Assembly (NCBI GenBank): GCA_000998135.1
Contig: LCCV01000004.1
Coordinates: forward strand, 85,681-149,680
Reading direction: 5' to 3'
Length of the DNA: 64,000 nt
From: Parcubacteria group bacterium GW2011_GWA2_42_14
Lineage (GTDB): Bacteria; Patescibacteriota; Minisyncoccia; Sungbacterales; GWA2-42-14
This document shows positions 1 through 64,000 of this stretch, piece after piece. The translations under genes were made by a program, and so were the position numbers. The notes under the pieces are model-generated. The model saw only the letters and a program-made list of their open reading frames with translations. It was not told where the DNA came from and searched no databases. Within the stretch, counting starts at the first letter, position 1. The number at the start of each line of letters is the position of its first letter.

Positions 1-281
1 AGGGTTGACGCGTTTTGCTCGATGAAGTTTTTAACTTTTTCTTCGGTTTTGTCGGATGAACCGTCGTTGACAACGATAATTTCAAAAAAATCTTTCGGCA
101 GGTTCTGGCTGACAAGCGCTGTAAGCGCGCGAGTTATGAGATGGTCGCGGTTGTATGTTGCCACTACTACGCTGATTTTTGGCGCGTTATTTTGGCGGCG
201 CGATTCACGGCGAAAAACCTCTTTGATTAAAGAGCGGTCAACTTCGGCAAAATAGTTATAGGAATCGGTAGAAGTTTTCAT
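1..281 (-). CDS. glycosyltransferase family 2, N-terminal part (gene runs past window start)
   Basis: Reverse-strand translation from ATG at ~279-281 gives MKTSTDSYNYFAEV...KISVVVATYNRDHLITRAL...FEIIVVNDGSSDKTEE. This is the GT2 N-terminal signature (VVxTYNR, VVNDGSxD). No stop before position 1. Overlaps the 3' end of the next gene by ~26 nt. Confidence 0.6.
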   Translation of the reverse strand, partial: MKTSTDSYNYFAEVDRSLIKEVFRRESRRQNNAPKISVVVATYNRDHLITRALTALVSQNLPKDFFEIIVVNDGSSDKTEEKVKNFIEQNAST

Positions 282-1110
282 AATCTTCTTTGAGCGTTTT
301 TTGAAACGGGGCGAAGTTCATGCCCAGACCCTTTATTTTTTTATTAGAGCAAAAAAAGTTTTCGTTGGCGAAGGGAAATTCGTCTTCGTTGAATTTTTCG
401 CCGTCGGTGCCCGGGTTATATTTTATTTTTGGTTCTTTACCCGCGATTTTGGCCATTTCCTCAACAAGCCCTTTTAAGGTTATTATATCGTCACCGGCGA
501 TATTAAAAGCTCCTTCGGTTTTATTTTCCGCAATCCCCGCAATGGCTTCGGCAACTTCTTCGGCAAAAACGAATTGTGTCAATGCTTGTCCGTTTCCCGG
601 AAGAATTATCGGCAAACCGTTTTTTATCTTTGCGTAGATAAAACTTTCCCGCGCAAGATAATTTTTGGGGCCGAGGATATAGACCGGGCGCGCCGTTGCG
701 AATTTGACATCGCTATTTATAAGTGCTTCTTCGCATTCAACTTTCCCTTTGTTGTATTTTCCCCAAAGCGGCCATTCTCCCAGAGGAGATTCTTCCGTAA
801 GCGGAAAAATTTCCGTTTTTTTGTAAGCGGCGGCTGTTCCCATGTGTATGAAAAAATCAAATGAGAGTTCGCTCAAAGCCCTTTCGGTCTGATATCCCTT
901 GTAGGCGCACATGTCTATGATTGTTTGGAAATGCCCGAGATTCGGGAAACCGCTGTTTCTGTCTCCTTGAATGAAACGTATTTCTTTAGGATACTTTTTT
1001 TGCGTTCGTCCGCGGTTGAATACTGCTATGTTATGTCCGCGGTTCAGTAAATTTCGTATGATATGCGGCCCTATAAAATTTGAGCCGCCGATGATAAGTA
1101 TGTTTTGCAT
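256..1110 (-). CDS. NAD-dependent epimerase/dehydratase (extended SDR family)
   Basis: N-terminal Rossmann motif ILIIGGSNFIG. 284 aa. Overall epimerase-like layout. Lies next to a GT2 gene. Confidence 0.7.
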   Translation of the reverse strand: MQNILIIGGSNFIGPHIIRNLLNRGHNIAVFNRGRTQKKYPKEIRFIQGDRNSGFPNLGHFQTIIDMCAYKGYQTERALSELSFDFFIHMGTAAAYKKTEIFPLTEESPLGEWPLWGKYNKGKVECEEALINSDVKFATARPVYILGPKNYLARESFIYAKIKNGLPIILPGNGQALTQFVFAEEVAEAIAGIAENKTEGAFNIAGDDIITLKGLVEEMAKIAGKEPKIKYNPGTDGEKFNEDEFPFANENFFCSNKKIKGLGMNFAPFQKTLKEDYENFYRFL

Positions 1111-1204
1111 GCGATTGTTTTAAATTAAAGATTGCGTTAGTACGCTTTGCGTGTTCGCAAAAAATTATTCGCCCATACCACGGGGTATGGGCGATTTTCT
1201 CCGG

Positions 1205-1651
1205 CTATTTCTTTTTCCGGAGAATCATTTGGTTCGGCAGATTTGTCGTGCGAAGTTCTCCGTTAAGAACATATTCGCCGTTCATGCGCATAAGCCACAA
1301 AGTGGCTCTTGATCCGCTCCCGGTCTTGAAGTTTACTGATATTCTTCCTTCGGAGTGTCCCACATAAACCGTTGTTCGTCCTTGAAAACGTGTTCCGGGA
1401 ATGCCGTAATAAGCCGTTAGGATTGAAGATGTTCTTTGCGGCGGGATAATAAGCATCCGTTCCGCTTCCGGATGTGTTGACCCTGGAATGTTGACCGTAC
1501 CTTCCCATTCTCCGACAAGATAGGTAAGCGGGTCTCCCTCAAATTTGTCGATATAATTATAATAATGCTGGACAGAACCGCAAGCGCTGATAATGGCTGT
1601 AATTGCCGTAAAACACACGAATACGAGAACAAATCGGAGTGATTTATCCAT
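1205..1651 (-). CDS. putative secreted lipoprotein (hypothetical)
   Basis: N-terminal hydrophobic signal ending in a lipobox-like AIISAC. No recognisable domain. Confidence 0.45.
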   Translation of the reverse strand: MDKSLRFVLVFVCFTAITAIISACGSVQHYYNYIDKFEGDPLTYLVGEWEGTVNIPGSTHPEAERMLIIPPQRTSSILTAYYGIPGTRFQGRTTVYVGHSEGRISVNFKTGSGSRATLWLMRMNGEYVLNGELRTTNLPNQMILRKKK

Positions 1652-1739
1652 TTGTTTATCTCCTTTTTTCGGACTTTTTACCTCTTAATTTATTGTATCA
1701 TTTTTAAAGCAGTATGTCAAATTTTATTTCTTCTCTTTT

Positions 1740-1789
1740 GGAAACGGGGTTTCCAAGTTACCGAGTTACCACTTGGAAACCCCGTTTCC
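1740..1789. promoter_or_regulatory. perfect 19-bp inverted repeat with 12-nt spacer (candidate operator) in divergent promoter region
   Basis: GGAAACGGGGTTTCCAAGT-taccgagttacc-ACTTGGAAACCCCGTTTCC read directly from the sequence. Lies between the divergent genes 1205-1651(-) and the YcaO gene(+). Overlaps the TTG-initiated N-terminal extension of the YcaO ORF. Confidence 0.6.
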
Positions 1790-1808
1790 ATATGATAACA
1801 TATTTATT

Positions 1809-3296
1809 ATGAAAAACAAGGATATTGAATTTTTGCGCACCGAAAGATTGCAGAATTATTGGGAAAATTACGCGCGCTCTTTTGAACCGCCTTTTTCCCG
1901 GTGGGGTTTTTTAATCGAGTTTTTGGTGAGAATTTTTCGGAACACGGCCATTGCTTTGGAGGGATTATGCGGCCGGAATATTTATGTCAAAAAAGCCGAT
2001 TCTGATTTTGACCGCATCCCCCCGCGGTTTCATTCTTTGGTTAATCTTCTTGGTCAGGAGGGCATATTGAAACAGGTTTTGTTCCCCAAGCCAATATCTG
2101 ACTGGCCGCGCATTCCGGCTTTGAACTTAAAATTCGGCAATGGCGCAAGCGCTTCCGGATACGCGTTGGATTGGGATATGGCCGCAACCAAAGCCGTGGC
2201 TGAACTTTTGGAATGGAGCGCGTTTGGCGGGCATGAGAAAAAAAATTTTATTTTCGGAACATGGAACGATTTAAAATCAAAAGGGGCGGTTGACCCGAAG
2301 CGTTTTATTGCTTTTTCCGAAAAACAGCTCGTCGAACCGGAATATGCCGGGCATCGTATAAATGATGGTTCTAAATTTAGCTGGACTAGATGTTTTTCTC
2401 TTTTTGACGGAAAAGAATATTGGGCGCCGGCGCAATTGGTTTTTTTTGGCAGTGAGATTTTTTCGGGAGAGCCGAAGATTCGTCAAACAACCACCAACGG
2501 CGGAGCGGCCGGAACTTCAATAACCATAGCGTTGGTTCACGGATTATTAGAGGCGATTGAGCGCGATGCTTTGATGATACATTGGCTGAACAAGATTACT
2601 CCGCCTCGTGTTGACCTGGAAAGTTTGGCAGAGTTTAACAATGAAAATATAAATAAAATTCTCGGCGAATATAAAAAATATGATATTGATTTTACGCTTT
2701 TGGACATAACTACTGATTTGGAAGTGCCTGTTTTTCTGACTGTTATCCGCGACCAGATACCAGGCAGGCCGGCTGTTTTTCTCGGGGCCGGAGCAGACCT
2801 TGACGCTGAATCGGCGATTATCCATTCTTTGTTGGAAGGTCTTCGCGCCGGATATTGGAGGGATGTTTCGGAAGAGCAAATTGCGGAAGTCAATAAAAAA
2901 GCGCCGTTAATTGAAAATCTTGAAGAAAGAAGGGCTTATTGGTGCGATAAGTCGCGAATGCCAGAAGCTGATTTTCTTTTAAACGGCCCGATGAAAAAAA
3001 TAAAGAGAAACGAATTTTGCGGCGCGGACAATCAAAAAAAACTGGAGCGGCTTAAGCAGATTCTAAGGGCGCGGGGAATGGAGGCCTACGGCGTTGATTG
3101 CACCACTAAAGCGGCCGAAGGCGCCGGCCTTAAAATTATAATGACATTGGTTCCGGAGCTTTATTATCTTTACCTTAACGAGCGTTTTAAGTATCTGGGA
3201 AGCAAACGATTATATGAAGCGCCGGTAAAAATGGGTGTTTTTAAACAGCCCAAAAAAGAAGAGGAGATGAATTCAATTCCTCATCCCATGCTTTAA
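1809..3296 (+). CDS. YcaO-domain protein (ATP-dependent cyclodehydratase family)
   Basis: Contains both YcaO signature blocks: FGNGASASGYALDWDMAATKAVAELLEWSA and TTNGGAAGTSITIALVHGLLEAIERDA. The start is probably the ATG at 1809 (MKNKDIEF...). The ORF-track start at 1773 is a TTG inside the palindrome. Confidence 0.8.
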   Translation: MKNKDIEFLRTERLQNYWENYARSFEPPFSRWGFLIEFLVRIFRNTAIALEGLCGRNIYVKKADSDFDRIPPRFHSLVNLLGQEGILKQVLFPKPISDWPRIPALNLKFGNGASASGYALDWDMAATKAVAELLEWSAFGGHEKKNFIFGTWNDLKSKGAVDPKRFIAFSEKQLVEPEYAGHRINDGSKFSWTRCFSLFDGKEYWAPAQLVFFGSEIFSGEPKIRQTTTNGGAAGTSITIALVHGLLEAIERDALMIHWLNKITPPRVDLESLAEFNNENINKILGEYKKYDIDFTLLDITTDLEVPVFLTVIRDQIPGRPAVFLGAGADLDAESAIIHSLLEGLRAGYWRDVSEEQIAEVNKKAPLIENLEERRAYWCDKSRMPEADFLLNGPMKKIKRNEFCGADNQKKLERLKQILRARGMEAYGVDCTTKAAEGAGLKIIMTLVPELYYLYLNERFKYLGSKRLYEAPVKMGVFKQPKKEEEMNSIPHPML

Positions 3297-3309
3297 TTGA
3301 TTTATTATT

Positions 3310-4815
3310 ATGATCCGCCATCTTAACTTAAGCGAAAAAACCGAAGAACGACTACAACAGGAAATCAAGTGGCTGCTTGATGAAAAATATGACGGGCATC
3401 GTACTTCGGAAGCAGAACAGGATATCGAACGGCTCAAGAAGGGTGAGCCGGTGGATTACGTTATCGGGCGTATGGATTTTTGCGGCTGCACTATTGATTT
3501 GTCTTTGCGTCCGTTGATTCCCCGGACCTCCACCGAATATTGGGCAGAGAAGACCATTGAATCAATAAAAAAAAGGGGATTAACAAGTCCCCGTTGCCTT
3601 GATATGTTTGCCGGCTCCGGCTGTGTCGGCATAGCGATTTTGAAACATATCCCCGGAGCGACGGTTGATTTTGTGGACATCGATCCGGACGCATTGAAGC
3701 AGATCGAGATCAATCTGAAGCTGAACGATATATCGCCGAATCGTGCGCGGATCATTCATTCCGATGTTTTTCAAAATGTGACCGGCATGTACGATATTAT
3801 TGCGTCTAATCCGCCATATTTTCCTCTTGGAGTTACGGGATTAATCGCAAAATTCAGTTTGGCATACGAATCGCATCATTTTTATTTTGCCGGCGAAGAC
3901 GGTCTTTCCTGCATCCGGCCGTTTTTACAGTCGGCTAGAAAGCACGTGAAGGAGGATGGAGAAATATGGCTTGATTATGCTTCGGGGCAGAAGTCCGACG
4001 TTGAGCGATTGCTTAGAGAATATGGCTATGCAAATTTTATTTTTTCTGATGAGGGGATGAAACAGAGGCAGGTCGTCATAATGTCTGACGCCGCATTTCA
4101 AGCAGCTGATCCATTTTTTGATTTTTTTGATGCTGATCGGCCGGTCGTTGATCCGCTTTTGCCGGAATGGAAAGAGGTGTCTTATAAGGATTATCCCAGG
4201 TCTACTTGTATAACCCTGCCTAAACCGGAATTGCCGCAAGATGTTTTACTGGAAACTGTTTTGGAGAAAAGGAAGAGTGAACGCGATTTTTCTGACAATC
4301 CTTTGCCGGAAAAAACAATAAGCTCGCTGCTTTATTGGAGCGTTGGTCTAATTAACAAAAATAAGAACATGGTCGAGTTTCAGTTAAGGCGGCCGTATCC
4401 TTCGGGCGGGGCAAGATATCAAGTGGAGATTTACGCGGTTCTTTTCAACGGAAGCGGATTGGAAAACGGTGTTTATCATTATAATACCAAAGAGCACGCG
4501 TTGGAATTGATTCAGCGGGCATCTTTTGAAAATATTCGTCAGGCCTTGCATTATGATTTTGCCAAAAAAGCGGCGGCATTGATACTTTTGTCTTTTGTTG
4601 GGGGCAGAACTTTGAAAAAATACGGGAACCTCGGCTATAAGCTTGGCCTGCTTGAGGGCGGGCACATAGGTCAAAATATTTATCTCGTAGGAACGGCTTT
4701 GGGTTTGGGGGTGTTGGCTTTGGGCGGAATGGATTATGAAGTTGTTCAAAAAGAGCTTGATTTGGGAGAGGATGAAACCGTGTTTTATCAACTGGCCATC
4801 GGATGGCCCAAATAG
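3310..4815 (+). CDS. fusion protein: PrmC/HemK-type protein-(glutamine-N5) methyltransferase domain + SagB-type (nitroreductase-fold) dehydrogenase domain
   Basis: Residues 1-255 carry the PrmC/HemK signatures GEPVDYVIGRMDFCG, LIPRTSTEY, DMFAGSGCVGIAIL, DIDPDAL and NPPY. Residues ~300-501 carry the SagB-type hallmark RRPYPSGGARYQVEIY plus a nitroreductase C-terminus (LLEGGHIGQNIYLVGTALGLG...GGMD). Single uninterrupted ORF, 13 nt downstream of the YcaO gene. Confidence 0.75.
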   Translation: MIRHLNLSEKTEERLQQEIKWLLDEKYDGHRTSEAEQDIERLKKGEPVDYVIGRMDFCGCTIDLSLRPLIPRTSTEYWAEKTIESIKKRGLTSPRCLDMFAGSGCVGIAILKHIPGATVDFVDIDPDALKQIEINLKLNDISPNRARIIHSDVFQNVTGMYDIIASNPPYFPLGVTGLIAKFSLAYESHHFYFAGEDGLSCIRPFLQSARKHVKEDGEIWLDYASGQKSDVERLLREYGYANFIFSDEGMKQRQVVIMSDAAFQAADPFFDFFDADRPVVDPLLPEWKEVSYKDYPRSTCITLPKPELPQDVLLETVLEKRKSERDFSDNPLPEKTISSLLYWSVGLINKNKNMVEFQLRRPYPSGGARYQVEIYAVLFNGSGLENGVYHYNTKEHALELIQRASFENIRQALHYDFAKKAAALILLSFVGGRTLKKYGNLGYKLGLLEGGHIGQNIYLVGTALGLGVLALGGMDYEVVQKELDLGEDETVFYQLAIGWPK

Positions 4816-4872
4816 CATTTGAAATGTTGTGGATAAGCAAAACTTGCCCTTTGTTAAGCCAGATGGTATTTT

Positions 4873-5003
4873 GAGACTGTAGAAAAACTCTTATAAGGAG
4901 CCAAAAAGTTATTTCCTGAGCCTGTCGAAGGATAACTTTTTGGCTTCTATATTCAAGGTATGGCTTCGATAAGCTCAGCCAATAACTGTTTTTCTACAGT
5001 CTC
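4873..5003. repeat. palindromic element, family D copy 1 (16-bp perfect terminal inverted repeats GAGACTGTAGAAAAAC)
   Basis: Terminal inverted repeat gagactgtagaaaaac / gtttttctacagtctc. An inner inverted repeat gccaaaaagttat / ataactttttggc. Shares ccaaaaagttaYttcctgagcYtgtcgaaggata and cgataaRctcag with the copies at 6955 and 10168. Confidence 0.7.
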
Positions 5004-5014
5004 ATTTTACAGAT

Positions 5015-5392
5015 ATGGTAAACAAAAAAGTCACAATTGAAGATTTGGCGGTAATGGTTCAAAAGGGTTTTAAGGATACGGCCCGAAAAGAAGAGATGGA
5101 TAAAAGATTTGACGAGGTGGATAAAAGATTTTTGGGCATAAACCAAGAATTAGTTGATCTTAAATCGGATGTTTCTTATCTTAAATCGCGGGTTGAAGAA
5201 ATAGGCCGCGTGCTTGAACGTCATGATGAGCTTTTGGAAGAACACTCCGAAGAATTAAAAATTATCCATAAAATATTGGATGATTTAACCGACCCCAAAA
5301 ATAAAAAACATATTGTAACTTATCAGGAGTTTTTGGCGCTGGAATCGCGGGTAATAGATTTAGAGAAAAAAGTTGGAGTACAAAAAATATAA
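5015..5392 (+). CDS. hypothetical coiled-coil protein
   Basis: 125 aa. Charged heptad-like sequence. No recognisable domain. Flanked by repeat families D and F. Confidence 0.45.
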   Translation: MVNKKVTIEDLAVMVQKGFKDTARKEEMDKRFDEVDKRFLGINQELVDLKSDVSYLKSRVEEIGRVLERHDELLEEHSEELKIIHKILDDLTDPKNKKHIVTYQEFLALESRVIDLEKKVGVQKI

Positions 5393-5412
5393 ACGTTGCC
5401 ACGGCAACGTTT
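5391..5412 (+). terminator. hairpin terminator aaacgttgcc-ac-ggcaacgttt
   Basis: 10-bp perfect stem starting at the stop codon of the 5015-5392 gene. Confidence 0.55.
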
Positions 5413-5480
5413 GAATTTCCGTCGCTCGCCCATCGCGAAAGTGAACTTTCGTGCGGGCTCGTTAGGAAATATAAGAAATG
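5412..5480. repeat. structured repeat family F copy 1 (gaatttccgtcgctcgccc...gggctcgttaggaaatataag)
   Basis: Related copy at 22875-22945. The inner hairpin differs between copies by compensatory changes (cgaaagt/actttcg versus gaaaac/gttttc). Confidence 0.5.
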
Positions 5481-5532
5481 CCACGGTATAAAAATAAATT
5501 ATATTAGCATTAGTAGATTCGCATCTATCTTC

Positions 5533-6942
5533 ATGAAAAAACTTCTAAATTCCGTTAAATTTATTTCTAAAGCGTTGTTGCTGATAATTCTTCTATTGGT
5601 CGGCTGGGCTTTTATTAATGTTGCCAACTTTATTAAAGGAAAAAAATCCGTGGAAAATAAATCCGGAGCGGGAGATCTTTTTGGGGCTGATAAGGCAAGC
5701 GCGGATATCCCATATATTTACGATTGTAATTGTCCGCATGTCGCGTATTTTGACGGCAAAGAATTTAAAATTGAGAATGATTTTCTTCCGGCAGAATTTA
5801 AAGCAATTGAACCCGGCTTCGCCGGTTATCTTTATGAACAAACCGTCCTGTCTCCTGATATGCTTAAGTTTTCTTCCATACCCCAAAAATATAACGGAGA
5901 ATTGTTCCTGCGCCTTCAGGAAATTGAGCTTGAGGAATCATTTATCCGGTGGATAAAACTTTTAAGAGTTGTTCATTCCGAAAAAGAAGAAATACTCATA
6001 GACGCCGTTAAAAAAGTTCCTTATCTGGTGTCAATAAATGAGGTTAAGGAAAAAATTCTGCTTCCGTCGGAGGTGATGCTGAATGAAAAAAGCTCTTTAG
6101 CCGGAATTTATCTTGCTAAGCAATTTTTATGGAATGATATTCCGGAAAGTAAAAATGACCTTTTTCAAAAAGGCGATTCCATTGATTTCACTTTTAAAAA
6201 TCTTCAAAAAGATAAAGACGTTTTATTGGTGGTGCGTTCCGTGTACCGCGATTGGATGGCCGGCGAGGAAGTAAAAAATAAGTATTCCTTTTCGGATTTT
6301 ACCCGTTTTCCGGTTTTGGCGAAAGTAGCGGCTTTGGCGGGACTTTATTTTCTTTCCGAACATTTGCCAACGGCAGGCGGTCTTGCGCTTTTGCCGTTTG
6401 TGGCCGGGGCAGGAAGCCAGTGCAAATCAATTGCTTTTTCCTATCGCAATAAAGAAGGCGGATTCAATCCTCTTGTAATCCAAAAACCAAGAAGTTTTAG
6501 GCAAAGTACCGAGGTTATTTCCATACCCAAAGAAGCGGTTGGAGAAGATGACTCTATGGTTATTCGCGCGGATTTTACCAAACGGCATCGTTTGAGTTTT
6601 GTCGGGACTCTGCAGGGATTAGAGATGAATGCCGCCGGAGCAGAAGAACTTTCCGTAAAAAATGCCCGGCATTCACGGCTTGGAGATGTAACATTGAAGA
6701 TTTCCGGTAAAGAAAAAAAAGTAACTCATTTGATTCCCGGGGATACGGTGGATGTAAGTTTTGAAGAACCGAGCCGCCTTCTTTTACAAGGACAGAAAGA
6801 AACGTATCTTTTTCAATCAGCCGGGTTTTATTCAGCACTTAGGCCGGAATACAAAAAAGCGGCCGGCAATTGGACGGAAAAACTTTCCTGCGAAGCTAAA
6901 GAGCATTATAAAAAACTTGTTGAAATTAACTCATATAGTTAA
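5533..6942 (+). CDS. hypothetical membrane-anchored protein
   Basis: 469 aa. One N-terminal transmembrane segment (ALLLIILLLVGWAFINV). No recognisable domain. Confidence 0.45.
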   Translation: MKKLLNSVKFISKALLLIILLLVGWAFINVANFIKGKKSVENKSGAGDLFGADKASADIPYIYDCNCPHVAYFDGKEFKIENDFLPAEFKAIEPGFAGYLYEQTVLSPDMLKFSSIPQKYNGELFLRLQEIELEESFIRWIKLLRVVHSEKEEILIDAVKKVPYLVSINEVKEKILLPSEVMLNEKSSLAGIYLAKQFLWNDIPESKNDLFQKGDSIDFTFKNLQKDKDVLLVVRSVYRDWMAGEEVKNKYSFSDFTRFPVLAKVAALAGLYFLSEHLPTAGGLALLPFVAGAGSQCKSIAFSYRNKEGGFNPLVIQKPRSFRQSTEVISIPKEAVGEDDSMVIRADFTKRHRLSFVGTLQGLEMNAAGAEELSVKNARHSRLGDVTLKISGKEKKVTHLIPGDTVDVSFEEPSRLLLQGQKETYLFQSAGFYSALRPEYKKAAGNWTEKLSCEAKEHYKKLVEINSYS

Positions 6943-6954
6943 GAGGGCGTTAAA

Positions 6955-7068
6955 TAACTGCCAAAAAGTTACTTCCTGAGCTTGTCGAAGGATAATGGTT
7001 CGATTAACTCACCATAAACTTTTGGGCTTTAAATAAGGTAACCCCTCGACTCCGCTCGGGGAATAAAA
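6955..7068. repeat. palindromic element, family D copy 2
   Basis: ccaaaaagttacttcctgagcttgtcgaaggataatggttcgattaactcaccataaacttttgggctttaaataaggtaacccctcgactccgctcggggaataaaataa. It is the near-exact reverse complement of 10168-10285. Confidence 0.7.
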
Positions 7069-7084
7069 TAATTATTCAAAGGTC

Positions 7085-8188
7085 TTGTTAATGATAAGAA
7101 TGAGCGAAAACAAAAATAAAAAAGTTAAAATTGTTTTAGCGGTTATTGCCGGTCTGGCGGTTATGGTTTTAGTTGCGTTTTTTTGGGGGAAGCAATGGTT
7201 TGCTTCCTCATATTTTAATCAAGGGCAGACTGCTTTTTTAAAAGGGGATTATGATGCGGCGGGGCAGTTGTTTGAAAAGTCCTTGAAGTTTAACGCAAAA
7301 AATCCGGAGCCGCATTTTTATTTGGGAAAAATCGCTTTAGGTAAGACTGTTTCCAGCGGCCCCCTTTTGTATCCCAATGCCGATTACGAGTCCGCGGTCG
7401 AGCATTTTGAACAATCGTTTTCTTTTGGTCTTGTTCAAAAAAACAAAGACGCTTATCTTGTATCACTTAATGATGCCGGTTTTTCTTATTACATGCTGAA
7501 ACAGTATGAAAAATCCATACCGCTTTTTCTAAAATACATTGAATTGAATCCAACCGGAGCTTTTACGGCGCGATATTTCGTGGCAACGGATTATCTCAAT
7601 CGTTCCAACAAACCAGAGGAAGCTTTGGATATTTTACTTCCGGCAGTTGATGCCGTTTCCGTCAATTCTCCGATTAACAGGCGGAATCTGTTTCGCGTAT
7701 ATTCGCTTCTTGGCCGGTTATATAGTTATTTCGCGGATGCCGTTAATACGGAAAAGTATGCGCGTCTGTCCATTGAAAGCGGCGTAGCCGGCAATAGAGA
7801 GCCGGAAATTCAAGTTGCTCACGTGCTCCTGTCTATTGTTTACGGCAGTAGGGGTGATTTTTCTTCGGCCATGGCGGAAATTAAAACGGCCAATGAATTG
7901 GCGGGTTCTGGCAGTGCGTACAATTGTTCTTTGGTCACAGCGTATTTTGCCGGTAAGAATTATTTTGACGCGGTTGAGGCGGCTAAAGCCGTTAAGCCGT
8001 CCAATTCTTATGGCTATTCCACCTGTTTGCAGATTTTAGGCGAATCTTATCTGGCAGAGGGCAATAAAATTGAGGCAAAAAAATATATGGAAGATTATCT
8101 GACCATGACCGATAAATTTAAAGATAAGAACATTTTTGTTTTCCGCAATCGCGAAAAGTTTGTTGATGAACTGGAGAATTTAAAATAA
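7085..8188 (+). CDS. TPR-repeat protein, membrane anchored
   Basis: N-terminal transmembrane segment followed by tetratricopeptide-like repeats (GDYDAAGQLFEKSLKFN...). Confidence 0.55.
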   Translation: MLMIRMSENKNKKVKIVLAVIAGLAVMVLVAFFWGKQWFASSYFNQGQTAFLKGDYDAAGQLFEKSLKFNAKNPEPHFYLGKIALGKTVSSGPLLYPNADYESAVEHFEQSFSFGLVQKNKDAYLVSLNDAGFSYYMLKQYEKSIPLFLKYIELNPTGAFTARYFVATDYLNRSNKPEEALDILLPAVDAVSVNSPINRRNLFRVYSLLGRLYSYFADAVNTEKYARLSIESGVAGNREPEIQVAHVLLSIVYGSRGDFSSAMAEIKTANELAGSGSAYNCSLVTAYFAGKNYFDAVEAAKAVKPSNSYGYSTCLQILGESYLAEGNKIEAKKYMEDYLTMTDKFKDKNIFVFRNREKFVDELENLK

Positions 8189-8190
8189 AG

Positions 8191-8985
8191 ATGTTAAAAA
8201 AAGATTTTTTAAAGTTTAGGGTTTTTATAATTTTTCTTGCCGCTTTTGCGGTTTTTGTTTTATTTTTTTATTTTCAGCCGGATATTGGGAATTTTTTATG
8301 GAAAGAGGCGGGATTTCCGCGGCTCGCTGTTTTTGTTTATCCGGATGCGAAGTTTGCCGTGAATATTGGCAATTATTATTTTAACGTCGGCGGTAAAGGG
8401 GATTATGATTTGGCGAGAGCCGAAAAATTTTTCCGCTACGCTTTGTTTTTGAATTCGCGTGTTCCTGATGCCTGGCACGAGCTCGCGCGTATTGATTTTT
8501 TGCGGGGAGATTTTGCCGGAGCTCTTGAAAAAATCAATAAGCAAATTGCGCTTCACGGTGATTTGTTTATGGCTTCGTTTTATATCCGCGGCCTGATTAA
8601 CGGATATGCCGGAAATTTTGACGAAGCCGAGCGTGATTTTAAAAAATTTCTGGAATGGGATAAAACTAACTGGGCTGTTCACAACGACCTTGCCTGGATT
8701 TATTTTCAAAAGGGGGATTATAAAAAAACCGAAGAAATTGCCAGAGCCGGCCTTGAATTTAATCGGGGAAATATCTGGTTGCTTATTTCTTTAGGAGTTG
8801 CCTTATTGAATCAGGAAAAAAAGGAAGAGGCGCGGAAAATTTTAGAAGAGGCCGGTATGGCCGCGACCCTGTTATCTGAAACGGATTGGCAGAAGGCCTA
8901 TCCGGGAAATAATCCTTTGTGGGCCAAAACCGGACTTGAAAAAATGAAAGAAACGATTGAATTTAATTTGGGTCTTGTTCGTTAG
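8191..8985 (+). CDS. TPR-repeat protein, membrane anchored
   Basis: N-terminal transmembrane segment followed by TPR-like repeats. The start is 3 nt after the stop of the upstream TPR gene. Confidence 0.55.
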   Translation: MLKKDFLKFRVFIIFLAAFAVFVLFFYFQPDIGNFLWKEAGFPRLAVFVYPDAKFAVNIGNYYFNVGGKGDYDLARAEKFFRYALFLNSRVPDAWHELARIDFLRGDFAGALEKINKQIALHGDLFMASFYIRGLINGYAGNFDEAERDFKKFLEWDKTNWAVHNDLAWIYFQKGDYKKTEEIARAGLEFNRGNIWLLISLGVALLNQEKKEEARKILEEAGMAATLLSETDWQKAYPGNNPLWAKTGLEKMKETIEFNLGLVR

Positions 8986-9023
8986 CTGTCAGACCGTCCG
9001 AAAACTGCGAAAAAAGCGCCTTC

Positions 9024-9103
9024 GTCATTCTGAGCGAAGCGAAGAATCTCGTGTTTAAGCCAGTTTCGAAAGATAGAGATTCTTCACAAAGTTCAGAATG
9101 ACA
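9024..9103. repeat. hairpin repeat family A copy (GTCATTCTGAGCGAAGCGAAGAATCTC ... TTCAGAATGAC)
   Basis: Inverted termini gtcattctgagc / ttcagaatgac. Related copies at 19505, 25627, 27205, 31037, 38445 and 41879. Confidence 0.7.
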
Positions 9104-9180
9104 TTTTCGGACAATCTGTTCAATTTCGGCTGTTGATAAAAAGGTTTATTTTTCTCGGTTTTTTTTGTATAATTAAAGAT

Positions 9181-10104
9181 ATGGCAGGAATGAATAAAAA
9201 AAGCATTTATCGGTTTGGCGTTGCTTTGGCTGTTTTGCTTTTTATTTTTGGCCTAAGTTATTTTGCGGGAAATGATGAATCGTTTTTGAATTTTAAGCCA
9301 TCGGTTGAAGTCGGTATTTTTTCTTTGTCGCCGCGCGGTCCTTCGGGCGGCCTGATTATTCCCGCTTCCTGCCCTTCTTATGAGCATTATCCGGGAGAGT
9401 GTACGGCGCCGCCGTCGCCATTTGCCGATATTAGAGCGAATGCCACCGGTGATCCGAACTGGGTAAATGGTTCAGACGGGCCGCTTTCTATTGTAAATAA
9501 TACGGCGGTTACTGTTACTTGGATATCTAGTGACGCTGGTTCTTGCACTGTTACAAAAAACGGCGGCGCTTGTAGTCTTGGTTCGGATAGTTGTACAGCG
9601 TTAAATCTTGACCCCGGTACGCTTAATAATTCCGGTTCGCTTACCGGAGGACCGTTTAGATACAGCATAAATTGTAGTGGAGCAAGTGATGCTGTGAATA
9701 TAAGTATTCAGACGATTAATGCCTGCACCGACGGTTTGGATAATGACGGTGATGGTTTGCGGGATTGGGATGACGGTATTGCCAACGGCGTTATGCCTCC
9801 TGCCGGTTTTTCGGCTGACCCGGGATGCACTAGTTCTTCTGATACAGACGAAGTCAATAGATACGTTTGCAGTCAGGGAGTTTGTTCTTCTGCTGAAGGA
9901 GTCGGCATTAATAACGGCGGATGTTCTTATAATAGATTATCTGCCCGTTGCGCCCTAACCCAGTGCAATGACGGTATTGATAATGATGGCGACGGAAAAA
10001 CGGATTTTCCGGCGGATTTAGGATGCACCAGCGTAAATGACAACAATGAAGGAAATATTCCGGGGATTTTCAAAGAGTGCGACCCGGGACTGTTGACTTG
10101 TTAA
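9181..10104 (+). CDS. secreted Cys-rich protein with two C-x-DG-[LI]-DNDGDG (thrombospondin-type-3-like putative Ca/metal-binding) motifs
   Basis: Signal peptide. Contains CTDGLDNDGDGLRDWDD and CNDGIDNDGDGKTDFPADLGCTS. Many paired Cys. Start ATG at 9181 chosen (MAGMNKKS). Confidence 0.5.
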   Translation: MAGMNKKSIYRFGVALAVLLFIFGLSYFAGNDESFLNFKPSVEVGIFSLSPRGPSGGLIIPASCPSYEHYPGECTAPPSPFADIRANATGDPNWVNGSDGPLSIVNNTAVTVTWISSDAGSCTVTKNGGACSLGSDSCTALNLDPGTLNNSGSLTGGPFRYSINCSGASDAVNISIQTINACTDGLDNDGDGLRDWDDGIANGVMPPAGFSADPGCTSSSDTDEVNRYVCSQGVCSSAEGVGINNGGCSYNRLSARCALTQCNDGIDNDGDGKTDFPADLGCTSVNDNNEGNIPGIFKECDPGLLTC

Positions 10105-10167
10105 TAAATAGTCGCTAAACAATCGCTAATTTTGTCGCGAATTTTCTCTAAAAGACCGTTGAATAAT

Positions 10168-10285
10168 TATTTTACTCCCCGAGCAGAGTCGAGGGGTTAC
10201 TTTATTTAAAGCCCAAAAGTTTATGGTGAGTTAATCGAACCATTATCTTTCGATAAACTCAGGGAATAACTTTTGAGCTGTTATG
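10168..10285. repeat. palindromic element, family D copy 3 (inverted relative to copy 2)
   Basis: Reverse complement of the 6955-7068 element. Together with it, brackets the 7085-10104 gene block. Confidence 0.7.
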
Positions 10286-10358
10286 CAACGGTATCTCTAA
10301 TGCGGGTAGACAATACCCGTATTTTATTGTAAGCTTAAAAAAGTATAAAAATGAAAAT

Positions 10359-10430
10359 GCCGGAGTAGCTCAGTGGCAGAGCAACGCATTCGTAACGCGT
10401 AGGTCGTGGGTTCGACTCCCATCTCCGGCT
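10359..10430 (+). tRNA. tRNA-Thr (anticodon CGU)
   Basis: Cloverleaf read by eye: acceptor GCCGGAG/CTCCGGC, D arm GCTC-AGTGGCA-GAGC, anticodon loop TTCGTAA, T arm GTGGG-TTCGACT-CCCAT, discriminator T. One A-C mismatch at the base of the anticodon stem. No encoded CCA. Confidence 0.65.
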
Positions 10431-10467
10431 ATTTCATTTTTTATGTTTTTATGTTAATATAATAACG

Positions 10468-11677
10468 ATGGAAGAACTGAAGGAAAAACTCGCAGAATTG
10501 GAAAATAAAGCCCGCGAATTGGCGGACCGTCTTTGACTTGCCTAAAAAAGAGCTGGAAATTTCGGAAATTGAAAAAGCTATGGGTATTGCCGGATTTTGG
10601 GAAGATAAGAAGCGGGCGCGGGAAATGAGTCAGGAATTAGCCGTTCTTAAGAAAGAAAAAGAGCGTTGGGACGTATTTTTTGATGAAATAAAGACGCTCA
10701 AGGAATTGTTGGAAATTTTAGTTCACCCCGTTAGAAGTCCGGCAATGGCTTCTTTGAGCGGAAAGGAAGGCGAAGCCGACTTAGGCCTTAGTCCATCTTC
10801 CAACAAAAGCGCTTTTCAGACTTCTAATGGGGCAAAAGACGAGCAGATTATTAAGGAAATTGAGGAGAGAATTAAAATCATTGAAAAAAATTTAAAAATA
10901 GTTGAAATTGAAACATTATTTGCCGGAAAATACGATAAAGGCAACGCGGTTTTGTCGGTCTATGCCGGAGCCGGAGGAAAGGATTCGGAAGATTGGGCCG
11001 CACTTCTTTTGAGAATGTACCGCAGATTTGCCGAAAAAAAAGGATGGAAGTCGCGAACCCTTCACGAGCATTGGGGAGAATCCAGCGGGCCTGCCGGCTG
11101 GGGAATAAAAAACGCGACGATTTTAATAGAAGCGCCATTTTCCTACGGATATTTGAAAAATGAATCGGGTGTGCACCGGTTGGTGCGTATTTCGCCTTTT
11201 TCCAGTCAGAGTTTGCGCCATACTTCTTTTGCCTTGGTTGATGTCATGCCAGAATTTGTGGCTCCGGAAGAAGTTGAAATAAATCCTGATGATTTAAAAA
11301 TAGATTTTTTCCGTTCATCCGGTCCGGGAGGGCAGAACGTGAACAAGCGCGAAACCGCGGTGCGCATAACTCATCTTCCGACCGGTTTGCAGGCGGCCTC
11401 ACAATCCGAAAGAACACAGGAGAGAAATCGCGAAATTGCCATGGAACTTTTGCGTTCGCGCCTTTATGCTTTTAAGTTAAAACAACAGGAACAGGAAAGA
11501 CAGGGTGTACGCAAAGAAAAAGTCGCCATAGAATGGGGCTCGCAAATCCGTTCTTACGTAATGCATCCGTATCAAATGGTAAAGGACCATAGGACGGAGG
11601 TTGAAACATCAAATATTGAAAAAGTTTTGGATGGAGGGCTGGATGAGTTTATTGATGCAGAACTTCATAAATCATGA
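10468..11677 (+). CDS. prfB: peptide chain release factor 2 with programmed +1 ribosomal frameshift (CTT TGA C at 10531-10537)
   Basis: ORF1 (MEELKEKLAELENKARELADRL) ends at an in-frame TGA in the canonical CUU UGA C context. The +1 frame continues as DLPKKELEISEIEKAMG... and contains SPF-like and GGQ (SGPGGQNVNK) motifs. Carries an extra ~36 aa from the family B element. Confidence 0.85.
10726..10832. repeat. family B palindromic element inserted in-frame within prfB
   Basis: Terminal inverted repeats ccccgttagaagtcc / gacttctaatgggg. Encodes HPVRSPAMASLSGKEGEADLGLSPSSNKSAFQTSNG within the RF2 ORF. Confidence 0.7.
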
Positions 11678-11739
11678 AACATAAAACTTGAAACATAAAT
11701 TTTTTATGTTTCAGGTTTCAGGTTTCAGGTTTCAAAAAG

Positions 11740-12420
11740 TTGATTTTTTTTGATAATGTATCCAAAATTTATACTCCCACATCGGCGGCGTTGAAAAACG
11801 TTACTCTTAGAATTATGCCCAAAGAATTCGTTTCCATCGTGGGGGCCTCGGGCGCCGGAAAAACCACGCTTTTAAAAATGCTCATAGCCGAAGAAAAGCC
11901 GTCGGAGGGCAGGATTTTTTTGGACGGCATTGAAATAACCGGTTTATCGTATCGGGAATTGCCCAAAGTGCGGCGCAGAATCGGCACGGTTTTTCAGGAT
12001 TATAAGCTATTGCCTCAAAAAACCTCTTTTGAAAATATTGCCTTTGCCATGGAGGCGGCCGGTTTAGCTGATGAAGAAATTAAAGAAAGCGTCCCCCAAG
12101 TTCTTGAACTTGTCGGACTTTTGGATAAATCAGACAGTTTCCCGCATGAACTTTCCGGAGGAGAAAAACAAAGAGTGGCTATTGCCCGTGCTTTGGTGAA
12201 TCGCCCGGAAGTAATTATGGCTGACGAGCCGACCGGGAATTTAGACCCCATCAACACCTGGGAAATTGTAAAACTTCTTGTTAAGATAAATGAATTGGGA
12301 ACAACCGTGATTTTGGCAACGCATAACAAGGAAATCGTTGATGACCTCGGCCGAAGGGTGGTAGCATTGGAGAACGGCCAGATTGTGATGGATGAAGAGA
12401 AAGGAAAATATGTTATTTAA
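11740..12420 (+). CDS. ftsE: cell-division ABC ATPase FtsE
   Basis: Walker A GASGAGKTT, signature [15 protein letters not shown], Walker B IMADEP. 226 aa. Followed by ftsX. Confidence 0.8.
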   Translation: MIFFDNVSKIYTPTSAALKNVTLRIMPKEFVSIVGASGAGKTTLLKMLIAEEKPSEGRIFLDGIEITGLSYRELPKVRRRIGTVFQDYKLLPQKTSFENIAFAMEAAGLADEEIKESVPQVLELVGLLDKSDSFPHELSGGEKQRVAIARALVNRPEVIMADEPTGNLDPINTWEIVKLLVKINELGTTVILATHNKEIVDDLGRRVVALENGQIVMDEEKGKYVI

Positions 12421-12512
12421 ATCGCCAATCCGTCGCTAATTTTTTCGCGAATGGTTCGACGAGCTCACCACAGGCATTCGCGAATGAAATTCGAGATTGA
12501 TTAGTGATTATT
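12421..12512. repeat. palindromic element family C copy 1 (…ttcgcgaatgGTTCGACGAGCTCACCACAGGcattcgcgaa…gattgattag)
   Basis: Near-identical copy at 27996-28082. Partial copies at 10105-10140 and 39700-39730. Confidence 0.7.
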
Positions 12513-12538
12513 GTATTTTGAAGTCAACTTTCAACAGA

Positions 12539-13423
12539 ATGCTCAAATCTTCCTGGCTCTCGTTTTCCAGAAACGGCTGGCTTTCCACGGCTACGATTTT
12601 GGTAATGACTCTGGCCCTTTTTGTAATCGGCGGCTTGATGCTCGCGGGCGTCCTAAGCCAGGTTGTTTTGGGGGAACTTGAAGATAAGATTGATATTGCC
12701 GTTTATTTTTATCCCAATTCATCCGAAGTTGATATTTTTAACATTAAAGACAGTATTGCCGCTCTGCCCGAAGTAAAAGAAGTAACTTATATTTCGCAGG
12801 AGCAGGCCCTGCTGGAGTTCAAGGAGCGCCACAAAACAGACCAGGTTATTTTGGGGTCTTTGGAAGAACTTGACGGAAATCCGCTTGAGGCAACTATAAA
12901 CATAAAAACCAAAGATCCATCCCGTTTTGCTGACATTGCCGGTTTTATAAAAGATAAAAAATATCCGATTGTTGATAAGATAAATTATTTTGAAAATCAG
13001 GTTGTCATAGACAAGCTTTCCAATATCATGTCTTCGGTAAGGAATACCGGTCTTGGCATAATTTTGGTTTTGGCCCTTGTTGCGGTTCTGGTAGCTTTTA
13101 ACACGGTCCGCATTGCCATTTGGTCCGCTAGAGAAGAAATAAATATTATGCGCCTGGTCGGAGCTTCTTCATGGTTTGTTCGCGGGCCGTTTATATTTGA
13201 AGGCGTTATTCACGGCGTTACTTCCGGAGGGCTGGCTTCTTTGCTTTTTTATCCAGCTTTGTGGGTTTTGTCGCCGAAACTTTTGGTGGTTGTTCCTTCC
13301 ATAGACCTTTATGCGTATTTCCAGAATAATTTTCTTCAATTTGCCGGAATTTTAATGGGTACCGGCGTGGTGCTGGGAGTTTTTTCCAGTTTTATCGCTA
13401 TCCGTAAATATTTGAAAGTATAG
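12539..13423 (+). CDS. ftsX: cell-division permease-like protein FtsX
   Basis: Downstream of ftsE. N-terminal transmembrane segment, periplasmic domain, three C-terminal transmembrane segments. Start ATG at ~12539 preferred over the track TTG at 12497, which lies inside repeat C. Confidence 0.7.
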   Translation: MLKSSWLSFSRNGWLSTATILVMTLALFVIGGLMLAGVLSQVVLGELEDKIDIAVYFYPNSSEVDIFNIKDSIAALPEVKEVTYISQEQALLEFKERHKTDQVILGSLEELDGNPLEATINIKTKDPSRFADIAGFIKDKKYPIVDKINYFENQVVIDKLSNIMSSVRNTGLGIILVLALVAVLVAFNTVRIAIWSAREEINIMRLVGASSWFVRGPFIFEGVIHGVTSGGLASLLFYPALWVLSPKLLVVVPSIDLYAYFQNNFLQFAGILMGTGVVLGVFSSFIAIRKYLKV

Positions 13424-13465
13424 GTAGTTGGAATTTTAAATTTTTCCAAAATAATGCTAATATAA

Positions 13466-13493
13466 AAACGCCTTTTCTTTTAGGGCGTTTTAT
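13466..13493 (+). terminator. rho-independent terminator aacgcc-ttttcttttag-ggcgtt + T-run
   Basis: Hairpin then TATATTT immediately after ftsX. Confidence 0.55.
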
Positions 13494-13645
13494 ATTTATA
13501 GTGAGTACGCTGAATCGTTGCGGGATCGTCTAATGGTAGAAAAAGTTTTCAGTGCGTGGTAGAGTAGATGTATGCCTAGAAATTTGAATAAAGGACTGAC
13601 TAAACATACGCATCCTTCTCTTTTCAAAATTTCACAAACAATGAA

Positions 13646-14141
13646 ATGGCCACATTGAATCTTTCAAGAACCGAACGGCTTCTCATAGCGGCAAACAGTG
13701 ATAACAAGGGATTTATAAAAAGATATTCTGGGCTTATTTTGAACGTCATTCAAAAACAACCGACGGTAGCAAAAGTAAAAAATGTGAAGTGTTTCCGAAT
13801 CAGTGTATATGAAAAATATATTAGTAAGCGGCTTGGTATACCGATTGGTGCTCGTAAAAATAAAAAGATAGAAATTCCTAACCGGATTTTAAAAAGCGAG
13901 GTTAACATAATAAGGTATCTCCGAGGGCTATACGAGGCGGAAGGGAGTTTTTGTGTGCATAAGGCCACGAGTACATATAAATTTCTTTTCTTCTAGGAAT
14001 AAATCTCTTATTAGAAATGTAGAAATGTTATTAAGAAGGTTAAACTTTCATCTTCATATCAGTAGTCATCAAGTACAGATTTCGAAAAAAGAAGAATTCT
14101 ATAGAGCCATTGATTTGTTAAAATTTCGCTATTATGTATAG
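13646..14141 (+). pseudogene. LAGLIDADG-family homing endonuclease gene disrupted by a frameshift
   Basis: Two overlapping ORFs in different frames (13646-13996, 13953-14141). The first carries a LAGLIDADG-like block YLRGLYEAEGSF and an upstream LLIAANSDNKGFI block. The second continues a homing-endonuclease-like C-terminus. Confidence 0.55.
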
Positions 14142-14163
14142 AAAGTTTTCTTGCGCCTATGCC

Positions 14164-14234
14164 TGCCGGGTCGGCTAACGGTAGGCCTCGAGACTCTGAA
14201 TCTCGCTATCTTGGTTCGAATCCAAGCCCGGCAG
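14164..14234 (+). tRNA. tRNA-Gln (anticodon CUG)
   Basis: U1:A72 acceptor TGCCGGG/CCCGGCA typical of bacterial tRNA-Gln. Anticodon arm CGAGA-CTCTGAA-TCTCG. T arm CTTGG-TTCGAAT-CCAAG. Discriminator G. No CCA. Confidence 0.8.
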
Positions 14235-14304
14235 GCATAGGCGGAAGTGTTTGAGAGAAAAATAAGTAGTTTAAATTATAATTAGGGATTCCACGAGGGG
14301 CGGA

Positions 14305-14324
14305 ATCGAATCCAAGCCCCGCAG
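14305..14324 (+). repeat. partial direct duplicate of the tRNA-Gln 3' end (tcgaatccaagccc..gcag)
   Basis: 14/14 identity with the tRNA T-arm/acceptor segment, ~70 nt downstream of the tRNA. Resembles an att-site scar. Confidence 0.5.
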
Positions 14325-14391
14325 TTTTAGGTTTAAACGAATGATATGGCAAAAGTAATTTATAAGTATTATTAAAATAATTATTTAATCT

Positions 14392-15228
14392 ATGAACAAT
14401 ATGTTAAAAAATTTTTTTTCTCGGATACGGTCAAGTTTTTATGACCCAAATTTCTATAATGGCGTGAAAAGCCAGCCGCTTAAGCAGGCACTGTATTTTC
14501 TACTTGGGCTTTGTGTTATCGGGGCGCTTGCTATTTCAATCAAGGTAGCGGTGGTTTTTACTCCGATGGTTAAAGATTTTTTGGACGGAAGTTTCCTTAA
14601 CAGTATTCCCGCAGAACTTGAGGTAGTGATTAAAGACGGGAAGGCGTCAACAAATGTTTTTGAGCCTTACTATATATCCGTTGACGGGAAAGAGGAGTCA
14701 ACGGAAAAATTTAAAAATATTTTAGTAATTGACAGGAGTGGCGGGGATTCAATTGACCTTCTTGAAAAGCATAGGGCATTCGCCGTTTTGACGGAAACGC
14801 GGTTGTTTGTTCAAAAAGAGAGCGGAAGTGAAATCAGAGTTCTGTCTCTTTCAAATTTTCCAAACATGACCATTAGTAGGGAAAGCGTGGCGGGGCTGCT
14901 TCAAAAATACCGGGTATATGCGTATCCCGTGATGGCTCTTGGTTTAGTTGGCGCCATTGTCGGAATCACTTTATTTTCGTTCGGGTTTTATGCGTTTATG
15001 CTTCTGCTTTTCGCCCTTGCAGTACTTATTATCGCAAAAGTTAAAAAAGTGTCGCTTTCATACGCTGAATGTTACAAAATCGGTGCGTTTGCAATAGGAC
15101 CCGCCATTGTTGCGGACGTCATTAAGGATATATTAGGAATACACCAATATTCATGGTGGTTGCTTTTCTCCCTCTTCGTTATCGTTGTTTTCCTGAATGT
15201 TCAAAAAGAGGAAGAGAGCAAGGAGTAA
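14392..15228 (+). CDS. hypothetical integral membrane protein
   Basis: N-terminal transmembrane segment plus three C-terminal transmembrane segments. AT-rich gene. Confidence 0.45.
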   Translation: MNNMLKNFFSRIRSSFYDPNFYNGVKSQPLKQALYFLLGLCVIGALAISIKVAVVFTPMVKDFLDGSFLNSIPAELEVVIKDGKASTNVFEPYYISVDGKEESTEKFKNILVIDRSGGDSIDLLEKHRAFAVLTETRLFVQKESGSEIRVLSLSNFPNMTISRESVAGLLQKYRVYAYPVMALGLVGAIVGITLFSFGFYAFMLLLFALAVLIIAKVKKVSLSYAECYKIGAFAIGPAIVADVIKDILGIHQYSWWLLFSLFVIVVFLNVQKEEESKE

Positions 15229-15452
15229 AATCCGTTGCTATGTTTAAAAAGGATGCTTGACACCAATTAATTCAGACTGTGGCAGTCAGCTATTTTTCGT
15301 TAGGGCTAAGAACATTGAATCGTGGTGTAAGAGTGTTACGAAGCTTTAGCGAAGTATATCAAGCTATGCAATTTTGTATGCAAGTTGAACATAAAAATGA
15401 TAACTGACGCCAATATCCGTTATTCTGATACGGATATGCTAATTAAGTTAAA

Positions 15453-16286
15453 ATGGAAAAACCAGAAACATATATTCCGGTAATAAGACATTTTGAGGAT
15501 ATTGATGATCTTTTAAATTTTGGGCGTGATGGTAATTTAGTTCCCGGACAAGAAAGCAAGGCTGTTCTCATTGCTCAAGACATATATACTGAAGCGAAAA
15601 AAGAAGGTAAGGGCGCGGTCATGTTTATTTGCTCAAACAAAAAAAGAGCGATCCAAACAGCAGATTTGATTGTCGGGGAGTTAAGAAAAGTAGATGATAA
15701 GCTAAAACTTAGGATAGTTGCAGAAAAAAATTTGGATGCCATACAGCAGGGAAAGCCCATATTGCCGCCCGATTATAAGCCCGGGGATAAATTTATAGGA
15801 TTTGACCTTGCAAATAAAATATTTACAAAAGAGGTGTTTGCTTTTGATGACGGCAACCATCTTTACAAATTTGGAGACCCCGTTTTGCAAGATGACGGAA
15901 GTTATAAATATCCAGAATTAGTTCCTTATTTTGAAAGTTATGGCGAAAGTAATAGAGATTTATTGCTTAGAATTTATGACCTGATTGTCAGAATTTATGA
16001 AAAACTTGATAAACTAAATTCGAAAACAGAAGTAGTTGTTGTAACACATGCGCAACTTTATCAGATATTTAGAGATCTGAACATGGTGGCGAATATGGTC
16101 AAAAATGAAGAGTTAGAGCTTGTAACCGGTGAATTGCCTAAATTGTGCTGGAATTTATATTCCGAAAGGTTCAAGAACGAAAAGCCGACGTATGGCATTA
16201 ACTATATTTCAATAGAAAATTTACGTGACCCTGAAATGATCGGCTTATTAAAAAAAGAAATAGAACACTTAAAAAATTTAAAATAA
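15453..16286 (+). CDS. histidine phosphatase superfamily (PGAM-like) protein, putative
   Basis: N-terminal IPVIRHFED (RHxE-like) and a later VVVVTHAQL (second catalytic His context). Weak assignment. Confidence 0.4.
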   Translation: MEKPETYIPVIRHFEDIDDLLNFGRDGNLVPGQESKAVLIAQDIYTEAKKEGKGAVMFICSNKKRAIQTADLIVGELRKVDDKLKLRIVAEKNLDAIQQGKPILPPDYKPGDKFIGFDLANKIFTKEVFAFDDGNHLYKFGDPVLQDDGSYKYPELVPYFESYGESNRDLLLRIYDLIVRIYEKLDKLNSKTEVVVVTHAQLYQIFRDLNMVANMVKNEELELVTGELPKLCWNLYSERFKNEKPTYGINYISIENLRDPEMIGLLKKEIEHLKNLK

Positions 16287-16293
16287 TAAAATT

Positions 16294-16779
16294 ATGAGCG
16301 ATAAATCAACACAAAAGATGAATACTAAATTTGTTGGACACCACGTTTCTTCCGGTGGCTTTATTTTCTATAAAGATAAAAAAAGGGGGGAGCTTTTTGT
16401 GCTACTTACTAAAAACAAAAAGAATGAGTACTGGATACCAAAAGGGCATATTGAAGAGAATGAAGATCATGTAGTTGCCGCTTCCAGAGAGATAGAAGAG
16501 GAAGTTGGATTAAATAAAAACCAGATGGCATATGTGGGCCTTAGCCATCTTTATAAATTTTCTTTTGCCGACGATAAGGGAAATCCAAATACCAAAGAAA
16601 TTTATATGAATGTTTTTGAGGCAAGGGAAAAGTATGATTTGAACATGGAACAAGGTGAAACAGATATTAGAGATGCGGAATGGTTTGAGTATTCAAAAGC
16701 TCTGGAGACAATCTTGCCCTTTAGTAAGAACGAATTGGTTGGGGCAAGGGAAATGTTCGAAAAATATCTACAAAAATAG
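16294..16779 (+). CDS. NUDIX hydrolase
   Basis: Nudix box GHIEENEDHVVAASREIEEEVGL (Gx5Ex7REUxEExGU). Confidence 0.7.
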   Translation: MSDKSTQKMNTKFVGHHVSSGGFIFYKDKKRGELFVLLTKNKKNEYWIPKGHIEENEDHVVAASREIEEEVGLNKNQMAYVGLSHLYKFSFADDKGNPNTKEIYMNVFEAREKYDLNMEQGETDIRDAEWFEYSKALETILPFSKNELVGAREMFEKYLQK

Positions 16780-16789
16780 TATTCATTTT

Positions 16790-17500
16790 ATGAGTAAAGA
16801 TTTTGAAAGTATAAAAAAAGTTTTACCAATCCAACCTTTCGCGAAAGACCTGGTTTGTTTCATTGTTTTTGGGTCTAGTGTTGTTAATAATAATATGGGA
16901 AAAATGCCTGACGATGCGGATATATGTGTTGTTGTAAATAATCGTGAGGCAGATTTACGTAAGATTTCAGAATTTATATTCGACCATTTTAAAAAACCAG
17001 ATTTCAGAATATATTTTCAAGATGAAATAGATAGTAATTTACAATTCATGGATGTTGGAGTTGGTGTTTTTGCGATGGAATATTTTGCGAATGGCATCTC
17101 ATTGTTTGGCGAGAATATTTTTATTAAAAAGTTATTAAAAATAAATAAGTCTAAGCTGAAAGAAAGTTATTTAAACAAAATTTTTGAATATATTATACGA
17201 ATAAGAGTGGCTTACATTTCAAAAAATTCAACGTATAAATATAAGATGTGGCATATCTATAAATATGTCATACGCCTCTCAATAGACATTTTGCTCTACA
17301 ATGGTTATATTGTTTATGGTGATTTGAAAGGTTTGACAAAGTATGAAATTTTTAATTTGTGTAAAAAACATAATATCGTTAAAAAAAGTACTGTGATAGA
17401 TTTTGATAATCTGGAGAAAATGTATGAATTATTTAAAGAAATAAATATATATGTTGTAAATTCTCATACCGGCAAAATTAAAACTAAAATTAATAGCTAG
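16790..17500 (+). CDS. nucleotidyltransferase (Pol-beta superfamily) domain protein
   Basis: Motif FGSSVVNNNMGKMPDDADICVV (GS...DxD). Start ATG at 16790 chosen to avoid overlap with the NUDIX gene. Confidence 0.5.
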   Translation: MSKDFESIKKVLPIQPFAKDLVCFIVFGSSVVNNNMGKMPDDADICVVVNNREADLRKISEFIFDHFKKPDFRIYFQDEIDSNLQFMDVGVGVFAMEYFANGISLFGENIFIKKLLKINKSKLKESYLNKIFEYIIRIRVAYISKNSTYKYKMWHIYKYVIRLSIDILLYNGYIVYGDLKGLTKYEIFNLCKKHNIVKKSTVIDFDNLEKMYELFKEINIYVVNSHTGKIKTKINS

Positions 17501-17584
17501 GCCTTACAACAAAAAGTTACAAATGTATGTGCGTGGTCTTAATGCAGGAGGTTCGATACCGGAGCGGTTAGTTATAGCATTTTT

Positions 17585-17603
17585 TAGACACCATCGGTGT
17601 CTA
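17585..17603. terminator. bidirectional hairpin tagacacc-atc-ggtgtcta flanked by T/A runs
   Basis: Perfect 8-bp stem with TTTTT upstream and AAAAAA downstream. Confidence 0.5.
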
Positions 17604-17742
17604 AAAAATGGTTTAAACAACCCCTTGATTTATTTATCGTATGGGAGTAGAATAATGGCATAGATTAGTTATTAATTTTCGTCATTTGGTAGGCCCCTTT
17701 AGGGGCTTTTCTCTTGGTTTAAGGGTATTTTATTTTAGTCAT

Positions 17743-18732
17743 ATGTTCATAGATGATCTTACAATTAAGGTGGGGGCGGGAAACGGCGGAAAGGGCGCTG
17801 TCGCGTTTAATAAAAACCTTAACCAATATGGCCCGACAGGCGGTTCCGGCGGCATGGGCGGAAGCGTTTTTGTCGAAGGTTCGTCTAACATGGGGATTCT
17901 TAGTAAATATCGTTATAAAAAAGATTTTTTTGCGGACGACGGGAAAGACGGCAGAGGACAATTTTGCGACGGGTCTGATGCGAAAGATCTTGTATTGCTT
18001 ATCCCAGTCGGAACGGTTGTTCATAACATTACAATGGGGACCAATCAGGAGGTCATATTGATCGGCCAGCGTATTTTGGTGGCGTCGGGCGGCTCCGGCG
18101 GCAAGGGTAATTTTCACTTTCGGTCTTCCATAAATACGCGGCCAAAACAATTTAAGTATGGAGAGACCGGCGAAAAGTTTATTATCCAGCTTGAATTAAA
18201 ATTAATGGCCGATGTGGGAATAATCGGTCTGCCTAATGTCGGTAAATCAAGCTTGCTTAACGAGTTGACCTCGGCAAAAAGCAGGGTGGGCAATTTTCCT
18301 TTCACGACGCTTGAACCGAATTTGGGAGTTTATTTTGAAATGATCCTTGCCGATATTCCCGGTTTAATAGAAGGTGCTTCCGGCGGAAAAGGGCTTGGGA
18401 TAAAGTTTTTACGCCATATTGAACGGACCGGAGTTCTTTTTCACATTATATCCGCGGAATCGCCAAACTCGTACGTTGATTACAAAGTTATACGGCGCGA
18501 GCTCGGAATATATAACCCTGCTCTGCTTAAGAAAAAAGAGCATGTGTTTTTAAGCAAGAGCGATATGGTTTCTTCTGCGGACCTTAAAAAGAAAATTCTT
18601 TTGTTGAAAAATAAAGGCATTCGCGCGCTGGCCTTTTCAATACACGATTTTAATTCCATAGAAAAAATAAAAAAAATCCTTAATACGCTGATAAAAAAGA
18701 AGTATCAAAAAAAAGCGGGTAAACCCCGTTAG
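17743..18732 (+). CDS. obg: GTPase Obg/CgtA
   Basis: Obg fold N-terminus FIDDLTIKVGAGNGGKGAVAF...GGSGGMGGSV. G1 motif GLPNVGKSSLLN. G3 motif DIPGLIEGAS. The stop TAG lies inside the family B element. Confidence 0.85.
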   Translation: MFIDDLTIKVGAGNGGKGAVAFNKNLNQYGPTGGSGGMGGSVFVEGSSNMGILSKYRYKKDFFADDGKDGRGQFCDGSDAKDLVLLIPVGTVVHNITMGTNQEVILIGQRILVASGGSGGKGNFHFRSSINTRPKQFKYGETGEKFIIQLELKLMADVGIIGLPNVGKSSLLNELTSAKSRVGNFPFTTLEPNLGVYFEMILADIPGLIEGASGGKGLGIKFLRHIERTGVLFHIISAESPNSYVDYKVIRRELGIYNPALLKKKEHVFLSKSDMVSSADLKKKILLLKNKGIRALAFSIHDFNSIEKIKKILNTLIKKKYQKKAGKPR

Positions 18733-18825
18733 AACGCTTGCTTCGCGGCCGGCTGATGGGTGCCCTTAACTCTTTCAGCTATTTCTTTATTTATTACCGG
18801 CAGGAGTCGGTAACGTTCTAACGGG
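18724..18825. repeat. family B palindromic element (intergenic copy; provides obg stop codon)
   Basis: ccccgttagaacg ... cgttctaacgggg. The TAG of ccccgtTAG terminates obg (…KPR*). Confidence 0.65.
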
Positions 18826-18843
18826 GTAAAAAGAAAAATAACC

Positions 18844-19437
18844 ATGTCAGAAAAAGGAGTTATTATTAGATTTGACGGCGTATCATTTGATTATGGCGTC
18901 AAGAGGCCGGATATTCCATAGGGTCAGTTTTGCGTTGCGTCAGGGCTTAAAATTGGCGCTCATGGGTCAAAACGGAACGGAATCGGCAAATCAACGCTTC
19001 TTGAATCAATCGCCAGGAAAGAATCGAGGGGCGTTACTATTGCTCCGGAAGTTCGTATTGGGTATTATAGCCAGAATTTTTCAATGCTAAATTTTGATGA
19101 AACTCTGTATCTGGCCCTTGTTTCGGCTATGGTTGAGTTTGACGAATAGCGCCTTCGCTCGGTTGCCGCCGGGTTTTTGCTTTCTCATGATATTTTATAT
19201 ACAAAAATAGGCAGTTTGTCAGAAGGACAGAAAGGACTTGTTTCCTTTGCGAGACTTGTTTTGCAAAAACCGGGGCTTCTTCTTTTGGACGAGCCGACCA
19301 ATCACATTAATTTTCGTCATATACCGGTCATTGCCGAAGCTTTAAATAAGTATGAGGGTGCTTTGATTTTGATAAGTCATGTTCCTGGTTTTGTGCGCAA
19401 AATCCGTATTGATACAGTGCTTGATCTCAGTATATAG
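18844..19437 (+). pseudogene. ABC-F/ABC ATPase gene fragment with multiple frameshifts
   Basis: Starts MSEKGVIIRFDGVSFDYG. Degraded Walker A (GQNGTESANQRF where GQNGTGKSTLL is expected). Signature LSEGQKGLVSFARL. Walker B LLLLDEPTNHI. Split across at least 3 frames with stops. Confidence 0.6.
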
Positions 19438-19504
19438 CGTTAATATTCTAATGCGTCTTTAAAATACATAAAGGGACCGTTGTCGAATAGTCTTTTCCAT
19501 TTTT

Positions 19505-19590
19505 GTCATTCTGACCCTTAGCAATGCGAAGGGGAAGAATCTTAATGTTTTTGATGTTTTCGAATAGCCGAGATTCTTCACATTCGTTCA
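19505..19590. repeat. hairpin repeat family A copy
   Basis: gtcattctgac ... gagattcttcac. Confidence 0.6.
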
Positions 19591-19640
19591 GTTTGGTCGG
19601 TTTTTTGTTTATAGTTGCTTTATCGTGTAACGTATATTTT

Positions 19641-21365
19641 ATGACTCAAGAAGAAGCGCTCACAATTCTTAAAACCGGCGCGAATGTTTTTTTAACCGGG
19701 GAGCCGGGAAGCGGGAAAACGCATGCTATCAACAGATACGTTGAATATTTGCGCGAACACAATATTGAGCCGGCAATTACCGCTTCAACCGGCATTGCCG
19801 CGACGCATATCGGCGGATTTACGATTCATTCGTGGAGCGGCATTGGCATCCGGAAAAATCTTTCAACGTATGACCTTGACATGATTGCCTCGAACGAACG
19901 CGTCGCAAGGCGAGTCGGGAGAGCAAGCATACTTATCATTGATGAGGTATCTATGCTTTCTTCCGAAACATTTTCTATGGCGGAGGCCGTCTGCCGCGAG
20001 ATTCGGCGAAACGCAAAGCCCTTCGGCGGACTGCAGGTTGTTCTCGTTGGTGATTTTTTCCAGTTGCCGCCGATTGTTGCTGCTACGCGTGATGAGGGTA
20101 GCGTGGCACGACTTGGTTTTGGCGAAGGGGGAGCGAGCACGGCGACAGCACCCTTTGCTTTCCGTTCGCGCGCGTGGAAAGCATTGAATCCGCTTGTTTG
20201 CTATCTCTCGGAACAATATCGACAGGATGATACGGCGTTTCTGAACCTGCTTCAAGCAGTGCGTTCCAGCAAAGTTGATGAAGGGATACATACCATCCTT
20301 GCTCTAAGGCGTATTGGTGAAAAGCAGGCGTCTCGCGATTTGCCGCGGCTTTTTAGTCATAATGCTGATGTGGACCGCTTGAATGAAGAGCGGCTGAAAA
20401 CCGTTAACGGCATAGCGCGGCAATTTAAAATGACCTCACGGGGGTCCGAGGCGCTCGTTCAAGCCCTGAAACGCGGTTGTCTTTCTCCGGAAGTACTCTC
20501 GCTCAAAACAAAAGCGCGCGTTATGTTTACAAAAAATAAACCCGATGGGAGTTTTATTAATGGCACTCTTGGCGAAGTAGAAGGATTTGCCGATGACGGA
20601 GCGCCCATTGTACGCACTCATGGCGGCCGGCGAATTTATACGGAACCGATGGAATGGACTATCACTGATGGCGCGCGCGTATTAGCCAAGATATCGCAAA
20701 TTCCTTTACGCCTTGCTTGGGCAATCACCGTGCATAAGAGTCAGGGAATGACGCTTGATGCCGCGGTTATGGATCTTTCGGACGCATTTGAGTACGGGCA
20801 GGGATATGTAGCGCTTTCCAGGGTGCGTTCTCTTTCCGGTTTGCATCTTCTGGGGTTCAATGGTCGCGCGCTTGAAGTGCATCCGGAGGTTTTGGCAAAA
20901 GACGCCGAATTCATGGAGTTGTCAGATTGTTTGCGCAAAGAATTGCGCGCTATGGATTCGGCAAAAATTGAAAAACTTCACAGAGATTTCATAAGCGCTT
21001 GCGGCGGGACTTTTGTTTCCGAACGCCATGCGCCAGCGGAAAAGAAAAACAGTTCCACTTATATTTTAACCAAAGAACTTATAAGCCGGCAACTTTCGCT
21101 TGAGCAAATGGCGCTGGAGCGGGGATTAACCGCCGGTACTATAGTAAGCCACTTGGAAAAGCTTGTTTTAGAAAAAAGGATTGAACCAAACCGCGATCTC
21201 GGGCACCTCAAGCCGGAACAAAAGCGATTTGAAAAAATAAGTAAAGCGTTTGTGGTAACGCTTAAAAAAGAAGGTAAAATGCTCCTTGCTCCGATACGCG
21301 GGATGCTCGGCAAAGATTTCAGTTTTGAGGAACTCCGTTTAGCGAGGATGTTTTTACAGAAGTAG
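19641..21365 (+). CDS. Pif1/RecD-like ATP-dependent DNA helicase with C-terminal HTH-like domain
   Basis: Walker A LTGEPGSGKTH. Motif II LIIDEVSML. Also VVLVGDFFQLPPI and a Pif1-like C-terminus. Start ATG at 19641 (MTQEEALTIL). The upstream part of the track ORF is repeat A-derived. Confidence 0.75.
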   Translation: MTQEEALTILKTGANVFLTGEPGSGKTHAINRYVEYLREHNIEPAITASTGIAATHIGGFTIHSWSGIGIRKNLSTYDLDMIASNERVARRVGRASILIIDEVSMLSSETFSMAEAVCREIRRNAKPFGGLQVVLVGDFFQLPPIVAATRDEGSVARLGFGEGGASTATAPFAFRSRAWKALNPLVCYLSEQYRQDDTAFLNLLQAVRSSKVDEGIHTILALRRIGEKQASRDLPRLFSHNADVDRLNEERLKTVNGIARQFKMTSRGSEALVQALKRGCLSPEVLSLKTKARVMFTKNKPDGSFINGTLGEVEGFADDGAPIVRTHGGRRIYTEPMEWTITDGARVLAKISQIPLRLAWAITVHKSQGMTLDAAVMDLSDAFEYGQGYVALSRVRSLSGLHLLGFNGRALEVHPEVLAKDAEFMELSDCLRKELRAMDSAKIEKLHRDFISACGGTFVSERHAPAEKKNSSTYILTKELISRQLSLEQMALERGLTAGTIVSHLEKLVLEKRIEPNRDLGHLKPEQKRFEKISKAFVVTLKKEGKMLLAPIRGMLGKDFSFEELRLARMFLQK

Positions 21366-21454
21366 AAGCTGTCTTAGAAATCAATTATGCCATTGAACAA
21401 TTCTATAGAATTGTCCGGTTGGGTGTGATATGATTGGCTGTTTTTTTTAGAAAA

Positions 21455-21492
21455 TTCTTATTCTAATATTCTTGAGAATATTAGAATAAGAA
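21455..21492. promoter_or_regulatory. 18-bp perfect hairpin/palindrome ttcttattctaatattct-tg-agaatattagaataagaa
   Basis: Read directly. Lies between the helicase and the DUF559 gene. Confidence 0.55.
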
Positions 21493-21542
21493 AAATGGGC
21501 AGAAAGTTATTTCTTAAATTTCGTTAAAGCCGCATATCAATT

Positions 21543-22382
21543 GTGATTAATAATAATACTAAAGATAAAAACAAATCTCTGCGCCTTGCCGCGGAGAATT
21601 CAACCACGCGGAAGAATTTAAACGGTCTTGTGATAAAACCCGGCGGCAGAACTGCGTTGTATTCAAGGCGCGGGGTTTTAGTGTGCGTGCTTAAAAATAA
21701 ACGCGACCTTGATGTGCTTATGGCCGAAAAATGGTATAGGATTCCAGCGGCATATATGCCGGGGCATAAGTTCAAATATCTTGCTTTTTATCAGCCGGTT
21801 TCATTTGGTCGGCGAGGAAAGCGGATTTTATATTATGCCGAGGTCCTGAATTGCCGGATTGCCAAAAGAAAAAATCTTTTGCCGAAAGAGGCAAGGCATC
21901 CGAGAGCAGAAAATTTTTATCTCAAGATTCGCATAGGTAAAATTAAAAAATTGCCCGAGCAAATCAGAAATGTTATGCCGCGCCGCATCTCTTTTGGATT
22001 TACCACCCTGGAGCATTTATTAAAATCAAAAAATATTTTAGAGCTTTATAATATTGCGGAAACGGAAAAGATTATGGAAAAAGGATTAAGGATGGCAAGA
22101 ATAAAGTCGGTATCCCAATATAATGTGAAATGCGGCAACAAGCGTTTCCGTCTTGATTTTGCGGTATTTTGCAAAAAAGGAGCGATTGCCGTTGAATGCG
22201 ATAACAAAAAGGCGCATTCCGGCAAAGCGCGTGTCAAGAAAGATAAAATAAAAAATGCCCTTCTTAAGCAATGCGGCTGGACAATTATGCGCTTTTCCGA
22301 ATCAAAAATAGTTTCTGATTTAGACGGCTGTATTTTGCAAGTTAAAAAAGCAGTAGGGAAACTCGGAGGATTTACGCCTTAA
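21543..22382 (+). CDS. DUF559-like endonuclease-domain protein (Vsr/restriction-endonuclease fold)
   Basis: C-terminal RFRLDFAVFCKKGAIAVECDNKKAHSGKARVKKDKIKNALLKQCGWTIMRF matches the DUF559 pattern (D..., E.D, H, lRf). N-terminal half basic. Confidence 0.5.
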   Translation: MINNNTKDKNKSLRLAAENSTTRKNLNGLVIKPGGRTALYSRRGVLVCVLKNKRDLDVLMAEKWYRIPAAYMPGHKFKYLAFYQPVSFGRRGKRILYYAEVLNCRIAKRKNLLPKEARHPRAENFYLKIRIGKIKKLPEQIRNVMPRRISFGFTTLEHLLKSKNILELYNIAETEKIMEKGLRMARIKSVSQYNVKCGNKRFRLDFAVFCKKGAIAVECDNKKAHSGKARVKKDKIKNALLKQCGWTIMRFSESKIVSDLDGCILQVKKAVGKLGGFTP

Positions 22383-22404
22383 ACGGCAAAAGCATAAGTG
22401 CTTG

Positions 22405-22516
22405 CCCCGTTAGAAGTTTAGCAATACGCCAATTACCGCACCACAATGTGAAGCGAAGCGGCTTTCGCCTTACATCTTTTGGAATAAAATACATCTTATT
22501 TAGATTCCTAACGGGG
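22405..22516. repeat. family B palindromic element (intergenic copy)
   Basis: ccccgttagaag ... cctaacgggg. Confidence 0.6.
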
Positions 22517-22637
22517 CTTGTATTGTTATTCATACTATGATAGTATTATATGGATCAATTCATGGGGGCTGTAAGAGAAGCGTAGTCGGGTTTTATTCTG
22601 CAGTATTCCCTTGTTTTGTGGCTTATTGGCTTAAAAT

Positions 22638-22853
22638 TTGAACATTATGCAAGAAGGAACAATTGCTCGGCTTGTTAGCGACCGTGGTTTTGGATTCATT
22701 GCCCGTGCCGGAGGGGAAAAGGATATCTTTTTCCATTCGAACGAGCTTAAGAATGTTGAATACAAAGACCTTAAGGAAGGCGACAAAGTTACTTTTGAAG
22801 TGACCGAAGGCCCCAAGGGGCTTAGTGCTACAAACGTTAACCGAGTGCAGTAA
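22638..22853 (+). CDS. cold-shock protein (CspA family)
   Basis: GTIARLVSDRGFGFI (RNP1-like) and DIFFH (RNP2-like). 71 aa. Confidence 0.85.
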   Translation: MNIMQEGTIARLVSDRGFGFIARAGGEKDIFFHSNELKNVEYKDLKEGDKVTFEVTEGPKGLSATNVNRVQ

Positions 22854-22856
22854 AAA

Positions 22857-22945
22857 TAAGAAATGCCACGGCATTTCTTGAATTCCGTCGCTCGCCCCAA
22901 ATGAAAACAAGTTTTCATCTGTGAGCTCGCTAGGAAATATAAAAG
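22857..22945. repeat. terminator hairpin (aagaaatgcc..ggcatttctt) plus repeat family F copy 2
   Basis: See the 5412-5480 copy. The inner hairpin shows compensatory changes. Confidence 0.5.
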
Positions 22946-23075
22946 CGCTCCGCGATGGCGGGGCGTTTTTATTTTTGGATTAGTTTTGGAAACGGAGCGT
23001 TTTTAATTGGCTGGCGCAAATGCTATAATTTATAATGTTTGGGCCGGTTGGTTCGGAGTCGAATTTTGCTAAATT

Positions 23076-23097
23076 AGGGAAGTCGGACTTCGCTAAA
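23076..23097. repeat. REP palindrome GGGAAGTCGGACTTCGCTAA (copy flanking RAYT 3' side)
   Basis: Palindromic GAAGTCGGACTTC core. Further copies at 23626-23649 (inside the RAYT gene) and a doublet at 23865-23900. Confidence 0.65.
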
Positions 23098-23108
23098 TTC
23101 ACTGTTGC

Positions 23109-23837
23109 TTATTCGATGACGATATCACGGATCGTTTCAGTATTGAGTCCTTGTAACCAATCAGTCATATCTTTTTTGTAATCGCTTGTTTTCCGGAGCC
23201 CATAGATTTTAGTAAGAAAATTTCTCTGGGTGATTGATGGAAAATTTTTAATCCCGATATAGTCTTGATAACTTGACCAGCGATATGATTCTAAAAATTG
23301 CAGCGCCTTTCTGACATTTGATATTTTTTTCTCCCGCCATTCTGGAAAAGACGTATCTAGGGGATTGAGATGGATATAGTGGGGGAGATATAACAGGTGT
23401 GCCTGGTTAAAGATATGAACTGCCTTAAATTTTCCCTGAAAGAGGGGGCCTACGCGTTGATACTTTGTGTTAAAATAGTTAGTGTATCCGGTTCCTATTT
23501 TTCGCATGAATTCGGTAATGCCGTTATCAGCTAATTGTCGGATTATGAAGTGATAGTGATTGGGCATGAGGCAAAAACAAAAGATTTCAACCAGCATTTT
23601 TCTCGGCATCTGTAATTTAGCGAAGTCGGACTTCGCTAAATTACCGGCAAATGGCCGTTTTCCATAGGAATCAAAATAATAACCGAGGTTTATGGCCGGA
23701 TTTTCATCATTAAATTCAAACATATCGTGAATAAAGCGGAAGTAATCAGATTGATTAGAAAATATATGGCGTTTTTCAACACCGCGGTTAAAGATGTGGT
23801 AGATTTCTCCTGTTGCAAATTGTGGTCTTTTTGCCAT
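23109..23837 (-). CDS. REP-associated tyrosine transposase (RAYT; IS200/Y1 transposase family)
   Basis: EIYHIFNRGVEKRHIF, HuH motif CLMPNHYHFIIRQ, YFNTKYQRVGPLFQGKFKAVHI, YIHLNPL. Contains an internal REP-encoded segment NLAKSDFAKLQ. Confidence 0.8.
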   Translation of the reverse strand: MAKRPQFATGEIYHIFNRGVEKRHIFSNQSDYFRFIHDMFEFNDENPAINLGYYFDSYGKRPFAGNLAKSDFAKLQMPRKMLVEIFCFCLMPNHYHFIIRQLADNGITEFMRKIGTGYTNYFNTKYQRVGPLFQGKFKAVHIFNQAHLLYLPHYIHLNPLDTSFPEWREKKISNVRKALQFLESYRWSSYQDYIGIKNFPSITQRNFLTKIYGLRKTSDYKKDMTDWLQGLNTETIRDIVIE

Positions 23838-23864
23838 GTTGTAAATGTATCATTAGTGAAGTCG

Positions 23865-23900
23865 GACTTCAATAGTTTAGCGAAGTCGGACTTCGCTAAA
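23865..23900. repeat. REP doublet upstream of the RAYT start
   Basis: agtgaagtcggacttcaatag followed by ttagcgaagtcggacttcgctaaa. Confidence 0.65.
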
Positions 23901-24066
23901 AAGTAAATACCATGCATTGATGAGCATGGTATTTCTTGTTTTTCATAAACTCGCAGTATCAGCTCATCAAATTCAGTCATGTGTTTGTTATACGTATGAT
24001 AGTAATTGGTCAGTAATTGGTGTCAGGTACCTTTTCTTTTTCTTAGTCCCATGATATCGTCTTATC

Positions 24067-24787
24067 ATGGGACGAGCACTACGAGTTGATGTAGGAGGTG
24101 AGGTTTATCATGTAATCAATCGAGCCAATGGCCGCTAGACCATCTTTTATAAAAAAGATGATTATTTGCATTTTGAACAACTTCTTACAGAGGCAAAAGA
24201 GCTGAATGGCATGCGCATCCTTGCCTATGTTCTTATGCCGAACCACTGGCATTTATACCATCTCTAACTAACTCATGCTTACCAAGCTACCTAAAAAGCC
24301 AGTTATTGTTTGCCGATTCGGTTGTATAATGAGTAGAGGTTAGTTGTGGATGGTATTAGTACTTTACCCGAGATATGATGGCGACCTGTCCGTTTTCATG
24401 CAGTGCTTACCTTAACTCATACCCAGCAATACTACTCAAGAACAAAAACAATCGGCTACAGCCACCTTTATCAAGGAAGATACAAGTCATTTCTCGTCCA
24501 AAAAGACAATTAACTCTTGCAACTTATTCGCTATGTTGAACATAATCCTTTTCGTGCTAAACTGGTAAAAAAGGCTCAAGAATGGCAATGGGGGAGCGTG
24601 TATCGGCGCATTGTGGTACCCCGCAAGAAAAAGCGTTGTTGAGCGATACCATTATTGAGCTTCCGAACGATTATCTAAAATGGCTGAATGCGCCCGAAGA
24701 TCAAGATACCCTCGCTCGAATCAGGCAATCGGTAGACAAGGGAACGCCATTCGGGGCCATGAAGTGGGTTGATGAAAAAGGTACCTG
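24067..24787 (+). pseudogene. second IS200-like/RAYT transposase gene, decayed (nonsense + frameshifts)
   Basis: MGRALRVDVGGEVYHVINRANGR*TIFYKKDDYLHFEQLLTEAKELNGMRILAYVLMPNHWHLYHL*. A later frame carries …RIVGTPQEKALLSDTIIELPNDYLKWLNAPEDQDTLARIRQSV…. Flanked by inverted GTAATTGGTGTCAGGTACC-type repeats (24002-24031 and 24779-24935). Tandem 43-nt duplication at the 3' end. Confidence 0.6.
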
Positions 24788-25107
24788 ACACCAATTACCT
24801 CACCAATTACATTCGGAGCCATGAAGTGGGTTGATGAAAAAGGTACCTGACACCAATTACCAATTACAACTGACACCAATTACAATTACGATGCCGGCTC
24901 TGACACCAATTACATCACCAATTACATAAAAATTCTGGCCGATGCCGGCTCGCATGTGGCCGAGCATTTTGAATATAAATTCATCGGACCCGCTGAAGGA
25001 AGCGAGCCGGAAGGCAAAATAATAACGGATATAATAAATTTTTTCATAAGACGAAGGCCTAATTAGCGCTCTTGTTTTAAATTTTTAAAGATATTATACT
25101 ATAAGTA

Positions 25108-25551
25108 ATGAATTCGTTTGTTACAATCTTGCTTATTTTGAGCATTATCGGCCTGGCGGCATTCGGTTTTTTCGCGGTTTTATGTGAAAACGGAGCCGGG
25201 CATAACTGTTGTATCGCGGAAATTATCGCCAAAACCGTAACCAGGCAGGCCTGTCCTCAAAATAACGCTTTGGCCTATATTGATTTTCATTTTGGCGCTC
25301 TAAAAAGTCTTTCTACGGCGGTTTTTGACGCACCGTTGTTTTCGTTTTTGGCAATCGTATTACTGGGTTTGATTTCCGTTGTATTATCTTCGCGTATTTT
25401 TGAGCATAAAATAAATTCGCGCTTTTCGCTGTTTTTGTATTATTTGTCACAAGATTCCATGGAGGGCGTTTTTCAATTTAAGAAAAGTTATCTTCGCTGG
25501 TTAGCGCTTAGAGAAAGGCGCGATGCCTGCTTAAATTTTTGGACTGTCTAA
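25108..25551 (+). CDS. hypothetical membrane protein
   Basis: Two to three hydrophobic segments. No recognisable domain. Confidence 0.35.
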   Translation: MNSFVTILLILSIIGLAAFGFFAVLCENGAGHNCCIAEIIAKTVTRQACPQNNALAYIDFHFGALKSLSTAVFDAPLFSFLAIVLLGLISVVLSSRIFEHKINSRFSLFLYYLSQDSMEGVFQFKKSYLRWLALRERRDACLNFWTV

Positions 25552-25626
25552 ATTAGCTTATTTTAAGCTAACCGATTTGGTTCCGGGCAGTCCAAAGATT
25601 TTGGCAGGTTTTTTATTTTTCCAGAT

Positions 25627-25867
25627 TATCAGATGGGACTGTTGCCGAATGTCATCCTGAACACATTCGCTTCGCTCAGTGTAAACTCCGTGAAGGATCT
25701 CGGCCACTCGACAATATCGAAAACATTGAGATTCTTCGCGGATGGATTCGATAAACTCACCACAGGGTTTATCCTGAGATTCTTCCCCTTCGCATGGCTC
25801 AGGGTCAGAATGACAACCGAAGGGCTCAGAATGACAGGAATAGAAAAGGGTCATTCGGCAACAGTCC
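25627..25867. repeat. compound nested-palindrome element (family A type with embedded gataaactcaccacagg module)
   Basis: Outer inverted repeat ggactgttgccgaatg / cattcggcaacagtcc. Internal gtcatcctgaac…gagattcttc…ctcagggtcagaatgac modules. Confidence 0.65.
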
Positions 25868-26077
25868 CTAGATTCTAATTCATGATTAAAAATGTTCGCG
25901 CCATAATCAGCATTGCTTGTTTCGCGGTTCTATTATGGGCTGTATTATTTGTTTAACCTCGAAGAAATTTGATTTCAGCGTCAAATCAGCGTATCCATCA
26001 GCGTTTAGTTAGCTTCTAAATTTGCCTAGAAGCAGAAAGTACGCTGATTAGTACGCTGAAAAACGCTGATAGGATTT

Positions 26078-26758
26078 ATGAATAATTATTTAATAAGACA
26101 ATCTAATAATAAACGTATTGCGAAGCGCGTTATTCTTTGGTTATTGGTTGCTGTCGGCATTGGGCTGGCTTCTTTCGGAATGGTTAAGCTTGTTAAAATT
26201 TCACCAACGGCCACTACGGCATCGCTTGTTCTGGCCGTTTCCGACAACGATTGGTTTAAGGGCGCGAAAGACGCCCAAGTCGTTTTGGTGGAATACAGCG
26301 ACTTTCAATGTCCGGCTTGTAAAGCTTATTATCCGTTTCTTAAAAAACTGAATGCCGATTTTGAGGGAAAAATTAAATTTATTTACAGGCATTTTCCTTT
26401 GCCCCAGCATAAAAACGCTAAAATCGCGGCTTTAGTAACGGAGGCCGCCGGCAAGCAGGGAAAATTTTGGGAAATGCATGATTTGATTTTTGAGAATCAG
26501 GATAAATGGTCTGGTGAAAACAATGCCGGAGAAATTTTTGCGCAATACGCCCATTTTCTCGGCCTTGATACGGAAAAATTAGGCCAAGATTTGAATTCTT
26601 CCGAAGTTAAAGAAAAAGTGGAAAATGATTTGCAAAGCGGAATCCAGTCAAAAGTGAATTCCACCCCGACCTTTTTCCTTAACGGCGTTAAATTGCAAAA
26701 TCCAAGAAGTTATGATGAATTTAGAAAAATTATTGAAGAATTCCTCAATGCCTCCTAA
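26078..26758 (+). CDS. DsbA-like thiol:disulfide oxidoreductase (thioredoxin fold), membrane anchored
   Basis: N-terminal transmembrane segment. CPAC active site (YSDFQCPACKAYYP). DsbA-like length. Translationally coupled to the downstream VKOR gene. Confidence 0.7.
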   Translation: MNNYLIRQSNNKRIAKRVILWLLVAVGIGLASFGMVKLVKISPTATTASLVLAVSDNDWFKGAKDAQVVLVEYSDFQCPACKAYYPFLKKLNADFEGKIKFIYRHFPLPQHKNAKIAALVTEAAGKQGKFWEMHDLIFENQDKWSGENNAGEIFAQYAHFLGLDTEKLGQDLNSSEVKEKVENDLQSGIQSKVNSTPTFFLNGVKLQNPRSYDEFRKIIEEFLNAS

Positions 26759-27176
26759 ATGGCTTATTTATTCTTTGCTATTTTTGAGCTTAATCGGTTT
26801 TCTTGATGCCGATTATATCACCATCAAGCATTATCTCGGAGTTCCTTTGACCTGCTCCATTTTTGAAGGATGCGAAAAAGTAACGACCAGCCAGTACGCG
26901 ACAGTCGGAAATATTCCGGTGGCATTGTTCGGCGCGGTTTATTATCTTTCAATTCTGGTTCTTGTGATTTTATATCTGGACACGGGAAGGGTTGGGGCAA
27001 TTCGTTTGATTTCCCGTTTCAGCGTTGCCGGATTTTTGGCCTCTCTTTGGTTTATTTATCTCCAATTATTTGTGATAGGGGCAATTTGCTTTTATTGCAT
27101 GGTTTCCGCGGTTACTTCCACAAGTATTTTTATTGTCGGCATGCGGCTGATGATAAAAGAGTATAAGAATAATTAA
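26748..27176 (+). CDS. vitamin K epoxide reductase (VKOR) family protein
   Basis: Loop Cys pair (LTCSIFEGCEK). Transmembrane CFYC active site. About 4 transmembrane segments. Start ATG at 26748 overlaps the DsbA stop. Confidence 0.7.
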   Translation: MPPKWLIYSLLFLSLIGFLDADYITIKHYLGVPLTCSIFEGCEKVTTSQYATVGNIPVALFGAVYYLSILVLVILYLDTGRVGAIRLISRFSVAGFLASLWFIYLQLFVIGAICFYCMVSAVTSTSIFIVGMRLMIKEYKNN

Positions 27177-27204
27177 GAATCTTTTAATTACAAAATGCTT
27201 TTTT

Positions 27205-27445
27205 AGTCATTGCGAGGAGTCCCGAGCGCGTCGAGGGACGACGAAGCAATCTTAATAGTCATTGTGAGGGAGCGAGACGACCGAAGCAATCCCGAGAATT
27301 ATTTATTTAAGAGATTGCTTCGTGGATGGATTCGATAAACTCACCACAGGGTTTATCCTGAGCGAAGTTGAAGGGCCCGCAATGACAAAAAGAGATTGCT
27401 TCCCGCCATGCTCCTTTCGGTTGCTCGCGGTCGCAATGACAGCGG
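27205..27445. repeat. compound palindromic element (family A type with embedded gataaactcaccacagg module)
   Basis: agtcattgcgagg…gagattgcttcgtggatggattcgataaactcaccacagggtttatcctgagcg…gcaatgac modules. Shares a 40-nt block with 25735-25775. Confidence 0.65.
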
Positions 27446-27473
27446 AATGGCATTTTATAATTCAAGGAAAGCT

Positions 27474-27980
27474 ATGAAAAAAAATACGAACATAATTATT
27501 ATCGGCGTAATTTCTGTTTTGGTTCTGGCCGGACTTATTTGGTTCGCGCGTCCATCGCCCTCAAACAATAATAATTTGGCAAACGTAAGTTCCGGCCCTC
27601 CTGCTTCGTTGGGCGCGGAAGAGTCGGATTTTGATTTCGGTCAGGTTTCCATGGCTTCGGGAAAAGTCAGCCATTTATTCAAGATTAAAAATACCGGAGG
27701 GCAAGATTTGGCAATAAATAAAATGTACACATCCTGCATGTGTACTATTGCCACTTTAATTAGCGGCGGTAAAAAATTCGGTCCTTTCGGCATGGCCGGA
27801 CACGGTTTTATTCCGAAGATTAACGCGAGTGTTGTTTCGGGAAGCGAGGCAGATGTTGAAGTTGTTTTTGACCCGGCCGCTCACGGCCCCGCCGGGGTGG
27901 GGCTTATTCAGCGCGTAATATACCTTGAAACTTCAGCCGGAGAAAAACAATTCGGGATAAAGGCGGTAGTTATACCTTAA
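27474..27980 (+). CDS. DUF1573-domain protein, membrane anchored
   Basis: SDFDFGQVSMASGKVSHLFKIKNTGGQDLAINKMYTSCMCT matches the DUF1573 pattern. N-terminal transmembrane segment. Confidence 0.55.
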   Translation: MKKNTNIIIIGVISVLVLAGLIWFARPSPSNNNNLANVSSGPPASLGAEESDFDFGQVSMASGKVSHLFKIKNTGGQDLAINKMYTSCMCTIATLISGGKKFGPFGMAGHGFIPKINASVVSGSEADVEVVFDPAAHGPAGVGLIQRVIYLETSAGEKQFGIKAVVIP

Positions 27981-27995
27981 CAAATATGCTGTTCT

Positions 27996-28082
27996 CTAAT
28001 CAATCTCTAATTTTATTCGCGAATGGTTCGACGAGCTCACCACAGGCATTCGCGAACTAATTCGCGATTGATTAGCGATAAC
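27996..28082. repeat. palindromic element family C copy 2
   Basis: …ttcgcgaatggttcgacgagctcaccacaggcattcgcgaactaattcgcgattgattagcgat. About 90 percent identical to the 12421-12512 copy. Confidence 0.7.
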
Positions 28083-28086
28083 ATTT

Positions 28087-28878
28087 TTGGAAAAATCAAA
28101 ATTAAAAATAATTATCCTGATTGTTATTGCTGTAATCCTTTCTGGCATGTTTCTTTTTTTCCGTTTCAGCCCAACCGGAACGTCTGTTTTATGGAATTGG
28201 TCGGGCGGAGGCAGGATTTTACTGCCGCTGGTTTTGGTGTCGGCTTTGATTGACAGTGTTAACCCCTGCGCGTTTTCCATTTTGCTCCTGACCATAGCTT
28301 TCCTTTTCAGCATCGGTTCGTTAAGAGCCAGCATTTTGAAAATAGGCAGTTCCTATATTTTCGGAATTTTCAGCGCTTACATTCTCATAGGTCTTGGAAT
28401 TTTGGGAACTCTGCATATTTTCAATACTCCGCATTTCATGGGGCGTCTTGGCGCGATTCTTCTTATTATTCTTGGCATAATAAATCTTATAAACGAGTTT
28501 TTTCCGTCTTTCCCTGTAAAACTGAAAATTCCGCAGTCAGCTCACCATAAAATGGCAGAACTTGTGAATAAAAGTTCGTTGCCGGCCGCTTATTTTTTGG
28601 GAGTACTGGTGGGGCTTTGTGAATTTCCCTGCACCGGCGGGCCGTATCTTATGGTTCTCGGGCTTTTGCATGACACCAAAACCTATTTTTCCGGAGTCGG
28701 TTACCTCTTCCTCTATAATGTTATTTTTGTCCTGCCGCTGGTAATAACTCTTTTATTGGCAAGCAATAAACTGCTTTTGCAAAAAGCGCAGATTTTATAC
28801 GGCAAGGAAAAAAGATTGATGCGATTGGGAGGAGGGATAGCGATGATAATTCTTGGGGTAATTATTCTTTTATTTTGA
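28087..28878 (+). CDS. CcdA/DsbD-transmembrane-domain family protein (disulfide reductant transporter)
   Basis: Transmembrane Cys motifs DSVNPCAFSILLL and CEFPCTGGPY. About 6 transmembrane segments. Paralog at 51057-51773. Confidence 0.6.
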   Translation: MEKSKLKIIILIVIAVILSGMFLFFRFSPTGTSVLWNWSGGGRILLPLVLVSALIDSVNPCAFSILLLTIAFLFSIGSLRASILKIGSSYIFGIFSAYILIGLGILGTLHIFNTPHFMGRLGAILLIILGIINLINEFFPSFPVKLKIPQSAHHKMAELVNKSSLPAAYFLGVLVGLCEFPCTGGPYLMVLGLLHDTKTYFSGVGYLFLYNVIFVLPLVITLLLASNKLLLQKAQILYGKEKRLMRLGGGIAMIILGVIILLF

Positions 28879-28882
28879 ACTT

Positions 28883-29392
28883 ATGGCCATTGTTTTTGCG
28901 ACAATCTTATTTCTTGCCATTACCGCCTTTGTTTGGCTACTGAACAAAGTTTTTCCTTTTGAAATTTGCCCGATTTGTGCCGGAGTCAGCGGTTCTTGGC
29001 TTTTGCTTTCTGCCGGTATCGTTTTTGGATTGCTGCCGCCCGATTCAATCGGGCGAGCCTCGCCCCTTTGGGGCGGGGAAGCCGGAAGCTGGCAGTTGGC
29101 GGTTGCGCTCGCCATGGGCGGTTCGGTTGTTGGCATTGCTTATAAAAGCGAGTATATGTTTTCGTGGGGCCGTAAAAATCCATTGCTTTGGAAATTGACG
29201 ATAATCGGCATCGGCATGCCGCTTGCTTATTTGGCGGTAAATATTTTGAATTTGAAGGTTTTTATTGCGGAGGTCGTGTTTCTTTTAGTTCTTACATATA
29301 TATTTTTCGTGAGAACACCTGAAAGAAAAATAGCGGCCGCAAGTAATGGTCAAATTAAAGAATTAGAAGATAAATTAAAAAATTGCTGTTAA
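28883..29392 (+). CDS. hypothetical membrane protein (contains in-frame copy of GC-rich repeat G)
   Basis: 4-5 transmembrane segments. The segment GRASPLWGGEAG is encoded by gggcgagcctcgcccctttggggcggggaag (29051-29081). Confidence 0.4.
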   Translation: MAIVFATILFLAITAFVWLLNKVFPFEICPICAGVSGSWLLLSAGIVFGLLPPDSIGRASPLWGGEAGSWQLAVALAMGGSVVGIAYKSEYMFSWGRKNPLLWKLTIIGIGMPLAYLAVNILNLKVFIAEVVFLLVLTYIFFVRTPERKIAAASNGQIKELEDKLKNCC

Positions 29393-29446
29393 GATTTTGT
29401 CCAAAATTGTGAAGTTGGACCAAAACAATTTTGGCAATAAAATTTT

Positions 29447-30550
29447 ATGAAAAACTTAGAACAAGAAAAAATATCGGATTCTTCCGCCGGTGAAGCCGTT
29501 GGAGAAAATCAAGCGGTTGAAGAAACTAAGGAGGAGAAAAATAAAATATCTCCGCTGGGCTGGATTATCGGTACTTTGGTTATTGTTGTTTTGTTTTCGC
29601 AGTTTTTTGAAGTGGATTTTAAATTGCGTACTCCGTCAAAATCAGCCAAAGAACAAGCGGCAGTTGTTCAAAACATTTCTTATGAAGAGCCGGCATCGGC
29701 GAATAAATCCGATCTGGAAGAAAAAGTTCTGCCGTCTGAAGGAATTGTTTTGCCGGTACGCTGGGGCGATTTGGGGGTAAAAATGACAAGTGTTGGCGTT
29801 ATTGACCGGAATAAATTGGAAACGCTTTATGCCGAGCGCGCCGCCTCATCAGGGGCGAGCCTCGCCCCTTCGGGGCGGGGAGGATTGAGTGATGAAGAAA
29901 AAAAATTTCTTGACGGAAGCGATAACGGAAACATAAAAATTACCGAAGAAAATTCCGGTTTTGTTTTGAATCTTTTTTGGGCGCTCGGTCTGGGAACAAG
30001 AAACAGCATATTGGAAAGCGGCCCCATGCAAAATTACGGCGGTATAGGAAATTTCGCATCCGTCGGCGGTTGGACTCTTGCCGAAGGCAGCGCCATGAAC
30101 CATTACAGCCGCCATCCTCTGGTTGTTTTAACAAAAGAACAACAGAAATTAGTTGAAGAGGTAAGTAAAAATATTTTCCGGCCTTGTTGCAATAACCCGA
30201 CTTATTTTCCCGACTGCAATCACGGCATGGCTATGCTCGGGCTTTTGGAACTTATGGCATCCCAAGGAGTTTCCGAAGAGGAAATGTATCGCGTAGCGCT
30301 TGAGGTAAATTCATTCTGGTTTCCGGACCAATATTTAACCATTGCTAAATATCTGGAATCAAAAGGTGTTGCTTGGAAAGATGTTGTTCCTAAGGAAATT
30401 TTAGGAGCAAAGTATTCAAGCGCTTCCGGGTTTAGCAATATTGCGAGTGAAATTGAGCCGGTGGAAAACGGCGGCGGCTCTGGCTGCGGGGTTGAAAGCG
30501 GCGCACCCGCGCCCAGAGAAAACAGGGGTAGTGGCGGATGCGGCGTATAA
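29447..30550 (+). CDS. hypothetical protein with conserved CC-x5-FPDC-x-HG Cys motif and Gly-rich C-terminus
   Basis: N-terminal transmembrane segment. RPCCNNPTYFPDCNHGMAMLGL motif. C-terminal GGGSGCGVESG…GSGGCGV. Contains repeat G in-frame (29852-29881). Confidence 0.4.
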   Translation: MKNLEQEKISDSSAGEAVGENQAVEETKEEKNKISPLGWIIGTLVIVVLFSQFFEVDFKLRTPSKSAKEQAAVVQNISYEEPASANKSDLEEKVLPSEGIVLPVRWGDLGVKMTSVGVIDRNKLETLYAERAASSGASLAPSGRGGLSDEEKKFLDGSDNGNIKITEENSGFVLNLFWALGLGTRNSILESGPMQNYGGIGNFASVGGWTLAEGSAMNHYSRHPLVVLTKEQQKLVEEVSKNIFRPCCNNPTYFPDCNHGMAMLGLLELMASQGVSEEEMYRVALEVNSFWFPDQYLTIAKYLESKGVAWKDVVPKEILGAKYSSASGFSNIASEIEPVENGGGSGCGVESGAPAPRENRGSGGCGV

Positions 30551-30572
30551 CAAAACTCGGTCTTGTAATTAT

Positions 30573-31046
30573 ATGTATATGAGAAGCGTAATATTAAAAT
30601 CAGCTGGAAAAGGATTTTTGGCCGCTGGCGGATTGGTTGGTATTTATTTTTCTGTCGTTATTTTAATTTCAGGGGCAAGTTTTGCTTTAAGCCAATTTTA
30701 CGAATTCTGGTATTTTATCATTGCTTTGGCTTTGGGATTTGGCGTTCAGGTCGGTTTATATACTTATCTTAGAAACGCGATTTTAGAGCGGGGTTCGGCC
30801 GGAAAAGTTTTGGCAGTTTCCGGCGCTACTTCAACTTTGGCCATGATTTCTTGCTGTTCGCATTATTTGGTAAATATTCTGCCGGTCATTGGAGTTACGG
30901 GAATTATCAGCATTATAGGCCAATATCAGATTGAATTTTTCTGGGTTGGTTTGATTTTTAATTTGGTTGGCATTGTTTATATCGCAAGAAAAATATTTAA
31001 TTTCGTGTATAAGAATTCCGAGACAATCCAAAAACTGTCATCCTGA
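30573..31046 (+). CDS. hypothetical membrane protein
   Basis: 4 transmembrane segments. The stop codon lies inside family A element copy 31037-31128. Confidence 0.4.
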   Translation: MYMRSVILKSAGKGFLAAGGLVGIYFSVVILISGASFALSQFYEFWYFIIALALGFGVQVGLYTYLRNAILERGSAGKVLAVSGATSTLAMISCCSHYLVNILPVIGVTGIISIIGQYQIEFFWVGLIFNLVGIVYIARKIFNFVYKNSETIQKLSS

Positions 31047-31128
31047 GCGATAGCGAAGGATCTCCGGCTGGTGAAATTAGCTTAAACTTGAGATTCTTCC
31101 CCTTCGCACGGCTCAGGGTCAGAATGAC
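31037..31128. repeat. hairpin repeat family A copy
   Basis: gtcatcctgagcg…gagattcttcc…ctcagggtcagaatgac. Confidence 0.65.
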
Positions 31129-31134
31129 GACAAC

Positions 31135-31593
31135 TTGAGTATGAATAATAAACTTTATATTTTGGGAATAATTTTTGTTTTTGGTCTGATAATTTTAGGG
31201 GTTTTTCGCGCGCCCAAGGACAAAAACCCGGAGCCGAAAAAAACGCTTGTTATCAAAGAAACGGCGGTTTGGGAATCCAAGACCAATGCCGAGGGTGCGG
31301 TAACTGTTACGGTAACCCCCAAGAGTTTAACCGGCACCGTATGGAATTTTGAAATATCGTTAAGTACTCATTCCGTTGAGTTGGATGAAGATTTAACCAA
31401 GGATGTTGTTTTGCTTGACGAAAGCGGAAAAGAATTTAAACCGATTTCCTGGGAAGGGGACGGGCCGGGCGGTCATCACCGGGAAGGGGTTTTAAACTTT
31501 ATGGCGATTGAACCAAGATCGTCCTCAGTTGAATTGAAAATCAGGGATATCGGTGAAATAAAAGAAAGAATTTTTCAATGGGATATTAAATAA
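31135..31593 (+). CDS. hypothetical membrane-anchored protein (immediately upstream of Cu-ATPase)
   Basis: N-terminal transmembrane segment then a beta-rich domain. Ends GDGPGGHHREG. No confident family. Confidence 0.4.
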   Translation: MSMNNKLYILGIIFVFGLIILGVFRAPKDKNPEPKKTLVIKETAVWESKTNAEGAVTVTVTPKSLTGTVWNFEISLSTHSVELDEDLTKDVVLLDESGKEFKPISWEGDGPGGHHREGVLNFMAIEPRSSSVELKIRDIGEIKERIFQWDIK

Positions 31594-31595
31594 TT

Positions 31596-34058
31596 ATGGA
31601 ACATAATCATAAAATTGAAAAAGAGGTTGAAAAAGAATCTTACTGTGTTTGCGGTAATGGGTGTTTATGTTGGAGCGCTGAAAAGTTAAGCGTAAATTGC
31701 GGTTGCGGTATGGAGGCCAAGCAGTTTGAATATAAAATGGATAAAAAGTGCTGTCATACCGAACACGGGCACGGCGGAGAGCCAAAGAATGATGAAAAAA
31801 TTGTTTACCCCGTTAGAAGTCCGGAAGTGCCTTTGTCTTTAGGGCTGCCTAAGGGCGAAGCCGATTTACATCATGGTTTTTCATCAGACATGAAGCCCTC
31901 TTTGACTTCTAACGTGGTTTACACCTGTCCGATGCATCCCGAAGTCGTAAAAAATGAACCCGGGCTTTGTCCCGGCTGCGGCATGGCGCTCGTGCCAAAA
32001 AAAAGCGAAGAATACGGTGGAAAAGATTTTTCAAAAATAAGTCATAAAGACCACGAAGCGGCAATGACCAATCCGGAGATGGCTAAAAAGATGGAAGTGG
32101 ATATGCGGCGCCGGTTTTGGATTTCTTTTCTTCTTTCTATTCCTGTCGTTTTGTATTCTCCTTTGGGGCTCAACTATTTCAAACTTAATCTTCCGACTCC
32201 GATTCCGGCAAGCTGGCTTCTTTTTCTTTTAACTACGCCGATTGTTTTTTGGACCGGCTCAATTTTCATTACCGGCACTTATTATTCGTTTAAGGCCAAA
32301 AAACTCAATATGGCGGTTTTGATTGCTACGGGAGTTTTGGCGGCATATCTTTTCAGTGTTTTATTTACGTTCATCCGGCCGGAGTCGGAAACATTTTATG
32401 AAGCCGCGGCTTTGCTTGTAACTTTCGTTCTTTTCGGCCATTGGATGGAGATGAAATCACGCCGAGGCACCTCGGATGCCCTACGCGCTCTTTTTGACCT
32501 TGTACCGCCGAAAGCAAATGTTATTCGCGGGGGAAAAGAAATGAACATACCAAGCGCTGAAATAGTTCATGGCGATATTGTTGTGTTGCGTCCCGGAGAT
32601 AAGGTGCCGGTTGACGGAGAAATTATTGAGGGCGAGTCCTCCGTTGATGAATCGCTGGTAACCGGAGAATCTATTCCGGTTTCCAAAACTATTGGCGCGA
32701 AAGTAATTGGCGGTTCGGTAAATCAAACCGGCATGGTCAAATTTAAAGCCGTTCAAGTCGGTTCAGAAACCGTTTTGGCGCAAATCATCAAACTTGTTGA
32801 AACCGCCCAGAACTCCAAAGCTCCGGGACAGCGTATTGCCGATAAAGCGGCCGGGTGGCTCGTTATTGTTGCCATTGGTTCGGGTCTTGCCGCGTTTTTG
32901 GGATGGTATTTCGGCGCGGGCGCCGGCTTTCTAACAGCGCTTACTTTTGCAGTTTCCACTATTGTGATTGCCTGCCCCGATGCTTTAGGCCTGGCAACGC
33001 CAACGGCAGTTGCCGTGGGAACCGGAATCGGCGCCAAACATAATATTCTTATTAAGGACGCGGCCACGCTTGAAAACACTTCCCGTCTTAATGCTATCGT
33101 GCTTGATAAAACCGGAACGCTTACGGAAGGAAAACCGAAAGTTACCGATGTCGCCGCTTTCAACGGTTTTACGGAACGGGAAATACTTAATTATGAAGCT
33201 AGTGTTGAAGTCGGTTCAAACCACCCCCTTGCTAAAGCGATAATGGAAGAAGCAGAAAGGCGGGGCGCTATGCCGCTTGAATCGATTGGTAAATTTGAAT
33301 CTATTCCCGGGCACGGTCTTAAAGCGGTAATTAACGAAAAAACGGTTTTTGCCGGAAAAGAAAAATTTCTGACTGATAATAGAATAGAGATCGGGAATGG
33401 TCGGACAGTACTTGATAAGCTGGCCGGTGAAGGAAAAACTTTAAGCTTGCTCGCGGTTGGCGGGATTTTTGCCGGGATAGTAGCGGCGGCCGATACAATA
33501 AAACCAAACGCGAAAAAAGCGGTTGAAGAACTTAAAAAACTCGGCATTGAAACAGCAATGATTACCGGCGACCATAAAAAAGTTGCCGAGGCCGTCGGTA
33601 AAGAATTGGGGATTGAGCGAATTTTTGCCGAAGTTTTGCCGGAAGACAAAGCCAAGTATGTTAAAAAATTGCAGGAGGAAGGAAAATTTGTGGCCATGGT
33701 GGGCGACGGCATCAATGACGCGCCGGCCCTTGCCCAATCGGATATAGGAATTGCTATCGGAGCCGGCACCGATGTTGCCAAAGAAACCGGAAATATTATT
33801 TTGGCCAAATCCGATCCCTTGGATATTGTACGCGCCATTCTTTTGAGCAAGGCCACCGTCCGGAAAATGAAGCAGAATCTTTTTTGGGCCGCGATTTATA
33901 ATATTTCAGCCATTCCGGTGGCGGCCGGCGTTTTTTACAGTTCGCTTGGCTGGTCTTTGCGGCCGGAAATTTCAGCTCTTCTTATGTCGGCCTCGTCTAT
34001 TATTGTCGCCACCAACGCGGTATTATTAAAAAGAGTTGAATCTTTCCTTAAGCAGTGA
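31596..34058 (+). CDS. heavy-metal (copper-type) P1B-type ATPase with Cys-rich N-terminus and atypical CPD transmembrane motif
   Basis: DKTGTLT phosphorylation site. GDGINDAPAL hinge. TGES actuator (LVTGESIPV). N-terminal CxC/CC clusters and YTCPMHPEV…CPGCGM metal-binding motif. TM6 motif reads IACPDALGLATP (checked against the DNA: tgc ccc gat), not the usual CPC. Confidence 0.8.
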   Translation: MEHNHKIEKEVEKESYCVCGNGCLCWSAEKLSVNCGCGMEAKQFEYKMDKKCCHTEHGHGGEPKNDEKIVYPVRSPEVPLSLGLPKGEADLHHGFSSDMKPSLTSNVVYTCPMHPEVVKNEPGLCPGCGMALVPKKSEEYGGKDFSKISHKDHEAAMTNPEMAKKMEVDMRRRFWISFLLSIPVVLYSPLGLNYFKLNLPTPIPASWLLFLLTTPIVFWTGSIFITGTYYSFKAKKLNMAVLIATGVLAAYLFSVLFTFIRPESETFYEAAALLVTFVLFGHWMEMKSRRGTSDALRALFDLVPPKANVIRGGKEMNIPSAEIVHGDIVVLRPGDKVPVDGEIIEGESSVDESLVTGESIPVSKTIGAKVIGGSVNQTGMVKFKAVQVGSETVLAQIIKLVETAQNSKAPGQRIADKAAGWLVIVAIGSGLAAFLGWYFGAGAGFLTALTFAVSTIVIACPDALGLATPTAVAVGTGIGAKHNILIKDAATLENTSRLNAIVLDKTGTLTEGKPKVTDVAAFNGFTEREILNYEASVEVGSNHPLAKAIMEEAERRGAMPLESIGKFESIPGHGLKAVINEKTVFAGKEKFLTDNRIEIGNGRTVLDKLAGEGKTLSLLAVGGIFAGIVAAADTIKPNAKKAVEELKKLGIETAMITGDHKKVAEAVGKELGIERIFAEVLPEDKAKYVKKLQEEGKFVAMVGDGINDAPALAQSDIGIAIGAGTDVAKETGNIILAKSDPLDIVRAILLSKATVRKMKQNLFWAAIYNISAIPVAAGVFYSSLGWSLRPEISALLMSASSIIVATNAVLLKRVESFLKQ
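31808..31917. repeat. family B palindromic element inserted in-frame within the Cu-ATPase gene
   Basis: ccccgttagaagtcc … gacttctaacgtgg. Encodes YPVRSPEVPLSLGLPKGEADLHHGFSSDMKPSLTSNV between the Cys-rich N-terminus and the CPMHPE motif. Confidence 0.7.
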
Positions 34059-34106
34059 TTTTAGTTATAATTATTATTATATTTATCTTTGATTACGAAA
34101 TATAGT

Positions 34107-34218
34107 TATTGCCTGAGCTTGTCGAAGGCATACATTTATGGAAACCCTTCTCCGCCAGAGGCGGATCCGCCTCTGACGGAAACTCCATTGTGGCTCGCTC
34201 AGGGAATAAAACTCCGGC
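34107..34218. repeat. palindromic element, family D copy 4 (variant with cagaggcggatccgcctctg core)
   Basis: Shares cctgagcttgtcgaagg and gctcgctcagggaataaaa with the other D copies. Confidence 0.55.
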
Positions 34219-34244
34219 TATTTCGTAATTCAAGGTATACTTAA

Positions 34245-35345
34245 ATGATTAAAGTAATAAGCAAAAAAACAAAAAAGCAGGTTAAAAAGAGGGGGTTTCT
34301 TAAGGGAATAAAGGAAAAGGTTTCCAAGACAAGAAAACTGAACGATGCCATGGCCGCGTTAATTAAATTTGAAGAAAATCCCATAATCTCTCCGATTAGA
34401 GAGAATGAATGGGAGTCCTGGCAGACTTTTAATCCGGGGGCGATTCTTTTTGAAGACAGGGTTCACTTTCTTTATCGGGCCATCGGTTCGGACGGCATTT
34501 CCAGGCTGGGGTATGCTTCTTCCGGTAACGGATTTAAAGTTGATAAACGTCTTTCCTATCCGGTATATGAACATCGTCTGTCCGGCCTTTCTTATTTCTA
34601 TTCATCTTCCGGAGGAAGTTTTGGGGGATGCGAGGACCCGCGCCTGACGCGGGTAGGCAATGAAGATATTCTTTATATGACCTATACCGCCTGCGACGGG
34701 GGGTTGGGCGTAGCCCTGACTTCCATAGCCCTTGATGATTTTTTGAGCGAGCGGTGGAAATGGAAAACTCCCGTATTAATTTCCCCGCCGGGAGAAATTC
34801 ATAAAAACTGGGTTATTTTTCCGGAAAAAATTAACGGCCAGTACGCGATTCTTCACAGCGTTTGTCCTGAAATTTCCATAGAGTATCTTGATAATCTGGA
34901 GTTTGCCGGGGGACAGTATATTTACAGCCGTTATCAAAACACTGCCCGAAATAAATGCTGGGATAGTTGGATAAGAGGGGCGGGTCCTCCGCCGATTAAA
35001 ACCAAATACGGCTGGCTTTTGTTCTATCACGCCATTGATAATAGCGACCCCGGCAGATATAAGGTCGGTGCCATGCTTTTGGATTTGGACGACCCGACCA
35101 AAATTTTATATCGTTCGCCAGAGCCGATTTTAGAGCCGGAGGAATTTTATGAAAATCAGGGTTTTAAGGCCGGTGTGGTCTATGCCACCGGAGCGGCAGT
35201 TAAAAATGGAGAACTTTTTGTCTATTACGGCGGTAGTGACAGTTATGCGTGCGTTGCTTCGGCAAATCTGGAAGAGTTTTTGCAAGAGCTCAAAAAAGAA
35301 TTGAAGCCGAAACTTCAAAAGAGGGTGTTAAAAAATAAAAAATGA
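34245..35345 (+). CDS. glycoside hydrolase family 130 (beta-mannoside phosphorylase-like) protein
   Basis: GH130 hallmark GGCEDPRLT. Also WQTFNPGAILFEDRVHFLYRA and a beta-propeller-like layout. Confidence 0.65.
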   Translation: MIKVISKKTKKQVKKRGFLKGIKEKVSKTRKLNDAMAALIKFEENPIISPIRENEWESWQTFNPGAILFEDRVHFLYRAIGSDGISRLGYASSGNGFKVDKRLSYPVYEHRLSGLSYFYSSSGGSFGGCEDPRLTRVGNEDILYMTYTACDGGLGVALTSIALDDFLSERWKWKTPVLISPPGEIHKNWVIFPEKINGQYAILHSVCPEISIEYLDNLEFAGGQYIYSRYQNTARNKCWDSWIRGAGPPPIKTKYGWLLFYHAIDNSDPGRYKVGAMLLDLDDPTKILYRSPEPILEPEEFYENQGFKAGVVYATGAAVKNGELFVYYGGSDSYACVASANLEEFLQELKKELKPKLQKRVLKNKK

Positions 35346-37279
35346 TTGCAAAACGCTCAGAAGAAAATCCGATTCTAGTGCCGGATTCCAAGAGCGCCTG
35401 GGAGGCCGAGGCGGTTTTTAACGGTTGCCCCGCTAAAGTCGGAAAGAATTTTCATTTGCTTTACCGCGCTCAATCTTTGCCGATTTTTGTGTCCGGAAAT
35501 ACTCTGTCAATGTCGTCAATCGGATGCGCCTCCGGTAATGACGGTGTGCATTTTAAAAATCGAAGGCAGTTTATAAAGCCGGAGCAAGAATGGGAGCGCT
35601 TCGGATGCGAGGACCCCCGCGTAACCAGATTCAACGGTAAGTATTACATTTTTTATACCGCTCTTTCCCGATTTCCTTTTTGCGCCGACGGAATAAGGGT
35701 GGGATTGGCTATAACCAAAGATTTTAAAAAAATGGAAGCCAAGCACCAGGTTACCCCTTTTAATTCCAAGGCCATGGCTCTTTTTCCGGAAAGAATCAAC
35801 GGGAAAATGGCTGCCGTTCTTACGGCCAATACCGATAAACCGCCCGCTAAAATCGCTTTGGCGTTTTTTGAGAAAGAAGAGGACATCTGGTCACCTCCAT
35901 ACTGGAAAGCGTGGTATGAAAAACTTGATTCGTATAGTTTGACTTTGGCGCGTTCTGCCCGTGACCATGTTGAGATTGGCGCTCCTCCGATAAAAACAAA
36001 ATACGGCTGGCTGATTTTTTACTCTTACATTAAAAATTATTTTTCTCCGCCGGCGGTTTTTGGAGTGGAAGCGGCTTTGCTTGATCTTAAAAATCCTTTC
36101 AAGATTTTGGGGCGCATCGAAACTTCTCTTTTGATTCCGGAAGAAGAATATGAAAAATACGGCCGCGTTCCCAATATTGTTTTTCCGTCGGGCGCCCTTG
36201 TCAAAGGCAAAAAACTGTATCTTTACTATGGCGCCGCCGATACGGTGGTAAGTTTAGCCGAGCTTAATCTGAAAGACGTATTAAGCGAAATGCTTTCGGA
36301 AAAATTGAGAAAAATTGAAATGGTTCGTTCTCCGTCCAATCCTATTCTCGAACTTAGAGCCGAACATTCGTGGGAAGCCAAAGCGGTTTTCAATCCCGGA
36401 GCAATATATTTGTCCCAAAGGGTCCGCTTGATTTATCGCGCCATGTCTCCGGATAACACTTCTGTTTTTGGATACGCTTCCAGCCGAGATGGCTTTAAAT
36501 TTGATGAAAGAATTTCAGAACCAATTTATGTTCCGCGGGAAAATTTTGAGAAAAAAAATGTTCAAGGGGCAAATTCCGGCTGCGAAGATCCGCGGCTTAC
36601 CATAATCGGTAATATTATTTATATGTGTTATACGGCTTTTGACGGACAAGGGCCGGCCCGGGTGGCTTTGACTTCTATTCGCGTCAGCGATTTCCTTGCC
36701 CAAAAATGGAATTGGGCGAAACCGGTTTTGATTTCTCTTCCGGACATAGATGATAAAGACGCGGCCATATTTCCGGAAAAAATCAAGGGCAAGTACGCTA
36801 TTTTGCATCGTTTGGGAAATGATATCTGGCTTGATTACGCGGATAGCCTTGATTTTGACGGCAAGACATGGCTCAAAGGCGATATTATTATGAGACCGAG
36901 GCCGGGAGAGTTTGATTCCAGAAAAATCGGAATTGCCGGCCCGCCCATAAAAACTGAGGTCGGCTGGCTTCTTTTGTATCACGGTATATCCAAGAAAGAA
37001 AACCGGCATTATCATTTGCGGGCCGCTCTTCTTGGCCTTGACGATCCGTCCAAAGTCATTGCTCGCACAAAATACACGATAATTGAGCCGGAATTTCCTT
37101 ATGAAAAAGAAGGACAAACTCCGAATGTCATTTTTTCCTGCGGAGCGCTGATTTTAGGCGATAAATTATTTATTTATTACGGCGGCGCTGACCAAACGGT
37201 CGGCGTTGCCACATATAATCTTCCGGAATTTCTGGAAAAATTGCTTTGGGAAAAATTGCTGTCAGCGCCCCCAAAATGA
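35342..37279 (+). CDS. tandem double GH130-domain protein
   Basis: Two GH130 modules, each with a GCEDPR motif (FGCEDPRVTRF, SGCEDPRLTII). Start overlaps the stop of the upstream GH130 gene. Confidence 0.65.
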   Translation: MIAKRSEENPILVPDSKSAWEAEAVFNGCPAKVGKNFHLLYRAQSLPIFVSGNTLSMSSIGCASGNDGVHFKNRRQFIKPEQEWERFGCEDPRVTRFNGKYYIFYTALSRFPFCADGIRVGLAITKDFKKMEAKHQVTPFNSKAMALFPERINGKMAAVLTANTDKPPAKIALAFFEKEEDIWSPPYWKAWYEKLDSYSLTLARSARDHVEIGAPPIKTKYGWLIFYSYIKNYFSPPAVFGVEAALLDLKNPFKILGRIETSLLIPEEEYEKYGRVPNIVFPSGALVKGKKLYLYYGAADTVVSLAELNLKDVLSEMLSEKLRKIEMVRSPSNPILELRAEHSWEAKAVFNPGAIYLSQRVRLIYRAMSPDNTSVFGYASSRDGFKFDERISEPIYVPRENFEKKNVQGANSGCEDPRLTIIGNIIYMCYTAFDGQGPARVALTSIRVSDFLAQKWNWAKPVLISLPDIDDKDAAIFPEKIKGKYAILHRLGNDIWLDYADSLDFDGKTWLKGDIIMRPRPGEFDSRKIGIAGPPIKTEVGWLLLYHGISKKENRHYHLRAALLGLDDPSKVIARTKYTIIEPEFPYEKEGQTPNVIFSCGALILGDKLFIYYGGADQTVGVATYNLPEFLEKLLWEKLLSAPPK

Positions 37280-37386
37280 ATATTGCTAAACGCAATTGCG
37301 TATAATTTTGCGTATGAGCGGCGTTTAATTTTGCTTCTATGCTTTAAATAAAATACCGCGCTTGTGTTTGCGCGGCGTCAATAGAA

Positions 37387-38427
37387 CTATTGCAGGCGTT
37401 CCTTGGCCCCCAGAATTTGTCCTTCAATCCATAAAGAAATATTTTTGTGGGGAAGGAGGGTTTTGGGATAAAAAGTACAACCGCAGTTTTCCAGGATTTT
37501 TTTGAGTTCTTCTTCCCTTCCGCCCGGAGCCAAAAGATAGGGGATAACCAAAACATTTTTTCCGGTTTTTTTTTCTTTTTGTATTGCTTCCCGTATTTTT
37601 TCAATTGCCTTATTTCGGATAAATGACGGAGCATCATCTCTGAAAGTAAGGGCAAAAAAATTAGCGCCAGGGAATTCATCGGAAAGGGAAGAAGGATAAA
37701 TGTTTAAGTGAAGCATCCACATTTTGTTGTCGTCTTCGGTAATGGGGCCGTGCGCCAGAAGAAAAATGCTGGTTTTGGAATAGTCGGATATTTTTAGTTC
37801 CTTAATTCTTTCTTCAAGAATTTTCGTTATGCTAATGTCATAATTTATGGCTGAGGCCATAGAATACGGAACAGAAAATTTTACCTGCGTAGTAATATCC
37901 ATTTTATAATCGGTATGGCCGTCGTGTCCGTTGCCGGATTCGTCTCCGGTTTCTTCGCCACCCATCAAAATCCAGAAAAGTACGTCCGGTTCTTCGCGTA
38001 ACCCAAGAAGATATTCAATGTTTCTGTACATTTCGCTATGCGATGAAATAAAAAGCGGAATAACAATAATTGCTTTTACCATTGATTTTTCAAGATTGTT
38101 TATGCCCTGCTGTATTGAATCATATTCTCCCATGCCGAATACAATTTCCTTTTTGAATCTTCCTTGAACGTTCGCCACAGCTTCTTTAATGGCATTGTTC
38201 CATTTAGGACCCGCGCCGTGCGCCAGCACCAAAACCCCTATTTTCGAGTCGTTAAAAGCGTTTAAATCGTTGGCGGATGTTCTGTGCGTAAAAGTAAGGA
38301 ACATTGATAAAATTAGTGTTATAATAATAATAAAGAGAGGTTTTGACAGGTGAAAATTCATGTATTCATACCCTTTTTTATTTTTCAAGGTTCGAGGATA
38401 GCATATATCAAATTTATAAAAGGTCAA
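37387..38427 (-). CDS. secreted CbiX/SirB-like (class II chelatase fold) two-domain protein, putative
   Basis: Signal peptide. Two repeats of the chelatase-like pattern: VLVLAHGAG…IIVIPLFISSHSEMYRNI and IFLLAHGPI…VLVIPYLLAPGGREEEL. Confidence 0.45.
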   Translation of the reverse strand: MTFYKFDICYPRTLKNKKGYEYMNFHLSKPLFIIIITLILSMFLTFTHRTSANDLNAFNDSKIGVLVLAHGAGPKWNNAIKEAVANVQGRFKKEIVFGMGEYDSIQQGINNLEKSMVKAIIVIPLFISSHSEMYRNIEYLLGLREEPDVLFWILMGGEETGDESGNGHDGHTDYKMDITTQVKFSVPYSMASAINYDISITKILEERIKELKISDYSKTSIFLLAHGPITEDDNKMWMLHLNIYPSSLSDEFPGANFFALTFRDDAPSFIRNKAIEKIREAIQKEKKTGKNVLVIPYLLAPGGREEELKKILENCGCTFYPKTLLPHKNISLWIEGQILGAKERLQ

Positions 38428-38444
38428 TTTTTCAATGAGTAATA

Positions 38445-38540
38445 GTCATTCCGAGCGTAAGCGAGGAATTTTCGGTTTAGCGACACTCAGTATTGCTAAA
38501 AAATCGGCCGTAAGAGATTCTTCATTTTATTCAGAATGAC
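38445..38540. repeat. hairpin repeat family A copy
   Basis: gtcattccgagcg…gagattcttc…ttcagaatgac. Confidence 0.65.
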
Positions 38541-38548
38541 ACAGCGCA

Positions 38549-39670
38549 ATGAATAAAAATCTAATTTTTTTTCTGATTGTAATCGGTATTTTTGCCGCCG
38601 GGCTTGGTTATAGATATTTAAGCGTTTCCGGTGTTGCTCAAAAAATTTATGTGGCTGTTGAGGGCGACGGAAAAATCGCGGTTATTGACCAGAATACCCG
38701 GAAAGTTATCCGGAACATTGATTTGTCAACTGACCACGAAGGAGGAAAATTATTTTTCGCGCCCCATAATGTCCAGGTAAGTCCTGACCAAAAAAGCGTA
38801 TGGGTAACGGCTAATGTTGGCGATCATCAGGATCATGCGGCCTTTTTTGTTGAACAAGTTTTAGCGCACGGAGAAGAAGAGGAGGAAACAATTGGGGAGC
38901 CGGATGAAGTCATTGTCATTAACCCGGAAAATGACCGCATCGTAAAACGCATTCAAATTAAAGCAGGAATACATCTTGCCCATGTTGTTTTAACGCCGGA
39001 CTCAAAATTAGCTTATGCTACGGCGCAGGAGGAAAGCGTTATATACAAGATTGATGCCTTAACTTATGAGATTGTAAAACGGATTGAAGCTGCGGAAAAA
39101 AGCGAGCCGCATGGAATAAGGATTTCTTCAGACGGTTTATTTCTTTATGCCGCAATGCTGGCAGGAAAAAGTCTCGGCATTGTTGATTTAAAAACTGATA
39201 CTTTTTCAGAAATTCCTCTAGGGGGACAAGCAGTACAGACAGGGGTAACACCGGATGGCAAATTTGTTGTTGTTTCGCTTTATGACACAAAACAACTGGC
39301 GGTTTACAGTGTTGAAACCAAGTCGTTAAGTTTTGTAAAATTGCCAGAAAGTTCCATGGGCCCGATTCAAATGTATCCTACGCCGGATTCAAAGTTTATT
39401 TATCTTGCTGACCAGGGGTATTATTTCGAACAGCCGTCAAGCCAATGGGTTTATAAAATTGAACTTGCTTCGGGCCGTGTTGTGAAAGAAGTCAAAGCCG
39501 GCAGCGCTCCCCACGGCGTAGTTGTTTCCAATGACGGAAATTTTGTTTATGTAACCAATCTTTTGAGCGATGATGTTTCGGTGATTGATACGGCCAAGGA
39601 TGAAGAAGTTGGCCGCATTAAGGTCGGAAAGTTTCCTAATGGAATCAGCACTTGGACAAAAAATAAATAA
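38549..39670 (+). CDS. YVTN-family beta-propeller repeat protein, membrane anchored
   Basis: N-terminal transmembrane segment. Repeated ~40-residue units, including the diagnostic YVTNLLSDDVSVID and a preceding YAAM…/YLAD… series. Confidence 0.55.
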   Translation: MNKNLIFFLIVIGIFAAGLGYRYLSVSGVAQKIYVAVEGDGKIAVIDQNTRKVIRNIDLSTDHEGGKLFFAPHNVQVSPDQKSVWVTANVGDHQDHAAFFVEQVLAHGEEEEETIGEPDEVIVINPENDRIVKRIQIKAGIHLAHVVLTPDSKLAYATAQEESVIYKIDALTYEIVKRIEAAEKSEPHGIRISSDGLFLYAAMLAGKSLGIVDLKTDTFSEIPLGGQAVQTGVTPDGKFVVVSLYDTKQLAVYSVETKSLSFVKLPESSMGPIQMYPTPDSKFIYLADQGYYFEQPSSQWVYKIELASGRVVKEVKAGSAPHGVVVSNDGNFVYVTNLLSDDVSVIDTAKDEEVGRIKVGKFPNGISTWTKNK

Positions 39671-39743
39671 TGCGCCGTCTTTGGTCGAGGGCGGCAAATT
39701 CATTATTAAATTAGAGATTGATTAGTGATAAATACAAAAAAAT

Positions 39744-40154
39744 ATGAACAATTTAAAAACCATAGAATGGATTTTGCGAATTGCCGTTGCCGGAGAATTT
39801 TTAGGACATGGCGTATTCGCGCTTCAGGGTAGAAAGGCGTGGGTCGAATGGTTTTCAATTTTTGGCATCTCCGATGTTCAGACCGCAACAACGCTCTTGT
39901 GGCTGCTCGGTTCATTGGATATTCTTATGGCCATTCTTATTTTGGTTAGGCCCGTACGTTTAGTTCTTCTCTGGATGGCTTTTTGGGGATTTTGGACGGC
40001 ACTTATGCGTCCCATTGCCGGTGACTCAATTTTTGAATTCGTGGAGAGATGGGCCAACTGGGGAGCTCCTTTGGCTTTGTTTTTTCTTTATGGCTGGCCA
40101 AAATGCCTTAAGGGCTGGTTTTGGAAACAGAGATGCGAGGAAAATACTGTTTAA
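39744..40154 (+). CDS. DoxX-like small membrane protein
   Basis: 136 aa. 4 transmembrane segments. N-terminal pattern similar to DoxX (…LRIAVAGEFLGHGVFAL…). Confidence 0.45.
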   Translation: MNNLKTIEWILRIAVAGEFLGHGVFALQGRKAWVEWFSIFGISDVQTATTLLWLLGSLDILMAILILVRPVRLVLLWMAFWGFWTALMRPIAGDSIFEFVERWANWGAPLALFFLYGWPKCLKGWFWKQRCEENTV

Positions 40155-40174
40155 TCAAAAAGTTAATTAAACCG

Positions 40175-40211
40175 ATTAAGTGAATTAAGCGGGTTAAGCT
40201 TAATTCACTTA
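40175..40211. promoter_or_regulatory. 15-bp inverted repeat ttaagtgaattaagc-N7-gcttaattcacttaa upstream of efflux operon
   Basis: Read directly. Lies ~55 nt upstream of the membrane fusion protein gene start. Confidence 0.45.
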
Positions 40212-40267
40212 ACTTGCCTAACATGCTTGTTTAGGATTTTTGTGCTTGAAAGCGCTGCAATCATTTT

Positions 40268-41860
40268 ATGAATAAGATTAAATACATAATTGTTTTTATT
40301 ATCATTATTGGTGCGTGGGTTGCCTGGTATTATTTTTGGGGCAGGGAAAAACCTCTTGATTATGAAACTGTTAGCGCAAAACTCGGCAATATCAGTCAGG
40401 AAATAAATGTTACAGGAAAAATTATACCCTTGGACAAGGTGGAACTTGCTTTTGAAAAAGGCGGAAGAATAGTAAAAATAAATGCCGATGTCGGAGATAC
40501 CGTGTCCCGCGGCTGGATTCTGGCCGAACTTGATAATTCCGAACTTTTGGCAGAAATATCCCAGAAAAAATCGCAGGTTAAGGCCGAAGAAGCGCGTCTG
40601 GAAGAATTGAAAAGAGGAAGCCGTCCGGAAGAATTGAAAATATTGGAAGTAAAAGTTGAAAATGCCAAGGCCCTGCTTGAAGACGCTGAAAAAAATATGA
40701 TTGATAAAATTCAGGATTCTTATACCAAATCCGATGATGCCATAAGAAATAAAATTGACCAGCTTTACTCAAATCCCAGAACCAAATCTCCTACCCTGAC
40801 TGTTTATGACCCCGGCGCTTATCAAACCCGCCAAGAACTGGAAACCGGCAGGGTTGTTATTGAAGGTATTTTGGTAGAATGGAATTCCGAATTGGCGGGA
40901 CTCGTATCTTCTCAAGATTTGTCTCCCGCTCTTTTAAATGCCAAAACAAGAATCGGGGAAATAAATAAGTTTCTTGAAAAAATCGCGCTTTTAGTAAACG
41001 GTTTGACTCCGAGTTCTTCTCTTTCCCAGACAACTATTAATACTTATCGTTCCGATACGGCAACGGCAAGAGCCAATGTCAATACCGCGTTGGGAAATTT
41101 AACATCCGCGGATGAGAAAATGCGTTCGGCCAAATCCGCGGTGGTGCTTGCCGAAAATGAGCTTTTTTTGAAACAGGTCGGCGCTGCCGTTGAAACAATT
41201 TCTGCCAAAGAAGCGGAGTTGGAATACGCCCAGGCAAGTGTGGCAAGCGTTTTGGCACAGCTGCAAAAATTAGTTCTTCGCTCACCAATAAATGGGATTG
41301 TTTCAGGAACTTTTGCTAAAATCGGAGAAATTATCGCGGCCAATAAAGTCATTTTTTCTCTTATTTCCGACAACGAAGCTGAAGTCGAAGCGAATATTCC
41401 TGAAGTGGATATTGCCAAAATAAAAAAAGGGGATACGGCATTGATTACACTGGACGCTTACGGAGTTGATACGGAATTTGAGGCGGAACTTGGCATGATT
41501 GACCCGGCAGAAACAATTATTGAAGGCGTCGCGACTTATCGCGCGACATTTCAATTTCTTGTCCCGAGGACTTCGAGTGATCCTCAGTCGAACTCCGGAG
41601 TCGAGGGGGTGAAAAAAGACGGGCGCATTAAACCGGGCATGACCGCCAATATTAGCGTTAAGGGGCCGTCCAGAGAGAATGTTTTAGTTCTTCCACAGCG
41701 CGCCGTAATTTCTAAAAACGGAAATAGATTTGTCAGGGTTCTTAATGGCAAAGAAATCTTTGAAACGGAGATAAAAACCGGATTAAGGGGTTCGGATGGC
41801 AATGTGGAAATAACGGAAGGGTTGAAAGACGGGGACATAGTAATTTTGTTTCAAAAGTAG
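40268..41860 (+). CDS. efflux membrane fusion protein (HlyD/MacA-type periplasmic adaptor)
   Basis: N-terminal transmembrane segment. Biotinyl-lipoyl-like half-motifs (GKIIPLDKVELAF…, ITLDAYG). Long coiled-coil middle. C-terminal beta-barrel (GMTANISV). Followed by a MacB-type ATPase. Confidence 0.7.
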   Translation: MNKIKYIIVFIIIIGAWVAWYYFWGREKPLDYETVSAKLGNISQEINVTGKIIPLDKVELAFEKGGRIVKINADVGDTVSRGWILAELDNSELLAEISQKKSQVKAEEARLEELKRGSRPEELKILEVKVENAKALLEDAEKNMIDKIQDSYTKSDDAIRNKIDQLYSNPRTKSPTLTVYDPGAYQTRQELETGRVVIEGILVEWNSELAGLVSSQDLSPALLNAKTRIGEINKFLEKIALLVNGLTPSSSLSQTTINTYRSDTATARANVNTALGNLTSADEKMRSAKSAVVLAENELFLKQVGAAVETISAKEAELEYAQASVASVLAQLQKLVLRSPINGIVSGTFAKIGEIIAANKVIFSLISDNEAEVEANIPEVDIAKIKKGDTALITLDAYGVDTEFEAELGMIDPAETIIEGVATYRATFQFLVPRTSSDPQSNSGVEGVKKDGRIKPGMTANISVKGPSRENVLVLPQRAVISKNGNRFVRVLNGKEIFETEIKTGLRGSDGNVEITEGLKDGDIVILFQK

Positions 41861-41878
41861 TTAGAGACTATTTTAAAA

Positions 41879-41982
41879 GTCATTCTGAGGTAACAACCGA
41901 AGAATCTCAATCTGCGAAAATACTAATTTTTGAGATTCTTCACGGAGTTTACACTGAGCGAAGCGAATGTGTTCAGAATGAC
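41879..41982. repeat. hairpin repeat family A copy
   Basis: gtcattctgagg…gagattcttcac…gagcgaagcgaatgtgttcagaatgac. Confidence 0.65.
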
Positions 41983-42029
41983 GAAAAATAATTTTTGAAA
42001 CTTTTTAGACAGTCTTTTAGGCAACTTTT

Positions 42030-42749
42030 ATGGAATTAATAGAAATCCAGGATTTAAAAAAAATATACGGCGAAGGGGAAATGGAAACATCGGCGCTTGC
42101 CGGAATAAGTTTAAAAATAGCTAAAGGAGAATTCGTCGCGGTTATGGGGCCATCCGGCTCCGGCAAATCAACGCTTCTTCACATTCTTGGTTTTCTTGAC
42201 AGGCCCACTTCCGGCCTTTATTTTTTTGACGGCAAAAACATGCTTGATTACTCGGATGAGGAACTGGCGCGATTGAGAAATAAGAAGATGGGTTTTATAT
42301 TTCAGGCCTTTAATCTTCTTCCCCGGACATCCGTCTTGGAAAACGTAAAACTTCCGCTTATTTATTCCGATATCGCGTTAACGGAATGGAACGCGCTTGC
42401 GGAGTCGGCTATTGAGAAAGTTGGCTTAACTCACCGGATTCATCATCAGCCATCCCAGCTTTCCGGAGGAGAAAAACAAAGAGTTGCCATTGCCAGAGCT
42501 TTGGTTTTAAATCCACTGGTAATTTTCGCGGATGAGCCCACCGGCAATCTTGATTCAAAATCCGGCGGACAAGTTATGGAAGCGATTGCAAAGCTTCATG
42601 AGGACGGACATACTATTATATTGATTACACATGAGACCTATACCGCCGCCTATGCCCAAAGAATAATAGAACTTAAAGACGGCCTGATTGAAAAAGTTCG
42701 GTCTGTTTCGGAGCGTCACCGCACTTTTGACCATCAATTTATTAAATGA
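42030..42749 (+). CDS. MacB/LolD-type ABC transporter ATP-binding protein
   Basis: Walker [13 protein letters not shown]-loop. Signature [15 protein letters not shown]. Walker [13 protein letters not shown]-loop ILITHE. Confidence 0.8.
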
Positions 42750-42750
42750 T

Positions 42751-42903
42751 TTTGTTTTGCGAAGGCGTCTGCTTAATTGTCATTTGAATACTTTGAGAAA
42801 TTGGGATAATAATGGATTTCTGAAAGCGATTCGTTTCGGCACGCGAGGCGACCGAAGATATAAAAAAGAAGATATATTAAAATGTTTAAGAAAACGTATT
42901 TAA
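42751..42903 (+). CDS. small excisionase/HTH_17-like DNA-binding protein, putative (start uncertain)
   Basis: C-terminal LRNWDNNGFLKAIRFGTRGDRRYKKEDILKCLRK resembles excisionase-family HTH (…G.lpa.k.G.r.yRf..edi..wl). The ORF overlaps the ATPase 3' end. No ATG found, so a TTG start is assumed. Confidence 0.3.
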   Translation, partial: FVLRRRLLNCHLNTLRNWDNNGFLKAIRFGTRGDRRYKKEDILKCLRKRI

Positions 42904-42912
42904 CAAAAAAAC

Positions 42913-43416
42913 ATGATTCCCAAAGAGAACAACTTTGCATTTATAGACAGCCAAAATGTGTACAAAGGGACACGGCGGGATTTAGGTTGGGAATTGGACT
43001 GGGTCCGTTTTCGTGTGTATTTGAAACACAAGTACGACATCACTAACGCTTATTTGTTTATCGGCTTTATGCCGGAACATAACGACATTTATGATGAACT
43101 CCAAAAAGCAGGATTTATTTTGAAATTTAAGCCCGTATTGCCCAACGGAAAAGACGGCGTGAAAGGAAACATTGATGCTGACCTGGTATTACAAGCCATG
43201 ATTGACTATCCAAACTACGACAAAGCAGTAATTGTTTCCAGCGACGGTGATTTCTATTCACTTGCCCGCCACTTGTACGATAACAAAAAACTTTTGGCGG
43301 TTTTAAGTCCGCACCGGAAAACATGCTCGTCTCTTTTAAGAAAATCGGCAAAGGACAAAATGGTCTATATGGACAATCTAGAAAACAAGCTATCAAAAAG
43401 AAAAAGCACCGCGTAG
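42913..43416 (+). CDS. NYN/LabA-like domain protein
   Basis: FAFIDSQNVYKG…GNIDADLVLQAM…AVIVSSDGDFYSL matches the NYN (LabA) catalytic-residue pattern. Confidence 0.6.
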   Translation: MIPKENNFAFIDSQNVYKGTRRDLGWELDWVRFRVYLKHKYDITNAYLFIGFMPEHNDIYDELQKAGFILKFKPVLPNGKDGVKGNIDADLVLQAMIDYPNYDKAVIVSSDGDFYSLARHLYDNKKLLAVLSPHRKTCSSLLRKSAKDKMVYMDNLENKLSKRKSTA

Positions 43417-43614
43417 GGACGGAACCCATACGAAGTGCTTTTTCATAGGAATACTTAAAGTATAGCAAGTACTTGCCAAAAGTCAATAGTTTTATCAACA
43501 CCTCCAACAAATATCCGATAAAATCCGTATATATATAACCAAAAATATCCGATAATATGGCTAATTTATCCGGGGTTTGGTTTAACAGAAAAAATTAAAT
43601 TAAAAAGTTAAAAC

Positions 43615-44157
43615 ATGAAAGACATAGACAATTTATATTATGACGCCATGGAATTGCTTGACGACGGGCGAAGCGGAGCGAAAAAAGCGGAGAAATTACT
43701 TTTGAAAGCGGTTGCAATAGACCCGCATAGCCCGCAAACATATATTGGACTAGTTCAAATTTATGGAGTTATCAAAAATAAAAAGAAAATAGAGGAGTGC
43801 GTTAAAAAAGCTTATACTGAAACAGTCAAAAAAATTCCAGTTTGGCCGAAGACAATGTTTTGGGGCGATATGGACAATCGAGCGTATATGAGGGCTGTTC
43901 AATATCGGGCTGACCCTTATGCTGATAAAGGAGAAAAGGAGAAAGCCATAGAATTATATAGACTGCTTTTGCGGTTGAATCCGAATGACAATCAAGGCGT
44001 CAGATATACTCTTTCCGGGGTATACGCCGGTATTGGCGGTGAAAAAATAAATGAAATGTTTGACGAAGGAAACGCAAAACAAAATTGGGATAAGCTGGAA
44101 AATTTAGTAAAAGAGCAAAACACCAAACACAAATTTTGGAAAGAACCAAAATATTAG
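43615..44157 (+). CDS. hypothetical TPR-like helical protein
   Basis: Helical repeats (AEKLLLKAVAIDPHSPQTYIGL…, AIELYRLLLRLNPNDNQG). Confidence 0.4.
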   Translation: MKDIDNLYYDAMELLDDGRSGAKKAEKLLLKAVAIDPHSPQTYIGLVQIYGVIKNKKKIEECVKKAYTETVKKIPVWPKTMFWGDMDNRAYMRAVQYRADPYADKGEKEKAIELYRLLLRLNPNDNQGVRYTLSGVYAGIGGEKINEMFDEGNAKQNWDKLENLVKEQNTKHKFWKEPKY

Positions 44158-44686
44158 AATATAAACCCCATTCAGCCGAAATTCTGCAGGAATAAGTCGC
44201 GCGGCGGATTGTCAGCCGGGGGTGGAAATAGATTTGCTTTTAAATTTAAATTGCGTTATCGTTAGAATTTTGTATGACGATATTTCTAGATTTAAACTCA
44301 CAGAAAGTTCTGTGGTTTAATTTCATCATACTTTCCCTGAGTATAATTTAAGTGGTAGCGAACTTGCTGTTGCTTGGACGGCCCATATTTCTGAACAAAT
44401 GGGATATAATCCTTGGGTTATAATTCATCCTGATGAAAAAAAACTCATAGAATTTTGCACAAACAAGAGGTTGACTTTTACTGTTTAAGCGATCGAAAAA
44501 ATGGTAATATGCCACAGAATGTGCAAGAAATTATCAGTAGTGTAATTTCCAACAAAAACGGCGTAGAAACTCAGATAATTTCAAGTAGTGATTATTCGTA
44601 ATTTTCTACCTCAATTTAGCTAAAACCAAGAAACCAGCTCTATGTAGTTGGTTTTTTGAGGTAAAATATGTGATAATAGAATAACT

Positions 44687-44932
44687 ATGCCCTCTTTAAA
44701 CTGGATAGGAAAAGAGAAAATTGTGAATCACGATAAGGATGTGCCGTTTCGGCTGATGCGAAAGAATAAGAAATACTCGCTTGGGGAAAGCGAGAATTTA
44801 ATTTTGGAGGGGGATAATTTGGGGGCATTAAAGGCATTGGTGCCTTTTTATTATGGAAAAATAAAATGTATTTATATTGATCCACAGAAGAATAGTACTG
44901 ATAGCGTTATTAATAAAGTTTCTAAATTATAA
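44687..44932 (+). pseudogene. N-terminal remnant of an N6-adenine/N4-cytosine DNA methyltransferase (Type III Mod / Type II beta-class like)
   Basis: LNWIGKEKIV…NLILEGDNLGALKALVPFYYGKIKCIYIDPQKNS corresponds to the conserved N-terminus of Mod methylases (…NLLIxGDNLxALKxL…IDLIYIDPPYNTG). The DPPY motif is degenerated to DPQK and the ORF stops after 81 aa. Confidence 0.5.
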
Positions 44933-45462
44933 AACCCAATCCCTCGAACAGAAAAAGAAACTAAAAGATGGTAATACAGCGAAGAAACGGTGTCAGGTAC
45001 TCTTTTTGACTCCACAAAAAACCAATAAAACTATATTACACCACGCCAACAACATACTAACAAACTGGAGTTTGTTGGTATGTTGTGAAGTAAAAAAATT
45101 AACAAAATAAATTTATGGAAAAATAAGCCGAAGTCCGCGGCTGCGAAAAACAAATTGACCAGCTCGTCTATGGTTTGATAAACTCACCACAGGTAAACTC
45201 TACGGCCTCCCGCCTTCAATAAACTTTTGGCGGGCAGGCACCCCGGAGGAAATTAAAATTGTTGAAAATGAAAATAGATAATTTTAATCAGCAAAAATTA
45301 TGACCGGAAGCAATCAATATTTTTATGAAGATATTGAGACTGCCCATATAAAGTTCTTGCGCTTATTTTGAGTATAGCATATAATTTAAACCAAAGGTAC
45401 CCAAATATGGGTACCAATATGGCACAAACCATCAATATATCTATGGCGAATGTCATTTAATC

Positions 45463-46062
45463 ATGGAAAAATACTATATTTTAGACTTAATGAGATCCAA
45501 AAAGACTGTCTTCACTTTTAAAGACCTTATTTTGTTTTGGGGAAAATCTGACGTGAATTTTGTAAAGAAAAAAATTTACCGCTACGTGAAGGCGGGCAAA
45601 ATGAATTCTATCCGTAGAGGCATTTACTCCAAGGACAAGGACTATAATAAATACGAACTGGCTACAAAAATATATACACCCTCATATGTCAGCCTGGAGA
45701 CCGCGCTAGGCGCGTCCGGAGTTACTTTCCAGCTGTATGGTCAGATTTTTGTCGTATCATACACCACAAAGGAAATCGAGTGCGACGGACAGAAATATTC
45801 TTACAAAAAAATCAAAGATATCATTCTCACCAATCAAATCGGCATAGAGTCGAGGGAAAATTACAGCATTGCTTCGCCCGAACGCGCCTTTTTAGATGTT
45901 ATTTATCTTAACAAAGATTATCATTTTGATAATCTATCAGCTTTGAATTGGGAAAAAGTACGCGAAATTTTACCCATTTACGGCGGCAACAAACGAATGG
46001 CAAAAATGGTAAAAATGTACCACAAGGCGTTTTCCGCCGAAGTCACCAGTCCTTCGCAGTAG
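45463..46062 (+). CDS. AbiEi-family antitoxin/transcriptional regulator
   Basis: N-terminal AbiEi_4-like pattern (FTFKDLILFWGKSDVNFVKKKIYRYVKAGKMNSIRRGIYS). Positioned immediately upstream of the AbiEii gene. Confidence 0.55.
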   Translation: MEKYYILDLMRSKKTVFTFKDLILFWGKSDVNFVKKKIYRYVKAGKMNSIRRGIYSKDKDYNKYELATKIYTPSYVSLETALGASGVTFQLYGQIFVVSYTTKEIECDGQKYSYKKIKDIILTNQIGIESRENYSIASPERAFLDVIYLNKDYHFDNLSALNWEKVREILPIYGGNKRMAKMVKMYHKAFSAEVTSPSQ

Positions 46063-46127
46063 CTCTGCTACGGAGAATGGAGATCCGCCTCCGGCGGAAA
46101 GATTGCCAATTAGAAAATAATAACCGC

Positions 46128-46835
46128 ATGACTCTTAACACCGCAAAACATAAAAATATTCTTATAAAAATCCTCAAGGATATCTACACTGATCCTGCCA
46201 TCAGTCCTCTTTTGGGATTTAAGGGCGGTACAGCCGCTATATTTTTCTATAACCTTGACCGCTTTTCGATGGACTTGGATTTTGATTTGCTCAATTCAGA
46301 AAAGGAATACTTTGTGTTTGAACAAGTAAAAGCGGCCCTTGAAAATTACGGAAAATTAAAGCAGGTAAGAAAGAAAAGATTCAATCTTTTTTATATTCTT
46401 TCTTATGACGACAAAGACATTAATGCTCAAAATATTAAGGTGGAAATCAACCGCCGGGAATTTGGCTCAAAATATTCGGTGGAATCATTCCTCGGTATTT
46501 CTATGCAGGTAATGGTCAAAGAAGATATGGCCGCTCACAAACTTTGCGCCATGTATGAGCGAATCGGCAAAACCAACCGCGATATTTATGACGTACATTT
46601 TTTTCTTTCTCACGACTGGCCGGTTAATAAAAAGATTGTTGAGGACCGCATGGGAGTATCGTATGCGGAGTTTTTGAAAAAATGCATTGAGACAATGGAA
46701 AAGTTTGATGATAGCAACATTCTCTCCGGTATGGGTGAATTACTGTTGTCCGGGAAGCAAAAAGCGTGGGTAAAAGCAAAACTTAAGTCAGAAGTATTGT
46801 TCTTTCTGAAACTTGCTTTGGAAAAAGAAAAATAA
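46128..46835 (+). CDS. AbiEii/AbiGii-family nucleotidyltransferase toxin
   Basis: LLGFKGGTAAIFFYNLDRFSMDLDFDL matches the AbiEii signature (GGTAL…RFSEDIDF). Start ATG at 46128 chosen (MTLNTAKHK). Confidence 0.7.
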   Translation: MTLNTAKHKNILIKILKDIYTDPAISPLLGFKGGTAAIFFYNLDRFSMDLDFDLLNSEKEYFVFEQVKAALENYGKLKQVRKKRFNLFYILSYDDKDINAQNIKVEINRREFGSKYSVESFLGISMQVMVKEDMAAHKLCAMYERIGKTNRDIYDVHFFLSHDWPVNKKIVEDRMGVSYAEFLKKCIETMEKFDDSNILSGMGELLLSGKQKAWVKAKLKSEVLFFLKLALEKEK

Positions 46836-46853
46836 ACTCGCATACACTTATAT

Positions 46854-47987
46854 ATGTCAGAAGACACCGATAAAATTTTTGGGAATACGGAAGCAGAAGA
46901 ACTTTTGGGGAAAGCGGCTGATTTGTTTTACGAAAATAAATACGAGGCGGCCGAAACCGTGCTCAAGGAAGTTATCGAAAAATTCCCTGAATTTTTTCCC
47001 GGGTGGGCCGCCTCCGGAGATTTTTATTTGAATGTCGGCCGGCCGGATAAGGCTCTGGCTCCATTGCGAAAAGCGGTTCGGCTTTCATTCTACGAAGGCA
47101 TTGGCCATTATCTTTTGGGCGCGGCGTATATTAAAGTCGCTCGATTTCATCTGGCGGAACGGGAACTGGAAGCGGCCGAGAAACTGCTCGAGGAAAAAGC
47201 CGACGTAAAAGCGCATTTGGGCCGGGCTAAATTTATGCTGGGAAAAATTGAAGAGGGCCGGAAGCTAATTGCCGAAGCCGTGAATGATGACCCGGACAAT
47301 TCTTTTATCCGCTGCGATTTAGCTCAAACTTACGTAGCTGAAAAAAATTTTACCGAGGCCTTGCGCTTGGCCGAAAATATTTCTTCTGACGACCCTTTCT
47401 TTAAAAAAAATGCCGCTTTTATCCGCAAACTTAAGGAGGACTTTGACCGATTAACTCCGGAAGAACAAGAAAAAAACCGAGAAGAATCGCTTAGCGGTAA
47501 AGCAGGGCAGAAGATGAGGATTGAAATGCTTTTGGGGCTGGCGGACGCGGGCGAAGGACTAACCAAAGAAGATATGGCCGAAATCACCGAGGAAATGCGC
47601 CTTTTCGGACTTACCGGACAAATAACTATGATGAAGGATGAAAATGACCCCAAAAGCAAAGATGTTTTGGAGTTTATAAAAATGCATGAGGAGTTGGGAT
47701 TGGGAATGGGAAATAAGGTTAAAAAATTTTCTTCTGCCGAGATTCGCGAATTAACGGATGCGCTTTTGGAAGATACGCCCGTTTTGGAGAAGAAAAAAAC
47801 GCTGGTTAAGCTCGCGAGTTCCGGCCATAAAAAAGCGCTGGGAACGCTTAAACGTTTTTGCGAAAATCCGCGGCCCGGGGAACTTAAATTTTGGGCTGAA
47901 CTTGCCTATGACGAATGCCGCCTTATCAATTCCGGCGTTTCCGAAACAGAACCCCCGGTTATTTTCCGAAATTTGGAAGAAAATTAG
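46854..47987 (+). CDS. TPR-repeat protein
   Basis: Several TPR-like units (AETVLKEVIEKFPEFFPGWAASGDFYLNVG…, GHYLLGAAYIKVARFHLAEREL…). Confidence 0.5.
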   Translation: MSEDTDKIFGNTEAEELLGKAADLFYENKYEAAETVLKEVIEKFPEFFPGWAASGDFYLNVGRPDKALAPLRKAVRLSFYEGIGHYLLGAAYIKVARFHLAERELEAAEKLLEEKADVKAHLGRAKFMLGKIEEGRKLIAEAVNDDPDNSFIRCDLAQTYVAEKNFTEALRLAENISSDDPFFKKNAAFIRKLKEDFDRLTPEEQEKNREESLSGKAGQKMRIEMLLGLADAGEGLTKEDMAEITEEMRLFGLTGQITMMKDENDPKSKDVLEFIKMHEELGLGMGNKVKKFSSAEIRELTDALLEDTPVLEKKKTLVKLASSGHKKALGTLKRFCENPRPGELKFWAELAYDECRLINSGVSETEPPVIFRNLEEN

Positions 47988-48120
47988 GAGAATGGTTCGA
48001 CAAACTTACCGCACGTTAGGAAAATAACATACCAGCAATCTTGCTTGTCCGCCTTTGGAGGGAGAATGTTGGTATGTTGCAGACCGCGTTAACGGCGGGC
48101 GGGCAAAACTTAAAAAATCT

Positions 48121-49374
48121 ATGAAATTATTTTATTCATTCAAAACGGCGGCTGGGGGGTTGGGCAGAAATAAATCCCGAAGCGTTTTAACGCTTTTAGG
48201 AATTGTTATCGGCATTGCCTCAATTATAACCGTAATGTCTGTTGGAGAAGGCGCTAAAAATTTGATTTTGGGGCAAATTCAGGGGTTGGGTTCCAAAACC
48301 ATAGCTGTTATTCCTGGACGTCAACCGCGGGGTCCTACTGATATCGCCGCTCTTCTTCTTGATTCGTTAAAGGAGAAGGACTTGAATAGTTTGCGTAAAC
48401 GGGAGAATGTGCCCTATGCGGCGGACGTTATGCCAGTAGTATTTGGACCAATACGGCTTGCCTATGAAGGGGAAACGTATCAGACGACCATGCTTGGCGG
48501 CGGGAGCACCGATACCAATGATATTCTCGGAAAAGTATTTGACGTATATCCTGAAAAAGGTCGTTTCTTTAGCGTTGAGGAGGTAAATTCAAAAGCCAGC
48601 GTTGCGACTATAGGTGATAAAATCCGCAGAGAACTTTTTGGTTTTACAGATCCTTTAGGTAAAATACTCAAAGTTAATGGGCTAAATTTTCGAGTCGTGG
48701 GTGTATTGGCTCCTAAGGGGCAGGTTTCCTTTTTTAATTTCGACGATACGCTTTTAGTGCCGTATACTACTGCCCAGCAGTATATTTTAGGACGTAAACA
48801 CTTTGATCGAATAATCGTAGTCGCAAAATCCGACGAAACCGTAGAGACAACGGTAGGAGATATCGCGGTTACTTTGCGCATAAACCACGGAATTACGGAC
48901 CCGTCTAAAGACGATTTTTTCATCCAGACCCAGGCTGATCTTGCTGATCGCTTAGGAACAGTGACTAGTATTTTGACAATACTTCTTACTTCAGTTGCGG
49001 GTATATCGCTTTTGGTCGGAGGCATTGGTATTATGAATATAATGCTCGTATCGGTTACCGAGAGGACGCGTGAAATCGGCTTGAGAAAAGCCATCGGTGC
49101 TACTAACCGAAATATATTAACACAGTTTCTTCTGGAAGCGGTCATGCTGACTATCGGAGGAGGGGTTATCGGAATAATTTTGGGACTTTCTTTATCGTTT
49201 TCGGCTTCGTTCATACTGGGGCAGTATCTTGGCGTTGATTGGGGTTTTACCATTCCTTTGAACGCGATAATTATCGGGCTCGGCCTTTCGGCGTTTGTCG
49301 GAATAGTTTTCGGAACTTATCCGGCCCGCCAAGCTTCATTGAAGAGTCCGATTGAAGCTTTGCGGTATGAATAA
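48121..49374 (+). CDS. MacB/FtsX-type ABC transporter permease
   Basis: N-terminal transmembrane segment. Large periplasmic MacB_PCD-like domain. C-terminal FtsX 3-transmembrane bundle (LLVGGIGIMNIMLVSVTERTREIGLRKAIGAT). Start ATG at 48121 (MKLFYSF) preferred. Confidence 0.75.
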   Translation: MKLFYSFKTAAGGLGRNKSRSVLTLLGIVIGIASIITVMSVGEGAKNLILGQIQGLGSKTIAVIPGRQPRGPTDIAALLLDSLKEKDLNSLRKRENVPYAADVMPVVFGPIRLAYEGETYQTTMLGGGSTDTNDILGKVFDVYPEKGRFFSVEEVNSKASVATIGDKIRRELFGFTDPLGKILKVNGLNFRVVGVLAPKGQVSFFNFDDTLLVPYTTAQQYILGRKHFDRIIVVAKSDETVETTVGDIAVTLRINHGITDPSKDDFFIQTQADLADRLGTVTSILTILLTSVAGISLLVGGIGIMNIMLVSVTERTREIGLRKAIGATNRNILTQFLLEAVMLTIGGGVIGIILGLSLSFSASFILGQYLGVDWGFTIPLNAIIIGLGLSAFVGIVFGTYPARQASLKSPIEALRYE

Positions 49375-49400
49375 CCTTGAATTAAAATAGTAAAAGTTTA

Positions 49401-49483
49401 TTCTTCGAGATTGTCGATGTTTCAACAAGCTCACCACAGGGAAGTTATAATTGTAAGGTTCTCGACAAGCTCGAACAATAAAT
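49401..49483. repeat. modular repeat family H (ttcttcgag…caagctcaccacagg…tgtaaggttctcgacaagctcgaacaataaa)
   Basis: Shares a 30-nt 3' block with 60721-60788. Contains the cgacaagctc core common to families C and D. Confidence 0.6.
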
Positions 49484-49490
49484 TTTGTAA

Positions 49491-50012
49491 TTGAAAGTGG
49501 ATAATTTTAAACAGACAACAGAAATATCAGCTTCGTATCTTCGAAATTTTGTTTTCGGGGTTGAAGATAGCTTGGTTTCAACCGCGGGGCTTCTTTCGGG
49601 TATTGCTATTACGGGGATGCCGAGAAATAGTATTTTTGTTGCCGGAATTGTTCTTATTTTTGTGGAGGCCTTTTCCATGGCTGTCGGCAGTTTTCTTTCC
49701 GAACGCTCGGCCGCCGAATATATTGAAAAGAAAGAGGTTTCTGCTTCTGACTCGGTTCTTGACGGAATAATAATGTTTTTTTCTTATTTTATTTCAGGTT
49801 TTATTCCTTTGTTTCCTTATATTATAATGAATACTGAAAACGCCTTTTGGTTTTCAATCGTACTTTCTCTTATTGCCCTCTTTCTTTTAGGCGTTGTGGG
49901 AGCAAAAATTTCCGGCCGGAATATTTTTAAAAGCGGTTTTCGCATGGCCATTATCGGCGGAATCGCGATTGGTGTGGGAATAACCGTAGGCCGTATGGTT
50001 AATAATTTATGA
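49491..50012 (+). CDS. VIT1/CCC1-family iron/manganese transporter
   Basis: VEDSLVSTAGLLSGIAITG…VEAFSMAVGSFLSERSAAEY and a C-terminal glycine-rich transmembrane segment (AIIGGIAIGVGITVG) typical of the VIT family. Confidence 0.6.
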   Translation: MKVDNFKQTTEISASYLRNFVFGVEDSLVSTAGLLSGIAITGMPRNSIFVAGIVLIFVEAFSMAVGSFLSERSAAEYIEKKEVSASDSVLDGIIMFFSYFISGFIPLFPYIIMNTENAFWFSIVLSLIALFLLGVVGAKISGRNIFKSGFRMAIIGGIAIGVGITVGRMVNNL

Positions 50013-50163
50013 AGTTTCCGGACCGTTCAGAAACCGTTATTTTGAGTGTTAACAAAGAGTCGGGTTACCACCTAGACCGGATTCTTCGCGAATGGCCGGC
50101 TATAGGGAATGGCTGAAATGAGTCCCTTTGCATACAGTATAGTTGATGTAGTATTCTTAAAGT

Positions 50164-50973
50164 ATGAAACCAAATAAATTACAACAGGTCGCGCTGGCGG
50201 TTTTTTCGCTAGCCGGTACCGCCCTAATGGGCTATCTTCTCTCGCTCAAGTTCTTTTCTAAAGCCTCGTCGTTTTGCGAGCTGGGCGAAGGTTTTTCGTG
50301 CGACCTTGTCAACCAGAGTATCTACTCGGAAATTTTCGGAATTCCCGTATCACTCCTGGGCCTGCTTTATTTTCTCGGGGTGCTGGTTGCGGTTTTGTGG
50401 CGGTATAATGAGACTACGCTAAAATCCATTCTCTTTTTTTCCATCGTATTTTTAGGGCCGTCGCTTTACCTAAGTTATATTGAATTTTTTGTGTTAAAGA
50501 GTATCTGCGTTTTTTGTGAAGCATCAAAAGTTTTGATACTTGCCGTAATTGCCGTATCCGGATACGCACTAAGAGGGAGGACCGGCAGGCAGTTCGTGAT
50601 ATCGGCTATGGCAGTTGGACTTGTTTTTGCCGGAGTCACTTATTTTATTCATGCTAACGCCGGACCCGGGGAAAAATATAACGCTCTGGCTCAGTGCCTT
50701 GATGAGAAAGGGTACAAAGTGTACGGCTCCATAACTTGCGCGTCGTGCGCGAGACAAAGAGCCATGTTCGGCGATGCGTATAAATTCATAGAGGAGATTG
50801 AGTGCGATCCGCGAAATCCGCATAATGTCGTGGAACTCTGTATTGCCAAAAACATAAAAAAGACACCTACATGGATTCAGGAGGATGAAGCCGGAGGCGA
50901 GCTTTACCGGTTTGAGGCAGGCATAGTGTCTCTGGAGAATCTCTCCCGCGTGTCAGGGTGTTCACTGGAGTAA
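50164..50973 (+). CDS. VKOR-domain / thioredoxin-like-domain fusion protein
   Basis: N-terminal VKOR features (loop Cys pair FCELGEGFSC, transmembrane CVFC). C-terminal Trx-like domain with CASC. Confidence 0.6.
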   Translation: MKPNKLQQVALAVFSLAGTALMGYLLSLKFFSKASSFCELGEGFSCDLVNQSIYSEIFGIPVSLLGLLYFLGVLVAVLWRYNETTLKSILFFSIVFLGPSLYLSYIEFFVLKSICVFCEASKVLILAVIAVSGYALRGRTGRQFVISAMAVGLVFAGVTYFIHANAGPGEKYNALAQCLDEKGYKVYGSITCASCARQRAMFGDAYKFIEEIECDPRNPHNVVELCIAKNIKKTPTWIQEDEAGGELYRFEAGIVSLENLSRVSGCSLE

Positions 50974-51056
50974 ATTTAAGTTAAGGCGAAGTTGTGAAGA
51001 CCGGCCCTGAATTTAGGTGCGCCCCTCAATAATTTCAAGGAGTAAAATAAAATCTT

Positions 51057-51773
51057 ATGGCTATAGATAATTTAACCATCCCCATTATCGTCAGCGCGGC
51101 ACTGGTTGACAGCATCAACCCCTGCGTTTTAGGCGTGCTTATTTTTTTGCTGGCATTCATGACTAGCGCTTTCCGCAGCCGGACGCGGATGCTTCTCGGA
51201 GGGCTTTTCTATAGTTTGGTGGTATACGTTACTTATCTTGCGCTCGGTTTAGGAATTTTGAGGATAACCGTGTCCATCGGGGTTTCCACCGCTTTCTACT
51301 GGGTGGCCGCCCTGGTGGCTATTGCGGCCGGGCTTTTTGAAATAAAAGATTTTTTCTGGTACGGAAAGGGGTTTTCTTTGCAGATGATTCCCGGAGCGTC
51401 AGAACGCATCAAGTATTACACCTCGAGAATCGCGGCAATTCAGGAAAATCGTCCCGGCTTGAGCTTGCTTTTTATCGGTCTCTTGGGGGTTTTTGTCGTT
51501 TTGGTGGAATTGCCCTGCACCGGAGCGCCGTATTTTGCGGTTTTGGCCCTGTTGGCCAAAGGAGCGTATGCAGATGCGGTTCCCTTTTTGCTTCTGTATA
51601 ATTTTATTTTTGTGCTTCCGTTGCTCGCGGTGGTCGCGGTCGCTTATTTTGGAACCTCATCCGAACAAATGGAGGAATGGCGTAAGCGCCATCGGGGTCT
51701 TATGCGATTGGTTATAGGAACTTTTCTCATTGCTCTGGGTGTTTTCATGCTTTACTCGATTCAAGGGTTTTAA
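51057..51773 (+). CDS. CcdA/DsbD-transmembrane-domain family protein
   Basis: DSINPCVLGVLIF and ELPCTGAPYF Cys motifs. 6 transmembrane segments. Paralog of 28087-28878. Confidence 0.6.
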   Translation: MAIDNLTIPIIVSAALVDSINPCVLGVLIFLLAFMTSAFRSRTRMLLGGLFYSLVVYVTYLALGLGILRITVSIGVSTAFYWVAALVAIAAGLFEIKDFFWYGKGFSLQMIPGASERIKYYTSRIAAIQENRPGLSLLFIGLLGVFVVLVELPCTGAPYFAVLALLAKGAYADAVPFLLLYNFIFVLPLLAVVAVAYFGTSSEQMEEWRKRHRGLMRLVIGTFLIALGVFMLYSIQGF

Positions 51774-51785
51774 TCGGAATATTTT

Positions 51786-51866
51786 GCGTCTGTTTAGCGT
51801 TTGGTTTCGCGTCAGTTTAGCGCTACTGCGCCTTTATCGTGAAACAGACGCGAAACTATACGCGAA
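51786..51866. promoter_or_regulatory. direct + inverted repeat cluster gcgtcTgtttagcg / gcgtcAgtttagcg / aaacagacgc upstream of P-type ATPase
   Basis: Two direct 14-mers 23 nt apart, plus an inverted partial copy. Candidate operator. Confidence 0.4.
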
Positions 51867-51878
51867 AATAGGATAAAA

Positions 51879-54497
51879 TTGATTACCCCAAGGTTAAATG
51901 CCAAATGGCACGAACTCCCGATTAAGGATTTGCTGCAGGAATTCGGGTCCAATTTAGAAACCGGACTGGCGGATGACGAGGTCGGGCGAAGGCGGGCAGA
52001 GTTCGGACCGAACGAACTTCCGAAAGGAAAAAAGCTCCACTGGTGGGAGTTTTTTTTCCGACAGTTCAAAAATCCACTTATTTTCATTTTGCTCGCGGCC
52101 GGAGCGATTACTTGGTGGCTTGCCGAGTATCTGGATACCATTGTCATATTTCTCGCGGTGCTGGTGAATGTTGCTATCGGATTTTGGCAGGAATTCCGGT
52201 CCAACCGCATTTTTGAAAAACTTCAGGCGATTGTGGCGGTGCGTTCGCGCGTGCGCAGAGACGGTAAAATGCGGGAGATCAACGCGAAAGACCTTGTTCC
52301 CGGCGACATAATTCTCCTTTACGCGGGAGTGAAGGTTCCGGCTGATGCCCGGATTCTTGAAGCGCGGCGATTGGAAGTGAATGAGGCGCTTCTTACCGGA
52401 GAATCTCTTCCGGTCAAGAAGACGGTTTTGGATCTTTCCGGTAGAACGGCGCTCGCCGATAGAAAAAATATGGTTCATGCGGGAACTGTGGTGGAGCAGG
52501 GTGAGTGTATTGCTCTGGTGGTAGCAATCGGAGAGAATACGGAACTCGGCGAGATCGCTCGCCTTACCGCCTCGGTGGAGGAGGAGTCCACCCCGCTTCA
52601 GGAGCGTTTGGCGCGCCTCGGTAAAATCATCGCGGGTTTTGTTCTGGCCGCGGCGTTTTTCGTAATCCTCGTCGGAGTTTGGGAGGGAAGAGCATTTGTG
52701 GAGATGTTTACGGTAGGAGTCGCGGTGGCGGTTGCCGCGATCCCCGAAGGGCTTCCTGCCGCACTCTCGGTGGTGCTCGCCGTAGCTTCGCAAAGGATTT
52801 TTGGACGAAAGGGACTGGTTAAAACTCTCATTGGTGCCGAAACTCTCGGCTCCACAACCGTAATTTGTACGGATAAGACCGGAACTCTTACCGAAGGAAT
52901 CATGCAGGTGGAGAAGCTCGTTGAAGCCAAGGACCCTAAACGTAGCGCTTTAGCACTCGCACTCGCGAACGAAGCGGCCGTCATGGACCGGGGAGATATC
53001 AGGGGAGAAGCAACCGATTGCGCGAAGCTTAAATATTTTTTGGAAGAGGGCGGGGGTAATCTTGACGAAGCGCTCAAGGAATACCCGCGCCTGGCCATAC
53101 TCCCGTTTGACGCGGACGAAAAATATATCGCGTCGTTCCACGGAGGAAAAGAGCGCCTGATAAACCTATTTGTCACGGGCGCTCCGGAAATTCTTATTGA
53201 ACGTTCGACTCTGTCGGAGCGGGAAAAAGGGCGAATGCGGGAGATAGTGGATTCTTTTGCCGCCCGGGGATACCGGATGATTGCTACGGCCGAGCGCGGT
53301 ATTGTGCGCAGTGCCTCGCGGATAGATCCGGATGACATCGCTGGGCTTCGTCGGGAGGTAGGAGGGCTCTTGCTTTCCGGACTTGCGGCAGTCCGCGATC
53401 CGGCGCGCCCCGACGTAAAAGAATCTTTGAAAATCACGCGCCAAGCGGGCATTCGCGTCCTTATGGTAACCGGGGACCATAAGCTTACGGCGCGCGCCAT
53501 CGGCCAGGATTTGGGATTCAGTGCTGATCCGTCGGCTCTTATTGACGGCCCGGAATTGGATCAATTGTCGGATGAGGAATTCGCCCGACGGATCCGGAGC
53601 GTGGAAATATTTTCGCGCGCTTCCCCTAGGCACAAGATGCGGATTATAAACGTCTTAAGGATAGAGGGACATGTGACGGCCATGACCGGGGACGGCGTAA
53701 ACGACGCTCCGGCTCTTAAGGCGGCGGATGTCGGGGTCTCGGTCGGCGACGGAGCGGACGTTACCAAAGAGGCGGCGGACCTTGTGCTTTTGGATGACTC
53801 GTTCTCGACCATTACCTCGGCCATCCGCGAAGGCAGGATCGCTTTTGATAACATGCGCAAAGTCGCCGTTTTCCTGCTGATGGGTTCCTTTACTGAATTT
53901 ATTCTCGTCGTAACGTCGCTCGTCTTGGGAATCCCGCTTCCCGTAACCGCGGTGCAGATTCTCTGGGCGAATATTATTGAGGACGGGTTTCCTAATTTTG
54001 CTTTGGCTTTTGAGCCCGGCGAGAAGGATATCATGGAGCGCCGGCCATTTAAACGTAAAGAGCCGATACTTGATCGGCTCGGAATGGCTTTTGTATTTAT
54101 TCAGGGGATCCTTACCGACCTTATTTTGGTGGGAGTATTCCTCTGGCTCTTCTATAATTCTTCCTACACCCTCGAACATCTCCGGACTATTATACTTGCC
54201 GCTCTTACTACTGATGCGCTTCTTTTGGTCTTTGTCCTTAAAAATCTGCGCGAGCCGCTGTATAAAATCGAGTTTTTCAGCAATTACTATCTTCTTTTGG
54301 CTGTTATTTTGGGATTTACCGCGATGTTTGCGGCAATTTACGCTCCGCCTCTTCAGTGGCTTCTCGGCACCGTTCCTTTAAGCGCGGGGGATATAGCGCT
54401 CGTCCTCGGCATGGGTCTTTTGGAGGTGGGGCTCGCCGAGGGTATCAAATGGTGGTTCAGACGCGGTGGATATTTTAGGGTGCAAACAGCTTCTTAA
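51879..54497 (+). CDS. cation-transporting P-type ATPase (type IIA-like, Ca2+/Mg2+-ATPase family)
   Basis: N-terminal cation-ATPase-N-like region. TGES. ICTDKTGTLTEG. MTGDGVNDAPALKAADVGVSVG. 10 transmembrane layout. 872 aa. TTG start at 51879. Confidence 0.8.
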   Translation: MITPRLNAKWHELPIKDLLQEFGSNLETGLADDEVGRRRAEFGPNELPKGKKLHWWEFFFRQFKNPLIFILLAAGAITWWLAEYLDTIVIFLAVLVNVAIGFWQEFRSNRIFEKLQAIVAVRSRVRRDGKMREINAKDLVPGDIILLYAGVKVPADARILEARRLEVNEALLTGESLPVKKTVLDLSGRTALADRKNMVHAGTVVEQGECIALVVAIGENTELGEIARLTASVEEESTPLQERLARLGKIIAGFVLAAAFFVILVGVWEGRAFVEMFTVGVAVAVAAIPEGLPAALSVVLAVASQRIFGRKGLVKTLIGAETLGSTTVICTDKTGTLTEGIMQVEKLVEAKDPKRSALALALANEAAVMDRGDIRGEATDCAKLKYFLEEGGGNLDEALKEYPRLAILPFDADEKYIASFHGGKERLINLFVTGAPEILIERSTLSEREKGRMREIVDSFAARGYRMIATAERGIVRSASRIDPDDIAGLRREVGGLLLSGLAAVRDPARPDVKESLKITRQAGIRVLMVTGDHKLTARAIGQDLGFSADPSALIDGPELDQLSDEEFARRIRSVEIFSRASPRHKMRIINVLRIEGHVTAMTGDGVNDAPALKAADVGVSVGDGADVTKEAADLVLLDDSFSTITSAIREGRIAFDNMRKVAVFLLMGSFTEFILVVTSLVLGIPLPVTAVQILWANIIEDGFPNFALAFEPGEKDIMERRPFKRKEPILDRLGMAFVFIQGILTDLILVGVFLWLFYNSSYTLEHLRTIILAALTTDALLLVFVLKNLREPLYKIEFFSNYYLLLAVILGFTAMFAAIYAPPLQWLLGTVPLSAGDIALVLGMGLLEVGLAEGIKWWFRRGGYFRVQTAS

Positions 54498-54521
54498 ACA
54501 GATATAATATATATGAATGGC

Positions 54522-54667
54522 GACCCCGCTCCAATTTTGCGGGATATTCTGGGGCAAGCCGCTTCGCCCGACGAGGGTTGTCCTATGCGGACACGCGGCT
54601 TGCGAGAGGATATGGCTATAGGGCGAAGGAAGCCAAGTTAAAATATAGGCAAAATTGGAGCGGGGTG
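54522..54667 (+). ncRNA. candidate structured RNA / long imperfect palindrome (19-bp closing helix, nested 9-bp helix)
   Basis: gaccccgctccaattttgc (54522-54540) pairs with gcaaaattggagcggggtg (54649-54667). An internal gcaagccgc / gcggcttgc helix. Lies between the ATPase and the small Cys-rich ORF. Confidence 0.35.
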
Positions 54668-54720
54668 CTCATATTTATACCTAAAATTTGTTCGCCCGCT
54701 GCTCCAAATTTTAGACAAAT

Positions 54721-54888
54721 ATGGCAGAAGAAAAACTTTTTAAATGCGCCAAGTGCGCGAAAGAAAAAAAGAAAGAAGAGGGGATGTATGTGCTTGAAGG
54801 CACGGCTTTTTGTTGCAAAGAATGTTGCGGTGTTCCGTCAAAGAACGAGCGCAAAGAGAAGAAGGCGAACGTTTGCGAATTCTGCTAA
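54721..54888 (+). CDS. small 8-Cys protein (55 aa; zinc-ribbon/metallothionein-like)
   Basis: MAEEKLFKCAKCAKEKKKEEGMYVLEGTAFCCKECCGVPSKNERKEKKANVCEFC. Pattern CxxC…CCxxCC…CxxC. Not in the ORF track because under 60 aa. Confidence 0.4.
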   Translation: MAEEKLFKCAKCAKEKKKEEGMYVLEGTAFCCKECCGVPSKNERKEKKANVCEFC

Positions 54889-54912
54889 GCAGCCAATTTA
54901 GCAAAATGACTC

Positions 54913-56151
54913 ATGGAAAAGGTGAAGTATCTAATAATAGGAGGCGGCATTGCCGGCACAACTGCCGCGGAAACAATCCGGCAGAATGACCCTGTCGGAA
55001 CTATTGCCATTGTGTCTGATGAGCCATATCGGCTGTATTCGCGTATCATGCTTTCTAAGCCGAATTTTTTTCTGGAGAAAATTCCTTTTGAAAATGTGTG
55101 GTTGAAAAAAGATTCGTGGTATACGGAAAATAATATAATGCTGCTCGCCCCCAAAAAAGCCATTTCACTTGATACCGTAAAAAAAGAAGTAAAGCTTGAT
55201 GACGGGCAAGTCATCCGTTATGAAAAATTGCTCCTGGCGGTAGGGGGATGCGCGCGCCAGTGGGGAATTAAGGGCAGTGAAAAAAAAGGAATATTTTATA
55301 TTCGGACCCTTGACGACGCTAAGGCAATAATTAGCGCGGTAAAATCATCAGAAAACGCCGTGGCCATCGGAGGGGGGTTTATAAGTTTTGAAATGTGCGA
55401 TATGCTGAAATTGGCGGGAATTAACGTATCACTTATTTTGCGGGAATCATATTTTTGGGAGCCGCTGCTTGATGAACAGTCCGGCAGAATGATTGAGCGG
55501 GCCCTGGAAAAAGGCGGTGTTAAAATTTTTTATAATTCGCAGGTTAAGGAAATAATTGGCGCAGATAAGGTAGAGGAAATTGTATTGGATAACGGCGAAA
55601 AGATTTCCTGCAATATGCTCATGGTCGGTATCGGGGTGGTTTGCCCTTTTGGATGGGTTCAGGCAGGCGGTATTTCCGTTAATCGCGGAATATTGGCCAA
55701 CGAGTATCTGGAAACCGATAAACCGGATATTTGGACGGCCGGGGATTCGGCGGAGTTTAACGATATTATTTTGGGGGAGAGGGTGCAGCTCGGCAACTGG
55801 GTTAACGCTCAAATGCAGGGAAGAATTGCCGGTTTGAATATGTTAGGAAAGCGCAATCCGTTTAAATTGGTATCGTTTTACACCACCCAGGGGTTCGGTA
55901 TAACGATTGCTTTTGTTGGCGACGTAAAACCCGGACAGGATCGTTTGGTAATCGGACGCGGTTTACCGGATTCCGGCTCTTATGGAAGAATTCTTGTTAA
56001 AGACGGAGAGATCATGGGCGCTACGCTTATCAACCGCACTTCGGAACTGGGCGCGATTTCCAAACTTATTGAAAAAGATATAAAAGTTTCCGGACATGAA
56101 AAGGAACTTGGCGACGCTAATTTTGACCTTAAGAAATTAATCAATGGATAA
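54913..56151 (+). CDS. FAD-dependent pyridine nucleotide-disulfide-family oxidoreductase (rubredoxin/ferredoxin-reductase- or AIF-like), probable hydrogenase diaphorase partner
   Basis: N-terminal FAD motif YLIIGGGIAGTTAAE. Second Rossmann AVAIGGGFISFEMCDMLKLAG. TAGD motif. No redox-active Cys pair. Stop overlaps the hydrogenase small-subunit start. Confidence 0.65.
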   Translation: MEKVKYLIIGGGIAGTTAAETIRQNDPVGTIAIVSDEPYRLYSRIMLSKPNFFLEKIPFENVWLKKDSWYTENNIMLLAPKKAISLDTVKKEVKLDDGQVIRYEKLLLAVGGCARQWGIKGSEKKGIFYIRTLDDAKAIISAVKSSENAVAIGGGFISFEMCDMLKLAGINVSLILRESYFWEPLLDEQSGRMIERALEKGGVKIFYNSQVKEIIGADKVEEIVLDNGEKISCNMLMVGIGVVCPFGWVQAGGISVNRGILANEYLETDKPDIWTAGDSAEFNDIILGERVQLGNWVNAQMQGRIAGLNMLGKRNPFKLVSFYTTQGFGITIAFVGDVKPGQDRLVIGRGLPDSGSYGRILVKDGEIMGATLINRTSELGAISKLIEKDIKVSGHEKELGDANFDLKKLING

Positions 56152-56632
56152 TGAACATAAGAAAATTAAAATCGGGTGGTTCACTTTTTCTTGCTGTGAG
56201 GACAATACTATTGTGATGACGGAAATTATGAACGACCATTGGCAGGAGTGGAAAAAACTTTTTGATTTCAGGCACGCCAATGTTCTTAAATCTAAAAATA
56301 TCCTTGATGAGTTGGATATCGCTTTTGTAGAGGGGGCGATAGCTTCGGAAAAGCATGCGGAGAAACTCCGTGAAATAAGGGAAAAATCAAAGAAATTGGT
56401 GGCGGTGGGCGCTTGCGCCGTTGTCGGGATGCCGGCGGCCCAGAGAAACTATTTTAACGAACAGCAAAAGCAGGAAATAGAATTTTTAGTCGCGCGTTTT
56501 GCGGCACTTCCCAAAGTGCTTAAGGTTTCCGATGTCGTGAAAGTGGACGCCGAAGTGGGAGGATGCCCCATGGACCCTGATAAATTTTTGACGGCCGTTG
56601 CCGGTCTCGTTGAAGAGTTAAAAAAGGTTTAG
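56144..56632 (+). CDS. [NiFe]-hydrogenase small subunit, minimal (proximal 4Fe-4S cluster only; HoxY/delta-like)
   Basis: 162 aa. No Tat signal. Four Cys in the expected spacing (FSCCED, GACAV, GGCPMDP). Directly upstream of the large subunit. Confidence 0.6.
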   Translation: MDNEHKKIKIGWFTFSCCEDNTIVMTEIMNDHWQEWKKLFDFRHANVLKSKNILDELDIAFVEGAIASEKHAEKLREIREKSKKLVAVGACAVVGMPAAQRNYFNEQQKQEIEFLVARFAALPKVLKVSDVVKVDAEVGGCPMDPDKFLTAVAGLVEELKKV

Positions 56633-56643
56633 TTTTAAACACT

Positions 56644-57939
56644 ATGCACACAGTTGATTTAGATTTAAATTTGGATCGTCTGACAAAAGTTGAAGGTTCA
56701 GCTTCGCTTGAAATAAGGGTGCGCGGTGGAAAAGTTGAATACGCGCGTTTTAAAATTAATGAATACAAGCGTTTTTTTACCAAGGCCTTGGAAGGAAAAC
56801 CGATTATAGCCCTTCCTCAGCTTTTGTCGCGAATCTGCGGCACTTGTTCCAATGCCCATATTCTTGCTTCTATCGAGGCCTGCGAACACGCTTTGGATAT
56901 TGAGCCCTCGGAGCAGACAAAAATTTTGCGCGATTTGACCATGGACGGTTTGAATATCCGCGACCATGCGCTTCATTTGTATCTTTTTTCCATGCCCGAT
57001 ATATTCGGGAAAGACGCGTTTCTTGATTTTGATGAGAATAATCCTGTGGAGCACCAGATGCTTCATGACGGTTTTGAAATAAAAGCCGCGGGAAATTTTC
57101 TTGCTTCTCTTATTGCCGGAAGAAGCGTTCACGCGACCTATCCCGTGGTGGGAGGATTTACGCATTTTCCGGAAAAAGACGGGATTGAAGAAGCGGTTAA
57201 AAAACTTGAAGCCGCGCGTCCGGCGGTGTTGCGGCTGATAGATGTTTTTAAAAATTGTCCTTTCAGTTTTGACCGTCAAACCAAATTTATGGCTCTTGTG
57301 CCCAAGGACAAATACGGTTTTATTGACGGATGCATTCAGACCGGCGAAGGGGAGTGCATAGAGGAAAGGGACTATCGCGAGCATCTGGAGCATGTTGTTT
57401 TGCCTTATTCACAGGCATCGGCCTATAAGCATTCGCGCGGTTCTTATATGGTAGGGGCTCTGGCGCGAGTTAATCTTGCTAAACATCTTTTACATCCTAA
57501 AACCAAAGAAATGCTTGCGGATACTCTGAGTATTTTTCCTTCAACGGACGTATTCCGCAACAATTTGGCGCAAGCCGTGGAAATTCTCCATTGCCTTGAT
57601 AGCGCGCTGGAAATACTGAAGACCTTTGAGTTCAAGGCGGAGCCGGTAATTAAAAAACCGCCTCGCGAGGCGGTCGGCGTGGGAGTGGTGGAAGCTCCCA
57701 GAGGAACGCTCTATCACCAGTATCATTTGGCAAAAAGCGGCATAGTTACCGAGGGCGAAGTAATTGTGCCGACCGGACAAAACCAGATAAATATAGAAGA
57801 GGACATATTTGCGCTTGTGCAAAAATTGCTTCCGTCGGCGGAAAAAGAGCAGATTCAATTTGAAGTTGAAAAGCTTATCCGGGCGTATGACCCTTGCATG
57901 AGCTGTGCCGCGCATTTTCTTAAAGTAAAGTGGAATTAA
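56644..57939 (+). CDS. [NiFe]-hydrogenase large subunit (group 3-like, cytoplasmic)
   Basis: N-terminal L1 motif RICGTCSNAH. C-terminal L2 motif DPCMSCAAHF followed by a short extension. Both verified in the DNA. Confidence 0.85.
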   Translation: MHTVDLDLNLDRLTKVEGSASLEIRVRGGKVEYARFKINEYKRFFTKALEGKPIIALPQLLSRICGTCSNAHILASIEACEHALDIEPSEQTKILRDLTMDGLNIRDHALHLYLFSMPDIFGKDAFLDFDENNPVEHQMLHDGFEIKAAGNFLASLIAGRSVHATYPVVGGFTHFPEKDGIEEAVKKLEAARPAVLRLIDVFKNCPFSFDRQTKFMALVPKDKYGFIDGCIQTGEGECIEERDYREHLEHVVLPYSQASAYKHSRGSYMVGALARVNLAKHLLHPKTKEMLADTLSIFPSTDVFRNNLAQAVEILHCLDSALEILKTFEFKAEPVIKKPPREAVGVGVVEAPRGTLYHQYHLAKSGIVTEGEVIVPTGQNQINIEEDIFALVQKLLPSAEKEQIQFEVEKLIRAYDPCMSCAAHFLKVKWN

Positions 57940-58309
57940 TGATGGCGGAAATTTTTTCCAGCGCTTCTTTTTCGGGTATGTCGGCGGGAACGCCGATTAT
58001 TTTTATTTTTTTGAGTTTGCCGAGTTTTTGAAGAAATTTCAGCTGCGACCATAAATCAAAGTCATGAAGTGATATGTGAGGATGATTCGTAAAATTTTTC
58101 AGGTCAGAAAAAATTTTGACTTCTTCAATGCCTCGAACGGTATCAATTATAGTCAGCTCTTCCGGTATTTCAAATTCTTCATTCGGGTCTTTTATTTCAA
58201 ACCGGATTTTGGGAAAAAGCCGCTTGAGTTCAGGAAGAACGCGAAGCGGTAAAGAATCAAATTCAAGCTCTTGATTGCCGAAAATAAGGATGTGTTTTTT
58301 ATTCTCCAT
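57920..58309 (-). CDS. hydrogenase maturation endopeptidase (HycI/HoxW family), putative
   Basis: ILIFGNQELEFDSLPLRV (GN..xxDDxxG-like), IIDTVRG (DA-like) and LHDFDL (His) fit the maturation-protease pattern. Convergent with the large subunit and overlaps it by ~20 nt. Confidence 0.5.
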   Translation of the reverse strand: MENKKHILIFGNQELEFDSLPLRVLPELKRLFPKIRFEIKDPNEEFEIPEELTIIDTVRGIEEVKIFSDLKNFTNHPHISLHDFDLWSQLKFLQKLGKLKKIKIIGVPADIPEKEALEKISAIINSTLL

Positions 58310-58387
58310 GGCATTTTTGTTACTTATTGACTAGCCCGCAGGGATTATATACTATAATCCGTAGTACCAAACAATAGGAGGTGTTGC

Positions 58388-58669
58388 ATGTCACAGCCAT
58401 TATTGCCGTGGGATTCTCCTGAAGATGCCAACTATCCCCAACTAGTCTGGCGAAGCAAGCTTGATGACATATATCTCATTGAAGTGCGCCACACTAACGG
58501 TTGTGGCGGCAAGTTATTTGTGTTTGACCACAACAATAATGATCAGGAAATTTTTTCTATGGATGTAGATTTATTGTATGGAGCAATATTAGGACCCGAT
58601 GTGGATGATGTCCAAGAATGGCAGGAAAAAGTACTGGACTTCATCGACAATACCTATAACAAACAGTAA
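58388..58669 (+). CDS. hypothetical protein
   Basis: 93 aa, acidic. No recognisable domain. AT-rich context. Confidence 0.3.
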   Translation: MSQPLLPWDSPEDANYPQLVWRSKLDDIYLIEVRHTNGCGGKLFVFDHNNNDQEIFSMDVDLLYGAILGPDVDDVQEWQEKVLDFIDNTYNKQ

Positions 58670-59058
58670 CAACCTCTCTCGTCTAGCTGGCAAACGCCGG
58701 CTTTTTCTTATCTCTATACCCCATGACACCTTTTATATTCTTGACTATAGTATATTGATATGATAAGTTTTGGTAAGTTCCTGAACACATAGACGGAGGT
58801 TCGCCATGTTTATAGGTACTCATTGTGGTAAAAAATCTGTTTATTGGAATGAAGGTGAACGTTCTACTTTACAGCGAATTATTGAGATTGCAAAAGTGGA
58901 ATTTCCTGATATTCCATATGAACAATTGGTTCTTGAGGCCGATTTAGATAATGACGGTAAGAGTATTTGTGCCGGAACAATACTTCATCAGTTATAGCCC
59001 TATATGGGCTTTTTTCTTATATTTCTTCCACCGCGATAGTTATAAGAATGTTGGTGGT

Positions 59059-59838
59059 TTAAATGGTTTGATTGGCGAGCTCAAGATGGCGCAGGGTGTA
59101 TTTTTTAAGCATTCCTGCCTGCCTTGGCGTTATTTTTTCGCAAATCACTCCCCAGTGAATGGAAACGAGGTCGCCTGTTTTTAATTCTTCAATGTCTCTG
59201 TCCGATTCCAAACTAATGGCGATTTTGGTTGTTTGGGGACTGCCTAAAATAAGTTTTCCGTCCCGATATAATAAAGGTTCGTGTTTTACCATCAGGAATG
59301 GTCCGTTTCTGGCTGTAATTTTTCCCCAGCTTATGCGGCAGGAATCCATGGATTCAAGAGTATGTTCCCGCTCAAGATGGCCGGTTCTTTTCCAGATATC
59401 CAGTACGTGAAAAGAGTGATTGGGAACTCCGCCTTTTTTTATTTTATTGGCTACTACTTCAAAAGATTTGTTACCTATTTTCTTTTTAATTTCTTGTTCT
59501 TCAAGAAGATGGCGCCAGAATTTCTTTTTTTCAACCGTTTCCAACAATTCGTTTCCCAGCCAATAGGCCTCCACTACGCGATTATCAAACGGGTCGCGGA
59601 TGCTGTTGGCATCAGCAATAAGCCGGAGATACGGATACATTGTTTTAAAGGCCTTAAGCAGGATTTCAAGTCCCGGGTCGCCCGCCCTCTCTTTAATGTA
59701 TGAAAAAATTTCCCGATTGGCATCGGGACCGCAATAGTGAAGCCGGTTCGGTCCGAAAGCATATCGGCTACACATTAAGAGGCCGTCATAGAGATGCTGT
59801 GGAGATTCTGCGGCTGAATTTTGAGTAAATATTTTCAA
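59059..59838 (-). CDS. hypothetical protein (conserved-looking, no family assigned)
   Basis: 259 aa. The N-terminal 17 codons overlap the EamA gene end, so the true start may be an internal Met. Confidence 0.35.
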   Translation of the reverse strand: MKIFTQNSAAESPQHLYDGLLMCSRYAFGPNRLHYCGPDANREIFSYIKERAGDPGLEILLKAFKTMYPYLRLIADANSIRDPFDNRVVEAYWLGNELLETVEKKKFWRHLLEEQEIKKKIGNKSFEVVANKIKKGGVPNHSFHVLDIWKRTGHLEREHTLESMDSCRISWGKITARNGPFLMVKHEPLLYRDGKLILGSPQTTKIAISLESDRDIEELKTGDLVSIHWGVICEKITPRQAGMLKKYTLRHLELANQTI

Positions 59839-60709
59839 TTGTTTTTGAAATAATCAGGATTCCCGCAATCATTATCACCGCCTGTATTAATGTTTTGCCG
59901 GGAAAAATATGCGTAACAAAAATTGAATTAAGAATTGCCGTGATGGGCGCCGCTATGACAAGGACGGAACTAACAACCGTTGCCGGAGCGTATTTAAGAG
60001 CGGCATACCAGGTTGTTACGTAACCGAAAAGCAATGCGCCGGTTAAAATCGCCCATCCGGCTTGTTCTGTTGACGCCGGAATAAGGGCGGAAATTTTTCC
60101 GGTGATTGCAAGAAACAGAAGAAGAAACAAAGAACCGAAAAACATTCTTGCCCAGCCGGCAATAGACGGCGAAATTTCTTTAAGAACTTTTTTGGCGATT
60201 ATATTTTCAACTGCCCAAAACAAAGTTGCTAAAAGCGCTAAAACGGATCCGGTTCCGAATTTCCAGTTTGCGGGCGAATCAAACATAAAAATTCCTAAAA
60301 ATAATATTCCCAGGGCGGCAAACTGAATTGAACTTATCCGTTCTTTAAGAAATGGATAGGAAAATAAAGCGACCCATAAAAACAAGGTTTTGTGGATGAA
60401 AGCCGCTTCTGTGGCCGAAATCATGGTAAGCGATTTGAAAAATAGCAGAAAGGGAATGGAGCCGCCTATAATCCCAATGAGGATAAGTTTGAGCCACAGC
60501 CTTCGAGAAAGTCCTTTTAGTTCCGGAATTTTTCGCAATAGCATAATCAGGCCGGTAAGAAGAACGGCGGTTGCGATATTTTTTGCCGTAGTATAAGCAT
60601 AAGCGTCTTTCCAGAACGCTACCCCGAATTTATTGATAAATACGGCAAAACCGCTGATTAGCGCCGTAAGAAAAGCGAGATTAACTCCTTTAGATAATGA
60701 ATTTTCCAT
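59786..60709 (-). CDS. EamA/DMT-superfamily transporter
   Basis: 10 predicted transmembrane segments in two EamA-like halves. Confidence 0.7.
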   Translation of the reverse strand: MENSLSKGVNLAFLTALISGFAVFINKFGVAFWKDAYAYTTAKNIATAVLLTGLIMLLRKIPELKGLSRRLWLKLILIGIIGGSIPFLLFFKSLTMISATEAAFIHKTLFLWVALFSYPFLKERISSIQFAALGILFLGIFMFDSPANWKFGTGSVLALLATLFWAVENIIAKKVLKEISPSIAGWARMFFGSLFLLLFLAITGKISALIPASTEQAGWAILTGALLFGYVTTWYAALKYAPATVVSSVLVIAAPITAILNSIFVTHIFPGKTLIQAVIMIAGILIISKTIENIYSKFSRRISTASL

Positions 60710-60720
60710 AATTAAGGTTA

Positions 60721-60788
60721 TTATTCTTCGAGTAAGGTCGAGAAGTTAATATTAATGTAAGGTTCTCGACAAGCTCGAACAGTAAAAA
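60721..60788. repeat. modular repeat family H copy 2
   Basis: ttcttcgagtaaggtcgagaagttaatattaatgtaaggttctcgacaagctcgaacagtaaaaa. Confidence 0.6.
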
Positions 60789-61030
60789 CATAACTAATTT
60801 TTGGGATTTTTCCTGATTTTTCCATATTTATTATAGCAATGCCGCCGGGCTTTAGCAAATAGCCATATCCTACATGGGCGAGCCCATCGGGCCTTAGCCC
60901 TTGGTTTTTGGGTAAAATAATTATAGAATATAAGTGGTTCGGGCTGTTTAAAAATTTTGTTATTGTTTCATGTCTGCCTTAATCCTCGCCGCAATTGGCA
61001 AGTATTATCGGTATGAAACAATAAATTTTT

Positions 61031-61507
61031 ATGACAAAGTCGCAAAAAGTATCATTGTTTTTGCTTCGCGTGTCTTTGGGCTGGCTTTACTTTTATGCCG
61101 GTATTACCAAAGTTATAAATCCCGAATGGTCGGCGGCGGGATACCTTAAGGGGGCAAAAATTTTTGCCGGATTTTATCAGTGGCTGGCAGGTTCCGATAT
61201 TTTACCGGCAGTTAATTTTATTAATGAGTGGGGGTTGCTACTTCTCGGCGTTTCCCTGATTTTGGGTATTGCTGTGCGTTTGTCGTCTATGCTCGGCGTG
61301 ATGCTGATGATGCTTTATTATATTCCGATTCTTGATTTCCCGTATCCCAATCCGCATTCTTATTTGGTCGATGAACATATTATTTATGCGTTTGTTTTAA
61401 TTTTGTTTGCGAGTTTAAGGGCCGGCCGTATCTGGGGTTTGGAAAATTGGTGCTCGGGTCTTCCGATTTGTTCCAGATTTCCGAAACTTCGAGATTGGCT
61501 TGGTTAA
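61031..61507 (+). CDS. DoxX-family membrane protein
   Basis: LLRVSLGWLYFYAGITKV… DoxX N-terminal pattern. 4 transmembrane segments. Confidence 0.6.
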   Translation: MTKSQKVSLFLLRVSLGWLYFYAGITKVINPEWSAAGYLKGAKIFAGFYQWLAGSDILPAVNFINEWGLLLLGVSLILGIAVRLSSMLGVMLMMLYYIPILDFPYPNPHSYLVDEHIIYAFVLILFASLRAGRIWGLENWCSGLPICSRFPKLRDWLG

Positions 61508-61512
61508 GTCTT

Positions 61513-61838
61513 ATGAAATTTGGCCTAATTTTGCAATCAAATAAACCTGAACATGTGTGGAACACGTTCCGTTTCGGAATTACTGCGCTTAAGGGCGGCA
61601 TCGAGTGGAAATTTTTTTGATGAATGAGGGTTCGGAGTTAGATACTATTCCTGGTAGCAAAAATTTTGATATTTCCGCGAAAGTGGCGGAATTCAAAGGG
61701 TTGATGGGCGAGATTTATGCCTGCGGCACTTGTCTTGAATTGCGCGGTAAAGGTGAAAGCAATGTATGTCCGGTTTCCACAATGTCCGACCTGCTTAAAA
61801 TGGTCGAGGGCTCGGATAAAGTTTTAGTTTTTGGTTAA
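61513..61838 (+). pseudogene. DsrE/DsrF(YchN)-like gene interrupted by frameshift at a T7 homopolymer
   Basis: ORF1 MKFGLILQSNKPEHVWNTFRFGITALKGGIEWKFF* (61513-61620). ORF2 in another frame from 61605 …LMNEGSELDTIPGSKNF…GEIYACGTCLELRG…SDKVLVFG. Together about 107 aa matching the DsrE-like fold pattern. Junction at gaaatttttttgatg. Confidence 0.45.
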
Positions 61839-62619
61839 TTACATGATTATGAAAAAATATATTTTATTATCGTCAATTTTTGTTTTCATACTTCTTTTTG
61901 CGCGAACAGGTAATGGTCAAATGATGACGCAGAGTTTGGACGGAGCTATTGCCGGTGACCACACTAAAAAAGAAGAGGCCGAAGGAAAAGAAATTTGGGA
62001 AAAACTTCAGGCCAAAACTTTGACTTGCGCGGATTTATCGGAAGAAGATTATGAAGTTCTCGGCGAATATTTTATGGGTCAAATGCTCGGAGAATCGCAC
62101 TCCGCCATGAACCAGATGATGATACAGATGATGGGAGAAGAAGGAGAAGAAAAAATGCACGCTGTTTTAGGAAAGCGTTCATCAGGATGTGAAACCGGAG
62201 CGGCTCTCCTTCCCAAAGAAATAAGCGGGTTCATGCCCATGATGCAGATGTTGTCGCCGTTGTTGGGCGGAGGTTTTGATGCCGGGAGTTCGCCTTCCGG
62301 AAATTTTCCGTTTATGCAGGGAATGATGGGAAAAGGATGGGGGTGGTCGCTTTTGAATTATTTGAGCCCTATGGGATTTTTAACTCCGTTGATGAATTGG
62401 GGAATGCCGTTTGGTATCTGGTGGGGGATTGTTTTTATGCTTTTATGGTGGGTTTTGGTTATTGTGGGCTTTATTGTTTTGGTAAGATGGGTGGCAAAAA
62501 AGAACCGCACCCAGGAACATCATGTTGAAAAATCAGCTTTGGATATATTGCAGGAAAGATACGCCAAGGGAGAAATAAACAAGCAGGAATTTGAGGAAAA
62601 AAGAAAAGATTTATCCTGA
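61831..62619 (+). CDS. Met-rich membrane protein with C-terminal SHOCT domain
   Basis: Signal/transmembrane N-terminus. Met-rich motifs (MNQMMIQMMGEEGEEKMHA, FMPMMQM, FMQGMMGKGW). Transmembrane segment. C-terminal SHOCT-like SALDILQERYAKGEINKQEFEEKRKDL. Confidence 0.5.
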   Translation: MVNYMIMKKYILLSSIFVFILLFARTGNGQMMTQSLDGAIAGDHTKKEEAEGKEIWEKLQAKTLTCADLSEEDYEVLGEYFMGQMLGESHSAMNQMMIQMMGEEGEEKMHAVLGKRSSGCETGAALLPKEISGFMPMMQMLSPLLGGGFDAGSSPSGNFPFMQGMMGKGWGWSLLNYLSPMGFLTPLMNWGMPFGIWWGIVFMLLWWVLVIVGFIVLVRWVAKKNRTQEHHVEKSALDILQERYAKGEINKQEFEEKRKDLS

Positions 62620-62669
62620 ATTACTAAGTCGGAGCAACACTGAGTGTTGCTACTGCGAAAGATTGAGTA

Positions 62670-62705
62670 AATAGAAAAGAGCCCCTCCGCAAGCATGCGG
62701 AGGGG
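62670..62705. terminator. bidirectional rho-independent terminator agcccctccgc-aagcat-gcggagggggct + T7
   Basis: Perfect 11-12 bp GC-rich stem followed by TTTTTTT. Lies between convergent genes. Confidence 0.7.
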
Positions 62706-62715
62706 GCTTTTTTTA

Positions 62716-63396
62716 TCATGCGTGTTTTAAATAAATGTTTCCGAGGTTGTGAAATACTTTTTCGCAGGCGTCTGTCGCTTCCTCCATTTTTTCCGCGATT
62801 TCACGGCGTTGGCGCGTGTGGTTGTATGAGTCAAAGACCGCCTGTAGCTCTTTTTTACTTAGATATTCGCTGGCGCCTTGCGTCAGTATGTCCGATACAG
62901 AAATTTCATAACTGTCGGCAATGATGTCTTTTACCAGTTTGTCGGCGTTGTGCTCGCACTTTTTCATTTTGATTTGCAATTCGTCAACATTTTCAAGTTT
63001 TCGCAGTTTGAATATGCCGTCATATACCTGGATTATTGACAATCTTATGATTTCCAGGAATTTTTTCAGAGCTTCATCGGGAAGAACTTTATAATCAACT
63101 ATTTTTATAACAACTTCTTCCACAAAATCCATTACGTCGTCAATTGCTTGGGCCAGTGCGTAAATATCTTCGCGGTCAATCGGGGTTACGAAAGTTTGGC
63201 CGGCTTTTACTATTATTTCTTTGGTGATGGAGTCGCAATTTTGTTCAAGTTCCTGAATCTGTTTTTCCCATAAAGGTTCTATATGTCGGTTTGACGCAAT
63301 TTCCAATAAAATTGGCAGGCATGCTTTAATAGCTTTAGCCTGTTTTTCAAACAGGTCGAAAAACTTTTCTTCCTTGGGAATGATTCTAAACATCAT
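62716..63396 (-). CDS. DUF47-family protein (PhoU-like, phosphate-transport-regulator related)
   Basis: FFDLFEKQAKAI…ITKEI…VTPIDREDIYALAQAIDDVMDFVEEV matches the DUF47/TIGR00153 helical pattern. Confidence 0.65.
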   Translation of the reverse strand: MMFRIIPKEEKFFDLFEKQAKAIKACLPILLEIASNRHIEPLWEKQIQELEQNCDSITKEIIVKAGQTFVTPIDREDIYALAQAIDDVMDFVEEVVIKIVDYKVLPDEALKKFLEIIRLSIIQVYDGIFKLRKLENVDELQIKMKKCEHNADKLVKDIIADSYEISVSDILTQGASEYLSKKELQAVFDSYNHTRQRREIAEKMEEATDACEKVFHNLGNIYLKHA

Positions 63397-63599
63397 TTTT
63401 CCTTTGTTTTTATTAAAGAACTTGTTTGCGCGTCTTTTATATTATACTACGAGGCTAGGAAAATAGCAAGTAGTCCTTTTAATTCTGGCGAAGAACGTAA
63501 TCTGTAATTAAGAAGTAGCCCATAGATTTATAGAACAATTCTATGGAATTGTCCTATGGCGCGATTTTTTGACGACCTTGAGCGCCCGCATGCCATAAA

Positions 63600-64000
63600 T
63601 TATTGAATCGGCGTGAGCCAATTTTTATACTTTTTGATATTTCCTCCGGTAATTTTTTTATATTGATTTTGTAAATCAGTAAAAATGGATTGCGGGATTT
63701 GGCGTTGTGAAAAGTATTTGTGAATTTTCGTTACGCGTTCCAACTCAATTCCGGTGCCGGTCAGAAAAATTTCATCCGCTTTACGGAGAAAACCAGGAAG
63801 GATATTTTTTTCGCAAACTTTTATGCCCATATCACGCGCAATTCGGATTATGGTATTTCTTGTGATACCGCCTAAGATATTTCCTATTTTTGGAGTATAA
63901 AGAATTCCGTTTTTGGCGATAAAAATGTTATTGACCGCTCCTTCGGCGACAAAACCACTGGTATCCAGAAAAAGCGGTTCATCAAATCCGCTTTTGCGCG
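63600..64000 (-). CDS. class IV aminotransferase (branched-chain amino acid / D-amino acid aminotransferase), C-terminal part; gene continues past window end
   Basis: Reverse translation gives …FDEPLFLDTSGFVAEGAVNNIFIAKNGILYTPKIGNILGGITRNTIIRIARDMGIKVCEKNILPGFLRKADEIFLTGTGIELERVTKI…, the fold-type IV C-terminal motifs. Stop at 63600. Confidence 0.65.
   Translation of the reverse strand, partial: RKSGFDEPLFLDTSGFVAEGAVNNIFIAKNGILYTPKIGNILGGITRNTIIRIARDMGIKVCEKNILPGFLRKADEIFLTGTGIELERVTKIHKYFSQRQIPQSIFTDLQNQYKKITGGNIKKYKNWLTPIQ

Follow-up and report, generated by a model that had tools for sequence, protein, structure and literature searches.

The window analysed here (the whole stretch of DNA, 64 kb in length) contains a gene for a YcaO cyclodehydratase, an open reading frame (ORF) that joins a HemK/PrmC-type methyltransferase to a SagB-type dehydrogenase, a third gene coding for a membrane protein, here called M, and genes for two TPR proteins (Table 1). 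The first two ORFs and the 13-nt gap between them both exist as the first-pass annotation had described them.

Table 1. Positions of the features of the locus, counted from the first nucleotide of the window
Feature	Position	Strand	Remarks
Perfect 20-bp inverted repeat	1739..1790	.	arms 1739-1758 and 1771-1790, 12-nt loop
YcaO cyclodehydratase, SagD/TOMM type	1809..3296	+	495 aa from ATG 1809
HemK–SagB fusion ORF	3310-4815	+	501 aa; begins 13 nt after the YcaO stop at 3296
HemK/PrmC-type N5-glutamine methyltransferase domain	3310..4077	+	fusion aa 1-256; TIGR00536 and motifs
SagB-type FMN dehydrogenase, complete	4078..4815	+	fusion aa 257-501; TIGR03605 and alignment
Gene-3 protein M	5533..6942	+	469 aa; conserved neighbour of YcaO-SagB
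M spacer 1, candidate modified segment	5638..5733	+	aa 36-67, ..FGADKASADIPYIYDCNC, then PHVAYFDG
M loop 2, candidate modified segment	6394..6444	+	aa 288-304, PFVAGAGSQCKSIAFSY
TPR protein 1, membrane-anchored	7085..8188	+	367 aa; directly downstream of M, conserved
TPR protein 2, membrane-anchored	8191..8985	+	264 aa; downstream of TPR protein 1, conserved

The YcaO protein and its upstream region

The YcaO protein matches Pfam PF02624 in a profile search (E 6.9e-59) and passes TIGR03604, the model of SagD-type TOMM cyclodehydratases, with 244.6 bits against a cut-off of 219.25, showing that its earlier identification as a YcaO was correct. It possesses the ATP/Mg-binding Glu motifs and the Pro-rich C-terminus expected of a TOMM D-protein, and the family C-terminus is a conserved PHP(M/F)L. 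The N-terminal extension of ~95 aa has an alpha/beta layout (beta-alpha-alpha-beta-alpha-beta), which is not that of a canonical RRE, and it is without an E1-like domain. Translation likely starts at ATG 1809 (MKNKD...), in agreement with the start in the closest relative, L099; the TTG at 1773, which had been listed as the start, falls within the inverted repeat, and ATG 1809 was preferred to it.

The nearest solved structures for the YcaO/SagB pair are cyanobactin/microcin heterocyclases and azoline oxidases, and the catalytic motifs of both enzymes are invariant. Pfam and NCBIfam scans of the cluster genes (YcaO, fusion, M and the two TPR proteins) and of the ORFs that flank them revealed neither an E1-like (C) nor an Ocin-ThiF-like (F) partner with an RRE, which bears out the absence noted earlier, and none appears among the Pfam families listed for the called genes in the relatives' loci. 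YcaO and SagB are an E1-less TOMM-type pair, i.e., an ATP-dependent cyclodehydratase and an FMN dehydrogenase that retains the Lys-Tyr motif.

The inverted repeat lies 19 nt upstream of the YcaO ATG, between ycaO and a strong promoter-like site on the minus strand (1720-1692), and its RNA fold has a z-score of -5.4. It was first described as a perfect 19-bp repeat that suggests dedicated regulation. The repeat is real, but its length is 20 bp, and the regulatory reading did not hold: the repeat is absent upstream of ycaO in L099 and matches no Rfam family. Since it is specific to the window's genome, it gives no support to a conserved and dedicated control of the cluster.

The HemK–SagB fusion and its methyltransferase domain

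The N-terminal part of the fusion scores 130.9 against TIGR00536 (hemK_fam, cut-off 115.5) and 153.4 against the PrmC equivalog model TIGR03534, which is under the cut-off of 199.1. Against the latter model the fusions score 144-168 and the stand-alone CPR PrmCs 166-210, most of these also falling under the cut-off. The GEPxDY, LIPRxxTE, FAGSGCxG (SAM) and NPPY motifs are invariant in the alignment. Thus, the proposed PrmC/HemK type stands at the level of the family model, the equivalog cut-off being missed, and the PrmC catalytic residues are present. The domain retains the N-terminal "EIxWLLxEKYxG" helical domain common to CPR PrmCs, and the fused-type clade shows an EPHH behind NPPY and no longer has the KDQYGKWRY hairpin at the C-terminus. 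The C-terminal part scores 121.6 against TIGR03605 (cut-off 78.4) over aa 336-498, showing that this domain is indeed SagB-type, as first assigned, and more than a generic nitroreductase. The residues R321, R325, K437 and Y438 of the RxxxR and Lys-Tyr motifs are invariant (RKSER and KY in the window), and the nearest solved structures are 3eo7, the CyaGox/ThcOx-type oxidases, BmdC and McbC (PDB sequence matches). The fusion is real, a HemK/PrmC-type methyltransferase standing head-to-tail with a complete SagB.

It is scarcely credible that the fusion arose through misassembly or a frameshift, the two domains really being separate genes. The SagB domain opens at an in-frame Met (aa 257, MSDAAF..DPFFDFFDADRP), at the exact start codon position of the relatives' stand-alone SagB genes, so that separate translation of SagB is conceivable in the window. 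However, this junction Met is found in one of the eight aligned fusions, the window's only, and the identical ORF occurs in three NCBI MAGs. Full-length, unbroken fusions of 466-505 aa are present in at least seven independent contigs from different studies, and conservation at 45-58% identity across these assemblies argues against an artefact. The fusion had not been recognised from described systems, and a literature search likewise found no published description of it.

The fusion is not what defines the system: the closest relative, L099, whose YcaO is 85% identical, has the same cluster with a stand-alone SagB (237-250 aa), as have L096, L105, L123 and all outgroups. Most triads of YcaO, SagB and M have no HemK. 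In a neighbour-joining (NJ) tree the fused-type HemK clade is monophyletic, with the stand-alone PrmC from a Sungiibacteriota MAG as its sister. Within one Sungbacteria sub-clade, the PrmC/HemK of that lineage gave rise to a methyltransferase domain that became joined, in frame, to the N-terminal end of SagB, itself otherwise complete. Because the clade is sister to Sungbacteria PrmC, the domain has a single origin, and it was later lost or swapped by recombination several times, the window's closest relative included; recombination breakpoints are visible, with at least three losses within the sub-clade. The HemK domain is an optional, lineage-specific add-on that was repeatedly lost or replaced. 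Elsewhere the triad is accompanied by a class-I methyltransferase with a dimerisation/wHTH domain (L136, L138), a TehB-like methyltransferase (L141) or further methyltransferases (L135, L007). The occurrence of three unrelated methyltransferase families with the triad in different lineages suggests that methylation belongs to the pathway.

The HemK domain may instead be the housekeeping release-factor methyltransferase PrmC, which was adjacent to SagB and then translationally fused to it, sharing no substrate with YcaO/SagB, in an arrangement that is neutral or at most co-regulatory; we place this somewhat below an even chance. The conserved PrmC/HemK motifs, the CPR-type N-terminal domain and the orthologue-like sister relationship all point in this direction, as does a HemK-only gene of the fused-type clade that persists at loci lacking both YcaO and SagB (L130, L132). 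The 64-kb window holds no second HemK gene, nor a second SagB or YcaO; the UniRef name of the protein is PrmC; and JACPHB01, the sole fusion-bearing species genome in a GTDB scan, appears once among the best 80 of 452 PrmC-like loci. However, it would be surprising if the only PrmC had been lost repeatedly within the sub-clade, unless the genome has a further copy, and the clade-specific EPHH, the missing hairpin and the lower PrmC-model scores speak against this reading, as do the unrelated methyltransferases at the same triad in other lineages. Sungbacteria-type stand-alone PrmCs exist, none of them tied to a fusion-bearing genome.

The membrane protein M and the TPR genes

The conserved unit in Sungbacteria and related Parcubacteria is YcaO, SagB and the ~470-aa M, usually followed by the two membrane-anchored TPR proteins. 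The M and TPR genes, which the first-pass annotation overlooked, are the strongest lead to the substrate. M adjoins SagB in every YcaO- or fusion-anchored locus that reaches the downstream gene (L001, L004, L007-L010, L096, L141) except L097. The triad is kept in the rearranged loci L121, L124, L135 and L126, and in the distant loci L136-L139, where the other neighbours differ and M is 23-25% identical. Mobile genes (HicAB, AbiEii) sometimes lie between the two TPR genes in relatives. The PADLOC defence models gave no match for YcaO, M or the TPR proteins, only generic methyltransferase matches for the fusion (mad2, Type II MTase), and a marginal DruC match for a 125-aa ORF (E 6e-4).

M begins with a TM helix, followed by an invariant A-x-A-D motif and a disordered spacer. 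Then come two CBM-like beta-sandwich domains, between which lie a hydrophobic helical hairpin and, after it, a variable loop, and the protein ends in C-terminal helices. As Lys is abundant on both sides of TM1, the topology is ambiguous; the charge distribution and the CBM-like folds suggest that the spacers and domains are extracytoplasmic. As YcaO needs ATP, a modification of such segments would have to precede membrane insertion. Spacer 1 is disordered and hypervariable among orthologues, and it is Cys/Gly/Ser-rich in several YcaO-linked relatives, although the enrichment of Cys in YcaO-linked proteins falls short of significance (p = 0.14); the spacer sequences are CAGGGGGCGCGNAG in L136 and CGCNSSGEGCSNGSSSG in L138. 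Loop 2 is longer in YcaO-linked than in YcaO-less proteins (median 19 vs. 15, p = 5e-4) and contains more Cys+Ser+Thr (6 vs. 3, p = 0.002), kinship being ignored in both comparisons, and it is plain in the most distant YcaO-linked M proteins (L136-L139). The gene-3 protein of L097 is different from M but carries its N-terminal module; its TM helix and "AQADVP" are followed by a stretch of 55 aa that is rich in Gly/Cys/Ser and resembles microcin B17, and then by an intein-N/Hint domain (27.5 against TIGR01445, cut-off 24.5).

The proposed substrate and comparison with known pathways

Across eight loci, the small ORFs that are conserved around the cluster are all shadows of long genes, in line with the first impression that no small precursor is visible. 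A survey of about 30 loci, with flanks of up to 6-10 kb, yielded no candidate precursor, and core-like Cys/Ser/Thr-rich sequences occur only inside the gene-3 membrane proteins. The reading we prefer, at about even odds, is azol(in)e formation, with or without N-methylation, on the Cys/Ser/Thr-rich spacers of M, with HemK either tailoring the same substrate or remaining a release-factor methylase. YcaO would convert Cys/Ser/Thr residues to azolines, which SagB would oxidise to azoles, and M itself would be the most likely substrate. Within M, the modification may fall on the disordered spacer that follows the TM/AxAD module and is rich in Cys/Ser/Thr/Gly, on the variable loop ahead of the second beta-domain, or on both, and the conserved N-terminal module of M may take the role of the leader. 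HemK may place an N-methyl on a Gln/Asn-type amide or an amine of the same substrate, and the unrelated methyltransferases at the locus may perform N-methylation in other lineages; alternatively, the HemK domain may simply stay the cell's release-factor methylase.

A minimal RiPP (LAP-like) cluster with its small precursor encoded elsewhere, the other proposal of the first-pass annotation, is less likely but possible. M and the TPR proteins would then act in export or anchoring, or as a receptor or immunity module, or would be a mere neighbouring cell-envelope operon. This would agree with the occurrence of M-TPR-TPR beside glycan-biosynthesis genes without YcaO/SagB (in no fewer than seven loci the 6 kb upstream contain neither of the two enzymes) and with the CBM-like, probably extracytoplasmic domains of M. 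The YcaO-less loci also count against M as the substrate, as do the plain loop 2 of L136-L139 and the absence of an identified RRE or E1-like domain. In Sungbacteria, the slot between an epimerase gene and M takes up varying insertions, with a kinase-methyltransferase in L106 and HemK alone in L130, so that part of the YcaO/SagB–M adjacency could be positional, and the distant loci resemble biosynthetic clusters (ATP-grasp enzyme, methyltransferase, SDR, CapK-like ligases). However, an unlinked precursor is at odds with a triad that stays intact through rearrangements and down to 23% identity of M, and with the microcin-like stretch that L097 carries inside the gene-3 protein itself, and the flanks of the loci surveyed yielded no candidate.

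The first-pass annotation had also offered a translation factor or ribosomal protein, e.g., RF2, as the target of Gln methylation together with backbone cyclodehydration/oxidation, which now seems very improbable. The methyltransferase is of the HemK type, prfB (RF2) lies inside the window (10538-11677), and YcaO proteins reportedly have links to ribosomal proteins. However, RF2 is close to the cluster in no relative, HemK is missing altogether from most of the triads, and the conserved neighbours are envelope proteins: the steady link is to a membrane protein and not to translation genes.

Modification of M, the preferred reading, would draw on the chemistry of the TOMM/LAP synthetases (McbBCD of microcin B17, SagBCD of streptolysin S, BalhCD/BcerB), which share the SagD-type YcaO passing TIGR03604, the SagB-type FMN dehydrogenase with its Lys-Tyr motif, and the expected conversion of Cys/Ser/Thr via azoline to azole. 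In contrast to these synthetases, the window's cluster has no E1-like/Ocin-ThiF (C/F) protein with an RRE and no small leader-core precursor gene, it has a 470-aa membrane protein and TPR proteins as obligate neighbours, and in one sub-clade HemK is fused to the dehydrogenase. In the cyanobactin enzymes LynD/TruD/PatD, the LynD-type N-terminal E1-like/RRE region spans ~470 aa, whereas the window's YcaO has only ~95 extra residues, and the cluster lacks the PatA/PatG proteases and a cyanobactin precursor. In ThcOx-type oxidases, too, further domains are fused ahead of the nitroreductase fold; those of ThcOx/CyaGox are RRE-like, whereas the window's SagB carries what looks like an active methyltransferase. 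That domain resembles PrmC/HemK proteins in its GEPxxY, LIPRxxTE, SAM-binding and NPPY motifs, in passing the family model, and in the CPR PrmC N-terminal motif and the sister position to Sungbacteria PrmC, but differs from them in its sub-cut-off equivalog score, in its lost hairpin and added EPHH, and in being fused to SagB and dispensable for the cluster.

Plantazolicin-type LAP pathways possess a dedicated N-methyltransferase (PznL/BamL), azole formation and SAM-dependent N-methylation thus acting on one product. By analogy, the same logic may apply here, and the recurrence of methyltransferases at the triad fits this picture, although the plantazolicin methyltransferase is of another family and unfused, and its clusters encode C/D/B proteins and a small precursor. 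Partner-independent or protein-modifying YcaOs, e.g., the bottromycin YcaOs and the McrA-thioamidating YcaO-TfuA, form a further comparison; the window's cluster has no TfuA, and its YcaO scores 80.9 against TIGR03266, far under the cut-off of 365. Since the cluster includes a SagB dehydrogenase, azoles are more likely products than thioamides or amidines. This groundwater Sungbacteria (CPR) genome carries a putatively azole-forming YcaO/SagB pair of the known peptide-modifying kind, in an undescribed variant form.

YcaO and the HemK–SagB fusion protein

The locus is best filed as a variant of the azole-forming TOMM/LAP machinery that lacks an E1-like partner and a small precursor gene and is linked to a membrane protein of the envelope; in one Sungbacteria sub-clade, SagB carries a fused methyltransferase domain derived from PrmC. 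The source of the window is a groundwater MAG of Candidatus Sungbacteria (Parcubacteria/CPR). The two ORFs described in the first-pass annotation, i.e., ycaO and, 13 nt on, a 501-aa ORF, are present as described, and its assignment of YcaO, HemK/PrmC-type and SagB domains was confirmed throughout by profile searches. YcaO passes the cut-off of TIGR03604 (SagD/TOMM cyclodehydratase; 244.6 bits vs. 219.25), and the fusion passes those of the HemK family model (130.9 vs. 115.5) and the SagB dehydrogenase model (121.6 vs. 78.4). Against the PrmC equivalog model the fusion scores 153, below the cut-off of 199, as do most stand-alone CPR PrmCs (166–210).

All catalytic blocks of E. coli PrmC are covered by its alignment with the fusion. 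Across eight full-length fusions of 45–58% identity, the alignment retains GEPxDY, LIPRxxTE, FAGSGCxG and NPPY in the methyltransferase half, and, in the SagB half, the Lys-Tyr pair known from TOMM dehydrogenases together with the FMN motif RxxxR, showing that the fusion is real and under selection rather than an assembly artefact. A protein 100% identical to it is deposited for RIFCSPLOWO2_12_FULL_41 and for two further MAGs; the accessions are OHA13214.1 (Sungbacteria RIFCSPLOWO2_12_FULL_41_11), OGZ97968.1 and KKS38289.1 (GW2011_GWA2_42_14). In public records it goes by 'PrmC', 'protoporphyrinogen oxidase' or 'hypothetical', none of which captures the SagB half. The HemK–SagB fusion had been suggested to be new; a literature search found neither a YcaO/HemK fusion nor this cluster of CPR bacteria described in any paper.

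The solved YcaOs closest in sequence belong to the cyanobactin heterocyclases (TruD, MusD and LynD), with comparison values of 36.3 for LynD (398 residues aligned), 32–35 for methanogen YcaOs, 29.2 for McbD and 22.1 for E. coli YcaO. A small alpha/beta extension makes up the first ~95 residues, and the protein has no E1-like domain. For the SagB half, the closest solved relatives are an Anabaena nitroreductase (3eo7), azoline oxidases of the CyaGox/ThcOx type, BmdC and McbC. From family membership it follows that YcaO would make azolines, which SagB would then oxidise.

Features of the window around the cluster and elsewhere, with coordinates and strand
Feature	Coordinates	Strand	Remarks
Terminator-like hairpin	1169-1194		bidirectional; with the 148-aa ORF
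Lipoprotein-like ORF, 148 aa	1205-1651	-	signal peptide + Cys; between epimerase gene and ycaO
Promoter-like site	1720-1692		strong; with the 148-aa ORF
YcaO ORF	1809-3296		ATG 1809 is the likely start, used in the closest relative
HemK–SagB fusion ORF, 501 aa	3310-4815	+	
Coiled-coil ORF, 125 aa	5015-5392	+	between fusion and M
Palindromic hairpin	5391-5412		next to the 125-aa ORF
Membrane protein M (gene 3), 469 aa	5533-6942	+	
Secreted/anchored protein, 323 aa	9133-10104	+	downstream of TPR2; acidic double-disulfide CxDGxDNDGDG-type repeats
tRNA gene	10359-10430		just upstream of prfB
prfB (RF2)	10538-11677		
HlyD-ABC-MacB/FtsX efflux genes	40268-49374		

Fused and unfused SagB, and the role of the HemK domain

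The order YcaO, fusion, M (~470–490 aa) and two TPR proteins of ~360 aa and ~270 aa is kept in all seven independent fusion-bearing contigs, and the genes upstream of YcaO vary among them. About 30 clusters of YcaO homologues compare with eight fusion clusters. The fusion is rare: among the best 80 of 452 PrmC-like loci, retrieved from GTDB species genomes with a CPR PrmC alignment, a fusion with YcaO occurs once. The fusion, on which the first-pass annotation centred, does not define the system: the HemK domain is optional, and a stand-alone SagB occupies the same cluster in L096, in L099 and in all outgroups. GCA_016186325.1 is among the unfused relatives. L096 carries the nearest YcaO on a long contig (62% identity) and a 237-aa SagB. 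L099, the closest relative of the window, has a YcaO of 85% identity, an M of about 80% and a SagB of 249 aa, which begins MSDQFFNFFDADRP at the point that matches an in-frame Met of the window fusion (aa 257, MSDAAFQAADPFFDFFDADRP). The two DNAs are 86–87% identical over ycaO and the 3′ half of sagB, and this homology breaks for ~1.1 kb, a stretch that takes in the HemK domain along with the initial third of SagB; a recombination cassette therefore distinguishes the window from L099.

The ycaO–sagB spacer of L099 (3240-3390) holds an imperfect inverted repeat at the recombination breakpoint (~25 nt per arm, CATTGCGAGCGACC...GCTCGCAATG), and L099 SagB has an in-frame 24-aa insertion at aa ~97–120, ERWAEGLFGKTSSVIASEAKQSNF, whose 'IASEAKQS' looks as if a similar repeat had been copied and translated, which suggests MITE-like elements.

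Neighbour-joining trees of YcaO and SagB are congruent, with one Sungbacteria sub-clade that mixes fused and unfused states and outgroups that are all unfused. The HemK domains are monophyletic in their own tree, and their sister is a stand-alone PrmC from a Sungiibacteriota MAG. Taken together, the trees point to a single fusion event, after which the HemK domain was lost or replaced at least three times. No YcaO was found near P0029 and P0030, the closest stand-alone SagB relatives, whose neighbourhoods are unrelated.

Whether the HemK domain still acts as the housekeeping PrmC or has been recruited as a tailoring methyltransferase is, in our judgement, about evenly balanced. A housekeeping role accords with the retention of every PrmC motif, including one in the N-terminal helical domain that is common to CPR PrmCs, with the sister position to Sungbacteria PrmC, and with the survival of a HemK-only gene of the fused-type clade directly upstream of M in L130 and L132, where YcaO and SagB are gone. 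In addition, no second HemK was found in the 64-kb window, and the fusion-bearing genome appears once among the best 80 PrmC-like loci of the GTDB scan. Recruitment for tailoring is suggested by the recurrence of at least three unrelated methyltransferase families at the triad (YcaO, SagB and M) in other lineages, by a clade-specific EPHH after NPPY, a lost C-terminal hairpin and lower PrmC-model scores, and by the repeated loss of the domain. The window has no PrmC after MacB, in contrast to the HlyD-ABC-MacB-PrmC order of Wildermuthbacteria, which is weak evidence for the absence of a second copy. Neither the names of cluster members nor a search with the Sungiibacteriota PrmC linked a second prmC to the genome of the window. 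The efflux genes of the window are split by ~5 kb of extra genes and followed by VIT1 and VKOR homologues, not PrmC; in a Wildermuthbacteria genome they are contiguous, with PrmC next.

The proximity of the RF2 gene, which had been put forward as a link to the PrmC-type domain, is coincidental, because the linkage is not conserved and relatives have no release-factor gene near the cluster. The RF2 ORF starts at a TTG and reads through in one frame; towards its N terminus it contains a low-complexity insertion of ~40 aa (HPVRSPAMASLSGKEGEADLGLSPSSNKSAFQTSNG...).

The membrane protein M and its neighbourhood

A metagenome scan with the M family yielded 43 loci, and the triad is the robust association of the locus. 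YcaO and SagB adjoin M despite a changed orientation (L121, L124, L135) or order (L126), and also in the distant loci L136–L139, where M is only 23–25% identical and the other neighbours encode an ATP-grasp enzyme, a class-I methyltransferase, an SDR and a TolB-like protein; in L141 the order is SagB(-), YcaO(+), a TehB-like methyltransferase and M. M-TPR-TPR is also found without YcaO and SagB in at least seven loci with 6 kb of upstream sequence, next to an epimerase, glycosyltransferases and an aminotransferase, and thus YcaO and SagB look like accessories to the M module, not the reverse. In L106, a YcaO-less Sungbacteria locus, a 445-aa fusion of an AAA_33/KTI12-like kinase and a class-I methyltransferase (4583-5920) lies between the epimerase gene and M.

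The M family comprises ~250 clusters at 50% identity, and M has no Pfam or NCBIfam match. An AF2 model (65 sequences, pLDDT 84.3, pTM 0.78) predicts, from N to C terminus, a TM helix (aa 2–34), a disordered spacer (aa 36–65), two beta-sandwich domains separated by a pair of short hydrophobic helices and then a poorly ordered loop, and finally C-terminal helices. Conserved are A-x-A-(D/E) ~20 residues past the TM helix and, after a hypervariable spacer, an invariant [ST/C][TC]P[FH][LV]A.F[DN]G. M and the two membrane-anchored TPR proteins together look like a cell-envelope, glycan-related module. The TPR1/TPR2 junction is an insertion hot spot in relatives (L001 12205-12685; L010 5402-6022; L008 4402-4662), holding a HicAB toxin-antitoxin pair, an AbiEii-like gene or an 86-aa ORF.

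The epimerase gene is directly divergent from ycaO in L001, L004 and L096, so the 148-aa ORF, which has no family match, and the inverted repeat look like a window-specific insertion. This repeat, first reported as 19 bp long and as a sign of dedicated regulation, is real, with a length of 20 bp; its role as a conserved operator was rejected, as the closest relative lacks it and no Rfam family matches it. The 125-aa ORF (weak DUF7201 match, marginal PADLOC DruC match) is missing from all relatives examined, in which ~90–170 nt separate the fusion or SagB from M. The slot of the 323-aa protein is filled in relatives by unrelated large surface proteins of 354 aa, 434 aa and 706 aa (the last a Kelch/CARDB protein). 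The cluster matches no known defence system in the PADLOC model set.

The candidate substrate and its implications

As the first-pass annotation had proposed, the cluster lacks an E1-like partner and a nearby small precursor ORF: domain scans of the cluster genes and flanks found no E1-like or RRE protein, and in eight loci all conserved small ORFs were shadow ORFs. Several features point to the gene-3 protein itself as the substrate. At the distant locus L097, gene 3 encodes a 261-aa protein with the N-terminal module of M (TM helix and AQADVP), followed by 'VSCGGGCGGGGGDSGEPHNDCSSDCASTSEGGNSS...GGSGGC', a stretch resembling the core of microcin B17, and then by an intein-N/Hint domain. Spacer 1 (aa 36–67 in the M of the window) contains 'CAGGGGGCGCGNAG' in the YcaO-linked M of L136 and 'CGCNSSGEGCSNGSSSG' in that of L138. 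Loop 2 (aa 288–304 in the M of the window) has a median length of 19 in 20 distinct YcaO-linked M proteins vs. 15 in six YcaO-less ones (p = 5e-4), and a median Cys+Ser+Thr count of 6 vs. 3 (p = 0.002), both comparisons being uncorrected for phylogeny. However, loop 2 is plain in L136–L139, which counts against M as the substrate, and that its spacers are modified is a tentative reading, to which we give somewhat less than an even chance. The TM helix of M has Lys-rich flanks on both sides, and the TPR anchors are clearly N-in; if the M helix is N-in as well, the spacer and loop segments are extracytoplasmic, so modification would precede insertion.

Other sequence features of M were considered and set aside. 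In YcaO-linked M, spacer 1 tends to hold more Cys, but not significantly so (p = 0.14), and inspection of the sequence listing showed no relation between YcaO presence and the residue that precedes the invariant Pro, either Cys or Thr. The GGQ-like GxQ[CS] of loop 2 was rejected as a HemK target, as its Gln also occurs in the SagB-only L105 and in YcaO-less loci; this Gln is present in all fused loci and is Met in the HemK-less L096.

In a combined reading that is possible, if on balance unlikely, TOMM chemistry would act here on a full-length structural membrane protein, not on a small secreted peptide. On this view, azol(in)es would be installed by YcaO and SagB, and N-methyl groups would come from a methyltransferase that is either fused or encoded nearby. 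Both changes would fall on low-complexity Cys/Ser/Thr/Gly spacers of an envelope protein, namely M, which has CBM-like domains, or, at L097, the Hint-domain protein, whose N-terminal fragment could be freed by self-cleavage. The conserved TM and AxAD module may serve as a built-in leader, allowing recognition without an RRE, and the modification might make a tether between membrane and wall rigid or protease-proof in these ultra-small CPR bacteria.

The cluster would add to YcaO biochemistry an azole synthetase of the Candidate Phyla Radiation that is compact and needs no E1, and in such a system substrate recognition must differ from the RRE paradigm. Its fused, unfused and HemK-only variants form a natural series for dissecting the contribution of the methyltransferase; should the HemK domain have been recruited from PrmC, a methylase of translation factors would clearly have been put to new use in tailoring. 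With the gene-3 protein as substrate, azole-forming post-translational modification would extend from RiPPs to an envelope protein of ~470 aa and would suggest a role in the cell-surface biology of episymbiotic bacteria.

Follow-up and report, generated by a model that had tools for sequence, protein, structure and literature searches.

The gene for release factor 2 (RF2), prfB, carries within its reading frame a 107-nt palindromic element in a genome of the Parcubacteria, and this element is a genuine MITE of a kind that duplicates 4 bp of its target site, with further copies in the same 64,000-nucleotide stretch of DNA (hereafter the window). Very probably it is a non-autonomous transposon (MITE) that is moved in trans and whose in-frame copies are tolerated in RF2 and in a copper-exporting ATPase (Cu-ATPase). 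The residence of MITEs in frame within genes is already known in other bacteria; what differs here is the host group and the breadth of the spread across phyla. The features of the window concerned are as follows.

10468-11677, + strand: prfB (release factor 2), host gene of a MITE copy, identified by its frameshift site, motifs and structure match
10726-10832, + strand: 107-nt MITE copy within prfB, profile E = 1.4e-21
10722-10725, + strand: left flank of the prfB copy, TTCA, by direct reading
10833-10836, + strand: right flank of the prfB copy, CAAA, by direct reading
31808-31917, + strand: 110-nt MITE copy in the gene for a Cu-exporting P-type ATPase (31596-34058), profile E = 3e-18
22405-22516, + strand: 112-nt intergenic MITE copy of the same subfamily, profile E = 1e-11
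18724-18826, + strand: 103-nt MITE copy at the 3′ end of obg, family-level E = 0.012

The host gene consists of ORF0 (10468-10533), the classic +1 frameshift site of prfB, CTT TGA C (10531-10537), and the main-frame ORF (10538-11677), which ends in a stop codon at 11675-11677. Its product matches solved RF2 structures at E = 1e-85 and retains the SPF and GGQ motifs, and both the RF2 and the Cu-ATPase proteins match records of GW2011_GWA2_42_14 (Parcubacteria) at 100%. The same 379-residue RF2 is found, identical, on 13 contigs of independent assemblies, and therefore the allele is real and stable. The original prediction placed a palindromic element at 10726-10832, in frame in prfB, and its coordinates, its arms and the identity of the host protein as RF2 have all been borne out. 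The arms, CCCCGTTAGAAGTC at the start and GACTTCTAATGGGG at the end, make up terminal inverted repeats of 13-14 bp, and the central hairpin region reads GGCGAAGCC / GAC..G.C. Folding of the copy as RNA, which had been proposed along with the prediction, gives a 14-bp terminal stem with a free energy of -41.3 kcal/mol (z = -3.1 against shuffles). In-frame translation yields (H)PVRSPAMASLSGKEGEADLGLSPSSNKSAFQTSNG(A), and the tryptic peptides predicted for the insert and its junctions are SPAMASLSGK, EGEADLGLSPSSNK and SAFQTSNGAK.

In an alignment of the 120 closest RF2 sequences, which are 66-89% identical, 12 residues separate LLEI from KEI in 102 of the 120 and 49 residues do so in the window RF2, and the insert is absent from all of the 119 closest homologues. 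The excess is exactly 37 codons, that is, 111 nt, or the 107 nt of the element plus 4; the segment of about 36 amino acids that had been predicted between conserved RF2 segments thus comprises 37 added residues by this alignment. An AlphaFold2 model built with the homologue alignment has a confident fold (mean pLDDT 84, averaging about 90 outside the insert), in which the insert is modelled as coil (residues 63-95, pLDDT 44-71) between a helix at 24-62 and another at 96-127 in domain 1 (N-terminal), distant in sequence from the SPF and GGQ regions. These results support the view, which an ortholog alignment had been expected to decide, that the segment was inserted into a domain 1 loop in this lineage specifically. 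The loop at the insert site varies in length by a few residues among relatives. Since it differs by two codons in the insert-free prfB alleles closest to the window (L122 and L123), the exact pre-insertion site was not reconstructed from them. The target duplication of the prfB copy is not intact, the flanks being TTCA and CAAA. The same pair of flanks, TTCA/CAAA, is also found at one other locus (L068).

A 15-mer end motif, with up to three mismatches allowed, has 7 matches in the window, compared with 0.94 expected (none of 100 shuffles reaches 7), and marks the four elements listed above, all of which fold with a terminal stem of 13-14 bp and z-scores of -3.1 to -5.3. The copy in the Cu-ATPase gene is bordered by a perfect 4-bp duplication, TTTA, at 31804-31807 and 31918-31921, and lies in the variable N-terminal linker directly before the YTCPMHPEV metal-binding domain (PF19335). 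As had been predicted, it is in frame, in the same phase as the prfB copy, and encodes a related peptide, YPVRSP...TSNV; it contributes about 38 residues, which are absent from 11 homologues with the same Cys-rich N-terminal architecture. The two remaining copies had both been described as intergenic, which applies to that at 22405, bordered by a perfect duplication of CTTG (22401-22404 and 22517-22520), but only in part to that at 18724, which truncates obg: the Obg GTPase gene (17686-18732) takes its TAG stop codon (18730-18732) from the left repeat of this copy. The copy at 18724 has perfect 13-bp repeats, CCCCGTTAGAACG / CGTTCTAACGGGG, and a perfect duplication of TAAA (18720-18723 and 18827-18830). 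A profile built from metagenomic copies only (the ~110-nt subfamily) and run against the window matches the copies at 10726 (1e-21), 31808 (3e-18) and 22405 (1e-11); the similarity that had been claimed for all four copies consequently holds on formal alignment for these three, while the copy at 18724 has only its termini and target duplication in common with the others.

The general architecture of the element is apparent from two scans. One, of one genome per species, used the pattern CCCCGTTAGAA-N(75-105)-CTAAYGNGG and detected at least 119 loci, and the genome set of 124 elements is made up of 120 from the listed loci and the four window copies; the other, of metagenomes, was aimed at the GTCC subfamily and detected at least 122 copies. 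Among the matches listed, perfect 4-bp flanking repeats are present in 65 of the 124 copies from species-representative genomes and in 86 of the 122 metagenomic copies, the chance level being 0.4% in each case. Both scans together provide 151 perfect 4-bp duplications, mostly TNNA, among about 248 listed copies, and flanking repeats of 5 bp or more occur in none of the listed copies. Matching flanks include the non-palindromic TATG, TGGG, TGAG, CATA and CTGA, and hence the duplication is a true one of 4 bp. Target-site duplications are a feature that had not been mentioned in the original prediction. In the listed genome copies, T occupies position -4 in 85% and A position -1 in 86%, giving the target R-TNNA-Y.

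The ends of the element are CCCCGTTAGAA...TTCTAACGGGG, with the termini CCCC...GGGG. Complementarity between the arms is 73-100% at positions 1-13 and falls to the chance level (22-37%) from position 14; positions 12-13 are variable yet covary between the arms. The interiors vary widely and are mostly unrelated between species. Copy length ranges from 94 to 125 nt in scans that allowed only about 95-125 nt, and no ORF of its own was found in the element among the scanned copies, mini forms included. A 95-nt subfamily is found in Deltaproteobacteria MAGs, and a ~110-nt subfamily with the consensus CCCCGTTAGAAGTCCGGCAATG...AAGGCGAAGCCGACTTACGTCTT...GACTTCTAACGGGG is abundant in aquifer metagenomes; RNAalifold recovers for the latter the terminal stem and, at its center, a small hairpin whose middle pair covaries (AU 17, GC 8, CG 2). 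Orientation relative to the flanking genes is unbiased (26:27 and 25:24), and no near-identical copies at different loci were seen among the copies compared.

Unlike the RF2 insertion itself, the element is not lineage-specific. Its termini, identical over 11-13 bp, recur in about a dozen phyla among the matches listed. These include the CPR lineages Saccharibacteria, Parcubacteria, Moran-, Nomura-, Doudna-, Falkow-, Kazan and others, the Deltaproteobacteria / Desulfobacterota (including the complete ORM2a genome), the Omnitrophota (including the complete genome of Velamenicoccus archaeovorus), the Planctomycetota, Nitrospirae (Nitrospirota), Elusimicrobia, Cloacimonadota, Edwardsbacteria, Stahlbacteria and Bdellovibrionales and, in single bins, the Gammaproteobacteria and Clostridia. 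The taxon labels are the record titles of metagenome-assembled genomes, among which are the two complete genomes and Mb-scale contigs. Viral contigs gave only 2 matches in 2.9 million, and the element is therefore not a phage element.

Genic copies, defined as those well inside long ORFs, are rare, about 5% of the matches listed (5 of 124 in genomes, and 8 of 122 in metagenomes, at 6 distinct loci). Two in the window, three from the genome scan and those eight from the metagenome scan make 13 genic occurrences, every one of which has a length of 2 mod 3 and is free of stops in the host frame. The reading is P-V/I-R...S-N-G in eleven and P-L-E...L-T-G in the other two, and both orientations are represented. 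By comparison, only 45% of the non-genic copies have a length of 2 mod 3, and 28-32% of those are stop-free per phase; the genic copies have therefore been filtered for an open frame. Besides RF2 and Cu-ATPase, the host proteins are QueA, an RluD-type pseudouridine synthase, glutamate-5-kinase, a Memo-like protein, a polysaccharide deacetylase, two PMT-type glycosyltransferases and a pseudopilin leader peptide. One of the 13, a copy in DctQ (locus L016), may lie upstream of the true start codon. The peptide common to the inserts is PVRSP..GEADL..TSNG, and an exhaustive profile search of protein representatives with the two window peptides gave five hits, PVRSP..GEADL..SLTSNG being found within four further proteins, one as short as 71 residues. 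A peptide-profile search of a set of 5.8 billion proteins yielded nothing of use, just 22 candidates having passed its word prefilter. From the frame statistics we infer that the genic inserts are translated as disordered surface loops.

How might such an element come to lie in frame in an essential gene? In the model we favor, the MITE has as its defining feature the 13-bp inverted repeats at its ends, CCCCGTTAGAA-R-N, and on insertion would duplicate a 4-bp target of the form YNNR (mostly TNNA). One copy of the ~110-nt subfamily landed in the turn that joins two long helices of RF2 domain 1, and another in an inter-domain linker of Cu-ATPase. A length of 2 mod 3 and the 4-bp duplication together amount to whole codons (111 and 114 nt), and two of the three phases through the termini are stop-free, such that x-CCC-GTT-AGA is read as P-V-R and TCT-AAC-GGG as S-N-G. 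Given the right length, the right phase, a stop-free interior and a tolerant loop, the protein would therefore keep working.

Mobilization would be in trans, by a DDE-type transposase making 4-nt staggered cuts, in a double-strand cut-and-paste or copy-paste process. This type of movement is suggested because the 4-mers are variable but matching, the orientation is unbiased and dependence between flank and interior is absent. The best guess for the mobilizing enzyme is one resembling IS1380/piggyBac, judging from the 5'-CC termini and 4-5-bp duplications of that group, to which the CCCC termini and the 4 bp of the present element may be compared. piggyBac has a TTAA target and CCC termini. Its kinship with IS1380 has been stated in the literature. 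The ends of ISEcp1, CCTAGATTCTACG, and of IS1678, CCTGAATAATTC (with a 5-bp duplication, GATAG), differ from those of the present element in all but the CC. A scan of 40 ORFs in the window and of some 1.7 Mb of related loci brought to light neither an autonomous element nor a DDE transposase bearing these termini, and all-against-all clustering of 589 ORFs disclosed no recurrent transposase. A phmmer search with the ISEcp1 transposase, obtained via blaCTX-M-15, gave no match to an IS1380-like transposase among all locus ORFs, the loci being of 8 kb and chosen for their MITEs. End pairs with matching duplications and a spacing of 130-4000 nt, taken as candidates for a full-length IS, proved to be two MITEs on either side of a housekeeping gene (for example pheS in L210 and queA in L168 and L194), and the ORFs adjoining solo ends were rejected as transposases, being ordinary genes.

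A different reading of its movement, which we regard as improbable, makes the element a hairpin of the REP/REPIN kind that an IS200-like tyrosine transposase (HUH, RAYT/TIRYT-type) mobilizes in single-stranded form; the flanks would then be recognition or cleavage tetranucleotides and not target duplications. Like REPs, the element is a short hairpin repeat, with a conserved central mini-hairpin of the GCGAAGC type in which one pair covaries, and its mini versions, at 26-33 nt, match REPs in size; tyrosine transposases have been linked to repeat families bounded by terminal inverted repeats, and REPs can reside in ORFs and provide TAG stops (PMC3733652). The window also contains a Y1 transposase gene (23109-23837) with perfect palindromes on its flanks. 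Those palindromes, TTTAGCGAAGTCGGACTTCGCTAAA, are however unlike the element in sequence, of about 240 loci that hold the element only 2 encode the Y1 protein, and the two thus do not co-occur. The element further differs from REPs in having target duplications and in lacking a GTAG or CGTC tag. From copy to copy the 4-mers on either side of the element vary, yet within each copy they agree, rare non-palindromic ones included, and the mutual information between flank and internal positions is at most 0.14 bit, at the shuffle threshold, whereas a guide-directed model predicts strong dependence. Integron attC sites have the order R'' (RYYYAAC) ... R' (GTTRRRY) and form cassette arrays next to an integrase. 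The element was rejected as an attC site, as it has the reverse order of core sites (GTTAGAA...TTCTAAC), target duplications and dispersed singletons, and an integrase is absent.

It is still less probable that the element goes untranslated, whether it is cut out of the mRNA, like an intron or as a processed hairpin, or is skipped by ribosomal bypass, leaving RF2 unaltered. Such a course would be favored by the 14-bp terminal stem, which joins both ends of the element in RNA, and CPR bacteria are known for insertions in their rRNA genes. Removal at the RNA level would nevertheless make length class and stop codons irrelevant, and yet all 13 genic copies are 2 mod 3 and stop-free, compared with about 45% and about 30% for non-genic ones, which argues for translation over RNA removal. 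Nor is there an orientation bias relative to transcription; genic copies are found in both orientations, and the element has no match to an Rfam family, ribozyme or intron; over the whole window, Rfam gave only two tRNAs at the gathering score, and the best E in 10600-10950 was 1.6. A further reading makes the segment an ordinary loop expansion of this lineage, or an artefact of assembly, that resembles other loci by chance alone. The few-residue variation of the loop between the RF2 helices is in keeping with the former, but this reading, to which we gave next to no credence, is already refuted by the profile match of E = 1e-21 to independent metagenomic copies, the enrichment of the end motif (7 against 0.94), the perfect 4-bp duplications at the other three window copies and the recovery of the identical RF2 protein on 13 contigs from separate assemblies.

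The MITE reading leads to comparison with known systems, above all the Rickettsia palindromic elements (RPEs), whose behavior had been ascribed to the element from the outset. RPEs are palindromic elements of ~100-150 bp that lie in frame in unrelated, often housekeeping genes and encode a family-specific peptide, and they are thought to be located where the protein fold tolerates them (PMC10969869; PMC3733652). The idea of an RPE-like selfish palindrome tolerated in proteins has gained support from the loop insertion in RF2 and the homologous same-phase copy in Cu-ATPase, and the present element resembles RPEs in its in-frame residence in unrelated functional genes, its family-specific peptide and its reduced-genome host. 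This is a resemblance in behavior, the host clade being different and the sequence probably so; with Parcubacteria as the host, it is unlikely that the element belongs to the Rickettsia RPE sequence families. In addition, its 13-bp terminal inverted repeats and 4-bp target duplications are clear, its range takes in many phyla whereas RPEs are confined to one genus, and about 5% of its copies are genic whereas nearly half of RPEs are in ORFs (PMC10969869).

With other bacterial MITEs (Correia/NEMIS, ERIC, RUP, BOX, Nezha and Coxiella QMITE1/2) the element shares small size, lack of coding capacity, terminal inverted repeats, target duplications, multiple copies, a mostly intergenic location and the formation of hairpins. 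It differs in its 4-bp duplication at TNNA, the common one being TA, and in that a parent IS was not found. MITEs occasionally fuse in frame with ORFs or give stop codons (PMC5896051; PMC10969869); the Coxiella QMITEs, for instance, add residues or stop codons to proteins (PMC5896051), and a review of 2024 describes in-frame fusions by intragenic MITEs as 'not unusual', with several examples (PMC10969869). In a survey of 183,232 genomes, 97.4% of MITE clusters, that is, most of them, were genus-specific (PMC11602168), in contrast to the recurrence of the present 11-13-bp termini in about a dozen phyla. As for the suggestion that such behavior is undocumented for this kind of genome, in-frame MITEs are known elsewhere (PMC10969869), and our literature search found no paper on MITEs in CPR genomes, on the terminal sequence or on a 'TNNA' target, which is consistent with the suggestion and no proof of it.

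Even streamlined CPR genomes of ~1 Mb carry active-looking selfish DNA, and frame arithmetic, a length of 2 mod 3 combined with a 4-bp duplication, would allow such DNA to survive in an essential translation factor. The tolerated insertions form a natural set of loops of 33-38 residues in RF2, QueA, ProB, RluD-like enzymes and a prepilin leader. For annotation, the PVRSP...TSNG peptide together with the CCCCGTTAGAA end motif flags insert-bearing proteins in metagenomes, which should help to keep such loops from being taken for functional domains peculiar to a lineage. The presence of identical termini in about a dozen phyla of co-occurring anaerobes points to a transposase that has been exchanged widely, and the element could serve as a marker of horizontal transfer between uncultivated bacteria of groundwater and sediment.

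A bolder and doubtful reading is that the element represents an orphan pan-phylum transposon family with a non-catalogued enzyme, in which hairpin units of 26-33 nt, having their own 4-bp duplications and taking part in nested insertions, are independently mobile. If so, these units would be among the smallest transposable DNAs known, and peptide loops would recurrently be added to essential proteins of ultra-small genomes. The mini versions range from 26 to 57 nt and consist of the two ends plus a loop, and by our reading roughly a third of them have perfect duplications. Nested and tandem copies are present at other loci, with up to four or five copies per single locus of 8-13 kb, and the copy in glutamate-5-kinase holds a nested mini element of 29 nt, which is likewise in frame.

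The Obg GTPase gene (17686-18732 of the window) owes its TAG stop codon to the MITE copy at 18724-18826, in whose left terminal repeat the codon lies. The frame without this element and one copy of TAAA would run on for a further 13 codons, and thus the C-terminal tail of Obg has been replaced by the insertion. Four of the MITE-bearing loci from public genome and metagenome scans are as follows:

L137 (L200 is the same locus), 551-660: MITE copy within a pseudopilin leader peptide
L099, 1350-1447: 29-nt mini element nested in a 98-nt element, in the glutamate-5-kinase gene
L201 (L220 is the same locus), 8601-8828: two identical 112-nt elements in tandem
L210, 2228-2349, 3769-3893, 6299-6433 and 10587-10689: MITE copies in successive intergenic spacers of the pheS-pheT operon

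In the pseudopilin, the TTCA duplication recreates the G-F-T motif, giving MKGFT[PLEV...LLTGFT]IVELLV, and therefore the prepilin-peptidase cleavage site is restored after the insert; the mature pilin would stay unaltered despite the insertion in its leader. Both nested elements in the glutamate-5-kinase gene are in frame (29 + 4 = 33 nt), the product being read as NPIRSPHPVRNRISNGT...ITSNG. The tandem elements have a duplication common to both copies (TCAA-element-TCAA-element-TCAA), a pattern suggestive of either unequal recombination or a further insertion into the already duplicated target. In some Patescibacteria-like contigs the MITEs are locally very dense, as in the stretch 2228-10689 of L210.

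The window also contains the following genes and repeats:

23109-23837, minus strand: IS200-like tyrosine transposase gene (Pfam Y1_Tnp)
23070-23099 and 23873-23900: perfect palindromes TTTAGCGAAGTC|GGACTTCGCTAAA on either side of the transposase gene
9075, 19500, 25651, 25777, 31088, 38513 and 41932: copies of a second repeat family
6989, 12445, 25732, 28017, 45164, 47986 and 49408: copies of a third repeat family
6948-7086 and 10152-10290: 139-nt inverted repeat pair, 90% complementary
1773-4815: YcaO cyclodehydratase gene, followed by a fused methyltransferase-nitroreductase gene

A third copy of the palindrome lies in frame inside the transposase gene (23614-23643), where it is read as NLAKSDFAKL. 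The gene and its palindromes look like a REPtron- or TIRtron-like unit, in which the gene itself bears its palindrome.

The second family (GTCATTCTGA...CGAAG(G/A)ATCTC, about 45-50 nt) is dispersed in intergenic spacers in both orientations. At the metagenome locus L231 it is found in frame within a PMT-type glycosyltransferase, as VILSASEGSI...RDRFFALLRMT; this protein bears the CCCCGTTAGAA element as well. The third family has the core AATGGTTCGA(C/T)NA(G/A)CTCACCA, bounded in some copies by TTCGCGAATG...CATTCGCGAA, and one copy occupies the ftsE-ftsX spacer (12440-12484).

The 3-kb segment between the 139-nt inverted repeats, which encodes two TPR proteins and a Cys-rich secreted protein, lies directly upstream of a tRNA and prfB, and is possibly composite or invertible. 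The pair comprising the YcaO and methyltransferase-nitroreductase genes resembles a peptide-modification cluster.

Follow-up and report, generated by a model that had tools for sequence, protein, structure and literature searches.

A probable accretion site for selfish and defence genes within a MacB-type efflux operon of a Candidatus Sungbacteria genome

Interruption of a conserved pump operon

How did the ATPase and the permease of one efflux pump come to be separated by 5.37 kb of other genes? The locus belongs to a groundwater Candidatus Sungbacteria genome and was studied in a window of 64,000 nucleotides, the whole stretch of DNA analysed. We refer to the segment between the two pump genes as the islet. 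Its features and those of the pump are as follows.

40268-41860, plus strand: membrane fusion (periplasmic adaptor) protein of the MacB-type pump, intact
42030-42749, plus strand: MacB-type ABC ATPase, intact
42750-42760, plus strand: 11-nt spacer common with the sister species
42761-42903, plus strand: 5'-truncated MerR/excisionase-like helix-turn-helix (HTH) relic, about 48 codons, first helix missing
42908-43486, plus strand: NYN module (promoterless NYN/LabA-like ORF, 3' hairpin, convergent promoter)
42913-43416, plus strand: NYN/LabA-like ORF
43387-43453, minus strand: predicted antisense small RNA of about 67 nt (18-bp hairpin, then a U-run)
43400-43444: NYN 3' hairpin, with the stop codon inside it
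43459-43464 and 43481-43486, minus strand: -10 and -35 elements of the convergent promoter
43589-44157, plus strand: first TPR-like gene (ORF 43615-44157)
44158-44686: AT-rich stretch without ORF or recognisable relic, GC 0.344
44687-44932, plus strand: N-terminal relic of a Type III Mod methyltransferase, 81 codons, breaking inside motif IV
45049-45086: palindrome, first copy, 18-nt arms, 94% complementary
45143-45283, plus strand: C-terminal tail relic of a Type IIG restriction-methylase (IDQLVY / KLYGL / TPEEIKIVEN)
45356-46836, plus strand: AbiE module (promoter region, abiEi, abiEii)
45396-45415: perfect palindrome GGTACCCAAATATGGGTACC in the AbiE promoter region
45463-46062, plus strand: abiEi
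46128-46835, plus strand: abiEii
46854-47987, plus strand: second TPR gene, 377 aa (N-terminal TPR region, uncharacterised C-terminal half)
48026-48079: palindrome, second copy (larger loop), lying 3' of the second TPR gene and 5' of the permease
48121-49374, plus strand: MacB-type permease, intact

The identities and coordinates given to the pump genes in an earlier sequence-only reading were confirmed. The adaptor matched Pfam HlyD_3 (3.5e-14), HlyD_D23 and NCBIfam RND_mfp TIGR01730 (143 bits, cut-off 94.9), the ATPase matched ABC_tran (8.5e-33), and the permease, whose ATG falls exactly at 48121, matched Pfam MacB_PCD (7.1e-42) and FtsX (2.6e-19). Adaptors of relatives aligned over the full length and their permeases over residues 1-417. 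The proposed gene order in between is also real (HTH, NYN, TPR-like, Mod, AbiEi/AbiEii, second TPR), all genes being co-oriented with the operon.

To place this arrangement, we used 52 Patescibacteria loci with the same adaptor-ATPase pair, the ATPase being 59-72% identical over residues 1-239. The ATPase directly follows the adaptor in these loci, and in nearly all of them the permease begins about 0-160 bp further on. No NYN, TPR or AbiE gene was found within 10 kb of the pump in about 50 relatives' loci. Locus comparison shows that contiguous ATPase and permease genes are the norm in Patescibacteria, and the 5.37-kb interruption is therefore derived, not an ancestral arrangement. It is very improbable that the intervening genes belonged to the locus ancestrally, or serve the pump as functional partners, and were lost in other lineages. 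Their common orientation and the presence of genes after the ATPase in the sister species, including a homologue of the first TPR gene, would fit such a view. However, it is contradicted by these diverse loci, by the pseudogene relics and toxin-antitoxin pair among the content, and by the unrelated selfish genes that occupy the same spot in other lineages.

The source is a metagenome-assembled genome, and two contigs (L004, L009) have divergent ends within abiEi and abiEii, which shows that related AbiE variants confuse assemblers. Both facts would fit an assembly or binning chimera as the cause of the split. There is next to no chance of this, since 10 contigs from different samples and assemblers (NCBI MAGs, ENA), reaching 135-160 kb, span both junctions at at least 98.8% identity.

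In the sister species (L210; adaptor 80% and ATPase 88% identical) the same junction is occupied. As judged by blastn and by reading the sequences side by side, the variable region has its left breakpoint past 42760: homology ends 11 nt past the ATPase stop and resumes only at the first TPR gene. On the left side of the sister junction, which was compared, RadC and Bro-N genes flank this TPR gene in place of the remaining modules. This indicates that the junction was already filled in the common ancestor and that its cargo has turned over since. In three other lineages it houses Fic (L035), PemK/MazF (L063) or 23S_rRNA_IVP (L053) genes, shown by comparison of the loci to be independent occupancies. 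An empty site was not found in any close relative: the junction is already occupied in the nearest one sampled, and the adaptor of the next-nearest is only about 50% identical. The order and number of events are thus inferred rather than reconstructed.

Modules with separate distributions

We consider it probable (about 0.8) that the islet is a small site of accretion, lacking a recombinase, where selfish and defence genes were gained and deleted in several separate events rather than inserted at once. Homology searches showed independent distributions for the NYN module, the AbiE pair with its own promoter/operator, the first TPR gene, the relics and the second TPR gene. NYN and AbiE modules were each found alone, in unrelated contexts, in other CPR genomes, and module boundaries fall at start or stop codons.

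Alternatively, a single integrative element, for instance IS607-like or excisionase-bearing, could have brought the whole 5.4 kb, lost its recombinase and decayed in place, which we regard as unlikely. Besides the common orientation, the segment 42761-46836 is uniformly AT-richer than its flanks (GC 0.34-0.40; pump genes 0.43-0.44, whole window 0.423), as had been noted before for about 44.2-46.9 kb, the exception in the islet being the second TPR gene (0.459). The HTH relic at the left edge also weakly resembles the IS607 TnpA N-terminus (E = 6e-4) and an excisionase (E = 5e-3), but these NCBIfam matches, like that to HspR, are below the curated cut-offs. Against one element also stand the sharp homology limits of the NYN and AbiE modules, the fact that no module but the first TPR gene is shared with the sister species at this junction, the deviating GC and distribution of the second TPR gene, and the absence of terminal repeats or target duplication flanking the islet in a repeat search. 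Among the genes called within 10 kb on either side there was no recombinase family, integrase or transposase, and no tRNA gene lies nearer than 28 kb. The small excisionase/HTH-like ORF proposed earlier was confirmed, marginally, with Pfam MerR_1 (22.9 bits, cut-off 21.6); HTH_17 remained below threshold (25.3 bits against 27, profile positions 9-50 of 51). Past the ATPase stop, a TTG at 42757 offers the sole in-frame start.

The recognisable defence parts are AbiE and the restriction-modification relics only. Decay is extensive in the latter: the truncated Mod N-terminus, correctly recognised before, retains just profile positions 1-74 of 542 (PADLOC MTase_III, 4.3e-29), with IDPQKNS at the DPPY motif, and its first 135 nt are 88% identical to a 50-codon fragment in an unrelated CPR island (L204). 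Only the tail remains of the Type IIG enzyme, a spliced 35-aa peptide matching the last 30 or so positions of three PADLOC REase_MTase_IIG profiles (best 8e-6); a copy (23 nt) of the dispersed AAACTCACCACAGG motif and a 30-nt GC hairpin interrupt it.

While the earlier gene list and order held, two further observations did not. Degraded coding remnants had been placed at 44250-44640; the AT-rich stretch containing this interval has no long ORF, no Pfam or PADLOC match for spliced peptides and no tblastx match to the sister island. Similarly, CTCACCACAGG-type repeats had been thought to border the island at 45175 and 47990. As a dispersed repeat AAACTCACCACAGG is real (4 matches, 0.13 expected: 25753, 27337, 45180, 49427), with none near 47990, and it does not flank the island. 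Common to about 45050 and 48030 is a palindrome of about 40 nt with stem TGTTGGTATGTTG (4 matches, 1.06 expected), the first copy of which is 85% identical to a hairpin 3' of a second-TPR homologue in L215.

The two TPR genes, both predicted earlier, differ in their relationships. The first scored above the cut-off with TPR_14 (27.4 bits against 23.5) and below it with other TPR models. It is 89% (DNA) and 88% (amino acids) identical to its counterparts in L210-L214, the homology running from 26 nt 5' of the ATG to the stop. The second, which matched multiple TPR Pfam families, begins 18 nt past the abiEii stop and is missing from all relatives' loci. It forms a singleton cluster at 90% identity within a small family (full-length homologues at 65, 44, 41% and below). 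Given its host-like GC and vertical-looking divergence, it may be a native gene that has moved here rather than cargo.

Both AbiE assignments were sustained by PADLOC profiles covering the proteins almost entirely (AbiEi 1.4e-56, AbiEii 1.6e-70). AbiEii also exceeded the gathering score of Pfam PF08843 (56.1 bits against 22.5) and carries GGTAAIFFYNLDRFSMDLDFD (GGT...DLD), which we take to be the nucleotidyltransferase catalytic motif. AbiEi had no Pfam match and did not reach the NCBIfam equivalog cut-off (27.8 bits against 150). DNA homology (79%) to another genome (L200), where the pair lies between NlpC/P60 and polA, covers exactly 45356-46836, promoter and palindrome being conserved. Members of the AbiEi cluster at 90% identity come from Sungbacteria, Peregrinibacteria and Adlerbacteria. 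In one assembly (L003), abiEi lacks 8 bp of a poly-A run, which reflects either a sequencing error or incipient decay. AbiE appears to be the only intact known system in the islet. AbiE and restriction-modification count among the most frequent defence families of groundwater bacteria, and defence density is high in CPR (PMC12259885).

The interpretation as a decayed defence islet in a transporter operon was thus supported overall, neither the gene order in relatives nor the AbiE scores having refuted it. The restriction-modification relic, AbiE and the derived split stand; a single element is unlikely, as the modules differ in history. Patescibacteria exchange genes frequently (PMC12455944). 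DNA could have entered by uptake, followed by illegitimate or short-homology recombination, and the inserts would have persisted because an inter-cistronic spacer tolerates co-oriented DNA and because the AbiE pair, possibly also the NYN module, would be addictive. Expression of the permease would now need read-through across the co-oriented islet or an internal promoter; promoter scans were uninformative (23 found, 21.9 expected).

The NYN module and its predicted antisense RNA

The NYN/LabA-like assignment was borne out (Pfam NYN, 9.2e-16). DNA homology to copies in other CPR genomes (75-82%) is limited to 42908-43464/43510. These copies are found after dnaX, in the interval from yceG to mnmA, ahead of nusA and within the S10 ribosomal operon. 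Their synonymous sites are strongly diverged (third-position identity 0.50-0.56), which indicates that the spread of the module is old and may be partly vertical.

The convergent promoter is found at equal offset in 8 of 8 distinct NYN copies. The plus-strand hairpin folds with z = -5.1, and 5 of its 18 pairs have compensatory changes among 7 sequences. In 823 kb searched, its covariance model matched solely beside NYN genes; an Rfam search yielded no matching family. From hairpin and promoter, an antisense RNA is predicted, complementary to the last 30 or so nt of the ORF and to its 3' UTR. NYN and this RNA may form an undescribed type I-like toxin-antitoxin module.

Comparison with known systems

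As in MacAB-type tripartite ABC efflux pumps (type VII ABC; MacB_PCD and FtsX permease), adaptor, ABC ATPase and permease are all intact here. In contrast to MacAB, ATPase and permease are separate genes, the norm in CPR relatives, and here they lie 5.37 kb apart.

AbiE has its type IV toxin-antitoxin and abortive-infection prototypes in Lactococcus and Streptococcus agalactiae. By analogy, AbiEii would be a GTP-binding nucleotidyltransferase toxin causing growth arrest, and AbiEi an antitoxin repressing the operon at the palindromic predicted operator; the toxin would be released when a phage infects or the locus is lost. The co-directional abiEi-abiEii pair and the promoter palindrome, conserved in a second genome, resemble the prototypes, whereas the genes are separated by a 65-nt gap instead of overlapping and the host is a CPR bacterium.

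Type I toxin-antitoxin systems with a 3'-overlapping convergent antisense RNA include txpA/RatA and bsrG/SR4 of Bacillus subtilis and, as a non-peptide case, SymE/SymR. The NYN module is similar in its conserved convergent promoter and terminator hairpin, from which a short RNA able to pair with the 3' end of the NYN mRNA is predicted. Unlike in type I systems, the putative toxin is a 167-aa protein of NYN/PIN-like nuclease fold, not a small membrane peptide, and there is no conserved sense promoter. Free-standing homing-endonuclease genes, such as the seg and mob genes of T4-like phages, are also wedged between conserved genes. NYN, likewise compact, promoterless and encoding a nuclease fold, is found between conserved genes that are transcribed together, including those of the S10 operon, but its insertion sites vary from genome to genome. 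The NYN fold is best known for RNases.

Finally, the islet resembles defence islands and variable-cargo hotspots in its conserved flanks, in a cargo of defence genes, toxin-antitoxin genes and relics that turns over from one related genome to the next, and in the co-location of restriction-modification relics with an Abi system. It differs in being very small (5.4 kb), without integrase, tRNA or transposase, in its position within an operon, where it parts the genes for two subunits of a single transporter, and in having module limits at codon boundaries. The islet is an ordinary kind of genome island; the possible novelty is the NYN module, which may represent a new type of toxin-antisense-RNA pair.

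Interruption of a MacB-type efflux operon

The sequence-only reading had proposed that a MacB-type efflux operon is split by an accessory islet between its ATPase and permease genes. On translation, all the ORFs it listed were present on the + strand at the coordinates it gave, and nearly every label was backed by profile searches. Their positions are as follows.

40268-41860, + strand, membrane fusion protein (adaptor) gene of the pump
42030-42749, + strand, ABC ATPase gene
42761-42903, + strand, HTH relic
42913-43416, + strand, NYN gene
43615-44157, + strand, first TPR gene
44687-44932, + strand, Mod (methyltransferase) relic
45463-46062, + strand, abiEi
46128-46835, + strand, abiEii
46854-47987, + strand, second TPR gene
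48121-49374, + strand, MacB_PCD/FtsX permease gene

The three components of the pump are present and intact, as judged by Pfam and NCBIfam matches and by full-length alignment to relatives. The membrane fusion protein matches HlyD_3 (Pfam) and scores above the RND_mfp cut-off (NCBIfam), the ATPase matches ABC_tran (Pfam, 8.5e-33), and the permease, with its ATG at 48121, matches MacB_PCD (7.1e-42) and FtsX (2.6e-19) (Pfam). Gene order in relatives was examined by a scan with the ATPase, one genome per species, and all proteins of the window were mapped onto the 80 loci returned. Among 52 Patescibacteria loci (ATPase identity 59-72%), the ATPase gene directly follows that of the membrane fusion protein in all, the permease gene lies within about 0-160 bp of it in nearly all, and no NYN, TPR or AbiE gene was found within 10 kb. 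The operon is not contiguous in the window, where 5371 bp separate ATPase and permease genes compared to about 0-160 bp in some 50 relatives. This adjacency in the relatives indicates that the gap is derived, and the proposed interruption stands.

The same arrangement was observed in 10 contigs from different samples (identity at least 98.8%); the split is not an assembly artefact. The locus occurs both in the groundwater Candidatus Sungbacteria MAG GCA_001820775.1 (contig MHQY01000014.1) and in Parcubacteria bacterium GW2011_GWA2_42_14. A metagenome scan with the permease for a closer relative or an empty site yielded neither, returning only relatives of at most 57% identity (one search pattern was generic). 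A scan for an internal promoter serving the permease gene gave no enrichment over shuffled sequences and was uninformative.

Several other features of the region were recorded. Membrane fusion protein and ATPase genes are separated by a spacer of 169 nt, compared to about 0-60 nt in most relatives; at 41880-41993 it carries a nested inverted repeat (GTCATTCTGAG...GAAGAATCTCAA / TTGAGATTCTTC...TTCAGAATGAC) which resembles a short element of palindromic repeats. At 51879-54497, the gene of a P-type cation ATPase has a GC content of 0.55-0.59 (52200-54000) compared to 0.42 for the whole window, and may be of foreign origin. Another ABC ATPase (39% identity) is encoded at 11737-12384. A second, divergent pair of VKOR-like and CcdA/DsbD-like genes (26766-27113 and 28222-28869) precedes the pair adjoining the pump (50164-50973 and 51057-51773) by 23 kb and shares 32-33% identity with it.

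Modular composition of the islet

The interpretation as a decayed defence islet inside a transporter operon is supported, with refinements. Decay was borne out by the analysis; a single element was not, since the islet is composed of several modules with separate distributions. GC content is 0.34-0.40 across 42761-46836 compared to 0.43-0.44 in the pump genes, and 0.459 in the second TPR gene. The latter, a singleton at 90% identity belonging to a small family with relatives at 65, 44 and 41% identity, looks more like a vertically evolving gene.

In a sister species whose membrane fusion protein and ATPase are 80% and 88% identical to those of the window, homology extends 11 nt past the end of the ATPase gene and resumes only at the first TPR gene (43589-44157, 89% DNA identity). 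There, a split RadC gene, a Bro-N fragment and a Bro-N gene replace the NYN gene and the Mod/AbiE segment; no Bro-N relic was found in the window by tblastx against the sister island. The shared first TPR gene and the otherwise different cargo indicate that the junction was occupied before the species split and that the cargo has turned over since. In three other Patescibacteria lineages, the same ATPase-permease junction holds Fic/DOC (locus L035, 1287-2315), a PemK/MazF-like toxin (L063, 10714-11106) or 23S-rRNA-IVP (L053, 6852-7226).

AbiE is the only intact known system in the islet, and its assignment holds against profile thresholds. AbiEii scores 56.1 bits with Pfam PF08843 (gathering score 22.5), matches PADLOC at 1.6e-70 over profile positions 2-223 of 231 and has structural relatives in PDB 4o8s and 4ok0 at about 1e-10. 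The motif KGGTAAIFFYNLDRFSMDLDFD is read directly in its translation, in agreement with the catalytic nucleotidyltransferase motif, G-[GS] ... D-x-D. AbiEi, encoded immediately upstream on the same strand and ending 65 nt before the abiEii ATG, gives a strong PADLOC match (1.4e-56, profile positions 5-182 of 186), no Pfam match, and 27.8 against a cut-off of 150 for the NCBIfam equivalog. A perfect palindrome, GGTACCCAAATATGGGTACC, is located at 45396-45415, 48 nt before the abiEi ATG, and is a candidate operator. It is kept in L200, a complete Patescibacteria genome in which the AbiE pair sits between NlpC/P60 and polA. DNA homology to that genome covers exactly 45356-46836, from promoter and palindrome to the abiEii stop codon, and the 90%-identity AbiEi cluster takes in Peregrinibacteria and Adlerbacteria. 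By homology, the pair would act as a type IV toxin-antitoxin or abortive-infection system, with AbiEii as a putative nucleotidyltransferase toxin and AbiEi as antitoxin and probable autorepressor acting at the palindrome.

One contig (L003) carries an 8-bp deletion in the abiEi poly-A run (window equivalent 45564-45571), either a frameshift or a sequencing error. In contigs L004 and L009, sharp divergence is limited to the contig ends, which fall within abiEi and abiEii, and implies that these communities hold further AbiE variants.

Restriction-modification is represented by relics. The Mod relic matches the PADLOC Type III MTase profile (4.3e-29) over positions 1-74 of 542; it falls short of a full-length Mod, its frame ending inside the expected DPPY motif (it reads IDPQKNS) with a stop following. 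No ORF or relic of an adjacent Res helicase-nuclease was found at 44933-45355 or in the rest of the islet. A 50-codon fragment corresponding to the first 135 nt of the Mod relic is also present in a CPR defence island unrelated to this one (L204). This larger defence and toxin-antitoxin island (1-12153) includes RadC, Phd/ParE, an SDH protease, a distantly related AbiEi/AbiEii pair and two NYN genes, and its copy of the Mod N-terminus, 95% identical over 45 aa, lies beside DpnI.

A second relic, at 45143-45283, encodes IDQLVY / KLYGL / TPEEIKIVEN, and the spliced peptide matches Type IIG profiles at their very C-terminal end (8e-6). Of the large fused nuclease-methylase-specificity polypeptide, about 30 C-terminal residues are left, interrupted by two small insertions, a copy of a dispersed motif and a GC hairpin. 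Except for this tail, Pfam and PADLOC searches of spliced peptides from 44158-44686 and 44933-45110 gave nothing. The degraded coding remnant proposed at 44250-44640 is thus withdrawn: no coding relic is detectable there, and these searches do not support a restriction endonuclease remnant.

The small HTH ORF is real but marginal. Its profile match starts at position 9 of 51 and the sole in-frame start after the ATPase stop codon is a TTG, so it is a 5'-truncated relic. With about 48 codons and 19.4 bits against 110 for transpos_IS607 (NCBIfam), it does not qualify as an IS607 TnpA.

The NYN gene and a predicted antisense RNA

The NYN assignment is well above its family threshold (Pfam PF01936, 59.1 bits against 24.2, E 9.2e-16), with a match to PDB 2qip at 6.9e-10, and the sequence carries the acidic motifs FIDSQN, DADL and SSDGDF, which are presumably catalytic. 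Homologues number 7609 at E <= 1e-10, and the best, from many CPR lineages, are 75-95% identical. In contrast, identity of the membrane fusion protein drops to about 50% after a single 82% match, and the shared host gene VIT1 is 45% identical. Such conservation might suggest very recent horizontal transfer of the NYN gene. This is ruled out by third-codon identity among the copies, which is only 0.50-0.56; the high protein identity reflects strong purifying selection instead.

DNA homology to other copies is confined to 42908-43464/43510, and these copies lie in unrelated surroundings: downstream of dnaX, between yceG and mnmA, ahead of nusA, and between rplB and rpsS. In the last case (L190-L199, about 3344-4580, Vogelbacteria and related contigs) the gene lies on the opposite strand inside the S10 ribosomal protein operon, whose genes are otherwise closely packed, and the module opens a gap of 1.2 kb among them.

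All eight distinct NYN copies inspected (26-100% amino-acid identity) carry a sigma-70-like promoter on the opposite strand at the same offset. The NYN stop codon and the end of the -10 element of this promoter are about 42 nt apart (27-49 nt in the two divergent copies), and its spacer sequence is not conserved among the eight. Between this promoter and the ORF, a hairpin encloses the stop codon (fold z = -5.1); it comprises 18 pairs in 7 sequences, with compensatory changes at 5 of the pairs, and a U-run comes after it on the antisense strand. Hairpin and convergent promoter were both found in the window (42908-43486) and in six compared loci (L172, L175, L177, L180, L190 and L204). This arrangement predicts a convergent antisense RNA of about 67 nt, running from 43453 to 43387. 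A covariance model of the hairpin matched only beside NYN genes in 823 kb. With gathering and E-value thresholds, Rfam returned no family for the hairpin and no known RNA family in the islet.

The NYN product is a 167-aa soluble nuclease-fold protein and not the small hydrophobic peptide of a classical type I toxin. A phage origin received no support from IMG/VR, without matches for AbiEii, NYN or either TPR protein, nor from tblastn, without a phage match for NYN; plasmid matches for NYN are at most 30% identical. To read the module as a type I-like toxin-antitoxin system is an appealing hypothesis. Tentatively, and with a probability of roughly three in ten, the module (42908-43486) could be a toxin-antitoxin (type I-like) or selfish module found throughout CPR and so far undescribed, pairing the predicted antisense RNA with a strongly conserved, promoterless NYN/PIN-like nuclease gene, colonising spacers in conserved operons including S10, and possibly acting as founder or stabiliser of the islet. 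The 3' hairpin and antisense architecture has thousands of homologues, and we found no published description of it. If real, it would be a candidate RNA-antitoxin system of a new kind, open to experimental testing, in bacteria for which hardly any experimental genetics exists.

Repeats, proposed history and comparison with known islands

CTCACCACAGG-type repeats had been taken as borders of the insertion. They proved to be copies of a dispersed intergenic motif, GATAAACTCACCACAGGG, found at 25753-25769, 27337-27353, 45180-45196 (in the Type IIG tail relic) and 49427-49443 (just after the permease gene), four matches compared to 0.13 expected; no copy exists near 47990, and the motif does not border the islet. 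A palindrome of about 40 nt, with stem TGTTGGTATGTTG, occurs at 45049-45086 and 48026-48079, and also in another organism, just downstream of a gene whose product is homologous to that of the second TPR gene (65% identity; L215, 1921-1967). It could be a terminator, a protein site or a recombination site.

No integrase, transposase or tRNA gene was found in the neighbourhood, nor any convincing flanking direct repeat or target-site duplication. An integron cassette, considered for the hairpins at 43400-43444, 45049-45086 and 48026-48079, was rejected: by inspection none carries attC cores (consensus RYYYAAC / GTTRRRY), and no IntI is encoded in the neighbourhood.

Beyond the observed anatomy, we infer both history and function. 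The islet may be an accretion site tolerated in an inter-cistronic spacer, where incoming DNA would have been fixed by illegitimate or short-homology recombination. We propose that inserts were kept because transcription is not abolished by co-oriented inserts and toxin-antitoxin cargo resists loss.

The locus provides a small, clean example of streamlined CPR genomes gaining and losing genes for defence and addiction with no recognisable recombinase: compact modules have been inserted between co-transcribed genes, with limits at codon boundaries, cargo differs between sister species, and the junction is reused across lineages. It also calls for caution in annotation, as a transporter subunit that seems to be 'missing' from a CPR MAG may sit several kilobases downstream.

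In groundwater bacteria, AbiE and restriction-modification belong to the most common families of defence genes, with a high defence density in CPR (PMC12259885), and both islands and gene exchange have been documented among Patescibacteria (PMC12455944). As a small decayed defence and toxin-antitoxin islet, the segment is of a kind already known. What is unusual is its placement between two subunits of one transporter, without a recombinase, and its mosaic structure with codon-level module boundaries.
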